64,000 nt of DNA, taken from assembly GCA_965216875.1 (NCBI GenBank), contig OZ244207.1:7520001-7584000 (forward strand), written 5' to 3'. Each line of letters starts with the position of its first letter. Position 1 is the first letter of the stretch. The translations under genes and the position numbers were made by a program. The notes beneath the pieces were generated by a model that saw only the letters and a program-made list of their open reading frames with translations, did not search any database and was not told the origin of the DNA. Below are positions 1-64,000 of the stretch, piece by piece. Origin of the DNA: Rubripirellula sp. (lineage in GTDB: Bacteria > Planctomycetota > Planctomycetia > Pirellulales > Pirellulaceae).

Positions 1-1
1 C

Positions 2-1288
2 ATCTTGTCTGTTAGGCAGGAGCTTACCCGCAGCGCCAAGGCCACCGCCGGCCATGGCGCCACCGGCAGCGCTGCCGCTGTCGAGGCTTCGGTCGAGCCT
101 TATCGGTCGGCCGCCCTTCGCTGCTCCATCGCCGGCGATACCCGATTGGACGCCCGCTTTAGAAATGCCAGCGTCAGAAAACTTTTGGTCGGTTGGTCGA
201 GTGATGTCACTGGCGTCAGGCAGGACGCTCATGGCTGATGCACGCTGCGAAGGTGCTGTGCGTCCCCGGGAAAGCTGGTCGGGTGCATTCTCGTCAGTTT
301 TGGGGGCGTTTCTGCTTTGGACATTTCTACTTCGAGGCTTGCTGCTTTGGGCCTTGCTGCGGATGGCGTCAAGTTCAGCGTTTGTCTCGTATCGATTCGG
401 CTCGATCGATTCGTCACGTCCGTTGCTACCAGCGGCTTCGCCATCGACCTTCATCGAATAGAGTTGGTTTCGCTCCTGCCCTCGAATCTTTTCGACCGAA
501 CCCAATTTGTCAGCAGCGACCTGGGAACGATTGGTGCTCGCTGAGCCGCGCCCGTCGGGGTCGGTCGAAACGGGGGCTTCCGAGACGGCGGCTTGGGCAT
601 CCGCCATTTCTGAAAGTGGTTCTTCCGCAAAGGGCGCATCGTTTGCTTTGAGAGTTTGAGCTTGAGTTTCCGTTGCTAGTTCGGCGATCAGCGGCGTGAC
701 GGATTCGGGATCGGCTGCTTCAAGATCAACCGCATCGAGTTGGTTCAGTTTGCGGGTCGGGGCCACAAAGCCTCCACTTTCGACGACCGCCAAACCACGC
801 GCTGCCTCGTTGTCCGATTCGATTGCACGAAGGTCGCTGTTGGAATCAGCGGCGGCCTCATTTTCGGCCAGCGATTGATCAGACGTAGGTTCGTCCGGTT
901 TCTCGAAGACTTGCGAAACATTCAAATCCGTCTCGTGCCGATTCAACCACGGCGCTAATCCAACCAAGACCAACAGCACTGCTGCGGCGGCAAGGACGGT
1001 TCCCCACACCTTCCACGCCGGAGGGCTGCTTGGCGGAAGTGCCGTGGATGGAGCGGGCATGGCTTCTCCGGCACGAATCGCTTCACGGCGTTCGTCGTCC
1101 AGGGGTGGCATCTCTTCGGAGGTGTACAGGTCAATCAATTGACCGGTGACACTGCGTGCTTCTTCCACAGCAGCTGCGAGATTCGAATCGGATTGCATTT
1201 CCGTTTCGAACGCGGCACGCTCGGCATCATCAAGCTCTTCAAGCACGTAGGCGGTGATACGTGGATCGTTCCAGGGTGATTCGGACAT
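2..1288 (-). CDS. Membrane-anchored anti-sigma-like protein, 3' end outside window (planctomycete homologues often end in a vWA domain)
   Basis: Not in ORF track. Manual reading from ATG at 1288 gives MSESPWNDPRITAYVLEELDDAERAAFE (anti-sigma-like N-terminus), a TM segment VWGTVLAAAAVLLVLVGLAPWL and a long low-complexity linker open to the window edge. Directly downstream of an ECF sigma gene. Confidence 0.7.
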   Translation of the reverse strand, partial: MSESPWNDPRITAYVLEELDDAERAAFETEMQSDSNLAAAVEEARSVTGQLIDLYTSEEMPPLDDERREAIRAGEAMPAPSTALPPSSPPAWKVWGTVLAAAAVLLVLVGLAPWLNRHETDLNVSQVFEKPDEPTSDQSLAENEAAADSNSDLRAIESDNEAARGLAVVESGGFVAPTRKLNQLDAVDLEAADPESVTPLIAELATETQAQTLKANDAPFAEEPLSEMADAQAAVSEAPVSTDPDGRGSASTNRSQVAADKLGSVEKIRGQERNQLYSMKVDGEAAGSNGRDESIEPNRYETNAELDAIRSKAQSSKPRSRNVQSRNAPKTDENAPDQLSRGRTAPSQRASAMSVLPDASDITRPTDQKFSDAGISKAGVQSGIAGDGAAKGGRPIRLDRSLDSGSAAGGAMAGGGLGAAGKLLPNRQD

Positions 1289-1367
1289 CGTTTGTCTCGT
1301 GACGTTCTGGGTTGCCGACCATTTGGGCCGACGTTGTTGTGGCGGTGCGGGGTGAAAGGAGAGGCGG

Positions 1368-1880
1368 CTAACTCACAGCCAGCGAGTCGCGCAGGTTGCG
1401 AACCGCTTCGTGTAAGTGAAAGCCAACGTTGCCGATCGTCAGTCCCGTGACCTCGGCGATCTCTCGGTAACTCAACCCCGCTTGCATGCGAAGACGTAAG
1501 ACTTCCTGTTGGCGTGGCGACAACGTGCCAACCAACTCATTGAGATGGACTTTGTCTTCGGCGTCACTGGCGACCTGTTCGGCGCCCGGCGACGGGTCGG
1601 CGACGGTGACCTGACTGGCGTCGATCGGCGTCGCGTGTTTGGTTCGTTGCATGTCGATCACTCGGCTCCGGCAAACGGAAAAAAGCCAGGCAGCGACGCG
1701 CGATTCGATCTTCTCTCGATCTTCGCGACACAGCCGCAGGAAAGTTTCCTGCACCGCGTCCTGTGCTCCCTGCCAATCACCGCCAAGCATGCGATTGGCA
1801 TACGCAAGCAGCGGCCGCTCGTAGCGGTCTACGAGACGGTCCACGGCATCGGCCGGCCAGTCAGATGCGTTTTTGGTCAT
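1368..1880 (-). CDS. ECF RNA polymerase sigma-70 factor
   Basis: Region 2 (AQDAVQETFLRL...AAWLFSVCRSRVID) and region 4 (LSPRQQEVLRLR...GLSYREIAEVTG); start placed at MTKNASDW. Confidence 0.92.
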   Translation of the reverse strand: MTKNASDWPADAVDRLVDRYERPLLAYANRMLGGDWQGAQDAVQETFLRLCREDREKIESRVAAWLFSVCRSRVIDMQRTKHATPIDASQVTVADPSPGAEQVASDAEDKVHLNELVGTLSPRQQEVLRLRMQAGLSYREIAEVTGLTIGNVGFHLHEAVRNLRDSLAVS

Positions 1881-2215
1881 TGCGGAGATGTCAGAGGAGA
1901 CAACGCGGTTCAAACACGACAACGAGACGTCGGGCGGTTTTGTTAGGGACGAAGCAAGAAATTGGTGCCACCACCTCCGAGTTTTCCTGCTTTTCACATG
2001 CAAAAAGTCGCCTTTTCACCCGCCCCATTGTGGCCTGCGACAATCCGGGACGCCACGAACCGGCCCTTCGATCCGAGTTTGGGTTTGACGCCGAGATGCG
2101 ACCCCCGCTATTCCAATCTTTGAAAAGTGACGGTTGATCGGTCTCGAATGCGAATTCTTCGTTTTCTCGACCCCCTACCGATCCAAATGAATCCGGCCAA
2201 CCACGGAAGGTTGAT

Positions 2216-3376
2216 ATGACCACCCCTTCAGATAACGTCCCCCTGCTGGACATTAATCTCGATAACAAACCCTATCGCGAAGAGTTTATCGAAGCTCTGA
2301 CCGCAGTCGTTGATAGCGGACGCTTCCTCTTTGGCCCCGATGTGGTCGAACTCGAACGCGAAGTTGCGGCCTACAGCCAAGTCGAAAACGCCGTCGGCTG
2401 TGCCTCGGGAAGCGACGCCCTCTTGCTATCATTGATGGCTCTTGGGATCGGGCCGGGCGATGAAGTGATCGTTCCGAGCTTCACCTTCTTTGCTTCGGTC
2501 AGCTGCATCACACGTCTTGGGGCGACCCCCGTCTTTGTCGACATCCGCCCTGACACGTTCAACATCGACACCTCGAAAATTGAAACGGCGATCACCGCCA
2601 ACACCAAAGCGATCATCCCGGTTCACCTGTTTGGCCAGTGTGCCGAAATCGATCGGATCTGCCAAATCGCAGGCGATCGCGATATTCCGGTGATCGAAGA
2701 CGCAGCTCAATCGATCGGTGCAGCGTACCACTCGCGGCCAGCGGGTAGCTGGGGCACGGTTGGCTGTTTCAGCTTTTATCCCACCAAGAATCTCGGCGGG
2801 ATGGGCGACGGCGGCATGATGACCTCGGGTGACGCGTCGACTGCAGACCGCTTGCGACTGTTCGCCGGTCACGGCATGCGGCCTCGTTACTACCACCAAG
2901 TGGTTGGAATCAACAGCCGTCTCGATACCTTCCAAGCAGCCGTGCTTCGCATCAAATTGCGGCATCTGCCGGAAGCCATCGAGTCACGCACGAACATTGC
3001 GGCTCGCTACAACCGAATGCTATCCGAAGCTCATCTGGTCGCCGAGGATCAGATCACCCTGCCCGTCCAGGACCCGAATGCGTTCCACGTCTGGAACCAA
3101 TTCTCGATCCGTGTCGCTGGTGAACGCCGCGATTCGCTGAGGTCGTATCTGGCCGAAAATGGCGTTGGCAGCGAGATCTATTATCCAGTTCCAATGCACC
3201 AACAAGAGTGTTTCGCGTACCTGAACGTCGATGGCAGCAACCTGCCGGAGACCGAGCGTGCGAGCAAAGAAATCTTGAACCTGCCGATCTTCCCTTCAAT
3301 GACCGAGGCTCAACAGCATCGAGTCGTCGAGGTGATCGCGAACTTCTACGCCAGCGGAGCGAAGATGGCCGCCTAA
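2216..3376 (+). CDS. DegT/DnrJ/EryC1/StrS family PLP-dependent aminotransferase
   Basis: Motifs SGSDAL, VIEDAAQSIG, FSFYPTKNLGGMGDGG, GINSRLD. Confidence 0.95.
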   Translation: MTTPSDNVPLLDINLDNKPYREEFIEALTAVVDSGRFLFGPDVVELEREVAAYSQVENAVGCASGSDALLLSLMALGIGPGDEVIVPSFTFFASVSCITRLGATPVFVDIRPDTFNIDTSKIETAITANTKAIIPVHLFGQCAEIDRICQIAGDRDIPVIEDAAQSIGAAYHSRPAGSWGTVGCFSFYPTKNLGGMGDGGMMTSGDASTADRLRLFAGHGMRPRYYHQVVGINSRLDTFQAAVLRIKLRHLPEAIESRTNIAARYNRMLSEAHLVAEDQITLPVQDPNAFHVWNQFSIRVAGERRDSLRSYLAENGVGSEIYYPVPMHQQECFAYLNVDGSNLPETERASKEILNLPIFPSMTEAQQHRVVEVIANFYASGAKMAA

Positions 3377-3413
3377 GGCCACAGCGACCGAAAACTTGGA
3401 AACAGCCCGTGAG

Positions 3414-3459
3414 CGGGTGGGTCTGGTGCGAACCGCGCCGGACCCACCCGTTTTCTTTT
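3414..3459 (+). terminator. Intrinsic terminator after aminotransferase
   Basis: Hairpin CGGGTGGGTCTGGTGCG-aac-CGCGCCGGACCCACCCG followed by TTTTCTTTT. Confidence 0.7.
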
Positions 3460-3486
3460 GGGTTCGACTCCAGCGAGTTCATCAAG

Positions 3487-3638
3487 GTGAGCCGCGATCG
3501 CGTAAGCGGCCGGGCCTTGTACGCATTGCGCGTGTGACTGGGGCCCGAGGCCTTACGGCCAGCGGCTCACGGGCGCGGAAGAGCGTGGAAGAGCCAGACG
3601 CCGGATCTGCGTCGCTGTCGCTCCTTGATTCGGCCTAC
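3487..3638. repeat. REP-like cluster: two inverted family-A variants plus one enterobacterial-like REP
   Basis: GTGAGCCGC...CGGGC at 3487-3515, inverted copy at 3543-3570; GCCGGATCTGCGTCGCTGTCGCTCCTTGATTCGGCCTAC at 3600-3638 (near-identical reverse complement at 9644-9683). Confidence 0.7.
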
Positions 3639-3644
3639 GCGCAT

Positions 3645-3683
3645 AAAAAAATCGCTCCTCTGCATTTGGCAAAGGAGCGATTT
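3645..3683 (-). terminator. Intrinsic terminator of fusA
   Basis: AAATCGCTCCT...AGGAGCGATTT hairpin preceded by an A-run on + (U-tract on -). Confidence 0.75.
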
Positions 3684-3711
3684 GCTGTTTTGCGAATGAT
3701 CGTGCAGGAGC

Positions 3712-5796
3712 TTACTTGGCGCCAACCAATTGTTGCTTCTTCGCTTCGATGATCTCTTCTTGGATGTTGCTTGGAGTTTGGCGATAGGAAGCCAACTCCA
3801 TGCTGAACGTCCCTTGACCTTGAGTCATCGAACGCAGGTCGGTTGCATAACCGAAGGTTTCTGCGAGAGGGATTTCCGCTTTGATGACGCTCGAGCCTTC
3901 GATGATGTCGTTGCTGGTCATGATTCCACGTCGCTTGGTGATGTCACCGACGACCGAACCTTGGAACGACTCAGGGCACTCGATTTCGACGTTCATGATC
4001 GGCTCGAGCAACTTGGGAGCCGCTTGCTTGAAGTATTCGCGGAAGCAACCTTGAGCACAGGTGTAGAAGGCTTTTTCCGACGAGTCGACTTCGTGGAAGC
4101 TACCGTCGTCGAGATCGATTCGAGTTCCCACCACGGGGTATTCGGCGACAGGGCCTTTGCCCAGGATGTCGCGGAAGCCCTTTTCGATCGCTGGGATGTA
4201 TTGCTTGGGAATACGACCACCAACGATGTGCTCTTCAAACTCGAAGCTGTCTTCGGAGTCCGATTCGATCGGGCTGAGCTTGCCAACGATGTGGGCGAAT
4301 TGACCCGAACCACCACTTTGCTTCTTGTGCTTGTAGTTGAATTCGACGGCCTTGGTTGGGCTCTCGCGGTAGCTCACCTTTGGAGCACCGACTTCGATGT
4401 CGACGCCGTACTCTCGGCGAATGCGTTCGATGTAAACTTCCAAGTGAAGTTCACCCATTCCCGAGATCAAGATCTCTTTGGTTTCTTCGTCACTGAAGAC
4501 ACGGAAGGTTGGGTCTTCTTTGCGGAAGCGTTGAAGAGCCTTGCCCATCTTGTCGCCATCGCCACGGTTGACAGGATTGACGGCGATCTTGATCACTGGA
4601 TCGGGAACGAACATTGACTCGAGTGTGCACTGGTCACGTTCGGCGGCGTAGGTGTCACCACTGGCCGAGTCGATGCCCATCACCGCGATGATGTCGCCGG
4701 CGGTTGCGGTGTCGATTTCCTCACGCTTGTCACTGTGCATCTTGACCAAGCGGCTGAAGCGTTCTTTGCGACCCGTACGCTGGTTGACGTAGGTGCCACC
4801 TTTTTCGATCGTGCCTTGGTAGATACGCATGAACGTCAGCTGACCGAATTGGTCATCGACGATCTTGAACGCCATGCCAACGAATGGTGCGTCGGCGTCT
4901 GGCTTGAGTTCGATCTTCTTGTCTTCGTCCTTCGGGTCGGTACCGCTGATGTCACGATCGAGCGGGCTCGGAAGGTAACGAACCACGGCGTCAAGCAGTG
5001 GCTGAACGCCTTTGTTCTTGAAGGCCGTCCCCATGTAGACGGGAGTCGCACCGCCGAGGACAGCATCACGAGTGACCTTGTAGATCAACTCCTTGGAAAC
5101 TTCTTCTTCGCTGAGAAGCAGTTCCATCATTTCGTCGTTGTACATCGAAAGCGCTTCGAGCATGTTCATGCGAGCGGCTTCGACTTCGTCTTTCAAATCG
5201 TCTGGCACAGGACCTTCGACGATTTCCTCACCCTCTGCGCCGGCGTGAGTCAGGGACTTCATTTCGATCAGGTCGACAACACCTTGGAAGTTTTCTTCTG
5301 CACCGATTGGGTACTGCATCAAGAAAGCTTCGGCACCCAACTTGTCGCGAAGTTGTTCGACAACGCGGAAGGGGTTTGCACCGGTGCGGTCCATCTTGTT
5401 GATGAACGCAACGCGAGGCACTTGGTAACGTTTCATTTGGCGGTCGACAGTGATCGATTGGCTTTGCACGCCACCGACACTGCAGAGCACGAGGACAGCA
5501 CCGTCAAGAACACGCAGCGAGCGTTCCACTTCGACGGTAAAGTCAACGTGGCCGGGGGTGTCGATCAAGTTGATCGGGTAACCGTTGTATTCGACGCTGG
5601 TTGCGGCACTGGTGATCGTGATCCCACGCTCGCGTTCCAGTTCCATGTGGTCCATCGTCGCGCCGTCGCCATCGCCGCGAACTTCTTCGATTTTGTGAAT
5701 CCGTCCGGTGTAATACAGGATGCGTTCGCTCAGGGTCGTTTTTCCCGAGTCAATGTGAGCGCTAATCCCGATGTTCCGTAGTTTCTCCAGACTCAT
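3712..5796 (-). CDS. fusA: Elongation factor G
   Basis: RNIGISAHIDSGKTT, RGITITSAAT, DTPGHVDF, NKMD, GMGELHL, GSFHEVDSSE, LRSMTQG. Confidence 0.97.
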   Translation of the reverse strand: MSLEKLRNIGISAHIDSGKTTLSERILYYTGRIHKIEEVRGDGDGATMDHMELERERGITITSAATSVEYNGYPINLIDTPGHVDFTVEVERSLRVLDGAVLVLCSVGGVQSQSITVDRQMKRYQVPRVAFINKMDRTGANPFRVVEQLRDKLGAEAFLMQYPIGAEENFQGVVDLIEMKSLTHAGAEGEEIVEGPVPDDLKDEVEAARMNMLEALSMYNDEMMELLLSEEEVSKELIYKVTRDAVLGGATPVYMGTAFKNKGVQPLLDAVVRYLPSPLDRDISGTDPKDEDKKIELKPDADAPFVGMAFKIVDDQFGQLTFMRIYQGTIEKGGTYVNQRTGRKERFSRLVKMHSDKREEIDTATAGDIIAVMGIDSASGDTYAAERDQCTLESMFVPDPVIKIAVNPVNRGDGDKMGKALQRFRKEDPTFRVFSDEETKEILISGMGELHLEVYIERIRREYGVDIEVGAPKVSYRESPTKAVEFNYKHKKQSGGSGQFAHIVGKLSPIESDSEDSFEFEEHIVGGRIPKQYIPAIEKGFRDILGKGPVAEYPVVGTRIDLDDGSFHEVDSSEKAFYTCAQGCFREYFKQAAPKLLEPIMNVEIECPESFQGSVVGDITKRRGIMTSNDIIEGSSVIKAEIPLAETFGYATDLRSMTQGQGTFSMELASYRQTPSNIQEEIIEAKKQQLVGAK

Positions 5797-6648
5797 AGTT
5801 TTCACCTAAACGGTAACAAGCCTCTTCATTCCCAAGTTGGCGGACACGATCAACGCGCGTGTCAGAATTGAGGACGACGCCACGAGGATGGGAGGCAGGT
5901 CTTTTCGTGTTGGCTTGCCGTGTTCGGCGGCAAGCATTCTGTGTTGTTTTGTTGTGGTTTCGGTAGGACCGCGATTGATTGGATCGAGCCACCGAGCGGC
6001 TGTACCCATTCAGCGATCATTCCTACTGGCATCTCAGTGGTTTTCCCTACCGGAAATCATCAAAGGGCACCAGCGTAATTGCCGGTTTTTCCCTCGCACG
6101 ACTGGCAGACTGGTCATGACAGCAAATGCACCGAGGAAGCACCTTTTGAGGGTTTGGGGGTCAAAAGGTGAAGTTCTCGCGTGCGGCGGACCGATTCTGG
6201 TGGGACCATCCTCTCTTTCTGGGACACCACCGCCAAAAACTCGGTTCCGAGCGATTGGGCAGGGGTGACGAAAGAGACCTGATTTTCAAACGATTGACTT
6301 GGAACGTCTTGGCTCGTTTGAACCCAGTGGTTGGCCGTCGAGAACGTGATCCCATTCCCACGCGCGGGAACGTCTAGGAAATATGGCAAAGGTTTGCCGT
6401 GATGGAAAGGGCAAATCTTGGTCCAATTTCCCCTTGCGAGCGAGAAACCGGGTCGACATACTTTCGGACCTGCCTTCGTTCGACCCGCAATTCATGAAGG
6501 TTTTGCGAGTCCTGAGGAGGCAATTTTTTTCGGCGAGCCGGAGAATGTCCCCCTAAGCCAGTCTCAAGGTGCGGGATTTGGTCATTCTGTGGACACTCAG
6601 CCACTCCGGCCGATCAGACCGTTCGCCTCAACAGCAAGAGAATACCCT

Positions 6649-6927
6649 ATGCCTCCTCGTCCTATGAGCACGCGAAGCCGAGCTCGAAAACGCTCGCGCG
6701 TCCGCTCGCGTACGAAAAAGAAAGATCCCATTTTCGTCGATGGCCAGCGTCCACGTCCGATGTACGTTGACTATAAGGACATCGAACTGCTCAAGAAAAT
6801 GGTCAATCGCCAAGGCCGTATCGTTGGTCGTCGCAAGAGCGGTTGTACCGCCGCCAGCCAACACGCGGTCAGCGCCGCGATCAAACGGGCTCGCTTCATG
6901 GCTCTGCTGCCATACGTTGGCGAGTAA
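6649..6927 (+). CDS. rpsR: 30S ribosomal protein bS18
   Basis: VDYKDIELLKKMVNRQGRIVGRRKSG...AIKRARFMALLPY; ATG at 6649. Confidence 0.95.
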   Translation: MPPRPMSTRSRARKRSRVRSRTKKKDPIFVDGQRPRPMYVDYKDIELLKKMVNRQGRIVGRRKSGCTAASQHAVSAAIKRARFMALLPYVGE

Positions 6928-6972
6928 CGAGTCGCCAGCGCTGCCAAGGGCCACCATCGCCCAGTAAAATAG

Positions 6973-7006
6973 GCGAAGGAACGATTTGACGTTCCTTCGC
7001 TTTTTT
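6973..7006 (+). terminator. Intrinsic terminator of rpsR
   Basis: GCGAAGGAACG-atttga-CGTTCCTTCGC followed by TTTTTT. Confidence 0.8.
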
Positions 7007-7040
7007 CTTGTCTGCTCCGCTTTTCCCCGCTGATGGTGCG

Positions 7041-7478
7041 ATGGCGTTCTCGACCAAACGACGTATCGAGTTTCGTGATACCGATGCCGCGGGAATCGTC
7101 CACTTTTCGGCCTTTTTTCCGATGATGGAAGCGGCCGAGCATGAAATGCTTCGTTCGTTGGGCATCGAGATTTTGCCCGACGAACCGACCTCCGACGATG
7201 CGACCAATGACACGCTGCCGCCGCTGACGTGGCCGCGAGTCTCCGCATCATGCATCTACAACGCCGCCGCCCGCTTCGAAGACTTGCTGACCATCTCGGT
7301 CACGGTGGCCAAAATCGGCAACAGCAGCGTGAAGTACGAGTTTGTCTTTTCCCGCGATGACGAACTGATCGCCGAGGGACGCATCACCGCAGTCTGTTGC
7401 GAGCTGCTGACCGGCGGACGGCTGAAAAAGCACGTCATTCCCGATTCCGTTCGTGAACGTTTGCTGCGGCATCAGTAA
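7041..7478 (+). CDS. Acyl-CoA thioesterase (4HBT/YbgC hotdog family)
   Basis: IEFRDTDAAGIVHF motif; ARFEDLL; IGNSSVKYEF. Confidence 0.9.
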   Translation: MAFSTKRRIEFRDTDAAGIVHFSAFFPMMEAAEHEMLRSLGIEILPDEPTSDDATNDTLPPLTWPRVSASCIYNAAARFEDLLTISVTVAKIGNSSVKYEFVFSRDDELIAEGRITAVCCELLTGGRLKKHVIPDSVRERLLRHQ

Positions 7479-7554
7479 TCTGGTCTCGAATCGTAGCGAT
7501 CGCCCTCGTCCTCATGGTCCCGGTGGAAACGGACGCTCTGCCGCTGTGATGTTC

Positions 7555-7703
7555 GTGAGCCGAACGCGCTAGCGTCGGGCATTTCAGGGGTTGGGCCTTT
7601 CACTCGGTTGGATGGAATGCGAACGCCCGTCATGCGGAGCATGACCTACGAAGAGGACGCGGAGCGTCCGAAAGTGCGTTACCACGCGGAGCGGGGTAAC
7701 GAG
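7555..7703. repeat. Mosaic REP cluster (families A, B, D)
   Basis: A GTGAGCCGAACGCGCTAGCGTCGGGC 7555-7580; B GTCATGCGGAGCATGACCTAC 7629-7649; D 7650-7703; same arrangement at 50261-50393. Confidence 0.85.
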
Positions 7704-7874
7704 GGCGAGAGAGCGAAGCATCAGGTAACGAGGTCCTGACCAGTGGATCTCGCTACCGCGAAAAGCGGTAAACCGCTACGCTGCTGGCCGCGTAATGATG
7801 CAAGCGGCCGGCAAGACTCCGTTGCACCGCACCTTATTCCCAACTTGTCGTGAACCATTCGAACGGACGTTGGC

Positions 7875-9557
7875 GTGATCGCATTGGCTCTTCCCCTCGC
7901 CATCGAACTTCCGTTGCTTGCAGTGGTTGGCGCATGCCTGGGGGCCCTCGCCAATTGCGTCCTCTTCGCCTGCATGAACGTTGTTCACTTGACCAACCCT
8001 TGGGCTCCCATCGAAGAGCCGCGCGGTCGCGACAAGCTGGAACAGAAAAACCAGAAGCCGCATGACTTTGCGCCACGCACGACAGCGGATCGCATTCCGA
8101 TCATCGGTTGGTTGCTTCTGCGGCGCGAGTCGAGTCAGCGGAGTTGCTGTTTTTGGGTGTGCCCCTTGCTGTTGGAGGTGGCTTTCGCGATCGCGCTACC
8201 GTTGCTCGTATGGTGGAACCCTGCGACGTTTTTTGCCGACGCTTACGCACTGTGGGACGGCTGGCCGCTTGGCTTGCAGTACTTCCTACTTGCCTGTGAC
8301 GGGTTGTTGGCCGGCGCACTGGCCAACTATGTCATCTACACCCAAGCGTTTTCTCCGCGGCCGATCGATCCTTGGTCACCCAAACACGATGATGCTCCGC
8401 CACGTTCATGGACCGATCGCATTCCAGTGATTGGTTGGTTGGGGCTTCGCCGTGAGTCGTCGATTCATGGCAACGGGTTTTGGGTGCGGCCGCTCTTGAT
8501 TGAACTGTCGCTCGCCACAGCACTGCCGGCGCTTTACTGGTACGAAACACAAGCGGGCGGGATCTTTCCCGTCGTTGCACGACAGGATGCGATTCTTTCC
8601 GTCTTCCAGCCCTGGACGATGGACATCTTCGTTGGGCATGGAATCCTTTTGGTTTTGATGACGGCGGCCACCTTCATCGACTTTGATGAAAAGACCATTC
8701 CGGATGTGATCACTTTACCTGGCACGATCATCGGCTTGGTATTGTCGGCGATGATCGTTCCGATTGGCACCAAGAGTCTCAATGGGTTCATGCCGACGGC
8801 ATTGCCAATCTGCCAAGAGGTCGAACAGGTCATCCCAACCACATTCGATTCGCCTTGGTTCGAACAGTATGTGGGCAGCAAGTGGGAGGGATCGACAGGA
8901 CTTTGGACGGGCCTCGCGATTTGGACTGTCTTCTGTTTTGCCTATGCGGATCGTCGATTCACTGGAGTGATGCTAAGACGTCGTGGCCTCAGCAAGACGA
9001 TCGAGTTTTTCTTTGCCGCGCTGTTTCACCACTGGACCTGGAAACTGTTGGCCGTACTTTGGATGGTTGGTCTGGTTGCCGTCAGCACCGTTTGGAATGT
9101 GGGCGATGAGAGTTGGCGCGGCTTGCTCAGCGGTTTGGTTGGATTGGCGGTCGGCGGAGGAACGATCTGGGCGATTCGAATCGTCGGTTCGGCCGCGATG
9201 CAGCGTGAAGCGATGGGGTTTGGTGATGTGACGCTGATGGCGATGGTCGGTGCCTTCATCGGCTGGCAAGGTTCACTCGCGGCCTTCTTCCTTTCCCCTT
9301 TTGCCGCAATCGCCATCGTTGCTCTGCGGTGGGTCGTCACCCGCGATACACAAGTGCCATTCGGTCCTTATTTGTGCGCAGGCACGATGTTGACGATCTT
9401 GTTTTGGGATCGTGTTTACAACCAAGCCCTGGCGTGCAACTTCTATCTGCTTGGCACGATCGTGATCTGGGTCGCCGTTGCCATGTTGGGACTGATGGGC
9501 GTGATGTTGTTCGCCCTCCAGCTAATCAAGAGCCTGGTGCGTGGCCGCTCGCGGTGA
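7875..9557 (+). CDS. A24 family prepilin peptidase (PilD-like) with duplicated N-terminal domain
   Basis: Catalytic Asp motifs ATFIDFDEKTIPD and MGFGDVTLMAMVGAFIGW, C-terminal VPFGPYL; multiple TM segments. Confidence 0.88.
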   Translation: MIALALPLAIELPLLAVVGACLGALANCVLFACMNVVHLTNPWAPIEEPRGRDKLEQKNQKPHDFAPRTTADRIPIIGWLLLRRESSQRSCCFWVCPLLLEVAFAIALPLLVWWNPATFFADAYALWDGWPLGLQYFLLACDGLLAGALANYVIYTQAFSPRPIDPWSPKHDDAPPRSWTDRIPVIGWLGLRRESSIHGNGFWVRPLLIELSLATALPALYWYETQAGGIFPVVARQDAILSVFQPWTMDIFVGHGILLVLMTAATFIDFDEKTIPDVITLPGTIIGLVLSAMIVPIGTKSLNGFMPTALPICQEVEQVIPTTFDSPWFEQYVGSKWEGSTGLWTGLAIWTVFCFAYADRRFTGVMLRRRGLSKTIEFFFAALFHHWTWKLLAVLWMVGLVAVSTVWNVGDESWRGLLSGLVGLAVGGGTIWAIRIVGSAAMQREAMGFGDVTLMAMVGAFIGWQGSLAAFFLSPFAAIAIVALRWVVTRDTQVPFGPYLCAGTMLTILFWDRVYNQALACNFYLLGTIVIWVAVAMLGLMGVMLFALQLIKSLVRGRSR

Positions 9558-9601
9558 GCACGCTTGCACCGTTCGTGGGCCCGCGATTAGACCGAATGCG
9601 A

Positions 9602-9725
9602 GAAGATTCCGGCTAAAGCTCGGTACTACGAACGACAGGGCCTGTAGGCCGGATCAAGGAGCGACAGCGACGCAGATCCGGCATCTACTGGCGTGAGAGG
9701 CCCGACGCTAACGCGTTCGGCTCAC
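9602..9725. repeat. Mosaic REP cluster (partial family C, enterobacterial-like REP, family A)
   Basis: TTCCGGCTAAAGCTCGGTACTAC ~9607-9629; GTAGGCCGGATCAAGGAGCGACAGCGACGCAGATCCGGCA 9644-9683; inverted A 9700-9725; lies between convergent genes. Confidence 0.8.
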
Positions 9726-9731
9726 AAGAAA

Positions 9732-10133
9732 TCACAGCTTGTCGGCTAAGACGAGGCAGGCGTCGGTCAAGTTGCTCTTGAGAACAAAGCCGGTCACCTG
9801 ATTCTGGTAGGCATCGAGACGGTCTTCGTCAAAGCCCGGCGAGGTCAGCACAAAGATCATGCACGAAGAGAGGTCGTTGTCCTTGGAAACCTCGTGCAAG
9901 AACTCGACGCCATCCATTACCGGCATGTGCATGTCGAGGAAAATGACCAACGGGCGCTCGATTGGATTTTTGCCGTTCTCGCCGCGCAAGTGTTCCAAAG
10001 CGTCACGACCATTGATCGCGACCGTCAACGCGTTGTCGAGCCCGTGCTTTTTCATGCCACGGCGAAAGGCCATCGCATCCACGTCGTTATCATCCACCAA
10101 AAGAATGTGGACGTTTTTTGCTATCAAAGTCAT
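9732..10133 (-). CDS. Single-domain response regulator (Rcp1/CheY-like receiver)
   Basis: ILLVDDNDVD, IFLDMHMPVMDG, VLTS, GFVLK receiver motifs; no output domain. Confidence 0.9.
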   Translation of the reverse strand: MTLIAKNVHILLVDDNDVDAMAFRRGMKKHGLDNALTVAINGRDALEHLRGENGKNPIERPLVIFLDMHMPVMDGVEFLHEVSKDNDLSSCMIFVLTSPGFDEDRLDAYQNQVTGFVLKSNLTDACLVLADKL

Positions 10134-10294
10134 GGCAGTTCAATTGGATGAGTTCTCAAGGTTCGCCAGTCATCTCAGACTAACATTGCCGCCAAGTCAC
10201 CTTTCGGTTTACTATCCAGAGCCCCAGTCAAAGGCATCGACCAAGGTAGGTCAAGCCGGAACATCGTACGCGAAGAACCAGGGAAGGTCTCGCT

Positions 10295-11362
10295 GTGTCC
10301 GCCGAAGCACGCGCAAATCAAGCCAGCCCATTTGAGTCCGCTCCTGCGACATTGATTGAGCGGCTTCGTTTGCTGCGAGAGATTGTATCGCGCGAAGGCA
10401 AGGCCGTCCTCTCAAGTGCCGCGTCGCTCGGACCCGAGGCGGTACGTGCTGCTGAAATGACCGCCAACTGCGATGGCAGCGTCATCATCACTGGCGTTGG
10501 CAAAGCAGGGTTGGTGGGCCAAAAGTTGGTTGCGACTTTGGCGAGCACGGGAACACCGGCCCATTTCTTGCATCCGTCCGAAGCGGTGCATGGCGATCTG
10601 GGACGAGTGCGCGACACCGATTTGGTATGGGCGATTTCGAATTCGGGGCGTAGTGAAGAAGTGGTTCGCATCGCGTCTCACTTGCGACAAAACTCATGCG
10701 GTCTGATCGCATTGACCGCCGATGACGACAATCCGCTCGCGGTTGCCGCAGACTGTGTCGTCGCTTTTGGAAAACACGACGAAGCCTGTCCCAACGGTCT
10801 GGCCCCGACAAGCAGCACAGCGGTGATGATGGCCGTTGGTGATGGCATCGCGATGCTCTCGAGCCGTTTGCGCTCATTCTCTGCTGGCGATTTTGCGCGC
10901 TACCATCCAGGTGGATCGCTTGGTCGAAAGTTAGCGACGGTCGACCAGATCATGCGTCCGCTCAATGCTTGCCGCGTTGCTTCGAAAGAGGTTTCAGTTC
11001 GCGAGGCGATGGTGGCGGCATCCAAGAATGGCCGGCGCACTGGCGCAGTCATGCTGTTGAATCAAGACGAAACATTGGCCGGGATCTTTACTGACAGCGA
11101 TTTGGCGCGGCTGTTGGAAGGACGCGAAGACGAGGCGTTTGACGAGTGCATCGAACTTCGCATGACAGCCAACCCAACAACCATCACCGCGGGCACGATG
11201 TTGCAGGATGCGGTTGCGACGATGTCGCAGCGTCGTTTGAGCGAATTGCCGGTGGTCGACCAGCAAGGACATCCGATCGGGTTGATTGACATTACCGATG
11301 TCGTTTCACTCGCCGAAACGGACAGCGGACCCTCGACCATCAAGATTCACAACCAAGTTTAA
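10295..11362 (+). CDS. kdsD: Arabinose-5-phosphate isomerase, KpsF/GutQ family (SIS + CBS)
   Basis: TGVGKAG, STGTPAHFLHPSEAVHGDLG, SNSG, LAPTSST, YHPGGSLG, C-terminal CBS pair. Confidence 0.93.
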   Translation: MSAEARANQASPFESAPATLIERLRLLREIVSREGKAVLSSAASLGPEAVRAAEMTANCDGSVIITGVGKAGLVGQKLVATLASTGTPAHFLHPSEAVHGDLGRVRDTDLVWAISNSGRSEEVVRIASHLRQNSCGLIALTADDDNPLAVAADCVVAFGKHDEACPNGLAPTSSTAVMMAVGDGIAMLSSRLRSFSAGDFARYHPGGSLGRKLATVDQIMRPLNACRVASKEVSVREAMVAASKNGRRTGAVMLLNQDETLAGIFTDSDLARLLEGREDEAFDECIELRMTANPTTITAGTMLQDAVATMSQRRLSELPVVDQQGHPIGLIDITDVVSLAETDSGPSTIKIHNQV

Positions 11363-11371
11363 GTAGGCTCG

Positions 11372-11890
11372 ATGTCCGATCAAAGTGACCCGGCTACTTC
11401 AAAGCCGATTACCTGCATCCTTTCCGACGTCGATGGTGTGATGACCGATGGTCGCATCATCTACGACAACGCTAGCGTCGAAACCAAACGTTTTCATGTC
11501 CACGACGGTTTGGCCATCAAGCTGTGGATGAAAAGCGGCTTTCAGTTCGGAATCTTGACCGCTCGGACCAGTCAAATCGTTTCGCATCGCGCGAGTGAAT
11601 TGAACATCGATCATGTCCAACAGGGCTACGAGCAAAAGGGCGACGAAGCCAAGAAAATGATCGCCGCGATGGGATGCCAGCTCGATCAAGTTTGCTATAT
11701 CGGCGACGACCTTCCCGACTTACCCGTCATGCAAATGGTCGGACTTGCTGCCGCGCCCGCCGACGCGGCGACCGACGTCTTGAGCCGCGCTAATTGGGTG
11801 ATGAACAAGCGCGGTGGCGAGGGCGTGCTGCGGGAATTGATCGAACGACTCTTACGATCCAAGAACCGCTGGGAGGAGCATTTGCCGTAA
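11372..11890 (+). CDS. kdsC: 3-deoxy-D-manno-octulosonate 8-phosphate phosphatase
   Basis: SDVDGVMTDG, FHVHDG, YIGDDLPD, GGEGVLRE; follows kdsD. Confidence 0.93.
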   Translation: MSDQSDPATSKPITCILSDVDGVMTDGRIIYDNASVETKRFHVHDGLAIKLWMKSGFQFGILTARTSQIVSHRASELNIDHVQQGYEQKGDEAKKMIAAMGCQLDQVCYIGDDLPDLPVMQMVGLAAAPADAATDVLSRANWVMNKRGGEGVLRELIERLLRSKNRWEEHLP

Positions 11891-11942
11891 GCGAAACGTC
11901 TTGTCGAAACCTGAGCGTTTCCTTTTCTGCATCGCGCCGGTC

Positions 11943-14900
11943 ATGTTGGATCGAATGACACATTATTTCGCTGCATTGGTATTCTTGATCGCTTCGGCGG
12001 TGATCTACGAGAACGTTCTGACGCCGTGGATGGAACCGGCCAAGTTGTCGTCCGTTCCGCCCAAAAAGCCCTTTGATGGAAGCGTCGGTGGCGACAAGCT
12101 GGCCGATTTGTTTCCCGACCCCGAGGCTTGGCAACGCGGCGCCTGTAAACAGCTGCAAACCTCTGATGGCATGTTGTTGTTTGCCAACGGCAAGCAGATC
12201 TCGGCCAACCAATGGAAACTCTGGCCTGTCACCATCGTGGTCGGCCGCGGCATGTCTTCCGAATCGAAGCGAGATCCCTTGATCATCGAGGCACCCGAAG
12301 GGGCCGAGATCATCTTCACGACGTCGCTGGATGTCATGAGTAGCGCGGGGGCGGGCGCGAAAACTCCGATCAAACGTGGACGCATGATTGGCCGCGTGAA
12401 CATTCGCCGGCCGAGCAGTGACAAACCGACTCAAGCGATCGAAATCACAACGGCCAACGTGGGGATTGATCGTCGCAAGATCTGGACGACCGAACGCATC
12501 GAAATGAAGTTCGGCGACGCCCGACTTTCCGGACGCGACCTGACGGTGCACTATTCCGGTCCCGATGCATCGGGCGGAGGCAATCCCGCGTCGATTCTTG
12601 ATCGCATGGACCTGATCTATTTGGACCAGTTCATCATGCCATTGAAAGAGGGTGGCCTGCTGAAGTCCAAGAAGCGGCCGGGTGATCGCTCGACCCCGAT
12701 CCCCGGGCCCTCAGCGGTGATCTCTTTGAATTGTGGTGGCCGAGTTGAATATGACTTTGCGATCGATCAGTTGTCGCTTCGAGATTCGGTCTCACTCGTG
12801 CATCAGGTCGACGGGATGCCTGCCGACCAATTCCATTGCGATTCCTTGTTGCTCAACCTGTTGGATCCAACCAACGACAAACTGCCACGCGAGACACCGC
12901 TTGATTGGATCAAACGCATCGTGGCGACCGGCCGACCAGCGCGTGCCGTGTTGCCGACATTCGATTCGGAGATGCAAGCCGATTCGATCGATTTTGATGC
13001 CGAAGCCGGCTTGGTTCGCGCGATCGGAAAATCGGGGATTTGGGTTCGCCGCGGCGGCATCGAAGCGAGCCTCGCCCAACTGGCCTATCAATTCGATCCG
13101 AACAACTACGAAGCAATCGGGCTGATCAACGTCCAGGGCGCCGGGATCATCAAGGTGAATGACCCCAAGATCCCGCTGCTGCGCGCTCATTGGCGTGATC
13201 GCTTTCGGCTCGAGCCAACCAAAGCGTCAGTTGCGGACGAATTTGATGCCGACGTCGTTCTGCAAATCGATGGCGACATTCAAGCCACCCTTTCCGATGG
13301 CGGTCAGTTCCACGCACAGACCGTGGATGGTCTGTTGAAACCGAAATACGAGTTCGATCCAAAGAAACAAAAGAAGGTGATGTCACTTGTGCCAAAAACC
13401 TTCCAGGCACAAGGCAATGTGCGTGTCGATACCAGCGCGATCGCCGCAGAAACCGACCGGCTTGATCTCGAGTTTGTACAGCCTATCGATCCACAACCTC
13501 GATCGGTCAGTGGCGATGACAAAGCAGCCGAGGACAAAAAGAAATCGAACCCACTTCGCCAATGGGTGATTCAGCCAGAGAAAGGGGCCGACAATAAGGT
13601 CGACCCGGTCGCCCGGCCACGACCGGTGATTCGAGGTGATTGGATCAGCGCCCAGTTGCGACTCGATGAAGATGCCGTCAACGCAAAGGACATGTCGGTC
13701 ACCGGATCGGTTTCGCTGACACACGTTTTGAAGACAGGCGACAAGATGTTGCCCGCGCGATTGACGGGCGAATCGTTGCGGTTAATCGATGGTGGTGGCG
13801 AGGATCTTTTGCAGCTTGGCAGTGGCGTCGAGTCGCCTGCTCGGTTTGAGTTGGGTGATGGATTCTTTGTGGGGCCGATGATCCAAATTCGACCCACTGA
13901 CAATCTTGTTTGGATCAACGCGGCGGGCGAATTTCAAATGCCGACGGCTGCCCTTCCGACCAGTTTAACGGGCGACAAAGAATCGGAATTCGTTTGGGTC
14001 CGCGCGCCTCACTGTCGCTGGCAGGGCGAGATGTTTTTTGATGGACGCTCTGCAGTGCTGACCGATGGCGTTCGCATCGACGCATCACTTCGACGCGAAG
14101 CCGATCTTTGGGACGTCGAAATGCATGGTGATCGCCTACAGGTCGACTTGCAAAGTGGCGTTCAAGTCAACGACGTCGACACGATGAAGAATGCGGCGAT
14201 CGAACGCATCTCACTGATGCAATCTGAAGAGCGGCCGGTTCTCGTTCAAGCCTTTCGACGTGCCGGCGACAATGTGCTCGAAGCAAAGCATGTGATGAAA
14301 GCCGACAAACTTGTACTCGTTCCGGGAAGCAAGGGTGGCGGCGGTGTGATTTCGGGTGGCCGACTGATCGGCGAAGGTCCGGGTTGGTACCGCGGATGGA
14401 TGAAACCGAAATCGAAAGGCGCTTTTGGCAAACTGATCGGTGGTGGAGACAAAGAGGGGCAAGTCGCTAAGAAGCTCAATGGCGTGCACCTGATTTTCCA
14501 CAACACCATGCAAGGCGACTTGGTCACCAAGAGTCTCGAGTTTGTGCGTGGCGTGCGCGTCGGACTGCGCGGCCTTGATGATTGGGACCAAAGCTTTGAC
14601 GCCGCCACCATGGATTCCATCTCGGCTGGCGACGCCACGATCGATTGCGACAAACTTCGCTTCGCGATCTCGCCCGGTCAGCGTTCGCCATCGACCGGCG
14701 ATCAAGCGTGGGAAATGGAAGCGAACAGCGGCGTCGTTTTTCGAACACGGAGCGAACGCGGTCTGCTCGAGGGAACGGCAAGTCGAGCGGCCTATGCTTC
14801 GGCAAAGGACCTTTTCACGATTGAGGGGGCTCCCAACCGCGCGGCAACCTTTAAACACACTCTGGCCGATGGCAAACCGGGGCCGGAGGGTGCGGTCCGC

Positions 14901-14993
14901 AGCATGACGATCCAAACCGCGACTCAAGAAGTGAAGAGTCTGCAATTGGAGCGCATCAACATCGCTACCCCACCCACACTCAGCCCTCGCTAA
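11943..14993 (+). CDS. Large N-terminally anchored beta-rich protein, putative LptC/LptA (OstA-like) jellyroll
   Basis: Single N-terminal TM; recurring short beta motifs (IVATGRP, QAQGNVRV, SVTGSVSL, GTASRAAY); sits at the lptC/lptA position after kdsDC. Start uncertain (11901/11943/11955). Confidence 0.55.
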   Translation: MLDRMTHYFAALVFLIASAVIYENVLTPWMEPAKLSSVPPKKPFDGSVGGDKLADLFPDPEAWQRGACKQLQTSDGMLLFANGKQISANQWKLWPVTIVVGRGMSSESKRDPLIIEAPEGAEIIFTTSLDVMSSAGAGAKTPIKRGRMIGRVNIRRPSSDKPTQAIEITTANVGIDRRKIWTTERIEMKFGDARLSGRDLTVHYSGPDASGGGNPASILDRMDLIYLDQFIMPLKEGGLLKSKKRPGDRSTPIPGPSAVISLNCGGRVEYDFAIDQLSLRDSVSLVHQVDGMPADQFHCDSLLLNLLDPTNDKLPRETPLDWIKRIVATGRPARAVLPTFDSEMQADSIDFDAEAGLVRAIGKSGIWVRRGGIEASLAQLAYQFDPNNYEAIGLINVQGAGIIKVNDPKIPLLRAHWRDRFRLEPTKASVADEFDADVVLQIDGDIQATLSDGGQFHAQTVDGLLKPKYEFDPKKQKKVMSLVPKTFQAQGNVRVDTSAIAAETDRLDLEFVQPIDPQPRSVSGDDKAAEDKKKSNPLRQWVIQPEKGADNKVDPVARPRPVIRGDWISAQLRLDEDAVNAKDMSVTGSVSLTHVLKTGDKMLPARLTGESLRLIDGGGEDLLQLGSGVESPARFELGDGFFVGPMIQIRPTDNLVWINAAGEFQMPTAALPTSLTGDKESEFVWVRAPHCRWQGEMFFDGRSAVLTDGVRIDASLRREADLWDVEMHGDRLQVDLQSGVQVNDVDTMKNAAIERISLMQSEERPVLVQAFRRAGDNVLEAKHVMKADKLVLVPGSKGGGGVISGGRLIGEGPGWYRGWMKPKSKGAFGKLIGGGDKEGQVAKKLNGVHLIFHNTMQGDLVTKSLEFVRGVRVGLRGLDDWDQSFDAATMDSISAGDATIDCDKLRFAISPGQRSPSTGDQAWEMEANSGVVFRTRSERGLLEGTASRAAYASAKDLFTIEGAPNRAATFKHTLADGKPGPEGAVRSMTIQTATQEVKSLQLERINIATPPTLSPR

Positions 14994-15274
14994 CGGCTAG
15001 GTCTCCGCCGCAGACGCATCGGCCGCTTCTTTTCGCCGAATTGTGAAAATAGGCACTTGAGACTACCAAATCGACCCGATATTCTTGTTGCAAATGGTTC
15101 TCAATATCACGCTGCCGTTTTGAGCGGTTTGGTGTTTCGAGGGCCAACGAGAACTAGCAAGCCAGCGGTTTTTGCGTCGTTTTAGACGCCCCTACCTGAA
15201 AACTGCCCAGCCAGCCAACGCTCGCATGTCACCGATCCCCTTCGCTTTGGGGGCCGGCTGAACGTCAAAACTCA

Positions 15275-16312
15275 ATGCAAAGGCTTGTTATGTACGTTGG
15301 TAAAGACGCAGTGCGTCCGGTCCGTCGCGGTTTCACTCTCGTTGAATTGCTGGTGGTGATTGCAATCATCGGGATTTTGGTGGGGCTCCTGTTGCCCGCC
15401 GTCCAAGCGGCTCGCGGGGCAGCTCGTCGAATGAGTTGTCAGAACAATCTGCACCAAGTGATCCTTGCCGTTCACAACTACGAAGCGGCGACCAAGCGAT
15501 TGCCGCCCGCGTGGATGAAGCCCGCTCAAACAGGTGATGGCTGGTCGGCCCAAGCCCGCATTTTGCCCTACATCGAAGCGCTCGGATTGGCCGACGCCGT
15601 CCAATACGAAGGCGGCTACAAGGTGGCGACAATCACGGTTGATGGCGAGCAGTTGCCGGTCGCTTCCTATCGCGTACCGACCTACCTGTGCCCAAGCGAA
15701 GTTTACGACGAGCAGCGGCTTGGCTCGAACGGTCCCGAGCACTACCCGCTCAATTATGTCGTCAACGCTGGACGTTGGTTCGTCTACGATCCCAACAATG
15801 GCAAAGTCGGCGACGGAACGTTTTTTGCCAACAAGGTTTCGCGTTTCCGCGACGTGCTTGACGGATTGGCCAACACATTGGCATTCGCTGAAGTCAAAGC
15901 GTGGAATCCGTACTACCGCGATGTCGAAACTCAGGGCGACATGACGATGCCAGTCGACACGTCGGAGATTTGTTTGCTTGGCGGTTCGTTCAAAGAGAAC
16001 ACCGGGCACACCGAATGGGTTGATGGCCGAGTCCACCAAACCGGATTCACGACGACCTTCCCGCCAAATAAGAAAGTCCTTTGTGAGGTGAGCGGCGTCG
16101 AATACGACGTTGACTTTACCAACATGCGAGAAGGGAAAGTGACGACAGCGCGAACCTATGCTGCGGTCACGTCGCGAAGCTACCACGGTGGTGGCGTGAA
16201 CGTCGCCATGATGGACGGTTCGGTCCGCTTCCTCTCAGAGTCGATCGAGTTGAAGTTGTGGCAGGACATGTCGACTCGAGCGGGAAAAGAGTTTGTCGAA
16301 GTACCCGAGTAA
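15275..16312 (+). CDS. DUF1559 family prepilin-like protein (N-methylation motif + H-X9-DG)
   Basis: RRGFTLVELLVVIAIIGILVGLLLPAVQAAR..ARRMSCQNNL; SYHGGGVNVAMMDGSV. Confidence 0.95.
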   Translation: MQRLVMYVGKDAVRPVRRGFTLVELLVVIAIIGILVGLLLPAVQAARGAARRMSCQNNLHQVILAVHNYEAATKRLPPAWMKPAQTGDGWSAQARILPYIEALGLADAVQYEGGYKVATITVDGEQLPVASYRVPTYLCPSEVYDEQRLGSNGPEHYPLNYVVNAGRWFVYDPNNGKVGDGTFFANKVSRFRDVLDGLANTLAFAEVKAWNPYYRDVETQGDMTMPVDTSEICLLGGSFKENTGHTEWVDGRVHQTGFTTTFPPNKKVLCEVSGVEYDVDFTNMREGKVTTARTYAAVTSRSYHGGGVNVAMMDGSVRFLSESIELKLWQDMSTRAGKEFVEVPE

Positions 16313-16382
16313 GCAAGCCCGAGCAAGTTCGCTCGGGTCGTGAGTTCCGCGTCCGCGTCGCGAACTCGCAAGACGGATCACC

Positions 16383-16418
16383 AAGGGCATGTCGCGCAGC
16401 AGCGACATGCCCTTTTTT
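16383..16418 (+). terminator. Intrinsic terminator after DUF1559 gene
   Basis: GGGCATGTCGC-gcagca-GCGACATGCCC followed by TTTTTT. Confidence 0.8.
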
Positions 16419-16470
16419 AGTAAAAAGGTGTCAGGACTCTTTTTCGCCTACATCGATCTCAGGTGCTTCG

Positions 16471-16941
16471 TTGTCGTTTCCGCAGTTGGTTGTCTTCGAT
16501 CTCGACTACACCCTTTGGGATTGTGGTGGCACATGGTGTGATTGCTTGACGCCTCCGTTCTCGGGAAGCGGACAACAAGTTCGCGACAGCACCGGTCGGC
16601 ATGTCCAGCTGTATGAAGACGTGCTCTGGATCCTCGATCACTGTGATAGCCACGGTGTTCCGATGGCGCTTGCATCGCGAACACAGGAACCGGATTGGGC
16701 GCGTGAGCTGATTGAACGACTCGATGTCGCGCACCGATTTGCCCATGCCGAAATCTATCCCAGCAGCAAGCTGGCGCACTTTTGCGAGCTGCGGAATCAA
16801 AGTGGTGTCGCTTTCGAGGAGATGCTTTTCTTCGACGATGAAATGCGCAACATCAACGAGGTCTCTCGCCTCGGCGTGAACAGTATCTTTGTCCCCGCGG
16901 GGATCAATCGCGAGCTGTTCGATTCAGGTTGGGCAGGCTGA
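16471..16941 (+). CDS. Magnesium-dependent phosphatase-1 (HAD IIIC)
   Basis: VVFDLDYTLW, ALASRT, EIYPSSK, MLFFDDEMRN; start placed at TTG 16471 after AGGTG. Confidence 0.85.
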   Translation: MSFPQLVVFDLDYTLWDCGGTWCDCLTPPFSGSGQQVRDSTGRHVQLYEDVLWILDHCDSHGVPMALASRTQEPDWARELIERLDVAHRFAHAEIYPSSKLAHFCELRNQSGVAFEEMLFFDDEMRNINEVSRLGVNSIFVPAGINRELFDSGWAG

Positions 16942-16965
16942 AAGTGATTTCCGTCCCTCATGTTT

Positions 16966-17021
16966 GTAGTCCCGCCTTTAGGCGGAAGGGCCTGAAGATT
17001 TCGGCTGAAGCTCGGTACGAC
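16966..17021. repeat. REP family C doublet
   Basis: GTAGTCCCGCCTTTAGGCGGAA...TTCGGCTGAAGCTCGGTACGAC; near-identical at 41026-41080. Confidence 0.8.
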
Positions 17022-17050
17022 AAACGGTGGCTGTTTTTTGAATTTCTCGC

Positions 17051-17096
17051 TTGACTTTACGACGTCTGTCGTAAAACAATACTACAAGCGTAGTAA
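17051..17096 (+). promoter_or_regulatory. Promoter with tandem BlaI-type operators
   Basis: TTGACT (-35) at 17051; palindromes TTTACGAC-gtct-GTCGTAAA (17056-17075) and TACTAC-aagc-GTAGTA (17080-17095) upstream of a BlaI-family gene. Confidence 0.75.
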
Positions 17097-17180
17097 ATCG
17101 GTTGGCAACAGGTGTGTTGCAATCGGGCCAGCAAAGGGCGGGTTCAAGCCTTTGCTACGAAATTGAGTGAGACACTATCG

Positions 17181-17603
17181 ATGGGTACTCGGAAAAAAGC
17201 GACCAAGCTCAGCAGTGGCGAAGTCGATCTGATGGACCTGCTTTGGCGACACGAAGCGTTGACGCTCGCCGAGGCTCATGAGGCCTTTGGTACCGAGCGG
17301 ATTGGATACACGACCATGCAGACGCGATTGAATCGTTTGGTCGAAAAGGGGCTCGCTCGCAAATCGAATGATCGTCCCGCGGTGTACGCGCCAGCGGTGG
17401 CTCGCGAAGCCGTCCAGGCTGGCCATCTCGATGACGTGATGAAACGCTTGACCGATGGCAGCGTCGTGCCGCTGGTCGCGCACTTGGTTCGCGATCGCAA
17501 GATTGATCGCGACGAGTTGGCCGAGCTCAAACGCTTGGTGCAGCAGGCCGAGCAAGAACTTCTCGAGTCCGAGGATGAAGATTCATTGGAGGGAGCCGAG
17601 TGA
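17181..17603 (+). CDS. BlaI/MecI/CopY family transcriptional repressor
   Basis: LSSGEVDLMDLLW, IGYTTMQTRLNRLVEKG, GSVVPLVAHLV. Confidence 0.93.
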   Translation: MGTRKKATKLSSGEVDLMDLLWRHEALTLAEAHEAFGTERIGYTTMQTRLNRLVEKGLARKSNDRPAVYAPAVAREAVQAGHLDDVMKRLTDGSVVPLVAHLVRDRKIDRDELAELKRLVQQAEQELLESEDEDSLEGAE

Positions 17604-20140
17604 TGTTTAACGCGATCTCTTCGACAACCTGCATGCTGTTTGGCGTTGGATTGGCAGCGGCGCTTCTGTTTCGAGTCGTGCGGATTGATTCGTGGCGACT
17701 GCGGCAATGGTTGATGTTCGCTGTATTGCTGCAAGGCGTGATGTTTGTGCGCTCGCCCTTGCATCTGGGATTACTCCCCGCCAAAGCCGATTCCGGCAAC
17801 CAATTCGTCGGACATTTCGATGAAGGCTTGCGGACTCGCAGCGATGTGGGTGACGGTTCCGAGGTCGCATCGAGGCTTGCAGGTTCGTCGTTTCTGACGA
17901 CTCCTATGAACGACGAACCTTCAATTTCGTTTTGGTCGAACCTATCATCGTGGCCGTGGCGCACCATCGTTGGTTCGATTTGGGCGATGGTCCTCGGCAC
18001 GCTCTTTTTCATTTCGGCCGTGCGCTACCTGCGACTTCTGAAACTGGTGCGGCGTCTGCCGCTGGCGGACGATCGTTGGCAAGAACAACTCGACCGCGCG
18101 ATTGAGCGGGAAGCGATCAAGGGTGGAACTGTTCGCATGCTGGTTTCGCCTACCGTCGGACCGCTCTTGGTTCGTCGGCCACGCGGCTATGTCTTGATCG
18201 TTCCCAATCGCTATTGGCACGCCCTGACGACCGAGCAGCGACAGGCTGTCCTAGTGCATGAGCTTGCTCATCTGCGTCGCAGCGATGTATGGCGCCAGCT
18301 ATTTGTTCGCGTGATCACTTCCCTGCACTGGTTCAATCCGGTCGGTTGGTGGGCGCTGCGGCAATACGAAGAGGCGGCGGAACTGGCTTGCGACCAAGCG
18401 GTCACACGCCGAGGCAAGCATGCATCGGCCAGTTTTGCATCAGCACTCGTTCAGCTTGTTGATTGGCATCAGGGTGCGTCTGACGCAAGTGTTTCGCATC
18501 AGGCCTATGCGACCGGTGTTGGCTACCAGGCGATGGCGGCACCCCCGCTGACGCATCGAATCTCAAGACTCCTAGAATCCTCGTCAAATGGAGACTCTCT
18601 CATGAAACGGCTCGTGCTTGTTGGTGTTGCCATCGTGCTGGTGGGCGCCTCGTTCTTTCAAGTTCGGCTGACGACCGCACAAGACGCCGGCGCAAACGGT
18701 TCGCCCGACTTGCAGGTCATTGACGACACGATGGCGGCCGAGTTGAAGCAGCTTGTTGCCCGTCTCGACACGACGGATGCTTCGACGGGCCAGCTTGCCT
18801 CGCTTTACGACTCGGTAGAAGGCAAGCTCGCCATCGCCGGAGCGCTCAACCAGCTCGCTCGCCCCGCCCGCGATGATGCTCGCGATGACGCTTTCCCTCG
18901 CTTTATCGAAGCTCATTTTGAAACAACAAGTGGCGGCAAACTGAAACTGCGATCTCAGCATGCCGAGCGAGCCGATCGATGGAAAACGAAGTCAAAACGG
19001 TTGGCCGAAAACATGGACAAACTTCGCCAGACGACCGACGAGATCGCAGAGCAACTTGATACGTCGAGCGACGTTGGGGTGGTCTTCAACCGGTTGCTTA
19101 AAGACGAACAAGCACCAGCTGCTTTGTTGCTTTTTGAGATGGAAGGCGGGGGCGATCTGATCACTCGGTTCATCTCCGAGGCGATGGATCGAATCCTGGT
19201 GCAGCGGGCTGACGGTGCTTTCGAAATCGTCCAATCACGACGACGCGAAGCGGAGATGCAAGTGGCACGCTTTGAGCTGGCCGGAAAACTTGCCAAGCGT
19301 CTTCAACGCGAGATCGCGGTCTTTGCCAAAGAACTCGATACGTCGGACGAGGAACACCAGCAACTGGCCAAGTACATGTCCAACCCGATGATGGCGACGG
19401 TGGTTGCGTTGCACCTAACCGAGGATGACAAAGTTCGCTCGGCTTCTGCTGCGGTCGATCGCTTGTTTGGTCAACTCGATTCGGTATCGGTCGAGGCTCC
19501 AGGAGGCGTTCGCATCGAAAACGAAGAAGCCTGGTCAAAGTTCCGCGAGATCTTTGTGCATGTTGACCGGGCAACCGAGATGGTTCCCAAAGTACAAATG
19601 CGTCTGGCGGAATTGGCCGAAACATTGACAACCGATGACGAACTCTTGAAGCGTTTCGAAACTCAACTCGGTGAGCTGCCGGTTGCCGTTTTGATTTCTG
19701 CAGAGCTTCCCTATGCCGAATCGGATCCGGGGGCCGAGTTGAAAGCCTTGTTGAGTGAAGTCCTTGTGGAATCGGATTCTGGCAAATTGGGCATCGTCGA
19801 AGATCGTCAGGAGGAAGTCGTGCAGAAAGCGACGGAGCTGCTGCGTACCTGTCGAGCGATCCGTCGCCACGTCTCGGGAGTCGATGATTTGCTTGGCAAT
19901 ATGGAGGATCAGAGTTTCGTTGCCGAGATTGGCGACGCGGGCCGTTATTTCATGCTCGGCCAAGTCCGCGATTTTGCGGATCGCTATCGGCCTGACCTTG
20001 TCCAGCTCTTAGCCAAAGAGATTCTCGAAGAGACCGATGGTGGCAAATATCGCGTTCGACCCGATCAACGCGAGATCGTTGCCAAGTTAATCGATCAAGC
20101 CGAAAAGGTTCGTGCCGAGGCAGCCAACGATGACTTTTAG
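17600..20140 (+). CDS. BlaR1-like M56 metallopeptidase with C-terminal helical repeat domain
   Basis: AVLVHELAHLRRSD, LHWFNPVGW, ELACD; GTGA overlap with blaI-like gene. Confidence 0.9.
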   Translation: MMFNAISSTTCMLFGVGLAAALLFRVVRIDSWRLRQWLMFAVLLQGVMFVRSPLHLGLLPAKADSGNQFVGHFDEGLRTRSDVGDGSEVASRLAGSSFLTTPMNDEPSISFWSNLSSWPWRTIVGSIWAMVLGTLFFISAVRYLRLLKLVRRLPLADDRWQEQLDRAIEREAIKGGTVRMLVSPTVGPLLVRRPRGYVLIVPNRYWHALTTEQRQAVLVHELAHLRRSDVWRQLFVRVITSLHWFNPVGWWALRQYEEAAELACDQAVTRRGKHASASFASALVQLVDWHQGASDASVSHQAYATGVGYQAMAAPPLTHRISRLLESSSNGDSLMKRLVLVGVAIVLVGASFFQVRLTTAQDAGANGSPDLQVIDDTMAAELKQLVARLDTTDASTGQLASLYDSVEGKLAIAGALNQLARPARDDARDDAFPRFIEAHFETTSGGKLKLRSQHAERADRWKTKSKRLAENMDKLRQTTDEIAEQLDTSSDVGVVFNRLLKDEQAPAALLLFEMEGGGDLITRFISEAMDRILVQRADGAFEIVQSRRREAEMQVARFELAGKLAKRLQREIAVFAKELDTSDEEHQQLAKYMSNPMMATVVALHLTEDDKVRSASAAVDRLFGQLDSVSVEAPGGVRIENEEAWSKFREIFVHVDRATEMVPKVQMRLAELAETLTTDDELLKRFETQLGELPVAVLISAELPYAESDPGAELKALLSEVLVESDSGKLGIVEDRQEEVVQKATELLRTCRAIRRHVSGVDDLLGNMEDQSFVAEIGDAGRYFMLGQVRDFADRYRPDLVQLLAKEILEETDGGKYRVRPDQREIVAKLIDQAEKVRAEAANDDF

Positions 20141-21512
20141 CTGGCGGTATCAGTGCGTTGGTCCACGCCGGGCTGCGTTGCTGGTGATGGGTGTCTGTTT
20201 GATCGCGGCTGCACCGGTCCACGCCGAGACGATTGATCGGTTGTTGGCGGGCGCGCATCGCGAGGCTGGCATTGAACCGGCGGCGGTGTGCGATGACGCC
20301 ACGTTTCTGCGGCGTTTGTCGCTCGACTTGATTGGGCGTGTTCCAAGTGAAGCCGAACTTGATCGATTCCTGGGCGATCCCGATCGTTCGCAAGCTATTG
20401 AAACGTTGCTGGCAAGCAACGAGCATCGAGCGTTTTGGTCGCATCTTTGGACGTCATTGCTGCTTGGGCGAGCTCAGCAGCAGTACGTCGAACGCGAAGT
20501 GTTGCGAGCGTGGGTGCAGGATCAGATGACTGACCCGCTGGCACTCGACCAATTTGCTTTCGAATTGATTTCGGCCGAGGGCGTCACGTCACTTGATGGC
20601 CCGGTCAATTATGTTGCCGCCAGTCGTCGCGACCCGGTGATGCGATTGTCGCGAACGTTTTTGTCGGTGCAGCTCGATTGTGCCCAGTGTCATGATCATC
20701 CGTTTGATCGTTGGACCAACGACGACTACGAGTCCATGCAACGTTTCTTTTCGCAAACGCGGTTTCGGGAGGTTTCAGGCGGCTACGCCGTCGCGGACGA
20801 AGCCGGTGGCGATGGTGCCGACTTGCCCACGTTCTTGACAGGTCGAAAGCCACACACTTCGGCATGGCGCCGCGAGTTGGGGATGATGGTCGTGACTTCA
20901 AAACCCTTTTCGCGTGCGATGGTCAACCGCGTTTGGCATTGGCTGATGGGGCGCGGTTTGGTCGATCCCGTTGATGGACTCTCTCGTGAGAACCCGGCGG
21001 CGACTCCGGAGCTTCTCGAACAGCTTGCGTCTGACTTGCGTCGCGACCGGTTCGATCAATCGGCATTGATTCGGCGCATTTGCGAGTCGAAGGCGTATCA
21101 GCGTCGTTCAGACCCATCACAAGATTCCCAGACGCAAGAGCGGCGCCAACTGTTTGCCGTTCGCAACGCGAGACCTTTGTTGCCGCGTCAATGGATTGCT
21201 TCGGTCGCCACCGTGCTCGACCGGCCGATGCCCGAACCGGACGAACTTGCGGTCCAATCAGCGAACTTGCTCGGGGTGACGCGTCAGGCGATACCGGCGA
21301 CCGATCCCTTCGCGTGGTCGACGACGACCCAGACGTTGATTCGCCAACTCTCTCGGCCGTTGCCAAGCCGAACAAGGTCGATCGATTCGCTGTTCAAAGC
21401 GGCGCTGGCTCGCGATCCGTCGGCCGAGGAACGCAAGATGCTTCAAGGGCGTTCTTCACAGGAACGGGTGTATGCCGTCGTTCATGGCAACGAATTCATG
21501 CTCAACGATTGA
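20130..21512 (+). CDS. DUF1549/DUF1553 domain protein (planctomycete, CxxCH)
   Basis: DDATFLRRLSLDLIGRVP, LDCAQCHDHPFDRWT, VNRVWHWLMGRGLVDPVD, ICESKAYQR. Confidence 0.93.
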   Translation: MTFSWRYQCVGPRRAALLVMGVCLIAAAPVHAETIDRLLAGAHREAGIEPAAVCDDATFLRRLSLDLIGRVPSEAELDRFLGDPDRSQAIETLLASNEHRAFWSHLWTSLLLGRAQQQYVEREVLRAWVQDQMTDPLALDQFAFELISAEGVTSLDGPVNYVAASRRDPVMRLSRTFLSVQLDCAQCHDHPFDRWTNDDYESMQRFFSQTRFREVSGGYAVADEAGGDGADLPTFLTGRKPHTSAWRRELGMMVVTSKPFSRAMVNRVWHWLMGRGLVDPVDGLSRENPAATPELLEQLASDLRRDRFDQSALIRRICESKAYQRRSDPSQDSQTQERRQLFAVRNARPLLPRQWIASVATVLDRPMPEPDELAVQSANLLGVTRQAIPATDPFAWSTTTQTLIRQLSRPLPSRTRSIDSLFKAALARDPSAEERKMLQGRSSQERVYAVVHGNEFMLND

Positions 21513-21529
21513 ATGAGGATTTGCAAACG

Positions 21530-22747
21530 ATGATTGATTCGAGCCACCGAAGTCGTCGCCACTTTCTTTCGACCGTGTCGGCATTCGGTTTTACGAGCCT
21601 GTTTGGCAGTCAGCTTTGCCATGCACTTTCAAGCGGCGAGCCGACTGGGCGTTTCAAGCGTTGTTTGGTGCTGTGGATGGAGGGCGGGCCAAGTCAGCTC
21701 GATACTTTTGATCCAAAAGTCGATGCGCGCAAGTCGATCGCGACCAACGTACCGGGAGTGCGGTTTGCAGAGACGCTTCCTGGACTCGCCAACCGCGCCG
21801 ACCAACTCTGTTTGGTGAGGTCGGTCGGTAGCAGCGAAGGAGAACACGCACGAGCAACCGAATTGCTGCACACAGGGTTCACACCTGTTCCTTCCTTCCC
21901 ACGGCCGGCACTCGGTGCGATGGTCGCGGCTGATCGTGACGTCGGCGATGTGCCTCGCTATGTCACGCTCGGTGGCAACGGCTTGGGGCCGGCATTCCTG
22001 GGAAGCGAAAATGGGCCCTTCGTTGTTGACGACATTTCAGCAGCTTGCCAACAACTCAAACGGGTTGATCAAAAACGTGGTGCACTCAACTTGCTCGAAC
22101 GACTCAATCGCAACCGTCAATCGCAGCTCGATGTTGCTGCGTTGGGAAATCGGCCAGCGGCGGTCGAATCGGTTTCGCGTCTCTTCGGAACGGACTTTCC
22201 CAATGCGCTCGATCTTGAATCGGTGGATTCAAAGCACTGGGAACGCTACGGCGATAGCACCTTTTCGCAGCGGGTGTACACGGCGCGGCGGCTATTGGCA
22301 CTTGGTGTTCCCTTTGTGGAAGCCCAGTTGGGCGGTTGGGACACGCATATCGACAACGATCGCCGCACCAGTGACCTTTGTGCCACGATCGAAAAGCCTT
22401 GGCTGGCTTTGATGGATGACCTGCAAGCCGAGGGGATGTGGGATGACACACTGATTGTGTGGATGGGTGAGTTTGGTCGCACTCCCAACATCAACAATCG
22501 TACTGGACGTGATCACTATCCCGAGGTCACGCCAATCGTGCTTGCCGGTGGCGATCTGGGTGGCCGTGTTGTTGGGGCGACGAGTGAGGCTGGCACAAAA
22601 CGCGTTGGCCAAAAAAATAGCGTTGCCGACTTCATGGCAACGCTCATGGAACTGCTCGGGCTCGATCACGAACAAGAATACATGACCAGCTTTGGTAGCC
22701 CTACAACCGCGACTGACGATGGAACGCCCATCGCACCGTTGCTGTAG
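21530..22747 (+). CDS. DUF1501 domain protein (Tat-like leader)
   Basis: SRRHFL leader, LWMEGGPSQLDTFDPK, GGWDTH, WMGEFGRTP, GRDHYP. Confidence 0.93.
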   Translation: MIDSSHRSRRHFLSTVSAFGFTSLFGSQLCHALSSGEPTGRFKRCLVLWMEGGPSQLDTFDPKVDARKSIATNVPGVRFAETLPGLANRADQLCLVRSVGSSEGEHARATELLHTGFTPVPSFPRPALGAMVAADRDVGDVPRYVTLGGNGLGPAFLGSENGPFVVDDISAACQQLKRVDQKRGALNLLERLNRNRQSQLDVAALGNRPAAVESVSRLFGTDFPNALDLESVDSKHWERYGDSTFSQRVYTARRLLALGVPFVEAQLGGWDTHIDNDRRTSDLCATIEKPWLALMDDLQAEGMWDDTLIVWMGEFGRTPNINNRTGRDHYPEVTPIVLAGGDLGGRVVGATSEAGTKRVGQKNSVADFMATLMELLGLDHEQEYMTSFGSPTTATDDGTPIAPLL

Positions 22748-22792
22748 CGACCGAAATGCCGTCTGCCCTTCGAGATGCGAAAAGTGGGTAAG

Positions 22793-22818
22793 GCCCGACG
22801 CTAGCGCGTACGGCTCAC
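22793..22818 (-). repeat. REP family A copy
   Basis: GCCCGACGCTAGCGCGTACGGCTCAC between convergent genes. Confidence 0.8.
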
Positions 22819-22850
22819 AAAGGGTTCGAACAGGCCATCACGATGGGAAA

Positions 22851-24428
22851 TCAAACTTCGTGAGGCGTACGAAGCGGATTCCACTTGATCTTCCAGCCGA
22901 CGCCTTGGCCATTGAGCTTGGGTTCGGGTAGGTCTTCGAGATCGGCTTCGTCGGTGGACTCTTCGTCACCGGGATCGTTTTCGGGGGCGTCGATTTCGAC
23001 CTTTTGCAGCCGAGTGCGTGGCGGTGTGGTGTCGCTGGCACTTGGGCTCTCAGGTTCGGCCGCGCCCGGTTGAACCAGGATCGACTCACCCGATTCGCTC
23101 GACGTGATCGGAGCCGCTTCGACGGGAACCGAGAACGACGAATAGCCACTTCGAATCGCGGGGCTGAAGGGGTCGTAGTACGACAACGGCGTTCGCTGGA
23201 CGACTTGGCGCGGCACCATGACGGTCTCGGTGTATGGAACCAGCGTCTTGCGAGTCACCGGTCGCATCACTTTACGAGTGACCGCTTCGCGTTCGTAGTA
23301 AGGCACTTGCACCGACTCTTTGCGAGTCTCGTAAACGGTTCGTGTCGATTGCACAGGAACCTTACGAACGACTTCTTCGCTGACCCATTTCTGCTGCTGG
23401 ACGGGGACTTTTCGCGTCAATGTTTCGGTCACAGGTCGTTGAACCGAATAAGGAATCTTGCGAACTTCCACCGTCGGCACCATACGTGTCGTTTGAACGG
23501 GCACGTTTTGCGTGACGACTTCTGATTGCATGCGTTGCACTTGCACAGGCACGCGTTGGGTGACCACTTCAGTTTGCATCCGCTGAACTTGCACAGGCAC
23601 TTGCACCTGGGTCGTTTCAGGGACGTAGGACGTCTGAGCGACTTGTTGCGTGATGTAGTTCGGGCGATACGAGTATTGCGTTTGGACGGTTGCAGGTGTC
23701 GTTTGCGGCGTCCAGTAATAGCCGCCACGGACTCGAGCAAAAATGCCGAGCGGGCCTGGTGTTGCGTGAGTGCCGCGGACGTACTGAAGTCCGTAGTTGG
23801 TTTGGCCTGGAACAACGACTTGTTGAGCGACGTAGCCACCCGCGTCAACCGTTTGGTTTTGCATCGTGGTCACCGGACGCATCGACGTGTGTTGCTGCGT
23901 CTGGTACTGAGTTTCAACAACGGGACGCTGGACCGTGTACTGCTGATCGCGGTACTGGGTTTCGACGACCGGGCGCTGGACCGTGTACTGCTGTTGGTGG
24001 TACTGAGTCTCGGTGACGGGACGATAGGTCGTCACGCGTTCTTCGCGTTCCGCCGTTTCGGTGACGTACTTGGTTTGCGTGTACGTTTCATCACGGTACG
24101 AGGTTTCGGTGACCGGCTTCCAAACGGTGTAGCGTTCTTCGCGGTACTTGGTTTCAACGATCGGCTTGGCAACGCGGTACTCGCGCTCTTCGTTGCGGTA
24201 CTTCAGCACGTTGCGATAGGTGGTGACATCTTCGCTGACGTACTCGGTCTCATACGAGACGCGATAACGCTGAACCTGCTGCGGTTCCATCACCGTTTCG
24301 CATTGCAAGCGATAGGTGGGTTGAAAGCAGCAGCCATCGTCTGCAAAGGCAGCTTGTGGGATGCCCATGGCGATGGTCGAAGCGATAGCAAGAAGCTTGC
24401 AGGATCGGGATTTTGCTGAGCGAATCAT
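22851..24428 (-). CDS. Secreted YTV/VPV-repeat protein
   Basis: Signal peptide (...PQAAFA-D); repeats YTV.RPV.ETQY in the first half and VPVQ...EVV.RK in the second half. Confidence 0.75.
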   Translation of the reverse strand: MIRSAKSRSCKLLAIASTIAMGIPQAAFADDGCCFQPTYRLQCETVMEPQQVQRYRVSYETEYVSEDVTTYRNVLKYRNEEREYRVAKPIVETKYREERYTVWKPVTETSYRDETYTQTKYVTETAEREERVTTYRPVTETQYHQQQYTVQRPVVETQYRDQQYTVQRPVVETQYQTQQHTSMRPVTTMQNQTVDAGGYVAQQVVVPGQTNYGLQYVRGTHATPGPLGIFARVRGGYYWTPQTTPATVQTQYSYRPNYITQQVAQTSYVPETTQVQVPVQVQRMQTEVVTQRVPVQVQRMQSEVVTQNVPVQTTRMVPTVEVRKIPYSVQRPVTETLTRKVPVQQQKWVSEEVVRKVPVQSTRTVYETRKESVQVPYYEREAVTRKVMRPVTRKTLVPYTETVMVPRQVVQRTPLSYYDPFSPAIRSGYSSFSVPVEAAPITSSESGESILVQPGAAEPESPSASDTTPPRTRLQKVEIDAPENDPGDEESTDEADLEDLPEPKLNGQGVGWKIKWNPLRTPHEV

Positions 24429-24806
24429 ATTGGTTGTCGATTCGTGTGGTTGGAACTCAGTGGGCCGACGGGTGCGAGCGCATGTGCCCCCCGGTGGTCG
24501 TGAAACAACTAATTCAAGGGTACGCAAGCCTTTAAGAAAATGTAGAAAAAACCATGGAAAATAGGCGTATTTGCCAAATCGCCCCTCCTCAAAATTCGCC
24601 AGTTTTCCCGAGCTGTTTATTTGTCGCTACAGATGTTGCTGTTTCGCAACACTCGACAGTTTGGCTAACCGTCAGGGTCGCCCAATTGTCTGACAGCATT
24701 TGCCGTGCGAACCAATGGCCAAGCAAGCACGCAAGACCGTTGATGTTGGCTGTAGCGATTATGAGGCCGGGCGCCCGTCTTGCCGAAGCGACGCTTAGGT
24801 CGACGC

Positions 24807-25040
24807 TACTTTCGCGGAGCGAAAGGCGACAATGGTCAGCCGCGACGCGCTAGCGTGCGGTTCTCGCTTTGCCGTAGCGACGCTCGCCAGAGCGTGGTGA
24901 ATCGGTCGCGGATCCGCAGAAGCTGGGTACGGCGACGGTACTTTCGCGGAGCGAAAGGCGACAATGATTAGCCGCTACTAGAAACGAGACGAAGCCCGAA
25001 ACGTGAGAGAGTGTCATTCACTCGCTCTCGCTTCGGGCTT
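24807..25040. repeat. Mosaic REP cluster (family E x2, A variant, F, long hairpin)
   Basis: TACTTTCGCGGAGCGAAAGGCGACAATG at 24807-24834 and 24939-24966; GTAGCGACGCTCGCCAGAGCGTGG 24874-24897 (near-identical at 56032); AGCCCGAA...TTCGGGCT hairpin ~24993-25039. Confidence 0.75.
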
Positions 25041-25061
25041 GGATCGGAATGGGCTTGATGA

Positions 25062-26555
25062 CTAGCGGAAGTCAACCATGAAGGTGCCGTTGTCCGCGAC
25101 GTCGAACATCGGTCGGCAGTAACGTCCACAGCCCATCGGGCCTCCTGGACGGTACATCAAACCGAGTGAGATGTTCCAGCTTTCCTCTTGGTGAGCACCG
25201 CTGCTGCTGCCTTCGCGTGGCACCAAGAAGGTACCGCCGGTTTGCAGAACCAAGTTGCGGCGAAGCGGCAAGTTGATCGTCGAACCGAGTAGCCCGTCGT
25301 CGTTGTCGGTGAAGCCGAGGAAGGTGTCCCATTGGCCGCTGCTGTTGAGCAACCGTCGGTAAAAGAACCGATATTGAGTGGTTGATCGAAACCGAATCGA
25401 ACCAAGGACTTGCGTGCCCGCGACATTGGCGACCGTTCCCGAATTGTCTTTGCTGAGCCGAGCCATGTTTTGGAAACCCCAGACATGAGCGCCGCGGCCC
25501 TTCCAGCTCAATTCACTTCGCAGTTGAGTCAGGTTGCCTTGGAAGTACCAGTCAGAGTTCAGGTAGTCGACGACCGCACCATATTGAAGTCCGCAATCAA
25601 CGCGGCGAAACAAGCCAGCGGTGAGGAAAATCTGATGACGCGTTTCGCGTGTGAATTCGGATCCGGTCAGGTTGGTTTGCGTGGCACGCAAGCCGAGTTG
25701 CGCGGCCAGGTCGCAGCCGAAGAGTTTCTTCAGGTCACGGCTCTCGTTGAATCCTTGGTAAAAGCCAAAGCTTCCCGAACCGCTTCGCAGGTTGGCGTTG
25801 GTAGCACTGATCGGGGTGAAGTTCAGCGGGCCTTTGAAGCCCTGCATCCCCACGAAGAATTGGAATCGATTCCAGTTCACACGCACAAACGGCAGGCACA
25901 ATGGAATGTGTCCAACGTCACAGGCGGACATGCAAGCGTCACAGCCACATTGGCCACCACTTTCGAGTCCACAGCCGGGATCGCCGATAATGCCTTCGAC
26001 GCCACATGCCGCTTCAGCACATTCGACGCAGCCATCGCATCCAGTGATATTGCAGACCCTGGGACCGAGTTTGGTCAGGGCTGCGCCGACGCCACATCCG
26101 ACTTCGAACCCACATGCTGGTTCGTCGCCGTAGAATTCCGTTCCACACACGGGTTCGATGTTGTATGCAGCATCGCAGTTGCCGCAATCGCATACCGGCC
26201 CACAGCCGTGAGTCTCGAGGAACCCGACCTGCTGGATCTCAGCCTTGACCAGATTGCCATCGAGGGGCGAAACCGGCGGATCGGCAAGCACCTCGCCGTA
26301 GGCGGCTTTAGCTACCATAGAGCGAGGTTGGCTCGGCACGGCGGCTGCGTCCGCATCAATGCGGGATCGGACCTTGGCGTGGGCGACTTGGATTTGTCGC
26401 TGTTTCACCTCCGATTGCCCGGATTTCGAGGCGGCTGGCTTCCTGCGAAGCACGTTTTCTGCACCTTTGGTGGTGACGGGAGCTGCGAAAAAGTTGCTCA
26501 GTACCAGAAAGGTGGTCACACCGAGCAGTCGAAATGTTCCGCGTCGCGTTATCAT
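25062..26555 (-). CDS. Secreted Cys-rich protein with predicted C-terminal beta-barrel (DUF6666-like)
   Basis: Signal-like N-terminus, Cys/Gly-rich middle, then amphipathic strands (SFGFYQGFN, QIFLTAGLFRR, LQYGAVVDYL, QLRSELSW). Confidence 0.65.
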   Translation of the reverse strand: MITRRGTFRLLGVTTFLVLSNFFAAPVTTKGAENVLRRKPAASKSGQSEVKQRQIQVAHAKVRSRIDADAAAVPSQPRSMVAKAAYGEVLADPPVSPLDGNLVKAEIQQVGFLETHGCGPVCDCGNCDAAYNIEPVCGTEFYGDEPACGFEVGCGVGAALTKLGPRVCNITGCDGCVECAEAACGVEGIIGDPGCGLESGGQCGCDACMSACDVGHIPLCLPFVRVNWNRFQFFVGMQGFKGPLNFTPISATNANLRSGSGSFGFYQGFNESRDLKKLFGCDLAAQLGLRATQTNLTGSEFTRETRHQIFLTAGLFRRVDCGLQYGAVVDYLNSDWYFQGNLTQLRSELSWKGRGAHVWGFQNMARLSKDNSGTVANVAGTQVLGSIRFRSTTQYRFFYRRLLNSSGQWDTFLGFTDNDDGLLGSTINLPLRRNLVLQTGGTFLVPREGSSSGAHQEESWNISLGLMYRPGGPMGCGRYCRPMFDVADNGTFMVDFR

Positions 26556-26656
26556 GTCGTGTGCTTTTGAAGTAAGCGTTATCAACTCACGGGCATGGCC
26601 GTAGCGCAAGCCCGTATCGAATCAGTAATTTCCATCGGACCGTCACAGCCTGCACA

Positions 26657-27547
26657 ATGAGCAAACCTTCTCTAATCGTTACTTTTTTACACTCACCCCT
26701 GCGAAACTGGGGGGGATGGGCTTCTCTGGCGGTGGTGATGGCAATTTGGGGCGGTCAGGCACCTGCTCAGGAAGCTGCGAACAACGATGCAGCTGAGCTC
26801 GCGTATCCGCTGTCGGTGGCCGTCAGTGGCGACGATTTGTACGTGGTCGACCTCGATTTGCCCGGCGTGTGGAAGGCGGGAGCTGAGCCTCGGGCTCTGC
26901 TGGTCCGTGGTTCGAACCTGCTTCGCAAGCCAATGAATCGTCCGCGGGCGATCGCGATCCATCCCGATGGCGGTCTGCTGGTCGGCGACTCGGCAACGCG
27001 CGAGGTCTATGCGATTGGGGCCGATGGTGGTGAGCCCAAGCCACTGACCGATGGCTATATCGGAAACGTGATGGCAATCGCCGTTTCGCCCGATGGCAAA
27101 ACGGTCTACGTCGGCGACGCAGAGAAACGGGCTCTCTTTCGATTTCCGATCGAAGGGGGCAAATGCGATTTGGTGGCCCGAGTGAATGCTCGTGGATTGG
27201 CGTTTGACTCTGACGGCAAGCTTTGGGCGATCACTCCTGACGACGCCGCGGTCCAACGCGTTGACGTCGAATCGAAGGAAGTGGAAAAGGTGATCACTGG
27301 TCGACCCTTTCAATACCCCAACGGACTCGCTTGGGCAGGCGATCATGGTTACGTCACCGACGGCTACGGCAAGTGCATCTGGAAGTTCACAGCCGACGGC
27401 AAGACTGAAAAGTGGCACGAAGGCGATCCGCTGGTTGGGCCGGTCGGCATTGCAGTGACTGAGGGCTCGGTCTTTGTCGCCGATCCAAAGAAGAAACAAC
27501 TCTTCGAAATCAATCGCGAAAGCAAAGAGGTCAAAGAGCGACTGTGA
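26657..27547 (+). CDS. Secreted NHL/SMP-30-like beta-propeller protein
   Basis: Signal peptide (APA-QE); repeats PLSVAV..LYVVD, PRAIAI..LLVGD, IAVSPDG..VYVGD, PNGLAW..GYVTD, PVGIAV..VFVAD. Confidence 0.8.
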   Translation: MSKPSLIVTFLHSPLRNWGGWASLAVVMAIWGGQAPAQEAANNDAAELAYPLSVAVSGDDLYVVDLDLPGVWKAGAEPRALLVRGSNLLRKPMNRPRAIAIHPDGGLLVGDSATREVYAIGADGGEPKPLTDGYIGNVMAIAVSPDGKTVYVGDAEKRALFRFPIEGGKCDLVARVNARGLAFDSDGKLWAITPDDAAVQRVDVESKEVEKVITGRPFQYPNGLAWAGDHGYVTDGYGKCIWKFTADGKTEKWHEGDPLVGPVGIAVTEGSVFVADPKKKQLFEINRESKEVKERL

Positions 27548-27620
27548 ACCTTGGCGGTCGCCAAAGGTGTCGTCCTCGCGATGATCGTCCAGTTTCGAAC
27601 CTGACCGTAGAGATGCCTTC

Positions 27621-28238
27621 ATGACGCTAAGTGTTGCCAACATCGTTGATGCCACCGAGGCCGAAGGACCAGGCGTACGGTTTGCGATTTGGTTCCAGGG
27701 GTGTCCGTTCCGGTGCCCCGGTTGCTGCAATCCAGAGATGCTGACGTTTCGCGGCGGCACCGAGATGTCGGTCGCCGACGTGGCCCAGCGTATTGGCAAC
27801 GCGCTCGAGAACGAAGCGATTGAAGGGATCACGCTCCTCGGTGGCGAGCCCTTCTCGCATGCACGTGGCGCAAGTCAGCTTGCCGAGATCGCGCAAGTCA
27901 TGGGGCTGTCGGTGATGGTTTTTACCGGCCACGAGTTTTCACAGTTGCAAGCCAACCCAGACGATGACGTTCAGTCGCTGATGGAACACACCGATTTGCT
28001 GGTCGATGGTTTGTACGATCGAGACCAACCCGACACGACACGTCGCTGGATCGGATCAATGAACCAAGAGATCCACTTTTTATCGGGGCGATACAGCCGC
28101 GAAGACGCTTTCTGGAACAAACCTGATACGCTTGAGATTCGGCTACGCGATGGCGAGCTTGCGGTCAATGGTTTTCCAGCGAAGTCGGCGGTCGGTGTTT
28201 GGAAACGCCCACGCAAATCGTCGAAAACTCGGTCGTAG
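27621..28238 (+). CDS. NrdG/PflA-like radical SAM (4Fe-4S single cluster) protein
   Basis: EGPGVRFAIWFQGCPFRCPGCCNP (CxxxCxxC), GITLLGGEPF, DLLVDG.Y, WIGS.NQ. Confidence 0.9.
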   Translation: MTLSVANIVDATEAEGPGVRFAIWFQGCPFRCPGCCNPEMLTFRGGTEMSVADVAQRIGNALENEAIEGITLLGGEPFSHARGASQLAEIAQVMGLSVMVFTGHEFSQLQANPDDDVQSLMEHTDLLVDGLYDRDQPDTTRRWIGSMNQEIHFLSGRYSREDAFWNKPDTLEIRLRDGELAVNGFPAKSAVGVWKRPRKSSKTRS

Positions 28239-28333
28239 CTGCCTTGGCCAGAGGAGTGGAATGGTGTTGGCAAGCCACGCCCAACTTGCTGGCGAGCGTC
28301 GCTCCTGCGTGACCGACAACACAACAATCTAAT

Positions 28334-29371
28334 ATGCGTTCCGTCTCACGTTTCGAATCGAACCTGCTGCGAATCCTGCACTGCATCATGGGGCAGGCTG
28401 AGGTGACGCATGTGTTGCCGATCGTGTCCAAGGGGCAAAACCGTCCCAAGTGTTTGAGCCGCGACTGCGTCGAACTGGTCAAGCAGGCTCTTGGTGCGGG
28501 CACGATCACATTCCTCGCCGCCGAAGATGCCTGGAAGCATGAGCGTTACTTGCGCAACGACCAGATTTCCGAAGGCCGGCTTTGGCAACGCACCGATCCG
28601 TCTGAGCTTGGCCTTGAGTTTTCGGCTGCGTCGCTCGACCTGTTGATGTGGCTGACCGAACAACATGCGCCACAGAGCATGCCGCCTTGGGAATATGAGG
28701 GGCAACTCACGCTTGGCGACGAATTCTTGGTTGCTTTGACCGCGCTTGCGTTTTCCGATACCAAGATGCTGGTCCATTGTTTTCGTGTGGGGCGATTCGC
28801 TCAGGCAACGCTGGCGCCTTTGCTGGTGCCTGGCGGGTACGCCTATTCTCGAGTGACGCCTGAGCCTGACTATTCGTCGTGGGTTTCCGCGCCGGGTTGT
28901 TACGTCATCGAATCGATCCAGAAGCGTTTGGCCGCGCGTTGGACCCGGCTCGAAACCACAAAGCAGCGTTTACTATTGCCGGCAGAAATGCGTGCCGTCG
29001 GACAGGTCCAGGAAAGCGTCCTGACCGCCTGGATGGACGCCTGTGAAAAGGCAAATCGAAGAGATTTGTGCCGTTTTCTTTTCGAAGTTGCGGCGAAAGT
29101 CTACCGCGAGCAGACCACGTCTCGCGACTTCTTTGGCAATCTCGATACCAAAGACATGCGGCTGGCAGAGCGAACCGAAGTCTACCAAGTGGGGTCTGCA
29201 TTGATGCGAGCTGTCGACCGGCTGCGTCGCTGGCAGACTGCCAGTCAATCGGTCGGCTATTTCGACGAAGGCTATGCGGAGTCTCAGCTTCTCAAGTCGC
29301 TGTGGGAATCGGGGGCGATGGATGAAGCTGCGGCTCACGCCAGCCGGGTCAGCAAGGAACTCGATTTTTAG
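28334..29371 (+). CDS. Hypothetical helical protein, probable FtsH-ternary-system component (fvmX6-like)
   Basis: Motifs GRLWQR...LEFSAAS, RRDLCRFL, SVGYFDEGYAESQ; assignment from recalled family and neighbourhood. Confidence 0.55.
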   Translation: MRSVSRFESNLLRILHCIMGQAEVTHVLPIVSKGQNRPKCLSRDCVELVKQALGAGTITFLAAEDAWKHERYLRNDQISEGRLWQRTDPSELGLEFSAASLDLLMWLTEQHAPQSMPPWEYEGQLTLGDEFLVALTALAFSDTKMLVHCFRVGRFAQATLAPLLVPGGYAYSRVTPEPDYSSWVSAPGCYVIESIQKRLAARWTRLETTKQRLLLPAEMRAVGQVQESVLTAWMDACEKANRRDLCRFLFEVAAKVYREQTTSRDFFGNLDTKDMRLAERTEVYQVGSALMRAVDRLRRWQTASQSVGYFDEGYAESQLLKSLWESGAMDEAAAHASRVSKELDF

Positions 29372-29491
29372 ACTCTTCGAATCGCCGGATCGACAGTATG
29401 CCTCCGGTTGTTGTCGAGCTTTTGACGCTTTCACAGCTATCTCCTCTCTGTTGAACATGCGAAAATAGGGCAAGCATTGGAGGACATTTGC

Positions 29492-30061
29492 ATGAGCCGA
29501 GCATATCGAATCAGCGTCAGTGAAACGGTTCGCCGAGTCATTCACGCCGAGGACCACGTCAGCACTCAACTAGAAATCTTGGATGTGTTGCCGTGCGACC
29601 AAATGACCGACCTGTTGGCAGCCGAACTCGAAGGCCTTGGTTTCGAGCGAGACGGTGACGAGATGGTTCGCAAAGATGGCCCGACGACGGTTACCGTCGA
29701 CTTGCCATCGGCAACCGTCACGGTCACCAACGAAGCTGCCAAAGAAGTGAAGGTGTCGGGCAAGAAAACGGGCGTGACCTACGACGACTACGGTCCAAGT
29801 ACAAAAGAGGCCAAGGCAAAGGTCAAAGAGTCGTTGACGAAAGAACTCGAAAGCAACGTCGACGAAAAAGAAGCTGCCCTTCAAAAGAAGATCACCGACG
29901 AACTCGAATCGACACTTTCGGGTTTGCGAAAAGAACTCGATCAAGCAGTCAATCGAGTGACGGCAACCGCGCTGAAACAGAAAGCGGCACAGATTGGCCA
30001 GATCAAAGAGCTAACCGAAGATCCCGAATCGGGTTCACTCACGATTGTCGTCGAAGTGTAA
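29492..30061 (+). CDS. Hypothetical protein, probable FtsH-ternary-system component (fvmX5-like)
   Basis: GGAGG RBS; MSRAYRISVSE...LEILDVLP; coiled coil; C-terminal ALKQKAAQIGQIKELTED..SGSLTIVVEV. Confidence 0.65.
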   Translation: MSRAYRISVSETVRRVIHAEDHVSTQLEILDVLPCDQMTDLLAAELEGLGFERDGDEMVRKDGPTTVTVDLPSATVTVTNEAAKEVKVSGKKTGVTYDDYGPSTKEAKAKVKESLTKELESNVDEKEAALQKKITDELESTLSGLRKELDQAVNRVTATALKQKAAQIGQIKELTEDPESGSLTIVVEV

Positions 30062-30083
30062 TTCGACCAGTGCCAGACGTCCC

Positions 30084-30180
30084 GTGAGCCGTACGCGCTA
30101 GCGTCGGGCTTTGCACCAGCGACTGGTCTTGCATTGCAGTTCGCATCACGGAGAGCCCGACGCTAGCGCGTTCGGCTCAC
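30084..30180. repeat. Inverted pair of REP family A (REPIN-like doublet)
   Basis: GTGAGCCGTACGCGCTAGCGTCGGGC 30084-30109 and inverted copy 30155-30180. Confidence 0.85.
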
Positions 30181-30320
30181 TGCATGCAGACCGCTGCCGT
30201 TTCGTCGTACCGAGCGTTTGCCGGAATCGTCAGGCGATTTGCCCAAAGGCGGCAATGCAAACGTGGAGGCCGCCGCGCAGCTGCCTCCCATACACCTTCT
30301 CACTCGCATAAAATTGCATC

Positions 30321-32477
30321 ATGTCTGTCATCATTCCCGAGTCGGAATTGCCGAAAGAGCTAACGCCTGAGCAGTCGGTCGAAGCGGCCTATGCAGAAAC
30401 GCTTAGCGACGTGGCGTCTGATTTGATCCGCGGTCTTCCTGCGCTTGTCGAATGTGACAAGGACTTGGCGCCGTACGTGTTCATGAATGTTCGCGCGCGG
30501 TTACGTCAAGAAGACTTGCGATGCCTCTATTTGGACGGTCGCCCGCCCGCCGACCAACCACCCGATCCTATGCAGGGCGGGTTGTTGGGCACGATGATTG
30601 GGCAGTTGCGTGATGCCGTTCGAGGCGCGGTGGAACGTCGCGTCGTTGTTTTGCCACACCTGGATCTGCTGACAACAAGCCAGGGTGGTTTGACCGCCGA
30701 AGCACGCGAAGTCATTCCGCTGCTTTACGAAAACCCCGAGTTGGTTTGGTTGGGATTCAAAGACCCTTCCTTTCCGCTTCCCGAAGTGATCGAGAATCTG
30801 TTCCCGCATCGGTACAGTTTGCTGGGGATCCCACGTCCGCGGCTCAAACAGTTGGTCACGCAGAAAGAAGCTCGCAAGTTTGGCAAAGAGTTCAACCCGT
30901 GGAGTCTGTACAAATACGTTTCAGGGATGAACGCAGTTCGGCTGCGCAAATTGTTGTCGACCCTCGAGGGGGAAGACTACCCGAGTGATCCGCGCCGCGC
31001 GTATGCACAGATTCGCCAAGCGACCAGTGGCGGAACACTGGAAGTACCTCGCGTCGACCTGCAAAACGACATTGGTGGCTACTCGAAAGTCAAGAAACGA
31101 CTGTCGTCCGAGATCCTCGAAGTGTTGTCGACGAAAGAGAGTCGAACCGACCCCGAAGAAATCAAGCGACTTGAAGAGTTGATTCCTCGTGGAATGGTTT
31201 TCTGGGGGCCTCCCGGGACGGGCAAGACGATGTTTGCCAAGGCGATCGCGACCGCAATCGGGGCGGCGATCACCGTTGTTTCGGGGCCGGAGCTTAAGAG
31301 TCGTTGGGTCGGCGAAAGTGAAGAACGATTGCGCCAGATCTTTCATCGTGCGCGACAATCCGCTCCTTCGATCATCGTCTTTGACGAACTCGATTCGTTC
31401 GCGGCCGCACGTGGCACTTACACCGGCAGTGGCGTCGAGCACTCGATGGTCAACCAGTTGCTTACCGAGATGGATGGATTCCATAGTGAGGAATTGGTCT
31501 TTGTGGTTGGCACGACGAACTTTGTCGACATCCTCGACCCCGCACTCTTGCGCCCTGGACGCTTTGAGTTCCACCTGCACATTCCCCATCCCGATCGGGA
31601 TGATCGTCGCGCGATTCTGAAAATCTACGACGAGAAGATGAACTTGAACCTCACCGAAGAGGCTCTCGAGTTCGCTGTCCGACGCACGGGAGAGTTTGTC
31701 GAAGGTGCAGCGGCGGGAACGCGATTCTCGGGCGACCATATCAACGCACTCTGTCGCGCGGTCGCACGGAATCGTTTGCGTGACAATGTCGATGGTCCAA
31801 CCGAGGCGAAAGACATCGATCGAGCACTGACCGAATGGGTGGATCGGCCGAAGATGACGCCTGTCGAAGAACGTGTTGTTGCCACACACGAGGCGGGACA
31901 CGCGGTCGTCGCCTTGTTCTGTCCGCACGCACCGCCGATCGATCGAATCTCGATTCGCGCCGACACTGCTGGGGCGCTCGGGTTTGTGCGTCACCAGGAT
32001 CCCGCTCACAAGTATGTTGTCACCCAAGGCGAACTCTTGGATCAGATTTGCATCTTGATGGGTGGCCGCGAAGCCGAACAGCAACTTTTGGATGACCTTT
32101 CAATCGGATCGTCTGGTGATTTGTCGCGCGCGACAGATATCGCACGAGCGCTCGTGGAAGACTATGGCGGTGGCGGCAGTCAGGTTGGCATCGGGCACTA
32201 CCCAACACAACGAATGCCAGGAACGCCACAACAAGAGCTCTCGGCAAGTCAGCTTGAAGCGATCGACCAACAGGTCCGAGCGATTCTTGAAGAGCAGCGG
32301 CAGCGTGCCGTGGGCATCCTTGCCGAACACCACGACCTGATTGTCGTCTTGCGTGACCTGCTGCTCGAAAAGAAGGTCATTGACGCGAAAAGCCTTGGCG
32401 AATTGACGCAAGATCAAGGTGTCACCTTGCCAGTGAAGTCGCATTCCACTGCCGGCCAGTCCAGCACATCTGAATAA
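30321..32477 (+). CDS. Soluble FtsH-like AAA+ ATPase / M41 zinc protease
   Basis: Walker A GPPGTGKT, pore loop RWVGESE, Walker B IVFDELDS, SRH LDPALLRPGRF, HEAGH, MGGREAE, GSSGDL..AT; no TM segments. Confidence 0.9.
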   Translation: MSVIIPESELPKELTPEQSVEAAYAETLSDVASDLIRGLPALVECDKDLAPYVFMNVRARLRQEDLRCLYLDGRPPADQPPDPMQGGLLGTMIGQLRDAVRGAVERRVVVLPHLDLLTTSQGGLTAEAREVIPLLYENPELVWLGFKDPSFPLPEVIENLFPHRYSLLGIPRPRLKQLVTQKEARKFGKEFNPWSLYKYVSGMNAVRLRKLLSTLEGEDYPSDPRRAYAQIRQATSGGTLEVPRVDLQNDIGGYSKVKKRLSSEILEVLSTKESRTDPEEIKRLEELIPRGMVFWGPPGTGKTMFAKAIATAIGAAITVVSGPELKSRWVGESEERLRQIFHRARQSAPSIIVFDELDSFAAARGTYTGSGVEHSMVNQLLTEMDGFHSEELVFVVGTTNFVDILDPALLRPGRFEFHLHIPHPDRDDRRAILKIYDEKMNLNLTEEALEFAVRRTGEFVEGAAAGTRFSGDHINALCRAVARNRLRDNVDGPTEAKDIDRALTEWVDRPKMTPVEERVVATHEAGHAVVALFCPHAPPIDRISIRADTAGALGFVRHQDPAHKYVVTQGELLDQICILMGGREAEQQLLDDLSIGSSGDLSRATDIARALVEDYGGGGSQVGIGHYPTQRMPGTPQQELSASQLEAIDQQVRAILEEQRQRAVGILAEHHDLIVVLRDLLLEKKVIDAKSLGELTQDQGVTLPVKSHSTAGQSSTSE

Positions 32478-32551
32478 CCATCGTCGCCTACAATGGTCTC
32501 TGGTCACGGACCTTATCGACGGACCTACCTCATCGTTGAAATGACAAACTC

Positions 32552-32821
32552 ATGGCTGAAATGACAATCCGGCTTCGCGTGAACCCCGAGACCGGAAAAA
32601 AAGACATCGTCGTCGATCTTCGAAGTGAGGAAGATTCGCTTCCGCATGAACATGAACAGCAACACAAGCAGCTTGTCGACAAGTTGATCGAAGGGGGCCT
32701 CGTGAGTGCTGCCGAAGTTGGCCAAGTGATTGTCCAACGCGAAGAAGAGACACCGGTTAGCAATTCGCCAGTCGACAACCCACAACAAGATCAACGCCAA
32801 GCTGCGCAAGAAGGAAACTAA
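32552..32821 (+). CDS. Small hypothetical protein, probable FtsH-ternary-system component (fvmX3-like)
   Basis: MAEMTIRLRVNPETGKKDIVVDLRSEEDSLPHEHEQQH; between FtsH-like and large helical genes. Confidence 0.65.
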   Translation: MAEMTIRLRVNPETGKKDIVVDLRSEEDSLPHEHEQQHKQLVDKLIEGGLVSAAEVGQVIVQREEETPVSNSPVDNPQQDQRQAAQEGN

Positions 32822-32898
32822 GCCGCATTCATGCCAAGGCGATCAAAGCTCGCATTGCCTTTTCCAACGCATGGGATGTCTTTTCGGCGTCGACCACG

Positions 32899-35800
32899 AT
32901 GATCCTGCAATTCCCGAATCTCGATTCGCTTAAGATCGCCATCACTTCGGAACTGGTTAGCCAGTCGATTCAGGCTGCGCCGGTGCGCGTTGCCTTTTTG
33001 GGTGACTTGGTTTTGGTCGAACCAAGCAAGCCGATCAAACGTGGCGAGATGTCTGAGTTGGTGCGGCTGGGGGTCGAAAAGAAACGAAGCGTCAAAGCCG
33101 AGTATCGCGACCTTATCAACTGGTACGAAGCGTTGCCGCTGACGCCCGTCGAGGAAGACGCGATCGGCGAGAAGAGCGAAGTGCTGTTCGAGTTATCGGG
33201 CGACGACACGCTGGCAAACGTTGTTGGGGAAATGCTTCGCCTGGGAAATGACCGTCAAAGTTTTCGCTACGTCGGCGAGAACGGATCGACACGCGCGCTG
33301 CTTCGAGTCACGGGGCCGCCCTACTACACGATGCTACGTGCACTTGATGACGAGGCCCACGCACGCACTGATGGTGATTTGGTTGCCTACGTCCAGCAAG
33401 GGCCTCGTGTTTGGATCGAAGCAGGTTGGCGGCACCCGTTTGGTGACCGCATTGAACCGGCGCCAGGACAATGGTTGTTGGTCAGTCAATCCGCGCCTTG
33501 GCGTTTCATTGACGAGGGACACTTTCGTGATGTCTACAAGCTGCTGAAGCTTGAATTGCCCAATGGCGTTTCGACGTTTCAAGAGACCGAGCCAGAGCAG
33601 AAGATTCAAGTCAATTTGCAACTCGCGGCCGGTGGTTCCAGCGACGCGCCCGAACTCTGGGTGCTCACCAAAGATGCAATGCGTCAAACGGAGTCGCTGA
33701 TTCGTCGCAGTGATGATCGCTTGATTTCACGCCTTGCCTTTGCCGTTACCCACGAAGCGGACGTCAACGATGGTCAGCCCGTTGTGATCATTCGGGCGAG
33801 ACCATCAAAACACGCGCCGCCAATCTTGGTGTTGGATGGGGACGCGATGCGCCCCTACCTGAGGATCCCTAACCTGTTCGTGCCGGTGACGAGCCGAATT
33901 CATCCACCGCTGCGGCGCGATGCCGTGACAAGTCTGCTCGCCTCGGATGGCGAGTTGATCACTTGGTTGATGCCAGCGGGCGAGGACTCGTTCGTTCCAC
34001 AATCGATTTCGGATGGCGCTTTTCGTCCGCTTGAGGATTGGGTCGACTACGTTCTTGATCACGACCAACAAGAACTCAAGGCATGGATGGCCTCGCATCA
34101 ATTTGACTTCGAATCGTTTGTTTGTGGCGAGCGGGGCGCTGAAGAGAAACCGAAACGAACGGACAAACGGGACGACAAAACAAAAGACACGGCCAAGGCA
34201 TCTGGCTCGAGCGGTGGAAAAACGTCGAGCAAGCGGTCCGGCGGTGGGAAACGCACAACCAAATCACAGTCCAACTCGGCCGATCTTGAGTTTCTGAAAA
34301 CAACGATCAAGAAACCAAAGCAAGACGCCGTTCAGATCCGATTGCGCGAGCTTGAGAGCGCGTTCATCGAATCGGACGAACCGATCGACTCGGCGCATCG
34401 TGAGGGGATGTGGGAAGAGATGGCGATCGCCAACGCGACGCTACAGCGACGACATGATTCGACCGTCTGCTGGGTCAACTCCGTTTGGAATCAGGCCGAG
34501 CCGGACTCGCAGCGAGTTGAGAAGTGGATGGCATGCGAGCAGCATGGCGCGAGCGTTAGTGAACTTGATGAAACGTCGTTGTCCAGCGTTCTCTCATCGC
34601 GGGATGCTGCCACGTCCAATCCGGCCCTCGTTGCCGCTTTCCTGACATGGGCGGGATCGCAGGAGTCGACTCCGGCGATTGCCAGGAACCGATTGAACGA
34701 ACTGACGCAATACTTGCAATCCAACGAGTCGGGTTTGCCGATCCGTGCCGCGTGGATGTCGTGGGTCGCACTCTACAGGATGACCGGCAACGACGAACTC
34801 TTGCTGGCTCGGGCCCGCGATCGTGTTCTGCAACGACTGTTCGACAAAGGAATGACGCCCGAGTTCGACATGGCGGGCTTCATGCGAACCGGTGGCGGTG
34901 AAGCTAATGATCGTTTTCGCACAGTACGTGAACAACTTCTGAATTTGAAAACGCAGGTTGCCAAGTGGGTTCAAGAACCTGATGGCAAGGCAGAGGCACG
35001 TACACGCAGCTATTGTGACTTGGTTTTTGCATTTGCGCTGGCTCGGCTCGGAGAGACCAAGCAGTGCAACATCATCTTGGACGAAGTCGCCGAGCAGTTT
35101 GCGCGCAACGGTGACGAATTGCACATGTGGGCCTGTGAAGCCTATTCGCACCGAGTTCGACAATCTCTGGCAGGGGAATACAAGACGGATCCGTTGCCCG
35201 AGGAATTGGTTGGCCGGCTTGAATCGATGCAGATGTTTGATCGTTATAAGTTGGAAAAGCTTCGCAACATGTCGTTGGTGCTTGAGCCGGCGTTTCGAGT
35301 TGACGCATATTCCAATACCACCGCCAACCAGTTGGGCGATTTCAACCGCGATTTGTTGAGTCTACAGAACACGTTAGGTGCCGATGAAATCGGTGATGTC
35401 GTTCGAGAGTTGTTGGCGAAGTACCCGGAAGATGCCCATCGTCAACAGTTACTGCCCGTTGCGCTGCAGGTTGCACCTCAAGTCGACGAAAAACTGGCTG
35501 CCGTCTTGCTCGATCATTCCACTGAGATGATCAAGAAGACCGATGACGCGTATCAGTTAGCAAGCCTGTTGCAAAAGTCGCTGTTTGTCGCTGCCCATTA
35601 CGGACGCATCAGTCTGGTTCACCAAATCATGAACTCGTTGGTCAAGGCGTTGCCGAAGATTGTCGAGTCGTACATGACGATGGCCGATAGCAACGAAAAC
35701 GTCGCCAAGGTTCGCGGAATCGAGACCCTGTTCACACAGTCTTTTCGCGGTTTGCGAAAGCTTGGGATGAGGGGTGAGATCGGCGATCTGTATGCTCAGG

Positions 35801-36315
35801 TTGCAATGCTCTCGGCCGAGAAAGCCAAGCTGGGAGCATCGGCTCGCAAGAGTCAAAAAGGACGCGCCGGCGACGAGGCCCGGCCGATGCGTTTGATGCT
35901 CTCTGCGGCCGCCGGTTGGTTCTACTTTGGGCGAACCGAAGATGCACGCGAGATTGTCGACCAAGTTCGCGATCGCCTGTTCCGCGGGGACCTGGATGAA
36001 CGCGGGCAACTGAGGCTGTCGATCGCGTACCTGAACGCGATCTCGCAAGCCGACGTTGACGAGTCGTTGCGACGCGTCGAAGAGCTTTTTGTGATGAGCA
36101 AAACGGGCAAACGTCAGCTCAACAAAATTGGAGACAACGCGCAAACCAATTCGCACTTTTCGATCTCGCAGCTTGAGCTTGTTGAGCAATCCGTTTTGGC
36201 GCTGGTGAGTGAAGATTTCGTGTTGAGTGATCAATCGCGACGTTGGTTGGATGAAGACGAATTCCTGGTCAGGTCACGTATTCACCGCGATGTGCGTGAA
36301 GCGACGGGAACGTAA
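32899..36315 (+). CDS. Large hypothetical protein (N-terminal alpha/beta domain, K/S/G-rich linker, long helical region), probable fvmX7-like component
   Basis: 1138 aa uninterrupted ORF; motifs GPPYYT.LRA, PNLFVP...HPPLRRD, FRPLEDWVDY, RRWLDEDEFLVR.RIHRD. Confidence 0.6.
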   Translation: MILQFPNLDSLKIAITSELVSQSIQAAPVRVAFLGDLVLVEPSKPIKRGEMSELVRLGVEKKRSVKAEYRDLINWYEALPLTPVEEDAIGEKSEVLFELSGDDTLANVVGEMLRLGNDRQSFRYVGENGSTRALLRVTGPPYYTMLRALDDEAHARTDGDLVAYVQQGPRVWIEAGWRHPFGDRIEPAPGQWLLVSQSAPWRFIDEGHFRDVYKLLKLELPNGVSTFQETEPEQKIQVNLQLAAGGSSDAPELWVLTKDAMRQTESLIRRSDDRLISRLAFAVTHEADVNDGQPVVIIRARPSKHAPPILVLDGDAMRPYLRIPNLFVPVTSRIHPPLRRDAVTSLLASDGELITWLMPAGEDSFVPQSISDGAFRPLEDWVDYVLDHDQQELKAWMASHQFDFESFVCGERGAEEKPKRTDKRDDKTKDTAKASGSSGGKTSSKRSGGGKRTTKSQSNSADLEFLKTTIKKPKQDAVQIRLRELESAFIESDEPIDSAHREGMWEEMAIANATLQRRHDSTVCWVNSVWNQAEPDSQRVEKWMACEQHGASVSELDETSLSSVLSSRDAATSNPALVAAFLTWAGSQESTPAIARNRLNELTQYLQSNESGLPIRAAWMSWVALYRMTGNDELLLARARDRVLQRLFDKGMTPEFDMAGFMRTGGGEANDRFRTVREQLLNLKTQVAKWVQEPDGKAEARTRSYCDLVFAFALARLGETKQCNIILDEVAEQFARNGDELHMWACEAYSHRVRQSLAGEYKTDPLPEELVGRLESMQMFDRYKLEKLRNMSLVLEPAFRVDAYSNTTANQLGDFNRDLLSLQNTLGADEIGDVVRELLAKYPEDAHRQQLLPVALQVAPQVDEKLAAVLLDHSTEMIKKTDDAYQLASLLQKSLFVAAHYGRISLVHQIMNSLVKALPKIVESYMTMADSNENVAKVRGIETLFTQSFRGLRKLGMRGEIGDLYAQVAMLSAEKAKLGASARKSQKGRAGDEARPMRLMLSAAAGWFYFGRTEDAREIVDQVRDRLFRGDLDERGQLRLSIAYLNAISQADVDESLRRVEELFVMSKTGKRQLNKIGDNAQTNSHFSISQLELVEQSVLALVSEDFVLSDQSRRWLDEDEFLVRSRIHRDVREATGT

Positions 36316-36333
36316 AGAGAGATTTGAAAACAA

Positions 36334-37350
36334 ATGAGCACGATGGATATCAACGCCGAAGAAGCCACCCTTGAACAGCTTCGTGAAGAAGCCGAGGAGA
36401 TTCGCGCGCGATTGAACCGCTTCCGAACTTCACTCGGTCGCTTCTTTGTCGACAAACAGCACTTGATCGATTTGATGGTCGTCGCTGCCGTTGCGCAAGA
36501 ACCACTACTGATTGTGGGGCCGCCCGGAACGGCGAAAAGTGACCTTGTCTTGAAGTTCAAAGATGCCCTGGGTATTCGACAGGAAGACTACTTTGAGTAC
36601 ATGTTGACGCGGTTTACCGAGCCATCGGAGATCATTGGCCCGATCGATATCAACGAATTGCGTGACGGACGCTACATCCGCCGCGAGCAAGGGAAGCTGC
36701 CAACTGCGAAGCTTGCGTTCTTGGATGAAATCTTCAAGTCGAACTCGGCTATCTTGAATATCTTGTTGACCATCATCAACGAAAAGAAGTTCTACCAAGA
36801 CGGAGTGCCGCAGCCTGTTGCCTTGAGAGTGCTGTTTGCCGCGACCAATGAAATCCCCGAGCACGACGAACTTGGCGCGCTCAAGGATCGATTTGTGCTC
36901 AAGGCTGAAAGCTTGCCGGTCCAAAACGATCACTTCACCGATTTGATCGATGCGGGTTTGAAAGCCGAGGTGTACCGCAATTTGAATCAGCGTCCTTGGG
37001 TGGAAGATCACGCGTCGCTCGAAGACATCGTCAAAGCCCACCGCTACATGATGTTGTTGTTCGGGCAACGCGATTCTGGTGGCGAAGCGACGGACCGTTC
37101 GAAGTTCTTTCCCGATGACGTCTTCAACGAGTTCCGGCGGTTGATCAAGACGCTCGTTCGAGAAGACAAGATCTTCATTAGTGACCGAAAACTCGTGAAG
37201 CTTTACAAGTTGTTTCGCGTTCGTTCGTGGATCATGAGTGGCGGTTCCGTCACACGTGACGACTTGCGGCTATTGATGTATTTGGGTGAAACGCCTGAAG
37301 AGATGGCGCTGCTTCGAGAGAAAATCCCAAACCTGCTCGGCGAATCATGA
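36334..37350 (+). CDS. MoxR/RavA-type AAA+ ATPase
   Basis: EPLLIVGPPGTAKS, YMLTRFTEPSEIIGP, AFLDEIFKSNSAILN.LLTIINE, AATNEIP, ALKDRF, ISDRK. Confidence 0.93.
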   Translation: MSTMDINAEEATLEQLREEAEEIRARLNRFRTSLGRFFVDKQHLIDLMVVAAVAQEPLLIVGPPGTAKSDLVLKFKDALGIRQEDYFEYMLTRFTEPSEIIGPIDINELRDGRYIRREQGKLPTAKLAFLDEIFKSNSAILNILLTIINEKKFYQDGVPQPVALRVLFAATNEIPEHDELGALKDRFVLKAESLPVQNDHFTDLIDAGLKAEVYRNLNQRPWVEDHASLEDIVKAHRYMMLLFGQRDSGGEATDRSKFFPDDVFNEFRRLIKTLVREDKIFISDRKLVKLYKLFRVRSWIMSGGSVTRDDLRLLMYLGETPEEMALLREKIPNLLGES

Positions 37351-37433
37351 GTCAGTGTGGTCGGCACGACGCTAGCGCCGCGGACTGGCGTACCAGCAAT
37401 CACTCTCCCAAGGGAGAGTGTTAACGTGCGCAA

Positions 37434-38906
37434 TTGCAACGATTCTTAAAATCGAACTCTCTTCAGGCCTTAACATTGTCCTCGTTTGATCTTCGCGATC
37501 CGGATGACGCCAACCGCTACGTTTTGCAAGGTCTGTTACTTGCACGTAGTGGCCCGGTCACCCCTGCGCGAGCTGAGCAATCACTGCGTTGGGCGATGGA
37601 GATTGTGTCGGATGGGTCACCGCTTCCACCGCTCGGGTTTGTTGCCGACGTGGGATTTGTGGCCTTGGGAACGCAGCGTAGCGCCGACATTGGTAAGGCG
37701 GACCCCGTCGAAGGACTCGACCACACCATCACTCGGCGATACGAGGACTATGTGCTGGGGAAGCTCTATGCGGACATGGGCTTCGAAAGAGCTGGCGATG
37801 CGTTGCTTCGCTATTCAGGGCGCGATCGTGACCGTGGGGTCGCGTACATCGTTAACCAACAACGGACCCGCTGTGGCTTCGGTGGCGCGATCCTCAGTCC
37901 CGCCGTGATCAAGGGCTTGCTTAAGAGAGACGGTGAAGCCGTTTGCCAACTCGCTTGGGAATCGGTGGAAACGGATCAGCTTTCGCCTCAGGTGATCGAG
38001 CAGTTCAAGCAATTGACGCTGGCGGTCCGCAACACCGGTGAATTGCTTGGCCCCGAAGATATTTTTGAACTCGAGTCGGGGACGGCGCTCGCGCAATTCG
38101 GTCAGCGTCTGGCGCTGCGACAGATCCTTCAAACGGCAACCACACTCGGCCAGGATATTCCCAAGCAGAAGCCTCGCTCGCAACCGCGCCAATACTCTGT
38201 GGCAACCAATATCATGGAGGAAGACCACTATCCGATTGGTGGTTTTACTTCGATCTCGAACAAGGGAACCGTTGAGAGTATGGTCCGCAGCGAGCTGGCA
38301 TACATCGACCCGGAAATGCGTCCTGACCTGTTTGACATCAAGTTTGCTCGCAACGAATTGTTGTACTATTCGCGCGACGAAAATCAGTTTCTGCGGCGTC
38401 GGTTGTCTTATGTCATTGTGTTGCAACCCAATCTGTCGGCGGCTCGATTTAAAGACGATTCGTTGCCGTGTCAAAGGATCATCTTGCTGTTGGCCTCGAT
38501 CTATGTCGCCGTGACGCAGTTGCTCGAGTGGCAAAGCACCGACGCGATTCAATTCGAGTTCCTCATCCCTCACAAGGATGGAGATGTCGAATTGGCCGAC
38601 GAAATGGTGCTCCTGCAAACGCTTTTCGGAGACCTGATCGCTTCGGAAACGGTCGAAGTCAGGGCCGTTGATCCCGATTCCATCGCCGAGCGGTGCATGT
38701 CTCGAGCGCGAACCAGCATGTGTCACACGTTGTCGATTGGGTGTGAAGATTCAGGCGACACTGACGAACTGTCGATTCCCGCCCGCATGGTGCTGGGGCA
38801 AGCTCAGCCGACGCTTGTCCTTGCTGGTGACTCGTTTGCCAGTGAGGAGGTTGGCGTCGCGGGCTGGAAAGAGCAGTTGGACCGTCTGTTGCGTTTTTGG
38901 GTTTAG
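37434..38906 (+). CDS. vWA-like partner of MoxR ATPase with degenerate MIDAS
   Basis: ViaA-like pre-vWA motif GGFTSISNKG...RSELA...DLFDIKFARNELLYYSRDE followed by strand YVIVLQPNLS (no DxSxS); start uncertain (37434 or 37476). Confidence 0.6.
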   Translation: MQRFLKSNSLQALTLSSFDLRDPDDANRYVLQGLLLARSGPVTPARAEQSLRWAMEIVSDGSPLPPLGFVADVGFVALGTQRSADIGKADPVEGLDHTITRRYEDYVLGKLYADMGFERAGDALLRYSGRDRDRGVAYIVNQQRTRCGFGGAILSPAVIKGLLKRDGEAVCQLAWESVETDQLSPQVIEQFKQLTLAVRNTGELLGPEDIFELESGTALAQFGQRLALRQILQTATTLGQDIPKQKPRSQPRQYSVATNIMEEDHYPIGGFTSISNKGTVESMVRSELAYIDPEMRPDLFDIKFARNELLYYSRDENQFLRRRLSYVIVLQPNLSAARFKDDSLPCQRIILLLASIYVAVTQLLEWQSTDAIQFEFLIPHKDGDVELADEMVLLQTLFGDLIASETVEVRAVDPDSIAERCMSRARTSMCHTLSIGCEDSGDTDELSIPARMVLGQAQPTLVLAGDSFASEEVGVAGWKEQLDRLLRFWV

Positions 38907-38955
38907 CGGTCCCGGATTGCAGTGCCGCTGAGCAGTTTCCTGCCGAGGCGGCCAC

Positions 38956-39729
38956 ATGTTGGACATCGAAGAGCACTTGCTCGATGCGGTTCTATCGCAT
39001 CGCGATGAGGATTGTCCTCGTTTGATCTATGCCGATTGGCTGGAGGAGACGGGAGATGTGCGCGCCGAGTTCATTCGCTTGCAGTGTGAACTGGCCAGTT
39101 CGCCGGACCGTTCAACGCTCAAGCAAAAGAACCGGATCACGCACCTGGATCGCAGTTTTCGTAGACGTTGGCTAAGCTCCTCCGATCGCCCTGAGTATCA
39201 CCTGCGGTTCGAGCGCGGGTTTGCCGAATACGCGCGTTTGTCAGCGGCACACTTTGCAAAGTCGGGGCGCGAGGTGTTGCGGAATCGAATGCTTCGAGAT
39301 CTGACGATCACTCCAACCGAGCAACTGGCCCATGGTGCACCCGCGCTCGTCACTAACTTGAATTGGACGCTCGGGCGTGCCGAACTCGACTGCCTTCGAA
39401 TCTCACGGTGCGGTATGAGTCAGGACGACTTTTTGCGTCTGATGCGAATCCAGAAGCTGTCGCGTTTGCGGACGCTCGACTTGGCGTGGAACCAATGCGT
39501 GACCAACGAGACGCTTGGCTCTCTCGAAAATGCGACATTCGCAGGCTCCCTGCGCATGCTCGATCTAACGGGCTGCATGATGGATGGCGACGCGTTTGAC
39601 GTGATAGCGAGCAAGGAGTTTTTCAAGGGTCTCGACTTGATTGTTTTGCATCGACCAAACGCGAGACGCTATGCGAAGCATCGAAAACGACTCGATGAAC
39701 GCCTCGGACAACGCATTCTGTACATGTAG
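38956..39729 (+). CDS. TIGR02996 domain protein with LRR-like C-terminus
   Basis: LLDAVLSHRDEDCPRLIYADWLEETGDVRAEFIRLQC; FERGF; LRTLDLAWN, LRMLDLTGC. Confidence 0.88.
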   Translation: MLDIEEHLLDAVLSHRDEDCPRLIYADWLEETGDVRAEFIRLQCELASSPDRSTLKQKNRITHLDRSFRRRWLSSSDRPEYHLRFERGFAEYARLSAAHFAKSGREVLRNRMLRDLTITPTEQLAHGAPALVTNLNWTLGRAELDCLRISRCGMSQDDFLRLMRIQKLSRLRTLDLAWNQCVTNETLGSLENATFAGSLRMLDLTGCMMDGDAFDVIASKEFFKGLDLIVLHRPNARRYAKHRKRLDERLGQRILYM

Positions 39730-39821
39730 CAGACTCGATGGTTGCGGTGTCGTGTCAGACTGAGTGACAATATTGGTCGCCAGCCACTTCGCCACTGCAT
39801 CCTCGATCTGCTGATTGTCCT

Positions 39822-40982
39822 GTGTCGTCCAATGTCGAAAAACCCAGTACGACGCGTCGGTTCGAGATGGCCAACGATCAGTCGTATAAGTTTTGGGAAA
39901 TCTCACGCGAAGACGCTGTGGTGCATGTCCGTTTTGGACGGATCGGCAACCAAGGACAGTCGAAAGAGATCACTCATCCGAACGTCGAAGAAGCAAAACG
40001 TGACTACGAAAGCCGAATCGACGAAAAGATTCGACGAGGCTACAAGGAAAAGTTCCAGGCGGCCAAAAAGGTCATCACGAATGAGGACATTTGGCGGTCC
40101 CTTGAAGATCACGAACCCTTCTTGAAGTCGATCTTGGAGGACCCCGACGAGCCAGGACGCTACGCGATTTACGCTGATTGGTTAATGGATCGAAATGATC
40201 CGCGCGGGACATTCACCCAGTTGCAGTTGGAACAACAGGATCCACAGTTGCCGCTTTACCGACGCGGCAAGATCGACGCTGAGATTCAACGACTTCGTGC
40301 GCTTCATTCACGACAATGGCTCGGTAGTTTGGCGAATTGGTTGATGGATCGAGGGTTGATGTCGATTCCTTACAAATTCTTTAACGGTCAACTTTCGAGT
40401 CTCTTCTGCGAAACGCTGGACGTCGAATTCGCCGCTCAGCTTCGTGATTCGCCCTATTGTCGGATGCTGCGAGAATTGACCGTCATCGAGGATGGGATTC
40501 AAGAAGGCGTTACGGCCAAGCATGGTTTGGAAACGTTGCTTGGTGCTGATTTTTCGAACCTGCGGGATCTTCGGGTTGGAACCGAGGATCACGTGCCATT
40601 CGGTCGACGTGGTCAGATACATGGGGCTTTGAAAGTCGTCGATCTGATTGCCACGATGCCGAGGTTGCAGAGTTTGATTCTCTGTGCGGATGTTCGTTGG
40701 TCCGATTTGTTCGCAATGGAGTTCCAATTTCTCACCGCGCTGTATGTCGACCTGAGATCGGATCAGTTGCCGATGTTGGCCGAGTCGGGCATCGTCAAGC
40801 AACTCCATACCTTGGGACTCTTCGGCTCGATTGATGACGAAGATGCGGAGTTTTTGGCATCGATCGAAGGGTACGAAGGTCTTGTGGAATGTTTAGTGCC
40901 CGAGAGCCGCGGGTTGACGCAAAAGGGAGTGCGACGCCTTGAGGTTGGCGGTGTTAGCGTGCACCGAGTCCCCGGCACGTGA
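39822..40982 (+). CDS. WGR + TIGR02996 + LRR-like protein
   Basis: RRFE...SYKFWEI...VRFGRIGNQGQ...EKIRRGY (WGR); ILEDPDEPGRYAIYADWLMDRNDPRG.F.QLQ; LRR-like strands. Confidence 0.85.
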   Translation: MSSNVEKPSTTRRFEMANDQSYKFWEISREDAVVHVRFGRIGNQGQSKEITHPNVEEAKRDYESRIDEKIRRGYKEKFQAAKKVITNEDIWRSLEDHEPFLKSILEDPDEPGRYAIYADWLMDRNDPRGTFTQLQLEQQDPQLPLYRRGKIDAEIQRLRALHSRQWLGSLANWLMDRGLMSIPYKFFNGQLSSLFCETLDVEFAAQLRDSPYCRMLRELTVIEDGIQEGVTAKHGLETLLGADFSNLRDLRVGTEDHVPFGRRGQIHGALKVVDLIATMPRLQSLILCADVRWSDLFAMEFQFLTALYVDLRSDQLPMLAESGIVKQLHTLGLFGSIDDEDAEFLASIEGYEGLVECLVPESRGLTQKGVRRLEVGGVSVHRVPGT

Positions 40983-41114
40983 GCCGAACGCGCTAGCGTC
41001 GGGCCCAACAGCGTCATCGCCGTTTGTAGTCCCGCCTTCAGGCGGAAAGCGTGAAGATTCCGGCTAAAGCTCGGTACTACGGACCCCGGCCCGACGCTAG
41101 CGCGTACGGCTCAC
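40979..41114. repeat. Nested REP cluster A>-C-<A
   Basis: A 40979-41004, C doublet 41026-41080, inverted A 41089-41114. Confidence 0.85.
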
Positions 41115-41167
41115 GGGCTGGGGACGCGAAACGTGGAATCAAATAGCTAGTCGTTCTATGTTTGCGG

Positions 41168-43978
41168 CTACACGCGGTCTTTGAGGATTTTGATTCCGCG
41201 ATCGAGGAACTGCAGCGGTCTGTCTTTGTGGTTTTCTTTCACACCATGTTTGATGACCGATTTGCGCAAGTCGTTAAGGATCTTGAGAGCGAACTCAGGT
41301 TCGTCGGCATTGTTGGCATAGAACTCGATCGCTTGAGGCCATATCGTCTGTTTTCGACAAAGAGCGAACGCGGGAACGTAAACGTTGTTGCCCCAATTGT
41401 CGCTTGGCGAACCACCGTAGAAGCTCACTGACTTGCCGCCGTCGTTTGACGACCAGGACTGCAATTTCGCGTGCGTTGCCTTGATCAACAATTCTGGGGC
41501 CTTGTCGGCAATCGTATCGAAAACGTCTGTCTCGGAGACAAAGTTACCCTCGATCGTTGCGGCTGCAAAAAAGTTCCACGGAGCGTCGTATTGGCCGGCG
41601 GTGTCCAGATCGATGCCGACTTGAATCTCGCTAGCCGAAATGACCCAGTGCTGTCCCATGCCATACATCGCGCCAGCCGGATCTTGGATTGGATTGCCGT
41701 CGTTCCAAACCTGTTCGGCGCGGTCGATCTCGTCGATCACCATTTTGGCAAGCCATGGTTGTTGGCTTGCTTGAATGTCCAGCTGTTCGCACAGCCGAAG
41801 CCCCATGGCTCGGGCCATGGTGAAGGGGAAGCCATTCAGGTCATCCGCGCTCGAGTTGGTGACCGCGATTCGCAAGCCATCGAGAAGTTTGACGAGTGTT
41901 CGCTCGGCTCGAGGGTCTGATTCGATAAACCTTTCTGCATGGTGGTAGGTGTTGTTGAGCAACCAGATAGAAGCGCAGCGACTACGAATGTTGCCTTCAT
42001 GCAATTCATCAGCGAGAACGGTCAAACCAGGATCCGCGCCGTAGTTTGGAAACACTTCCAGCAAAAATGCCATGAATTTGGGTGACGGATCCGCCTCTTC
42101 GCCAAACTGGCTGTCGCCGGTTCCCGACGACACGATTCCGCCCAATCGACGGGCGCACAGCAGCGTTGACTCTGCCGCTTCCCGACGACGATCGTTTTCA
42201 CGAGTGAGCGCCTCGACCGCTCGCATCACTTGCCCGAGTGATTTTGGGTCCTGCTCGCGTTTGAGCAGATCCATCCATTCTTCCAGAACTTTGCCTTGAA
42301 ACAAAAGTGGCCCGGCTGGTCTTGGATCCGAAATCGATTGCTTGACCAATGGGTTTCCGACAGTCGGGTTGATGGTTGGGTCGAGGGCTGCAGGACCGTT
42401 GCCCCCATCACCCATTCGAGTCGGATGAGCGCCAGGCAATCCCGATTTGCTTTCCAACAGATCGACCGGCGAGGTGGTGCCACGACCGATGGTCACGACA
42501 TTCTTGTCGAGCATAACCATCCCGGTCGGGTTCTCGATCTCAATTTCGTAAGTGCCTTTGTGCAGTGACAATCGATTGTCTTCACCCGTTTTGATTTCGA
42601 GGCGATCGACAAGCTCGTTGCCTTGGCGAATCGCAATCACGACGTCACCTTCGCCTTTGACAACCAATTCGCCGCGATCGGTGGCGATCTTTAAGACGAA
42701 GCCAGCAAAGAGAACCAAGGCGGCTGCGAGCCCCCAGATCCAGAGACGCGTTCCTTGATCGGGCGTGCTCGGCGCTGCTTGGCCGACCGTCAACAAAGAC
42801 CTTGGCTCTTCGCTTGACGCCGGTTTTCGCAATGCTTGTCGTAAGAGCCGTCGCACGGTGTTTTGGCGGGCGAATTTTTCGAGCTGCTGGGCGATGTCTG
42901 CGGCGTGTTGTGGGCGTTTTTTTGGATCGCGGGAAAGCATCGACGCGACCAATTCGACAACGTCGCGATCAACGTCCTCGCGAACCGAATCGAGCCGAGG
43001 TGGGTCTTCATTGGTAATCGCCATCACATGTTGCGCAAGACCGCCGCGTCGTTGATGTGGCGGTCTTCCGGCGATCAGACGAAACAGCGTCGCGCCCAAC
43101 GCGTAAATGTCCGCGCGAGGACTCACATCGCGACTATCGACCAGTTGCTCGGGTGCCACGTAGGGCATTGTTCCCATCAGGTGACCCACGGTCGTTAGCC
43201 GATCGTCAACGGCTAGCGGATCGTCACCCGAAAGCACAAGGCCTAGGTCAAGTAGTTTGACGACCCCATCACGCGTCAGCATCATGTTCGACGGTTTGAC
43301 ATCGCGGTGCACGAGTCCTGATGAGTGGATGTGTGCCAAACCGAGTGCGGCCTGCCGGACCAGTTCACAGGCATCGGCAACCTGCAGCGGTCCCATTCGA
43401 CTGGCAATCCTTCCAAGGTCCATTCCATCAAGGTGTTCCATCACCAAGTAGTGCCAACCATCTTGATGTCCCGCGTCGGTAGCGCGGACTACGTTCGGAT
43501 GTTCAAGCGATGCGATCGTCGTCATTTCGCGGTCGAATCGGTCAAGCCATCCCGGTTGGTCGACTCTTTCGCGTGGAAGCAACTTGATTGCACACTGACG
43601 TCGCAGTCGCTGGTGTTCGGCCAAATAGACCGTTCCCATCCCGCCTGCTCCCAACGCACGGATTAGCCGATAGGGACCGAGCACGTCTTGCGGAACCGAG
43701 TCGATCGGTGGCAAGACGCTCGAGGAGGCAGGTGTTTCGAGCATTTGCCAAAGCGCGACTTGGCAGGCGGTTTCGGCTTGCAACGGATCGGTCACGTCGC
43801 CGATCAAAGCGCCGCGAAGCCACATCCCATCGCGTTCGAACGCTTCAAGCTGCTGCCGGCAGGTCGAACAGTCGTCGAGGTGGACCAAGGCCGCGTCAAA
43901 CTCTTCGGCCGGGTATTGGCCACTTGCAACGCGTTTGAGAGCTTCAGGGTCGAGGCAGTTACGTTCGGGAGCGATCAT
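41168..43978 (-). CDS. Membrane Hanks-type Ser/Thr protein kinase with N-terminal HxxxCxxC finger
   Basis: HLDDCSTC; LGAGGMGTVY, AIK, HRDVKPSN, DLG, GTMPYVAPE, DIYALG; TM then extracytoplasmic domain. Confidence 0.95.
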   Translation of the reverse strand: MIAPERNCLDPEALKRVASGQYPAEEFDAALVHLDDCSTCRQQLEAFERDGMWLRGALIGDVTDPLQAETACQVALWQMLETPASSSVLPPIDSVPQDVLGPYRLIRALGAGGMGTVYLAEHQRLRRQCAIKLLPRERVDQPGWLDRFDREMTTIASLEHPNVVRATDAGHQDGWHYLVMEHLDGMDLGRIASRMGPLQVADACELVRQAALGLAHIHSSGLVHRDVKPSNMMLTRDGVVKLLDLGLVLSGDDPLAVDDRLTTVGHLMGTMPYVAPEQLVDSRDVSPRADIYALGATLFRLIAGRPPHQRRGGLAQHVMAITNEDPPRLDSVREDVDRDVVELVASMLSRDPKKRPQHAADIAQQLEKFARQNTVRRLLRQALRKPASSEEPRSLLTVGQAAPSTPDQGTRLWIWGLAAALVLFAGFVLKIATDRGELVVKGEGDVVIAIRQGNELVDRLEIKTGEDNRLSLHKGTYEIEIENPTGMVMLDKNVVTIGRGTTSPVDLLESKSGLPGAHPTRMGDGGNGPAALDPTINPTVGNPLVKQSISDPRPAGPLLFQGKVLEEWMDLLKREQDPKSLGQVMRAVEALTRENDRRREAAESTLLCARRLGGIVSSGTGDSQFGEEADPSPKFMAFLLEVFPNYGADPGLTVLADELHEGNIRSRCASIWLLNNTYHHAERFIESDPRAERTLVKLLDGLRIAVTNSSADDLNGFPFTMARAMGLRLCEQLDIQASQQPWLAKMVIDEIDRAEQVWNDGNPIQDPAGAMYGMGQHWVISASEIQVGIDLDTAGQYDAPWNFFAAATIEGNFVSETDVFDTIADKAPELLIKATHAKLQSWSSNDGGKSVSFYGGSPSDNWGNNVYVPAFALCRKQTIWPQAIEFYANNADEPEFALKILNDLRKSVIKHGVKENHKDRPLQFLDRGIKILKDRV

Positions 43979-44078
43979 GGCGGCGATCCTTGTTCAGAAC
44001 CTTGGGAAATCGGGCGACACCATGACAACGGAGGCATTGGACAGCTGAACGAGATTTTTTTCTTTGTGACAATTCCAA

Positions 44079-44729
44079 TCAATCGAGCCCCTGCATTTCT
44101 TGCTGCAAGCGGTGCAAAACACGGGCTCTGGCTTTATAAACGGCCCAACGAGAGACCCCCATTTCGTCGGCGACTGCAGCGGGCTCACGGCCTTCGACCG
44201 CGGTTTCCCAGAACATCCGCCAGCTACGTGGATCAAACGATTCTCGCATCAACTCAATCGTTCGTCGGCGGACCGAAGCGATGTCCGAGGTTTCATCGCC
44301 AGGCGGCAATTCCGATTCGACGGGTGAGTCGACCAGTTGCGGGTCGCCCAGTTCCGAGTCGACCAGAGGCTCTTCTCCCGCGACTTGTTGCATCTTTAGA
44401 TTCGCCTCCGTTCCCCCAGCGGCGGTCAAGCCTGCCGCGCGGGCGCGGTCGCGGATCTTGTTGCGAGTGATCGTCCAGAGCCAACCGCGGAAGGTTGACC
44501 CTGGTTTGCTGTAGTCGAAACCGCCAATCGCCTTGGCAACCGAAGCAAAGGTCTCTTGCATCACGTCGGCAGCATCCGCCGATTGACAGCCGGAACGTCG
44601 AGCCCACGCGTACACCACTGGCCCATAGACCTGAGCAAGCCGCCGCCAACTGTCACCGTCCCCTTCCCTGGCCCGATACAGCAGCGAGGTCGATGTGGAA
44701 GGTTCCGAGTCGTGCGTGCCAAAACTCAC
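44079..44729 (-). CDS. ECF sigma factor (kinase-associated planctomycete type)
   Basis: STSTSLLYRAR, DAADVMQETF, TFRGWLWTITRNK, AVYKARARV; directly upstream of the kinase. Confidence 0.92.
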   Translation of the reverse strand: MSFGTHDSEPSTSTSLLYRAREGDGDSWRRLAQVYGPVVYAWARRSGCQSADAADVMQETFASVAKAIGGFDYSKPGSTFRGWLWTITRNKIRDRARAAGLTAAGGTEANLKMQQVAGEEPLVDSELGDPQLVDSPVESELPPGDETSDIASVRRRTIELMRESFDPRSWRMFWETAVEGREPAAVADEMGVSRWAVYKARARVLHRLQQEMQGLD

Positions 44730-44849
44730 GAGGATGATCCGATCGAGAAAAGACGATGGCAGTAGCGCTTCGGCTTTATTGTAGATCGCAACGAATCGCT
44801 CCGCAAAACCGCGGCGGTCGATCGTGGACGTGAGTTGCGGCTGTCTGCG

Positions 44850-46229
44850 TTATCCAAACCTGAGCCAGCAGAGGGTCGTGATCACGACGACTCCGATCAC
44901 GTTGAGCGCAAATCCCTCTCGCGCCATCGTGCGAATCGTTAGTTTGTCGCTGCTGAAAACAATGGCGTTGGGGGGCGTCGCCACGGGCAACATGAATGCG
45001 AAGCTAGCGCTGATCGTCGCGGGCACCATGATCAAAGCCGGATCGATGTTCGCCGTCAGCGATGCGACCGCCAAAATCGGTAGCAACAGGTTCGCGGTCG
45101 CGGTATTGCTAGTGACCTCGGTCAAGAAGGTGACTGCAAGACAAACCATAGCGATCATCAACACCACCGGGATCGCGGCCAAGCCTCCCATCGAATCGCC
45201 AATCAATTGACTGAGCCCCGACGATGAAAAGGCTTCCGCGATGGCGATCCCGCCACCGTAAAGGATCAGCACACCCCAAGGGATCTTTGAAGCGGCCTCC
45301 CAAGTCAGGAGCGGCTCATCATTCCCATCGCCACTTGGAATCACGTGCATCGCGACGACAGCAAGCATTGCGACCCACGCATCGTTCGCACCAGGAAGGT
45401 CGAGCCAACCACTCCAACCTCCGAACGGTTCTTTGCGCGTGATCCAAAGCAGCGCGGTGATCGCAAAAACGGTGAGCGTTCGGATTTCGGCCGAACGCCA
45501 GCGACCGACCGGGGGCAGTTTGAGTCCGCCTTCGGGTTTCAGGCTGCGGGTCAACCACAGACCGGCTAGCGGAAGCATGATCAACAGGATCGGCATCGCC
45601 CACATCATCCAGCGGACAAACGAAGGTTCTGGCTGGTGCGCGTCATCAACAAAGGCGCGCATGAAGACGAGGTTCGGTGGAGTCCCGATGGGCGTTCCGA
45701 TGCCCCCGATGCTCGCCGAATAGGCAACGCCTAGCAGCAGGCAAACGTGTAGGTGCGGGTTCTTCGAGCGTTCCATCACCGCAGCAATGATCGGCAGTAA
45801 CATCAGCGTTGTTGCTGCATTGGAAATCCACATGCTCAGTACAGCGGAGGCTGCCATGAAGCCAAAGACAAGTTGTCGGCCACCCGAGCTTCCGCCAAAG
45901 GCGCGGACCATCGTCAATGCAATCCGACGATGGGCGCAGCTTCGCTCCATCGCCATCGAGAGCATGAACCCACCCATCATCAACAACACGAGCGAATGAC
46001 CGTACGATTGGCCGACCTGTTCGCGGGTCAAGACGCCAGTCAGCGGAAAGACAGCCAAGGGGATAAGTGAAGTGACCGGAATCGGAACCGGTTCAAAGAT
46101 CCACCAGATCGCACAGAGCACAACCACGCCCGCGGTCCACGCGATCGGCTCGGGTTGCTCGGCAAGATAAAGCCCACCACCAACAAGGATCGCGGCGATC
46201 GGACCGAGAAGGAGAATCCAGGACTTCAT
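44850..46229 (-). CDS. SLC13/DASS family sodium:dicarboxylate/sulfate symporter
   Basis: SMWISNAAT, GGIGTPIGTPPN, LTEVTSNTAT, AFMLPVATPPNA. Confidence 0.93.
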   Translation of the reverse strand: MKSWILLLGPIAAILVGGGLYLAEQPEPIAWTAGVVVLCAIWWIFEPVPIPVTSLIPLAVFPLTGVLTREQVGQSYGHSLVLLMMGGFMLSMAMERSCAHRRIALTMVRAFGGSSGGRQLVFGFMAASAVLSMWISNAATTLMLLPIIAAVMERSKNPHLHVCLLLGVAYSASIGGIGTPIGTPPNLVFMRAFVDDAHQPEPSFVRWMMWAMPILLIMLPLAGLWLTRSLKPEGGLKLPPVGRWRSAEIRTLTVFAITALLWITRKEPFGGWSGWLDLPGANDAWVAMLAVVAMHVIPSGDGNDEPLLTWEAASKIPWGVLILYGGGIAIAEAFSSSGLSQLIGDSMGGLAAIPVVLMIAMVCLAVTFLTEVTSNTATANLLLPILAVASLTANIDPALIMVPATISASFAFMLPVATPPNAIVFSSDKLTIRTMAREGFALNVIGVVVITTLCWLRFG

Positions 46230-46259
46230 TCAGGTGTGGAATTAGGTGGGCGTCTGAGG

Positions 46260-46383
46260 GTAGTGGACGAGGCTACGAGTCCCTTGGTGACTCATTGCCC
46301 ACGAATATTTGGGGCTGCGGACATTGGGGACTCGTTGCCTCGTCCACTACGGATACTGAAGGACTCGTGGCCTCGTCCACTAC
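46260..46383. repeat. REP family G triplet
   Basis: GTAGTGGACGAGGCTACGAGTCC 46260-46282; inverted copies 46328-46350 and 46361-46383. Confidence 0.8.
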
Positions 46384-46426
46384 GAAGATGATTGCGTCTC
46401 GTTGATGGTGAGAAACGCAAGTATAT

Positions 46427-46460
46427 AAAAAAACGCCGACAGCGATTGCTGCCGGCGTTT
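46427..46460 (-). terminator. Intrinsic terminator of secretin gene
   Basis: AAACGCCGACAGC-gatt-GCTGCCGGCGTTT hairpin preceded by an A-run on +. Confidence 0.7.
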
Positions 46461-46493
46461 CGTCTTGTTTTAGAATCGTTTCAAACGGTTCGA

Positions 46494-49400
46494 CTAGCGA
46501 TTCGGCTTGAAGCCGGTTTGAGCGAACTCTTCCTCTTCCTCGATGATGATTCGAGGGGTGACCATCAGCATCAAGCTTCGAGCGTCACGACCAACCGAAA
46601 CGTTTCGGAACAATCGGCTGACGTAAGGAATCTTGCTGAGCATTGGCACACCACGTTCGGTACGGCCTTCAGCGAGTCGCTTGATACCGCCGAGCAGGAT
46701 CGTACCACCGTCAGGAACGCTGACCGTGGTGCTGACCGTGGTGAACGAGAACGTTGGCAGCTGGACGGTCGTACCTTCGGTGATGTCCGAATCTTCTTCC
46801 GTGTTCACTGCGTCGTCGTCGTCGACCACACCGTCACCGTTGGTGTCACCGGTTTCGTTGCGGCTGCTGCGGCTGGTGGTCCGACGACCTTCGTAGGTGA
46901 AGGTGTCGACATCACCGATCTGGCTAAAGAACGGAACCAGCGTCAGGCGGACGAATCGCTTGTCGTCACTGACAATCCCTTGAACGTTCAACTGAGTTCC
47001 TTCGTTAAGGACCACGATGACCGGTTGTTGTGCGACAGCAAAGTCACCAACAACTGGCGTGATACTGGTCACGAAGGGACGCTGAGTGACGTCTTGGATG
47101 TTAGCGAACTGGCCATCAAACAGGGTCACCTTTGGTGCCTGCATGATATTGTTCCGGTTATCACCCTGAGCGGCTTGCAAGAAGAAGAACGTTTCAATGT
47201 CGCTCAACATTGCAAACCCGATTGTCGAGGCGGCACCGGCGTCAAATCCACCGAAGGGTGGCAGAGTACCGAAGCTGCCGTTGTCGAACCGGATGTCCAA
47301 GTCAGCCGTTGGCAGACCATCGCCACCGAGGCCGACGGTCACAGCGGGACCTTCGTCTTCACCGGTTGGGAAGTTGGTGACGTTGTCATCGAATTGGACG
47401 TTAAAGTCGACACCGATCTGTTCGAAGAACGAGTCCGACAAGGTGATGAAGCGAACTTCGATCGTGATCTGCAAGTTCTGAAGAGCTCGCAGTGATTCAA
47501 GCAGGTCCGAGATCTGGTCGTGAACGTCACTCGTCGTGCTGATCACCAAGCTCAGGTTCTGTGGATACGGTGCCATGGTACTCGGACCACCGAGGACTTC
47601 CCAAGTGTCAGGAACGACCGTGGTTTGAATCAGGTCGATCAGCGATTGGAAGTCGGCAAATGCACCACCACCAGCTCCGCCTGCACCACCACCCGGTGGA
47701 TTGTTGAGACCGAAGCCACCTTGGCTGCCCATCGGAGCGTATTGGCCAAGGACAGCTGGGTTCAGGTTTGCCGAGGTGGGTGTTTGAGCCATTCCCGTAC
47801 CGAGGTCGGTCATCGAAACCGGCATGATGCGAACATCATTTTGTGGGTTCGACATTTGATAGGCTGCACGCAACGCACCGGCCAAGCCTTGTTCGTAGCT
47901 GCTGGTGAAGTTCGGAATCGGAGTCACCAAATCGGTCACGCGGTAGGTCTTTGGATAGACCTTGCTGCGTTTGGCTTCGATGCTGGTGATGTTCAGAACA
48001 TCATTCTCGATGGTGTAAGTGAGTTGCAGTTGCTTTTCGAGCAACAGGTTCAACGCACTCTTAAGAGCAAGCGGTGTGTTGATGCTCAAACTGACGGGCG
48101 TGTCCGCAGTCACTCGAACCGTCGACAACGCAGGCGTGTCGATGACCATTGGAATGCCGGTGGCATTGGACAGGTCGTCGATCACTTCGCCGAGTGGACG
48201 ATTGTTGTATTTGACTTCGACAGGCGTGGTCAATTTTTGCTTGATCGCTTGCTCAGCAACGCTCAAGTGCGAGTCGGACGAATCGCCTTGCAGACGAATC
48301 GTCGATCGGTTCGCCCAAACCTCAGGATCTTCAAAGGTAAGTTCCCGAGTTGGGTCGTAATCCTTGGCCGACTCTTCGATGCCTCGCATGACGTCCAGGA
48401 AGGCGACGCGTCCTTTGGCTTGGACTTCTTCTTCCATGGTCTTGCGAGTCGCAATCGTGCTGTTGTGCGTCATCTGAGTGGCGATGGGATCGCCAGGCTT
48501 CAGTTCGGCGACTTGTTTGGCAACAACGACTGCTTCGTGATAGCGTTTTTCAGTCATCAACTCGTTGAAGCTCTCGACCAAAGTCGCAACTTCCGCGTCG
48601 ATCGATTCTTGTCGAGCTTGCTGGGTAGCGATCTCGGTACGAATCGATTCGTTCTTCAAGTCCAAGTTGATTTCAGCGCGATGGGCTTCGTTGTATCGCT
48701 TTTGTTCGTTGATCGCTCGATCAACCAACACGGCGATGGTGCGACGCGACTGTTCCGAGATGTCGGAGCTGTCGACGCGGCGACGAAGTCGTTCGAGACC
48801 TTCCAAGGTGTTCAGCGGATCGCTTTGCTTGGATTCGTTTGCTTTGGCAAGTTCGGCGGTCACCTCGCGATACAGCCGACGAGTCTTTTCTTGAGCTTCC
48901 AACTCGGCCCGTTCAATCGCCGTCATGTTGGCGGGTGAACCGGCGTTGGGAGTTCGGACGGGCTGGAGGAGAGTCAGCTTGTCCTTGAGCTGATTGCGAA
49001 TAGCGGGGTCAAGGTCCGACGCGTTGTTCCATGCCTCGAGGAAGAACTGGCGTGCGGTTGCCTTGTCGCCTTTCGACAATGCCTCCATTCCATCGTTGTA
49101 AAGTTTCTGGCCGTTGCTGATCGTGCCACCAGGAAGCGGTGCTTCGTTTTGCACCTGAGCGATCGTACCCGCTTTGTTGTCCGCTTCAGCAGCAAACAAC
49201 ATTTGGGCGACCGTGTTGGCTTCGTTGGTTGGCGCCGTTGCAACCGCTTGTTGAACGGGGCTGACACCTCCGACTGCTAGCTGACCCGAGGTCAACGCAA
49301 CCGTGCGGCGGCGAACGGCCGATTCGGCATCGAGCATCAATTGCCAGACGCGTGGTTCATTCGGAGCGAAGGCTTCATTGGGCACCTTCAGTTGTTCAGC

Positions 49401-50045
49401 TTGTTTGGCCATCGCAAGTGCGGTGTTCGCATCGCCACGATCCAAAGCAGCACGTCCGATCGCGACAAGGCGAAGAGCCTCGCGTTTGCGGGCCGCAGGA
49501 TCAGCAATCGTGTTGCTGGCACCGCGTGCACCGATCGGTTGTGCGTAGTTGGGCGCGCCACCTGCGAGCTTTGTCGGTTGCGAGCCGGCGATGCCGGGCA
49601 ACCTGCCAGCGGGTTGGGCGGGTGCCGCAGGAGGTGCGAGCAACTGGGCGTCGAAGCCGACGGCCACAAGTTGTTGTCGCAGGATCGCAATGTCGCGAGC
49701 CTCCTGGGCGGACGCAGGAGCCGAACTGGCTGCCTTGCGGAATGCTTGCACCGCCGCTTGGTAATCTTTCCGAGCGAGTGCACGACGCGCTTCGGTGATC
49801 AGTTGCGGTCCTGATGCAGTCTTGGTCGGGGTAGTTGGCATGGCCGGAGTAGTGCCGGCGGGCAACTGGAACTGGGCAAACGCGTCCATGCTGGTTAGCA
49901 GCAACATTGTTGCAGCGATCCCAGCGACATGGCGGTTCGCAATTGCGAGGCGGTTCAACGCGACTCTCCTTCTTCGCGGTGAGACTTCAATGAATGAACG
50001 TCCAGCGTTGTTGTCGTTTTCCTGGCCCGTTCGGCGGTTCCCCAA
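46494..50045 (-). CDS. Large GspD/PilQ-type secretin with N-terminal TPR-like region
   Basis: LQITIEVRF, QAPKVTLFDGQ, TTVSVPDGGTILLGG, GVPMLSKIPYVSRLFR, LMLMVTPRII; start uncertain. Confidence 0.9.
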   Translation of the reverse strand: MGNRRTGQENDNNAGRSFIEVSPRRRRVALNRLAIANRHVAGIAATMLLLTSMDAFAQFQLPAGTTPAMPTTPTKTASGPQLITEARRALARKDYQAAVQAFRKAASSAPASAQEARDIAILRQQLVAVGFDAQLLAPPAAPAQPAGRLPGIAGSQPTKLAGGAPNYAQPIGARGASNTIADPAARKREALRLVAIGRAALDRGDANTALAMAKQAEQLKVPNEAFAPNEPRVWQLMLDAESAVRRRTVALTSGQLAVGGVSPVQQAVATAPTNEANTVAQMLFAAEADNKAGTIAQVQNEAPLPGGTISNGQKLYNDGMEALSKGDKATARQFFLEAWNNASDLDPAIRNQLKDKLTLLQPVRTPNAGSPANMTAIERAELEAQEKTRRLYREVTAELAKANESKQSDPLNTLEGLERLRRRVDSSDISEQSRRTIAVLVDRAINEQKRYNEAHRAEINLDLKNESIRTEIATQQARQESIDAEVATLVESFNELMTEKRYHEAVVVAKQVAELKPGDPIATQMTHNSTIATRKTMEEEVQAKGRVAFLDVMRGIEESAKDYDPTRELTFEDPEVWANRSTIRLQGDSSDSHLSVAEQAIKQKLTTPVEVKYNNRPLGEVIDDLSNATGIPMVIDTPALSTVRVTADTPVSLSINTPLALKSALNLLLEKQLQLTYTIENDVLNITSIEAKRSKVYPKTYRVTDLVTPIPNFTSSYEQGLAGALRAAYQMSNPQNDVRIMPVSMTDLGTGMAQTPTSANLNPAVLGQYAPMGSQGGFGLNNPPGGGAGGAGGGAFADFQSLIDLIQTTVVPDTWEVLGGPSTMAPYPQNLSLVISTTSDVHDQISDLLESLRALQNLQITIEVRFITLSDSFFEQIGVDFNVQFDDNVTNFPTGEDEGPAVTVGLGGDGLPTADLDIRFDNGSFGTLPPFGGFDAGAASTIGFAMLSDIETFFFLQAAQGDNRNNIMQAPKVTLFDGQFANIQDVTQRPFVTSITPVVGDFAVAQQPVIVVLNEGTQLNVQGIVSDDKRFVRLTLVPFFSQIGDVDTFTYEGRRTTSRSSRNETGDTNGDGVVDDDDAVNTEEDSDITEGTTVQLPTFSFTTVSTTVSVPDGGTILLGGIKRLAEGRTERGVPMLSKIPYVSRLFRNVSVGRDARSLMLMVTPRIIIEEEEEFAQTGFKPNR

Positions 50046-50260
50046 AAAACTCTCTACCGTGCCCTAGGCCGATTCCTTGGCCCAGAAACCCGTCTTCTAG
50101 GGCACAATCTGCCCAGAGAGATTCCGGTTTGAAGCGGAAATACGGAGTATTCACGAGTGGTGTCAACAGCGATCTATCAAGATCACAAGAAAGTTTTATC
50201 GTGCTAGCAAATCAGTGAGACTCATCGCGTGCGTCACAAAGCAGAGTGGTTGTGTTTTTT

Positions 50261-50393
50261 GTGAGCCGAACGCGCTAGCGTCGGGCCTCGTACTCTTTTG
50301 CGAATAGTGCGAACGGCTGTCATGCGGAGCATGACCTACGAAGAGGACGCGGAGCGTCCGGGAGTGCGTTACCACGCGGAGCGTGGTAACGAG
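50261..50393. repeat. Mosaic REP cluster (families A, B, D)
   Basis: A 50261-50286, B 50319-50339, D 50340-50393; 50308-50393 nearly identical to 7618-7703. Confidence 0.85.
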
Positions 50394-50446
50394 ACGTCAA
50401 GCCGGAATCTTCTCACGAGCCGCCGAAACGCGTGACGGCAAACGGT

Positions 50447-50866
50447 TCAATCAACGTTGCGGAGGATTGCGTGGCAACTGACGCAGCTGATCGTTAACTG
50501 CTGAAAACCCATCGCAGCGCCTTCGAGATTGTCGGCGCGTGCGTGTCGTTCAATCTCCGCATTGGCAAAGTTGAACGCTTGAAGTTGGGCTTTGTAGCCA
50601 GGTTTGCTTTTGCGAATCCAGCCTTCCGCGTTCGAAAGCACTCGCATTTGTTTCGCCTTTTCGGCGACAAGCTTCATGTCGTCGACTGCCAAGCCACGGA
50701 GAATCTCCTGGGAGTACTCCAGCTTCTTTTCCATCCAATAACTCGGTGACCGTTTTGCTTGTTCCGCAGCGGATGGAGACGGTTGAGTTTCTGCAGGCTT
50801 TGGCTGTTGGGCAGCGGCGGTGGTGGCAAGCACGCTCACCAAGAGTGAAACCATGAAAACGCGCAT
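50447..50866 (-). CDS. Secreted cytochrome c'-like (class II) protein
   Basis: Signal peptide; helical; single C-terminal SCVSCH heme motif. Confidence 0.7.
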   Translation of the reverse strand: MRVFMVSLLVSVLATTAAAQQPKPAETQPSPSAAEQAKRSPSYWMEKKLEYSQEILRGLAVDDMKLVAEKAKQMRVLSNAEGWIRKSKPGYKAQLQAFNFANAEIERHARADNLEGAAMGFQQLTISCVSCHAILRNVD

Positions 50867-51021
50867 TGTCGCATCCCTTCCCCGTTAGCGTGATCGAGCC
50901 GATCCGATTGATCACCTCTTTTGATTGCTGCAAGGGAGCAATTTTGGTGCCATCGACATCGCAAACCGAGTGAACAACCACGCTCGTTTTAACGCGTTTC
51001 CCTCCCAAGCCATGCAATCGT

Positions 51022-51079
51022 GTAGGTCATGCTCCGCATGACAAATGCACTCCAGACTGTCATGCGGAGCATGACCTAC
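51022..51079. repeat. Inverted pair of REP family B
   Basis: GTAGGTCATGCTCCGCATGAC 51022-51042 and inverted copy 51059-51079. Confidence 0.85.
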
Positions 51080-51094
51080 GGAAGGTACGGAAGC

Positions 51095-51964
51095 TTAGCG
51101 TGCGATCCAGACCGTACACTCGGCGTGGCGGAGGACGTAACGTGAGACGCTGCCGAGCATTAAGCGGCCCAAAGCGGTGCGTTCGTGTTCGCCCACGACG
51201 ATCGTGTTGCATTGGTGTTCGTTGGCGAACTCGATGATCGCTTCACCAATGTGCTCGGATTCAACCACCGCGCCTTTGACATTGGGGACGGCTGGCTTGA
51301 GTTGGTCGACAGCTTCGGTGACCCGCTCGTTAGCGAACTGAGTCTGCTTCTCGCGTTCTTCGTTCATGTCAGGAAAGAGGTCCTGGCGGAAGGTGCGAAT
51401 GATCGGCACCACACTGAGAACATGTCCTTCGGTGGCGGAGCCCCATTCGAACTTTCCAAACTGCTTGATCGCAACATCGCTGTCCTCGGTTCCATCATGA
51501 GCGATGGTCACTCGGACATGGTCCGACGGATCTTCGCCAGGTGGTCGGACCACGAGCACACTACATTTTGCGTGCGTTGCCACATAGTCGCTGACACTTC
51601 CGAGCAGGATGCGTTCGATCGCGGAATGCCCTTTTGCGCCGAGAACGATCAATTCGGCATCGATGAGGTCGGCGGTTTCGACGATGCTTTCACCAATGTG
51701 GCCTTCGGCGACCTTGTGCGTCACCGACGCATTGGCACCAGAGAACATCTTTTCGATGTGCGCGAAATGTTCGGCTGCCGTCTCTTGCTGTTCCTTCTTA
51801 AAAGCGGGCAACCAGGCGTGAGAGCCTGCACTGGCCGAAGCTTCGGGCAAGTAAACGGTTGTCACCACCGTCAAATCAAGCGGTTCGTTGTGAGGCACGC
51901 GGCTGAGACATTCGGCGGCATGCTCGGCGTTTTTCGATCCATCCGTGGCAAGAACGACTTTCAT
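51095..51964 (-). CDS. Tandem-domain universal stress protein
   Basis: VVLATDGS, LIVLGAKG...LLGSVSDYV, IVVG...MLGSVSRYVLRHA. Confidence 0.93.
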   Translation of the reverse strand: MKVVLATDGSKNAEHAAECLSRVPHNEPLDLTVVTTVYLPEASASAGSHAWLPAFKKEQQETAAEHFAHIEKMFSGANASVTHKVAEGHIGESIVETADLIDAELIVLGAKGHSAIERILLGSVSDYVATHAKCSVLVVRPPGEDPSDHVRVTIAHDGTEDSDVAIKQFGKFEWGSATEGHVLSVVPIIRTFRQDLFPDMNEEREKQTQFANERVTEAVDQLKPAVPNVKGAVVESEHIGEAIIEFANEHQCNTIVVGEHERTALGRLMLGSVSRYVLRHAECTVWIAR

Positions 51965-52083
51965 CAGTGGGGCACCTGGATAGGGGCGTTTGTTGTAAAG
52001 GCATGTTGGGAGGCAGTAGTTTCACTGCCTCGAAGAGGCTCGGCAAGGCGCTCAGAGGACAGCCAAGTAAAAAATGCTCATCG

Positions 52084-52896
52084 TCACGCGACACCCGACA
52101 AAGCGTAGCCGCAGGCGTACGCGAGCCCTGCGGCTGCGGCACCCACCGCGACCGTTTCGGCTGCGGATCGCCACCAGGCCTGTTGGACAAATCTCGCTTT
52201 GACCGCCCCGATCACAGCAAAGGCCACTCCGGTCAGCACGGTGCTGACCGCGAATGCCGCAAAACTCTGTTGGGAAACCCACTGATAGATGAAGGGGATC
52301 AGAGGCAAGGCCCCGACGATCATGAAGCTGATGAATGTGAATGAGGCGGCGACGACTGCATTGGGGCGATCGGTCGAGACTCCGTATTCGCTGCGGAGCA
52401 TCATGTCGACCCAACGTTTTTCGTCAGCGGTGATCGTATCGACCGCGTCTTCCAACAACTTGCCTTCGAATCCTTGTCCACGAAGGATCTGGCGAATCTC
52501 TTCCCGCTCTCCTTCCGGGCACTGGGCGATGTGCTTGTGTTCGATCTGTCGCAGTTTCTCGAGCTGTTGGTTCTCTGCACGCGTCCCCAAAAAATTGCCA
52601 GCGGCCATGCTGAAGCCGTCGCCGACCAGATTGGCAATTCCCAAAATGATTACGACCGACGGGGACAAGCCTGCGCCGGCGACTCCCGAGACGACGGCAA
52701 AGGTTGTGACCGCACCGTCAACGCCACCGTAAACCGAATCCTTCAAGTAACTTTGCCTCGGCGGCTGGGCCAGACGCTCGGCGATGTCTTCTCGTGCGTG
52801 CGAGTGCTCGAGGTTCGCTTGTTCAAGCGTCGATGCGTTTTCACAAGTCGCGTCGACTGGTTTCGCAGAATCCAAGGGAGCGCCCATGATCTTCAC
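52084..52896 (-). CDS. VIT1/CCC1 family Fe/Mn transporter
   Basis: YLKDSVYGGVDGAVTTFAVVSG, ANLVGDGFSMAAGNFLG, PEGEREE, GALPLIP; GTGA overlap with upstream USP. Confidence 0.92.
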   Translation of the reverse strand: MKIMGAPLDSAKPVDATCENASTLEQANLEHSHAREDIAERLAQPPRQSYLKDSVYGGVDGAVTTFAVVSGVAGAGLSPSVVIILGIANLVGDGFSMAAGNFLGTRAENQQLEKLRQIEHKHIAQCPEGEREEIRQILRGQGFEGKLLEDAVDTITADEKRWVDMMLRSEYGVSTDRPNAVVAASFTFISFMIVGALPLIPFIYQWVSQQSFAAFAVSTVLTGVAFAVIGAVKARFVQQAWWRSAAETVAVGAAAAGLAYACGYALSGVA

Positions 52897-53375
52897 GTCG
52901 ATGCCGATTCGTGATGTTGTTGTGCATCGTCAGTCGTCGTGTTCGGTGGCGTACGACAAACGAGAATGGGACAGGGCGAGATGCGCAGCAATTCGGTCAC
53001 GACGCTGCCCAGGAACCAGCGTGCGATGGCGCCTCGCGTGTGCGTGCCGACAACCAAGAGCTGCGTTCCAAGTTCCGTTGCTTTGGCAACCACTTGATCC
53101 GCGGCATTGCCTTGCAACAGATGCCTTCGAACGTCCTGTTCCGGCAAATCGACAACGATCGAATCGAGTTGTTCACGCAGTTGTTGCGGTAGGTCGGGAT
53201 CAGCAAACGAACCGCTAATGCCAGACATGTCGACTGCCACCATGTCGGAGGGGAACCAGACATGGACGATATCCAAAATGGCGTCACGCCGTTTCGCTTC
53301 TTCGACCGCCACTCGCAACGCCTCGTCGCATGCGTCGGTGAAGTCGATTGCGCACATAATCGATGGCTTGGTCAT
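52893..53375 (-). CDS. Universal stress protein
   Basis: IMCAIDFT, LLVVGTH...FLGSVVTELLRISPCPILV; start at MTKPSIM. Confidence 0.9.
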   Translation of the reverse strand: MTKPSIMCAIDFTDACDEALRVAVEEAKRRDAILDIVHVWFPSDMVAVDMSGISGSFADPDLPQQLREQLDSIVVDLPEQDVRRHLLQGNAADQVVAKATELGTQLLVVGTHTRGAIARWFLGSVVTELLRISPCPILVCRTPPNTTTDDAQQHHESAST

Positions 53376-53789
53376 CACTCGAACTCCGAAAGAAACGGAA
53401 ACCAACAAAAACCTTTTTTCATCCTCGGATGAATGCAACAACAGTGCCAATTCATCAGCGACGTCGAGGATTGGAATCCGTTCGCCAAAGTTCTGGCAAT
53501 CAAGGTACCTCGCAGCCCTTTTGCGGCCCCCAATCATCCTGACCGCGGTGAAAGTGTGCGGCTTGGCGCGCGTCTGGCCGTTGGCTGCTGCGGGCCGCGT
53601 GCATGCACGCACACCTCTAGGCCGATTGTTCCAATTATTCAGCTGTTGACCGAGGCGAAACGGTCACGGCTGGAATCGAGCTGAGAATCGGCGGGCATCC
53701 ATTGAGGCAAGACCTACGCTTGCTTGAGCAATCTTATGGGGCGCCGGTTAGGGTGGCGGCCCCAGCGAAAGAATTGTCAGGGGGCAAAG

Positions 53790-55988
53790 ATGAAAATTCG
53801 CACGAAGGTGCTGCTCGTTGCTTTGAGCGGCACGGTGATGACGGCAGTCGGCATGATCACCATGTTGGTCATCAAAAAATCGGACTGCACCGAGGTCATT
53901 CAACATGGCACTCTCGAGATGGCGAGCAGCGAATGCGACGCCATCAATCAGCGGCTCATCGACATTTTGGCGATCCAGGACAAGTCCGTTCGCAAGCATG
54001 TCGAATCGAACCTGCTGGTCGCCGATGATATTCTGCATCGTTCGGGTGATGCGCACTTGGCGGACGAAACCGTCCAGTGGAACGCGATCAATCAATTCAC
54101 AAAGAAATCCACTTCGGTAACGATTCCGGTCTTGGCCGTTGGGGACACCCACGTCGAGCCCAACCGGTCCTTCGACAGAGCATCGCCGATCGTTGATCAC
54201 GTCCAACAACTCGTCGGCGGAACGTGCACCCTATTTCAGCGGATGAACGAAGAGGGCGACATGCTCCGCGTTTGCACGAACATCAAACTGCGAGACGGCA
54301 CACGGGCGATCGGCACCTATATTCCGGCAACCAACCCCGATGGGTCCGCCAACAAAGTGGTTTCGACGGTCCTCAAGGGCGAAACCTACCGCGGATCCGC
54401 AGAAATCATGGACGAGTGGTATTTGACCGCCTACCAACCACTCTTTGATACCAACAACAAAGTGATTGGCATCCTTTACGTTGGCCAAAAACAACAAGAC
54501 ATTGCCGAAGCAAAGCAGGCAATCGTCAACACGGTGATTGGCAAAACAGGTTACGCCTGCGCGATTTCAGCGCAGGAAAAATCGAAGGGGACCTACTTGG
54601 TCTCGCCTGATGGGAACGAGGATGGCGAATCGGTCTGGGACAAAAGCGCCGACAATGGACGCAAAATCTATCAGGATCTGATCCAAGGAGCCGTCGAGAG
54701 CTCTGGCGAAACCTTCGTTGTCAGCTACCAAGACCGATTTGATGACGACGGACCTCCGCAAACCGTTGTGGCAGCTGCCCGTCACTTTGCCGCATGGGAC
54801 TGGGTGCTCGTCACCAAAGCTCCCATTCGTGACTTTGCCGAAACTTCCAGCCGCGTTTCGAATGCACTCAACACGTTGATGTGGTGGGGCATTGTCGGAG
54901 CGCTTGTGTTGACGGTGGTCATTGGAGGCATCGCTTCGATGGTGACCAAGTCGTTGACCAATCCAATTCGCAAGATGACGAACAACCTCAAGGACATTGC
55001 ACAAGGCGACGGAGACCTCACCATTCGGCTCGACGAATCACGAAACGATGAAATCGGTGAGATGGCTCATTGGTTCAATACGTTTGTTGGAAAGCTGCAA
55101 ACGATGATTGGTGAACTGGCTGGTGACGCCGAAATGCTCGCCAACTCGTCGACCGAACTTTCGTCGACAGCGACGGAGCTTTCGGGCAGTGCCGAAGAAA
55201 CCACCTGCCGCTCGTCGACGGTCGCCGCAGCGGCTGAGGAGATGTCGACGAACATGAACAACATGGCAGCGGCATCCAAGCAAATGACCGACAGTATCGA
55301 ATCGGTTGCGTGCGCTGCCGAACAGATGTCGGCAAGCATTTCCGAAATTGCGACCAACGCAGAGCAGGCGTCAACGGTCGCAAGTAATGCTGCGGAAATG
55401 GCGACCGCAAGCAACCAAACGATCGGCGAACTCGGAACGGCAGCGGACGGGATCGGCAAAGTGATTGAAGTGATCCAAGAGATTGCCGAACAAACCAACT
55501 TGCTTGCCTTGAACGCGACGATTGAAGCCGCGCGAGCCGGCGAAGCTGGGAAAGGTTTTGCTGTGGTCGCAACCGAAGTCAAGGAATTGGCAAAGCAAAC
55601 CGCCGAAGCGACCGAGGACATTCGCGGACGGGTGGAAGCCATTCAAGGCTCAAGCAATCAAGCAGTCGATTCGATCGCACAAATCAGTCAGGTGATTGAC
55701 GAGGTCAATTCGATCAGTCGCACGATCGCCTCGGCCGTCGAAGAGCAAAGTGTGACGACCCGCGATATTTCGCAGAACGTTGCCCAGACCAGTTGCGCGG
55801 TCAACTCGGTCGCCACTGGCGTGGCCGAGACGGCCAAAGCGAGCTGTGAGATTGCCGAAACGATCACCAGCGTTTCTGAAACCGCCAAGCGAACGGCGCA
55901 AAGTGCTACGGGCACGCAAGCGACCGGAGCCGAGCTCTCGCGACTGTCGACCGAGCTCACCTCGCTGGTGAATCAGTTTCAGATTTAG
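53790..55988 (+). CDS. Methyl-accepting chemotaxis protein (Cache sensor, HAMP)
   Basis: Two TMs, GGTCTLFQR...RAIGTYIP Cache-type region, [34 protein letters not shown]. Confidence 0.95.
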
Positions 55989-55992
55989 ATCC

Positions 55993-56118
55993 ATGAGCCG
56001 AACGCGCTAGCGTCGGGCCTTATCACTCTTCGTAGCCACGCTCGCCAGAGCGTGGGGAGATGGAAAACCGCTAGCGTCGCGGCGAGCCGCTTGCTTGTCA
56101 TGCGGATGCATGACCTAC
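55993..56118. repeat. Mosaic REP cluster (families A, F, B)
   Basis: A 55993-56018, F 56032-56055, B variant 56097-56118; lies between convergent genes. Confidence 0.8.
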
Positions 56119-56127
56119 GAAGAACCC

Positions 56128-56334
56128 TCACTTTGGGCCACGAATGGCTGCGGCGATCTTTGCAAAGCCACAGTAGTTGGCTGCGCCGGAGAAGATCAGG
56201 CTGCAGCCCATGAACAGTACTAGCCAAATGACACGGAAGTCCCAAATCGCGAGCAGGCTGAACGTGACCACGAGCAGACCGTTGAGGATGCGTGCAATTC
56301 GATCATTGGAAACCGACTGACTCGTCGACATCAC
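56128..56334 (-). CDS. Small membrane protein, YgaP/DUF2892-like
   Basis: Two TMs; R..NG and LIFSG...YCG motifs; coupled to upstream ORF. Confidence 0.6.
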   Translation of the reverse strand: MMSTSQSVSNDRIARILNGLLVVTFSLLAIWDFRVIWLVLFMGCSLIFSGAANYCGFAKIAAAIRGPK

Positions 56335-56849
56335 CCAACCTCTGATCCTGGTTCTTCAAAGGCAATCTGCACCGCGCGATCGAAACGCGATCGGAGCAAC
56401 TTCATTTGGTCCGTGCTCAGCCCCTGGCCGATCAGGCTCGCCACGTGCAGCAAGACAATCGCAACGATACCGGCGGGGACCAAAACGAACGCCCACGGCG
56501 TCGTATCAAGGACCCACTGGACGTAGCCGTAGATTCCGGCGGCACAGATTCCGAAGGCAACCAGGAAGTAGAAGAACATGAATCCCGTCCAGACTTCCGG
56601 TCGCGGTGCAAAGCGGCCATAGAATTGAGTTCCTTCACCGTCGTCCGATTCGAAAGCTTGAACGGAAAGGTGCGGCGACCAAAAGCGTTGATCGCTCTTT
56701 TCAATTTTGAAATCGACACAGCGTCCTGCAGACACGGCGTGGCCGGAAAGTTCGGGCGACTTGATGGCCGCGCGAATGCGCTGAATCGCTTCGTCGGGAT
56801 GCTGGGGGACATCCAACGAAAAGGTCGGTTGGAGTTTCAGTGGGCTCAC
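56331..56849 (-). CDS. Hypothetical membrane protein
   Basis: FWSPHL and GRFAPRPEVWT motifs plus two TMs; start GTG 56849 or TTG 56867. Confidence 0.7.
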   Translation of the reverse strand: MSPLKLQPTFSLDVPQHPDEAIQRIRAAIKSPELSGHAVSAGRCVDFKIEKSDQRFWSPHLSVQAFESDDGEGTQFYGRFAPRPEVWTGFMFFYFLVAFGICAAGIYGYVQWVLDTTPWAFVLVPAGIVAIVLLHVASLIGQGLSTDQMKLLRSRFDRAVQIAFEEPGSEVG

Positions 56850-56877
56850 TGGAATATCGCCCCACAACAGACAAACG

Positions 56878-56919
56878 CAAAACGAAAAACGGGTCAGCCC
56901 GCACGTGCGAACTGACCCG
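56878..56919 (-). terminator. Probable intrinsic terminator
   Basis: CGGGTCAG...CTGACCCG hairpin preceded by A-rich tract on +. Confidence 0.55.
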
Positions 56920-57032
56920 GGTCGTTTGTCATTCTAGCTTATCTAGAAGCAGTCATGCGTGCGTCAATTCAGGACGAACTGACGCACGCAATTGCGTGAC
57001 TGGCAACCGGATAGATTGGCAATCGTTTCGGC

Positions 57033-58118
57033 TTAGTAGCGAACGATCATTTCCAGCTGGATACGATCTTTGATCACATCGCGGAAACTGGTCAGCGGGA
57101 ACTCGTACGAGAAACCAGCTTCGATGTTGGTCTTAGGCTTGTACTTGAAGCCAACGCTTTGAGTCACCAAGTCGTTGTTGGTCGTGTTGGTCGTTGGCAG
57201 GTTGAACAAGTCTTGGCCAGCTTCCATCAAAGGCAGACCCGTTGCAGCCGAATCGACCCAGTGCCACCAAGCAAGCTCGGTCACCAAGTAGGCCTTTTCG
57301 GTCATGCGAACGTCGAAGTGATTCGACCAGTGGATCGATTCGCTGTTGCTTTGCCCGTCGACAGGTTTACGCCATCCGAATGCGCTCAACCAGTGAGCGT
57401 TGCCATCCATCAAGCGTTGGCCGGCGGTTGCGAACAGGTGGAATTCGCCGTCGCCGTTGCGTTGCAGAGCGCGGCGCGATCCGACAGGCATTTCGTAGGT
57501 GAAACCAACCGAAGCGAGTGTTCCCGAGCAGGTGTCACGCAAGACATTGTATTTCAGGCCAGCCGAAACGTCGGCCCAACCATCGTCAAGCAAAGCGTCC
57601 AGGCCGCCGTTTTTGACGCGATCGACGATGAAACCGTCTTTCACAGCGATGATGCTCAATCGCTCGGTCAATGCGATACGGAACTGAACAGCAAACAGTT
57701 GAACGGCGCCGTCAGCACTCACTGCCCCACCCGAAAGGGTACGTGGCAGGTTGTGGTGTACGAAAATCGGGCGAATTTCGGTCAGCGTACGTGGGTCTTC
57801 GAAAAAGACGAAGTTGATCATCGGGCTGACGAAATCGTCAAAGCAGTGGTCGCTTGGTTTGATCAAACCGAGCAACTTCATGCGGCCCATGCAATCGCAG
57901 AGCTTCCCTTTCATTCCACATCCACTGCAAGGATCGCAGCAGGACATGACCGAATCACAGCCAGAGTCACATCCGAGATCACAGCAAGAGTCGCAGTCGC
58001 AACAGGCTGAGTCGCAACAAGTATCGACAGCTTCGCAGCAGTCTGCCCCATAGATTGGCTGCTGGGTGGCGAATGCCAATGCCCAAACCACAGCAGCGGT
58101 AAGCGTCAGTGCTTTCAT
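57033..58118 (-). CDS. Probable outer-membrane beta-barrel with Cys-rich N-terminus
   Basis: Signal peptide, DCCE..TCCDSACCDCDSCCD segment, amphipathic strands (GWADVSAGLKYN, GFTYEMP), C-terminal aromatic residue (IVRY). Confidence 0.65.
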   Translation of the reverse strand: MKALTLTAAVVWALAFATQQPIYGADCCEAVDTCCDSACCDCDSCCDLGCDSGCDSVMSCCDPCSGCGMKGKLCDCMGRMKLLGLIKPSDHCFDDFVSPMINFVFFEDPRTLTEIRPIFVHHNLPRTLSGGAVSADGAVQLFAVQFRIALTERLSIIAVKDGFIVDRVKNGGLDALLDDGWADVSAGLKYNVLRDTCSGTLASVGFTYEMPVGSRRALQRNGDGEFHLFATAGQRLMDGNAHWLSAFGWRKPVDGQSNSESIHWSNHFDVRMTEKAYLVTELAWWHWVDSAATGLPLMEAGQDLFNLPTTNTTNNDLVTQSVGFKYKPKTNIEAGFSYEFPLTSFRDVIKDRIQLEMIVRY

Positions 58119-58450
58119 TGTATTTCCTTCGAGTGCCATTTTCCGGTGGTACCAGCGTGTGGGACGACTATGGACTTGCATCGTCAAGTGTTAAGGTCGT
58201 AACGCAAGGAGAAGAATTCGCACCGAAAGACCCGCAAAATCAGCCTCACTTTGCTCGACGTCCACGCATTATGTGGAACTAATCCGATTATGCGGATTTG
58301 GTATGCGTGACAATTTGCACGGTGCCCACATCTGTGACCGCGTGGCACACTTCTGCACGCATAGGCTGCGCGATGGCGCACCAACGAAAACGGCGACTGG
58401 GACGCCCTACTTCGAAAGAAAGGCCGAAAAATCGGCCCAACAGTCCCTCC

Positions 58451-58465
58451 GCGACACACTGTCGC
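58451..58465. promoter_or_regulatory. Palindrome resembling RegA/PrrA/RegR box upstream of ccoN
   Basis: GCGAC-acact-GTCGC about 140 nt before ccoN start. Confidence 0.4.
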
Positions 58466-58605
58466 ACAGTCCTGCATCGATTGGCACTGTCATTGTTATA
58501 CTCAGCCCGCCTACCGGTAGTCCTTATGCATCGACCCCGTGCACTCGGCATGGGGCCCACCTACCGAACCAGACGACAACCAACCCTTTGTGGAAGGAAA
58601 GCAGC

Positions 58606-60987
58606 GTGGCCATAGACGCGGCAATTTCGGAGACTGACGCCGACCCAGATGCCTACCAGGCCGACCGGGCAGATGGCCCGATCGAGTCCTTTTCTTATGA
58701 CGACGATGTGGTCCGCAAGTTTGCGACGGCCACGATTTTCTGGGGCCTGATCGCGACCGTTGTGGGCCTCGTCGTCGCGTTGCTCTTGGTCCTTCCCAAA
58801 CTTTTTGGATCGGCCGAATGGCTGACCTTCGGACGACTTCGGCCGCTGCACACCAACGCGGCGATCTTTGCATTCGCGGGCAACGGTATTTTTGCCGCGA
58901 TCTACTACAGCACTCAGCGGCTTTGCAAAGCTCGCATGTGGAGCGACACGCTCTCGAGGCTGCACTTTTGGGGCTGGCAACTGATCATCGTTGCCGCGGC
59001 AGTCACCCTGCCGCTGGGGATCACACAAAGTAAGGAATACGCCGAACTGGAATGGCCGATCGACTTGGCGATCGCAGTCGTTTGGCTCGGTTTCTTTGGC
59101 GTCAACTTCATGATGACGCTGATCAATCGCCGCGAGCGTCATATGTACGTCGCGCTTTGGTTCTATATCGCGACGATCGTGACCGTGACCGTGCTGCACG
59201 TGTTCAACAACCTCGTCGTTCCCGTGGGTTGGGGCAAAAGTGTTCCGATCTACGCCGGCGTGCAAGACGCATTCATGCAATGGTGGTACGGCCACAACGC
59301 GGTGGCGTTCTTTCTGACCACGCCGTTCCTCGGGCTGATGTACTACTTCTTGCCCAAGGCAGCGAACCGACCGGTTTTTAGCTACAAACTTTCGATCATC
59401 CACTTTTGGTCGCTGGTCTTTATCTATATCTGGGCTGGCCCTCACCATTTGCATTACACCGCCCTTCCCGAATGGGCTTGTACCCTCGGGATGCTCTTTA
59501 GCTTGATGCTTTGGATGCCCTCGTGGGGTGGGATGATCAACGGATTGTTGACCCTTCGTGGTGCTTGGCAAAAAGTCTCGGCCGATCCCGTGCTGAAGTT
59601 CTTTGTCGTTGGCATCACCTTCTACGGCATGTCGACCTTCGAAGGCCCGATGCTCAGTATCAAGAGCGTGAACGGGCTGAGTCACTACACCGACTGGACC
59701 ATTGCTCACGTTCACTCAGGGGCGCTTGGCTGGAACGGGATGATGACGTTCGGCATGCTCTACTGGCTAACTCCGCGTTTGTTCCAAACGAAGCTTTGGA
59801 GCGAGAAGGCGGCGTCACTGCACTTCTGGGTCGCCTTCCTCGGCATCCTGCTTTACATCGTGCCGATCTACATTGCTGGTTTGCAACAAGGCATCATGTG
59901 GCGAGCCATGGACGAGCAAGGCAACCTGATGTGGGACTTTGTTGAACCCATTTCGGAAGTCGCATTCCTGTGGTGGATTCGAGTCTTTGGCGGTTTGCTT
60001 TTTGTTGGCGGCATCGTCGTGATGGTCGTCAACTACGTGATGACTTGGACGACCCGTCCAGCGAAGTACGACGTTCCGGTCTACGAAGCAGCACGCCTAA
60101 GTAAGGTCGCACCGGCTGATCCAGCCGAACCTGAAAGCGAATTGAAAGAAGCACCCGTTCTTGATACGGCTCGCAAGTTCGAAGTTTGGACCAAGATGGG
60201 GTGGCACCGCCGATGGGAACGATTGCCCGTTCGCTTTACCGTGCTGACAACGCTTGCAGTGGTGATTGCAAGTTTGTTTGAGATTATCCCGACGTTCTTG
60301 ATTCGCAGTAACGTGCCAACGATCGCTTCGGTCAAGCCTTACACGCCACTCGAACTTGCTGGTCGTGACATCTACATTTCCGAGGGTTGTTACAACTGTC
60401 ACTCGCAAATGATTCGTCCGATGGTTGCCGAAACCAAACGATTTGGTGACTACAGCAAACCGGGCGAGTTTATCTACGACCGACCGTTCCAGTGGGGCAG
60501 CCGTCGAATCGGTCCCGACTTGGCACGCGAAGGTGGCAAGCAGAGCAGCTATTGGCACTGGCGTCACTTCGAAGACCCTCAGGTCTACTATGCCGATTCG
60601 GTGATGCCGTCGTTCGTGCATCTGCTGGATACGGAATTGAACTTTGAAGCGATCACCGACCGAGTGGTTGCCGCAAAGATGTTGGGGGCTCCCTACGAAG
60701 AAGAGTTGACTAACGCACCCGAAATGGCCCGCAAGCAAGCCGAACAGATCGCCGCCGACATCGTTTCTCAAGGGGGAACGGTCAAGCGTGGTGACTTGAT
60801 GACGTTTGACTCGCAAGCGGTCGCCTTGATCGCTTACCTGCAACGACTTGGCGTCGACGCGACTGCCCCGGCAGCCCCAGCGGAGCCACCCGCCGAAGAA
60901 AAACCTGCCGAGGGCGAAGCCGAACAACCGGTTGCCGACGGCAGTGACTCGGACGAACAACAAACCTTGACCAGCGCGAAAAATTAG
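58606..60987 (+). CDS. ccoN: Fused cbb3-type cytochrome c oxidase subunits I/II (CcoNO)
   Basis: FGRLRPLHTN, QWWYGHNAVAF, WAGPHHLHY, HVHSGALGW; CcoO part EGCYNCHSQMIRP, WGSRRIGPDL; GTG start after AAGGAAAG. Confidence 0.96.
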   Translation: MAIDAAISETDADPDAYQADRADGPIESFSYDDDVVRKFATATIFWGLIATVVGLVVALLLVLPKLFGSAEWLTFGRLRPLHTNAAIFAFAGNGIFAAIYYSTQRLCKARMWSDTLSRLHFWGWQLIIVAAAVTLPLGITQSKEYAELEWPIDLAIAVVWLGFFGVNFMMTLINRRERHMYVALWFYIATIVTVTVLHVFNNLVVPVGWGKSVPIYAGVQDAFMQWWYGHNAVAFFLTTPFLGLMYYFLPKAANRPVFSYKLSIIHFWSLVFIYIWAGPHHLHYTALPEWACTLGMLFSLMLWMPSWGGMINGLLTLRGAWQKVSADPVLKFFVVGITFYGMSTFEGPMLSIKSVNGLSHYTDWTIAHVHSGALGWNGMMTFGMLYWLTPRLFQTKLWSEKAASLHFWVAFLGILLYIVPIYIAGLQQGIMWRAMDEQGNLMWDFVEPISEVAFLWWIRVFGGLLFVGGIVVMVVNYVMTWTTRPAKYDVPVYEAARLSKVAPADPAEPESELKEAPVLDTARKFEVWTKMGWHRRWERLPVRFTVLTTLAVVIASLFEIIPTFLIRSNVPTIASVKPYTPLELAGRDIYISEGCYNCHSQMIRPMVAETKRFGDYSKPGEFIYDRPFQWGSRRIGPDLAREGGKQSSYWHWRHFEDPQVYYADSVMPSFVHLLDTELNFEAITDRVVAAKMLGAPYEEELTNAPEMARKQAEQIAADIVSQGGTVKRGDLMTFDSQAVALIAYLQRLGVDATAPAAPAEPPAEEKPAEGEAEQPVADGSDSDEQQTLTSAKN

Positions 60988-60996
60988 GAAGGTGCA

Positions 60997-61173
60997 ATGC
61001 TTAGAGATGTGATTCGAGCGATCGATTACAGCGACTGTGCCGAAATCGCGCTGATGCTGTTCTTTGTCGCCTTTGGACTGACTTTGCTGACGACGTTTCG
61101 ATTGTCGCGGCAAGCGACCGACAAGTTCGCCTCCATTCCTCTTTCAGACAACGTGGAGGACCCACGATCGTGA
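60997..61173 (+). CDS. ccoQ: cbb3 oxidase small subunit CcoQ-like (58 aa; not in ORF track)
   Basis: MLRDVIRAIDYSDCAEIALMLFFVAFGLTLLTTFRLSRQATDKFASIPLSDNVEDPRS; RBS GGAAGG; single TM; GTGA overlap with ccoP. Confidence 0.8.
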   Translation: MLRDVIRAIDYSDCAEIALMLFFVAFGLTLLTTFRLSRQATDKFASIPLSDNVEDPRS

Positions 61174-61868
61174 GTAACGAAGACAACCAACTGCCCGAGG
61201 GTGCGCCCGACGATCCGCTGACGGGCCATAGCTACGATGGCATCCAAGAATACGACAACCCGCTGCCAGGCTGGTGGAAGTGGTTGTTCGTCGCCTCGAT
61301 CCTGATCGTGCCGCCTTACATCATGTACTACCACGGTGGTGCCGAAGGCCGCTCGCTCGAGGACCTGTACGATGCAGCCTATGCCGAACACATCCAGTTG
61401 CAATTCGCCGAAATTGGCGAGCTGCCACTGAACCGCGAATCGGTCGTCAAATACCTGTATGAAGAATCGTGGCTGCGAGTCGGTAAAGCCACCTTCAAAA
61501 CGCACTGTGCGTCCTGTCACGGTCAAGATGGTGGCGGCATCGTCGGCCCCAACCTTTGTGATGACGATTACAAAAACGTCAAAGACATTGCCGACATCTT
61601 GAGAGTGATTCAAAACGGCGCTAACGGCGGCGCAATGCCCGCCTGGAAGACACGGCTGTCCCCGAACGAATTAGTTTTGGTTTCTAGCTATGTTGCAAGC
61701 CTCCGTGGCACAACACCTGCAAGTCCTAAAGCCGCCGAAGGTCGACCGATCGACCCCTGGCCCGAAGCTCCGCCACCCGAAGAAGAGACTGCAGACGAAG
61801 GTTCCGCAGACGAAGCCAGTGAAGAGACTGGCGATCAAGAATCGGGTGATCAGGATTCGGGCGAGTGA
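61170..61868 (+). CDS. ccoP: cbb3 oxidase subunit III (monoheme CcoP)
   Basis: HSYDGIQEYDNPLPGWW; one CASCH; GPNL; AMPAW. Confidence 0.9.
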   Translation: MSNEDNQLPEGAPDDPLTGHSYDGIQEYDNPLPGWWKWLFVASILIVPPYIMYYHGGAEGRSLEDLYDAAYAEHIQLQFAEIGELPLNRESVVKYLYEESWLRVGKATFKTHCASCHGQDGGGIVGPNLCDDDYKNVKDIADILRVIQNGANGGAMPAWKTRLSPNELVLVSSYVASLRGTTPASPKAAEGRPIDPWPEAPPPEEETADEGSADEASEETGDQESGDQDSGE

Positions 61869-61953
61869 TGCAGTTCCACAAGAAATGAATGCCGCGTGAC
61901 TTTGACACCTTCGCCAAAACTGGCAAGGTGATTGGCGGCATGCGAGTGAGGCG

Positions 61954-63405
61954 ATGAATCATCCAGACGGGACAACCCAACATCAAGCGAAAGGAGACTC
62001 GCAATCACAACAGGCATCTGACGTGGACTTGCCACTGTTGGATGCGCCCGAGCATGTGCTCAGCACACTCGAAGGCGACGGTTCACGTCGTTGGTTGTTC
62101 CCGCGACTGGCTACAGGGAAATGGTGGGCTCGTCGCCGCTGGCTTGCCTATTTCTTGATCATCTTCTTTGTGGTCGTTCCGCATTTGCGTATCGGCGGCA
62201 ATCCGCTCGTCCTGCTTGATGTTCCGTCGCGAAAGTTCATTCTGGGTGGGCACACGTTCCTGCCAACCGACACACTCTTGCTGGCACTGTTGATGCTGGG
62301 CATCTTCGTTGGCATCGTCCTTGCCACTGCGTTGGCCGGACGGGTTTGGTGCGGCTGGGCTTGCCCGCAAACGGTCTACATGGAGTTTCTGTTTCGCCCG
62401 ATTGATCGTCTGTTCTACGGACTCAAAGGGAAGGGAGGCAAACCGAAGCAACCACTCGGAGCGCCCTTGGCGGTTGCCCGCTTTTTGGTCTACCTAGTGC
62501 TCTGCATGGTGCTGGCACACACGTTCCTTGCTTACTTCATCGGCACGGAACGGTTGGCACAATGGGTGCGTAGTTCGCCGCTTGAGCATCCGACGGCGTT
62601 CATCATCATGTTTGTCACGACCGCTTTGATGATGTTCGATTTCCTGTTCTTTCGGGAACAGATGTGTTTGATCGCATGTCCCTACGGCCGCTTTCAATCG
62701 GTAATGCTCGACCGGCAAAGCTTGATCGTTGCCTATGACCAAGAACGCGGCGAACCACGTAAAAAGGGTAAGCACACCGAAGGCGACGGGGCCGGTGATT
62801 GCGTCGATTGCAACCAATGTGTTGTCGTCTGCCCCACGGGGATCGACATTCGCGATGGGTTGCAGATGGAATGCGTCAACTGCACTCAGTGCATCGATGC
62901 GTGCGACAACGTGATGGATCGAGTCGGCAAACCCGCTGGTCTGATTCGCTACAGTTCCCAAGACGCGCTAGCTGGCAAGCCACCGAAGCTCGTCCGGGCT
63001 CGCACGATTGCCTATCCGGCCGTCTTGCTGATCGTAGCCGTCGGTTTTGTCGTGGTCTTATCGTCGAAATTCGCATTCGATGCCAAACTACTGCGTGGCC
63101 GTGGCAATCCCTTCAATCAAATTGCAGGAGGGCAAATCACCAACAACTTTAACTTGCGGTTGGTCAATCGAACGGATGCCTCGCACACGTACGAGTTGAC
63201 CGTTGTGGCTCCCGAAGAGGCAGCCCTGCATTCCGACACGCAAGACACCATTGAACTTGATGGCAATGGAAACCAAGTTTTTCCGGTCGTGATACAGCTG
63301 CCTGCCCGGTCACTTGATGGCGGGCAGAAGGAAGGCAAACTCAAGATTGTCGATGACGTCGGAAACGAAAGAATCATCACTGTGAAATTGTTAGGACCTC
63401 GCTGA
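61954..63405 (+). CDS. ccoG: Cytochrome c oxidase accessory protein CcoG/FixG
   Basis: GRVWCGWACPQTV, CLIACPYGRFQ, CVDCNQCVVVCP, CVNCTQCIDAC. Confidence 0.95.
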   Translation: MNHPDGTTQHQAKGDSQSQQASDVDLPLLDAPEHVLSTLEGDGSRRWLFPRLATGKWWARRRWLAYFLIIFFVVVPHLRIGGNPLVLLDVPSRKFILGGHTFLPTDTLLLALLMLGIFVGIVLATALAGRVWCGWACPQTVYMEFLFRPIDRLFYGLKGKGGKPKQPLGAPLAVARFLVYLVLCMVLAHTFLAYFIGTERLAQWVRSSPLEHPTAFIIMFVTTALMMFDFLFFREQMCLIACPYGRFQSVMLDRQSLIVAYDQERGEPRKKGKHTEGDGAGDCVDCNQCVVVCPTGIDIRDGLQMECVNCTQCIDACDNVMDRVGKPAGLIRYSSQDALAGKPPKLVRARTIAYPAVLLIVAVGFVVVLSSKFAFDAKLLRGRGNPFNQIAGGQITNNFNLRLVNRTDASHTYELTVVAPEEAALHSDTQDTIELDGNGNQVFPVVIQLPARSLDGGQKEGKLKIVDDVGNERIITVKLLGPR

Positions 63406-63947
63406 TGTCAAATCACGAAAACCCAATTGATACCAAGCGAGCGAGTCGCAATGCGGCTTGGCGTTGGGGGTCGATCGTCGTCGGTCTCCTGAGTCTGCAG
63501 GTGGCGCTGGGCGTTGCCGCGATCATGTTAGCGACCGGTGATGAATCGGTCGCCGTGATTCCGAACTACCATGAGAAAGCGCTCAACTGGGACAAGGAAG
63601 TCGCATTGCGTACGGCGTCAAAGGAACTCGGTTGGGTCGCGCAGATCGATCAAACCGAAGGGACGTCGACCGCTGGGTTGCAACTTCGTCTTCGCGACCG
63701 CAATGGCCAGCTCGTGCAAATCGAATCGGGCACGTTGGAAATCTATCGTCATGCCCGTGCCAACGACACCAAGCGAATCGAGTTGCCAAGCGCCGAGGTC
63801 GCGCTGACGATGGACGACTGCTTCGACGCCGAAGGCCATTGGCAAGTCAGTCTTGATGTGCTTGATGTCGATGGCAATCGTTTCGTCGACTCACAACAGC
63901 TCTTCGTTGATTTTTCGACGCACGATCAGGAGCAAGGAGACTCCTGA
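63405..63947 (+). CDS. ccoH: FixH/CcoH family protein
   Basis: N-terminal TM, PNYHEKALNWD motif, Ig-like C-terminus; follows ccoG. Confidence 0.8.
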   Translation: MSNHENPIDTKRASRNAAWRWGSIVVGLLSLQVALGVAAIMLATGDESVAVIPNYHEKALNWDKEVALRTASKELGWVAQIDQTEGTSTAGLQLRLRDRNGQLVQIESGTLEIYRHARANDTKRIELPSAEVALTMDDCFDAEGHWQVSLDVLDVDGNRFVDSQQLFVDFSTHDQEQGDS

Positions 63948-63949
63948 TC

Positions 63950-64000
63950 ATGTGGACGCTTGCAGCCGCCATTTTTTTTGCCAGTCTCTTGGGAAGCATG
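63950..64000 (+). CDS. Start of probable TauE/SafE (DsbD_2-like) membrane protein, truncated by window
   Basis: MWTLAAAIFFASLLGSM, matching the start of the typical G.S.HC motif of cco-associated proteins; RBS AAGGAG. Confidence 0.55.
   Translation, partial: MWTLAAAIFFASLLGSM

Follow-up and report, generated by a model that had tools for sequence, protein, structure and literature searches.

The window analysed here is a stretch of 64,000 nt from Rubripirellula sp. contig OZ244207.1, in which the gene set under study occupies positions 27621..40982 (Table 1). The ten co-oriented genes listed by the initial annotation were all confirmed as real plus-strand open reading frames (ORFs), separated by intergenic gaps of 18-259 bp. 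The GC content of the cluster matches that of the rest of the genome, and scans for promoters and terminators in the cluster returned signals at or below chance. An eleventh co-oriented gene, encoding an NHL-propeller protein, lies 73 bp upstream and is no member of the system. The REP-like inverted repeat inside the cluster gave 444 blastn pieces genome-wide, including several elsewhere in the window; it is a genome-wide element that is not specific to the ternary system.

Table 1. Genes and features of the cluster, with positions in the window
Feature	Length (aa)	Position	Strand	Evidence
NrdG-like radical SAM protein (rSAM)	205	27621..28238	+	PF13353 (E 2e-33), PF04055
fvmX6	345	28334..29371	+	PF20004 (E 6e-67)
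fvmX5, start ATG 29492	189	29492..30061	+	PF20003 (E 7e-59)
REP-like inverted repeat, X5-ATPase gap		30088..30182	.	blastn
Soluble AAA+ protease	718	30321..32477	+	Pfam AAA, Peptidase_M41
fvmX3-analog (X3a)	89	32552..32821	+	PF20002 (E 3e-31)
fvmX7	1138	32899..36315	+	PF20005 (E 2e-84)
MoxR AAA+ ATPase (bpMoxR), P-loop GPPGTAKS	338	36334..37350	+	PF20030 (E 5e-60)
ivWA, helical N-domain and divergent vWA	up to 490	37434..38906	+	PF19996, PF19997
TIGR02996 protein, weak LRR-like tail	257	38956..39729 (domain 38968-39096)	+	TIGR02996 (65.8 bits)
WGR and TIGR02996 protein	371-386	39822..40982 (domain 40107-40235)	+	PF05406 (E 9e-13), TIGR02996 (39.5 bits)

All Pfam matches in Table 1 exceed the curated cut-offs; the cut-off for TIGR02996 is 29 bits. 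The resemblance to the FtsH-vWA-MoxR (fvm) ternary systems that had been noted for this locus was borne out, as by Pfam eight genes make up the complete simple subtype, and the ORFs of no assigned function match fvmX6, fvmX5, fvmX3-analog and fvmX7 above cut-off. This simpler, radical-SAM subtype of the FtsH ternary system corresponds to vWA-MoxR subsystem 3, which was predicted computationally in 2020 together with an anti-invader function (Kaur, Burroughs, Iyer, Aravind, eLife 2020, PMC7159879). Common to the published description and our cluster are a MoxR with GxxxTAKS, a divergent vWA joined to a large helical domain at its N-terminus (in the description, metal-binding aspartates can be missing from this vWA), a third ATPase with an active second AAA+ part, a radical SAM gene, and the lack of ubiquitin-like genes; the description adds an effector, NEFF1, and a gene for a standalone peptide (PMC7159879), X3a being a candidate for the latter. 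In our literature search, no experimental test of the simple FtsH ternary system and no paper naming TIGR02996, fvmX5 or fvmX7 were found, and the term "FtsH ternary" was found only in PMC7159879. For the last two genes of the cluster, the TIGR02996 assignment held in both, while the proposed leucine-rich repeats (LRR) have a weak Pfam match in the first (LRR_8, E 0.045) and none in the second.

The 718-aa protease consists of an N-terminal domain without Walker motifs, an active AAA+ domain (GPPGTGKT at residues 296-303, pore loop WVG, IIVFDE) and an M41 zinc peptidase (HEAGH at 523-527 plus D600). The HExGH motif is kept in 28/28 homologs and D600 is invariant; Walker A, Walker B, the pore loop and RPGRF are conserved in the active AAA+ domain of the homologs. 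According to Kaur et al., the third ATPase of the simple subtype has a dead N-terminal part, an inactive AAA+ domain (PMC7159879); in our protein, HHalign sets VVVLPHLD of the N-terminal domain on Walker B at a probability of only 0.1%. No transmembrane segment was found in the protein (maximal 19-residue hydropathy 1.61 vs 2.89 and 3.07 in the two true FtsH proteins of the genome), which scores 289 bits against TIGR01241, below the cut-off of 600, and likewise falls below the cut-off of TIGR01243. In the AAA tree, the ternary ATPases of the simple and complex subtypes form one clade (100/97), and FtsH groups with PAN (98/97), apart from the ternary ATPase. A joint clade of the ternary ATPase and FtsH was rejected at a modest margin (p-AU 0.039) by a test picked after the tree had been seen, and a clade with Cdc48 D2 was neither rejected (p-AU 0.24) nor recovered in the tree. 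Among proteins of solved structure, the Cdc48/p97/VAT unfoldases match the AAA+ domain best in sequence. The protein described as a soluble FtsH has no membrane segment and an intact M41 site, but its AAA+ domain groups apart from true FtsH. Because the M41 site is intact, the regulated proteolysis that had been put forward as the output of the system is a sound one.

The radical SAM protein carries a CxxxCxxC motif at residues 28-35, invariant in 16 rows, and exceeds the Pfam cut-offs for Fer4_12 and Radical_SAM; its best NCBIfam match, NrdG, is below cut-off, and no glycyl-radical enzyme was found among the cluster genes by Pfam and NCBIfam scans. The MoxR protein is below the NCBIfam cut-off for RavA and above the Pfam cut-off for PF20030, and ivWA has no DxSxS in 23/23 rows, its MIDAS motif not being intact. 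X3a, which adjoins fvmX7 in 26/29 X7 loci, contains the motif D28-x4-E33-H34-E35-x2-H38; across 149 diverse rows, E33, H34, E35 and H38 are conserved to 98-100% and D28 to 91%, and judged by this conservation, the D/E/H cluster is a candidate metal site. MoxR/vWA pairs of the NorQD type are involved in metal loading. By analogy, the eight genes could form a maturation pathway, in which MoxR/vWA would load metal into the EHExxH of X3a, the radical SAM enzyme would activate X3a, and the protease would only recycle subunits. The near-invariant cluster in X3a and an NrdG-like activase in a cluster that has no glycyl-radical enzyme agree with such a pathway. However, X3a at 89 aa offers no catalytic scaffold, the vWA protein has no metal motif, and the TIGR02996 link and phage copies described below would be left unexplained, which makes this pathway very improbable.

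The fvmX5 model (pLDDT 87) shows a pair of beta strands of 22 residues each, one helix of 67 residues and, at the C-terminus, a hairpin. Fold searches with it gave no confident match (best E 0.07 with Foldseek in PDB, 0.02 among viral structures; best 0.81 in the Atlas), and the best VIA match is KA1-like (Z 7.2, rmsd 3.0, 84 aligned); a cage or tube protein was rejected, as no fold match stood out. The fvmX2 profile matches 14/50 fvmX5 members (best E 5e-4), and fvmX5 is on this sequence similarity a likely counterpart of fvmX2. The fvmX7 protein comprises small alpha/beta N-terminal domains, a low-complexity linker and a large C-terminal region, which weakly resembles helical-repeat proteins and for which the Atlas points to TPR clusters and to clusters without a name; the bpX2 profile matches 19/32 fvmX7 members, and the protein is likely a scaffold or adaptor. 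Its residues 1-410 were modelled at pLDDT 85, and the top four VIA rows for the model are MecA C-terminal domains (Z 5.9-6.1), a lead only. The N-terminus was rejected as a MecA homolog, since sequence comparison gave no support to the fold lead at Z about 6; MecA sequences for a profile test were sought in 126 genomes and none was obtained. Also rejected was the equation of X5, X3a and the ATPase with a DUF1257/DUF2997/Ycf46 module: HHalign gave a probability of at most 2.6% from shallow alignments, within the control range, and no DUF1257 relatives to deepen these were found in 81 actinobacterial genomes and viral contigs. Ycf46 AAA scores are 44-66 bits vs 120-128 for FtsH, and Ycf46 is a separate clade in the AAA tree.

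The distribution of the core was studied in 35 core genomes, 34 picked by the ATPase and one by X7. The core genes, mostly single-copy, were found in nearly all of them (X5 in 35/35; X7, ivWA and rSAM in 34/35 each), and among the relatives fvmX6 and fvmX7 are above cut-off in the same 5/61 genomes. One closed chromosome has the eight core genes scattered over as many separate sites, every one of them intact. The core is inherited all-or-none and evolves slowly, broadly in step with GyrA (Spearman 0.85, n=26). The gene order rSAM-X6-X5-ATPase-X3a-X7-MoxR-ivWA is found again in planctomycetes, and parts of it in myxobacteria; synteny across the two groups, which the initial annotation had proposed to check, is conserved in the former and piecewise in the latter, and the operon is frequently split up. 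The neighbour genes of the core are ordinary: PADLOC matched 7/140 neighbouring ORFs, all partially and with no control set for comparison, and the core itself gave no PADLOC-specific match beyond generic ATPase and radical-SAM ones. The slow evolution and largely vertical inheritance of a single-copy core that is kept intact even when fully scattered, its genome-like GC content and these few, partial PADLOC matches speak against a defence role. They favour a reading in which the same machine, with TIGR02996 proteins as its receptors, serves the stress response or development of the cell itself through regulated proteolysis, and phages carry the module so as to hijack host degradation. On the other hand, the very patchy presence among relatives and the 1 to 76 or more TIGR02996 copies with highly divergent tails resemble an arms race, and the sister, complex subtype carries ubiquitin-like and EAD1 domains, as well as caspase-like effectors according to section 21 of PMC7159879. 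We consider an own-cell role unlikely.

TIGR02996 is present in 30/35 core genomes, with copy numbers between 1 and at least 76. Among the relatives it is above cut-off in 5/5 core-bearing genomes (15, 2, 6, 17 and 44 matches) vs 1/56 core-less ones (Fisher p 1e-4 with genera collapsed, related genomes not being independent of one another). Within one family, it is present in 5/5 core-bearing genomes and below cut-off or absent in 31/32 core-less genomes, some of them of 9-14 Mb. A further 25/30 core genomes, including 4/4 myxobacteria, contain it; the remaining five gave no match, and three of these, searched again with a looser profile, yielded at best one marginal match. Only 1/49 unselected genomes of the phylum has TIGR02996 above cut-off (the core was checked in 5 of the 49). 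Exceptions occur in both directions: two genomes with divergent cores, one of them closed, have no TIGR02996, and two others have one TIGR02996 copy each without X5, X7 and ivWA. The cellular TIGR02996 genes in the fetched loci (3 genomes) all adjoin a core gene or sit one gene from it, and just 3/35 core genomes have such genes in the operon.

This genome has 15 TIGR02996 paralogs with varied tails; where they align over more than 70 residues, they share 21-39% identity. The 257-aa protein resembles the LRR paralogs of the genome over 200+ residues and is a likely variable partner of the core; the WGR-containing gene has a 55% identical orthologue in the same position after ivWA at another locus. 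The two genes are probably not bystanders, and their proposed membership in the system is justified by genome-level co-occurrence, though not by operon position, as such genes are rarely in the operon.

The model of Kaur et al., stated in sections 21 and 24 of PMC7159879, is a thresholded conflict system with a radical-SAM-modified peptide and NEFF1 as its output; TIGR02996 would then be no receptor but a fellow traveller of planctomycetes and myxobacteria with large genomes, or a substrate class. X3a is available as the small conserved peptide, and the rarity of TIGR02996 in the operon, with the exceptions listed above, agrees with this model. However, genome size or habit alone leaves the split between core-bearing and core-less members of one family unexplained, the TIGR02996 link reaches myxobacteria, and the invariant M41 site is unaccounted for, so that we hold this model, too, to be distinctly unlikely.

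Viral sequences gave 130 confirmed TIGR02996 matches, from which 78 loci with 91 ORFs were kept; the domain heads these proteins, and terminase, portal or capsid genes adjoin it at 8/20 sampled loci. No core genes were found in the 3-kb flanks of the 78 loci. The single viral locus of X5 is a contig that bears an isolated X5 together with two short ORFs resembling TIGR02996; X7 was not found in viruses, and there was no close relative of the ternary ATPase among the 64 loci listed. The phage copies suggest a contested interface. As TIGR02996 is nearly confined to core genomes, expands fast and also occurs in phages, its proteins are likely interchangeable target-finding parts.

Our preferred reading, to which we give a probability of roughly 0.45, is that the eight genes form a complete simple FtsH-MoxR-vWA system, a likely cytoplasmic, ATP-driven unfold-and-cut machine, for which TIGR02996 proteins serve as exchangeable target receptors in the contest with phages. 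From the observed gene set, the intact ATPase and zinc-protease motifs, the core inheritance, the TIGR02996 confinement and the phage copies, we infer the following steps. The 718-aa protein would form a ring whose active AAA+ tier threads the substrate into the M41 chamber; X7 with X3a may be a scaffold gating this ring, with X5 and X6 travelling with the protease. The constant 45-residue TIGR02996 module would dock on the core, as F-box/LRR proteins do for SCF, and the variable tail (LRR, WGR, DUF1963 or L7/L12-like) would select the trigger or substrate. MoxR and its vWA partner may assemble or release the complex, the NrdG-like enzyme would modify one protein of the set, with X3a as the best guess, and phage TIGR02996 proteins could jam or redirect the machine. 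A broader form of this proposal, tentative and rather doubtful, is that planctomycetes and myxobacteria possess SCF/p97-like proteolysis free of ubiquitin, in which a single conserved ring protease with a Cdc48-like motor works with TIGR02996-LRR receptors that can number dozens in a genome, and TIGR02996 mimics encoded by phages block or steer it. If true, a large orphan family would gain a function and phage counter-defence proteins of a new class would come to light.

The eight-gene core was already predicted in PMC7159879; set against the main text of that paper, the genome-wide link between TIGR02996 and the core is new here, and offers a first way into the function of a family that reaches dozens of copies in a genome. 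That main text has no mention of M41, CDC48, TIGR02996 or LRR partners, whereas our data show an intact M41 site and a TIGR02996 family that goes with the core; NEFF1 in the source data of Kaur et al. may be one of these parts, and may already cover the link. The simple subtype is without the hypervariable part needed by the authors' conflict argument, and the TIGR02996 link supplies a candidate.

F-box/LRR proteins combine a constant N-terminal module with a variable repeat tail, have many paralogs and act as receptors of SCF ligases. TIGR02996 proteins are like them, and like proteins with the effector-associated domains (EADs) of Kaur et al., in the small constant module, the variable tail and the spread of paralogs over the genome; the likeness is one of description. 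The module is not fused to the core, and the subtype has no ubiquitin pathway. EADs were described as small domains whose presence is correlated with the core (PMC7159879, section 30), and TIGR02996 likewise is a small non-enzymatic domain found in many proteins and correlated with the core. No TIGR02996-like copy was found fused in core proteins by hmmsearch --max and HHalign across all eight core families, and therefore TIGR02996 departs from the homotypic EAD rule of Kaur et al.

With the complex (Ubl tri-ligase) subtype, the cluster has in common the ATPase clade and X7, and X5 and X3a resemble fvmX2 and fvmX3. By contrast, the AAA+ domain is the last domain of 3/3 complex-type ATPases, which have no M41 (nor was a proteasome-docking tail seen in the three on comparison by eye with the docking motif), and the single genome tested, an actinobacterium, has no TIGR02996. 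In our cluster and the scanned flanking genes, Pfam detected neither Ubl, JAB, E1 or E2 genes nor a vWA protein with a beta-propeller. Like FtsH and the m-AAA proteases, the 718-aa protein carries M41 behind an AAA+ domain, and its HExGH and third-ligand Asp line up with those of true FtsH by eye; unlike them, it has an extra N-terminal domain, no membrane anchor, and a pore loop of WVG in SRWVGES where FtsH has MFVGVG. The KWVGESE-type pore loop is shared with Cdc48/p97/VAT, but compared with Cdc48/p97 our protein has a single active tier, a first tier without Walker motifs, and a protease fused to the motor.

The ten plus-strand ORFs proposed in the initial annotation are all present. The eight core products exceed curated Pfam cut-offs for Fer4_12/Radical_SAM, fvmX6 (X6), fvmX5 (X5), AAA plus Peptidase_M41 (the ATPase), fvmX3-analog (X3a), fvmX7 (X7), bpMoxR, and ivWA-helical_N plus ivWA; the last gene exceeds that for WGR, and both of the last two carry TIGR02996 (NCBIfam). 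The main text of Kaur et al. 2020 (PMC7159879) assigns to the "simpler" FtsH ternary system a divergent vWA protein with a fused helical domain, a MoxR, an ATPase with one dead and one live AAA+ domain, a radical SAM enzyme, a peptide gene and the effector NEFF1. All testable features of this description were found at the locus, the dead-AAA identity of the ATPase N-terminal part aside. Together with the Pfam families, that feature list bears out the resemblance to FtsH-vWA-MoxR (fvm) ternary systems noted earlier, and by it the locus is a further member of a known, computationally predicted system. No experimental test of the system was found in the literature searched, and the keyword passages of two follow-up papers (PMC8195603, PMC10907252) mention neither FtsH nor TIGR02996.

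The GC content of the cluster is 55.6% vs 56.3% for the genome, the nearest named homologs of the ATPase (85-88% identity) are labelled Rubripirellula, Rhodopirellula or Pirellulaceae, which makes a planctomycete host very probable, and the remaining window genes scanned are ordinary. The radical SAM gene is preceded, at a distance of 73 bp, by an NHL-propeller gene; the two are neighbours in 9/30 loci, in some of them with the rest of the cluster relocated, which is likely local synteny. The window also holds REP-like inverted repeats around GCGCTAGCG, of which the genome has ~444 pieces, and a cbb3-type oxidase operon in which subunit I and a FixO cytochrome share a single 904-aa ORF.

Coordinates of features in the window and in compared loci
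Sequence	Position	Feature
Window	27621-38906 (+)	eight core genes
Window	38956-39729 (+)	TIGR02996 gene
Window	39822-40982 (+)	WGR and TIGR02996 gene
Window	26657-27547	NHL-propeller gene
Window	30321-30700	N-terminal tier of the ATPase
Window	7555-7580, 22790-22818, 30088-30182, 40979-41114, 50261-50286, 55994-56018	REP-like inverted repeats
Window	58273-63947	cbb3-type oxidase operon
L021	12700-13800	WD40 propeller gene
L035	15762-17009	WD40 propeller gene
L029	6680-7717	RNA 3'-terminal phosphate cyclase gene
L030	5735-6760	RNA 3'-terminal phosphate cyclase gene
L386	G068:C1:6107000-6126999	divergent system
L387 (G081)		divergent system
L400	G000:C1:1583147-1583908	TIGR02996-L7/L12-like fusion
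L232 (viral)	197-2228, 8362-8625, 10001-10555, 12143-12493	X5, sigma-70-like gene, TIGR02996-like ORFs

Of 80 ATPase loci, 33 (at least 59% identity) served to compare gene order; 2 complex-subtype loci and 45 with other ATPases were left out. The arrangement rSAM-X6-X5-ATPase-X3a-X7-MoxR-ivWA is a recurring one, though frequently interrupted. Within short flanks, some of them clipped by contig ends, the neighbouring pairs are X3a-X7 (26/29), X5-ATPase (26/30), X5-X6 (25/30), rSAM-X6 (19/30) and MoxR-ivWA (12/30). Per genome, the core gene set is nearly all-or-none: X5 occurs in 35/35 core genomes, and X7, ivWA and the radical SAM gene in 34/35 each, mostly as single copies; MoxR was found in 5/5 split-operon genomes examined, and X6 and X7 exceed their cut-offs in the identical 5 of 61 relatives. 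The closed 7.8-Mb genome G030 (G030:C1; L008, L309-L315) carries eight intact core genes at eight separate sites spanning 1.54 to 6.21 Mb, each gene solitary, along with 44 TIGR02996 matches, and lends itself naturally to testing how such genes are regulated outside an operon. ATPase tree distances track those of GyrA (Spearman 0.85, 26 genomes; 7 well-supported splits common, 4 GyrA splits conflicting), and inheritance of the core is therefore largely vertical, with many losses. PADLOC matches, every one partial, fell in 7/140 neighbouring ORFs, a set scanned without a control and possibly including spurious ORFs. Given this co-inheritance, the scattered yet intact genes, the GyrA tracking and the few PADLOC neighbours, the core behaves like one obligate machine rather than a mobile defence cassette. 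That the same machine is put to a non-defensive use is somewhat unlikely.

Several loci depart from the common layout. Tandem X7 duplications occur in L029, L030, L031 and L039 (copies 22-36% identical to the window X7), with X5 duplicated as well in L030. In L029 and L030 the gene directly upstream of the radical SAM one encodes an RNA 3'-terminal phosphate cyclase. A frame change splits each of X6, ATPase, X7 and ivWA in L018, probably through assembly errors. The divergent, rearranged systems L386 and L387 have the order rSAM, X3-like, X5, with an ATPase bearing HEIGH on the opposite strand; in L386 a gene resembling the phosphate cyclase by eye is 9 kb away from X5, and X7 was looked for in G068 and not found. 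In L021 and L035 a WD40 propeller gene separates X7 from MoxR, reminiscent of the complex subtype with its propeller-fused vWA.

The 718-aa ATPase-protease has no membrane segment. Its homologs conserve Walker A, Walker B and the pore loop, HExGH is present in 28/28 of them, and an invariant Asp occupies the position of the third zinc ligand of FtsH. M41 is absent from 3/3 complex-subtype ATPases, and the fused protease thus marks the simple subtype. The best solved-structure matches of the AAA+ domain are VAT and p97. In a 56-row AAA tree, with labels assigned from domain count and motifs, the ATPases of both subtypes form a single clade (100/97) and true FtsH clusters with PAN (98/97). A joint clade of the system ATPase with FtsH was rejected (p-AU 0.039), and one with Cdc48 D2 was not (p-AU 0.24). 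The name "FtsH" fits the architecture, not the apparent descent of the motor. In the N-terminal tier, C45, K47, H113 and D115 are kept at 90-100%, and partly in the complex subtype too, as a possible ligand or metal site.

In X3a, D28, E33, H34, E35 and H38 are kept at 91-100% in 149 diverse sequences and likely form a metal site; a metal-maturation pathway as the role of the whole is very unlikely. The X5 model (pLDDT 87) combines long beta strands with a long helix and a hairpin, and fold searches gave no clear match to it. Residues 1-410 of X7 (pLDDT 85) form small alpha/beta domains whose top four VIA rows are MecA C-terminal domains (Z 5.9-6.1), with superpositions (rmsd 3.0-3.6, 75-81 aligned) in the range of chance arrangements. 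MecA is an adaptor of the ClpC ATPase. Members of X7 match bpX2 (19/32) and bpX3 (5/32), those of X5 match fvmX2 (14/50) and those of X3a fvmX3 (5/17), mostly under cut-off, which suggests an accessory set common to both subtypes. Planctomycetes also carry Ycf46-DUF1257-DUF2997 operons (L090-L102), often with a pentapeptide-repeat-like gene after them; the DUF1257 of L098 and L100-L102 is a variant with a hydrophobic N-terminus.

A TIGR02996 gene adjoins a core gene in 3/35 genomes only, which first suggested that these genes are bystanders; the genome-wide test spoke against this and favoured their initial assignment to the system. The window's genome has 15 copies. Of the 61 relatives, five carry the core and have 15, 2, 6, 17 and 44 matches, whereas 54/56 core-less relatives give no match; the remaining two hold, respectively, a single copy over cut-off and a sub-threshold match (p 1e-4 after collapsing genera and 6e-4 inside the family, for non-independent kin). 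TIGR02996 is found in 25/30 further core genomes, including 4/4 myxobacteria and reaching at least 76 per genome, with no match in the other five; among unselected phylum genomes, 1/49 has a single weak match. Both single-copy genomes, the core-less relative and the phylum genome, lack X5, X7 and ivWA. Of five phylum genomes examined for the core, two (G068 and G081) carry a divergent one and have no detectable TIGR02996; the link therefore holds in the main clade of the system but may not extend to deep variants. Against this co-occurrence, the peptide-effector model of Kaur et al., with TIGR02996 as a fellow traveller, appears unlikely. No copy of the module was found inside core proteins. 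The tails of the other 13 paralogs comprise six LRR, a DUF1963 (as in L396), an L7/L12-like domain and a weak TPR, with four giving no match. Fused to a domain like the C-terminal one of ribosomal L7/L12 (E 1e-6), the module would fit a decoy role.

Scanning IMG/VR with a pattern yielded 157 matches, 130 of them confirmed; the best 80 of the 130 correspond to 78 viral loci (L407-L484) with 91 TIGR02996 ORFs. Viral tails are shorter (median 186 vs 243 residues), and 1/90 viral ORFs has at least two matches to a crude LRR pattern, run on the viral set only. At 8/20 sampled loci (55 ORFs scanned) the flanking genes include terminase, portal or major head ones. The viral genes often lie within a DNA-packaging module, several contigs hold two or more, and Cys-rich inserts behind the domain are common, with the RRGF strand kept. 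On the 164-kb viral contig IMGVR_UViG_3300027819_000007 (L232), a solitary X5 (47% identity) adjoins a sigma-70-like gene, and there are two short TIGR02996-like ORFs; further short ORFs there have similar-looking N-termini without a profile match.

Three elements coincide: a constant, co-inherited core predicted to act as an ATP-dependent protease; an expanded TIGR02996 family, nearly confined to core genomes, that joins a constant N-terminal module to variable tails; and copies of the module in viruses. Receptor-directed proteolysis with viral mimicry is the simplest reading, to which we assign a probability of about 0.45. We infer every physical contact, the sequence in which the steps occur, what the radical SAM enzyme acts on, and the biological role.

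NEFF1 and the architectures drawn in PMC7159879 may bear on the novelty of the TIGR02996 and M41 points. Compared with the main text of that paper, where M41 is unmentioned, the present analysis adds the link to TIGR02996, which has a counterpart in phages, and the M41 domain as a subtype marker, as well as evidence for the core as an obligate, vertically kept unit.
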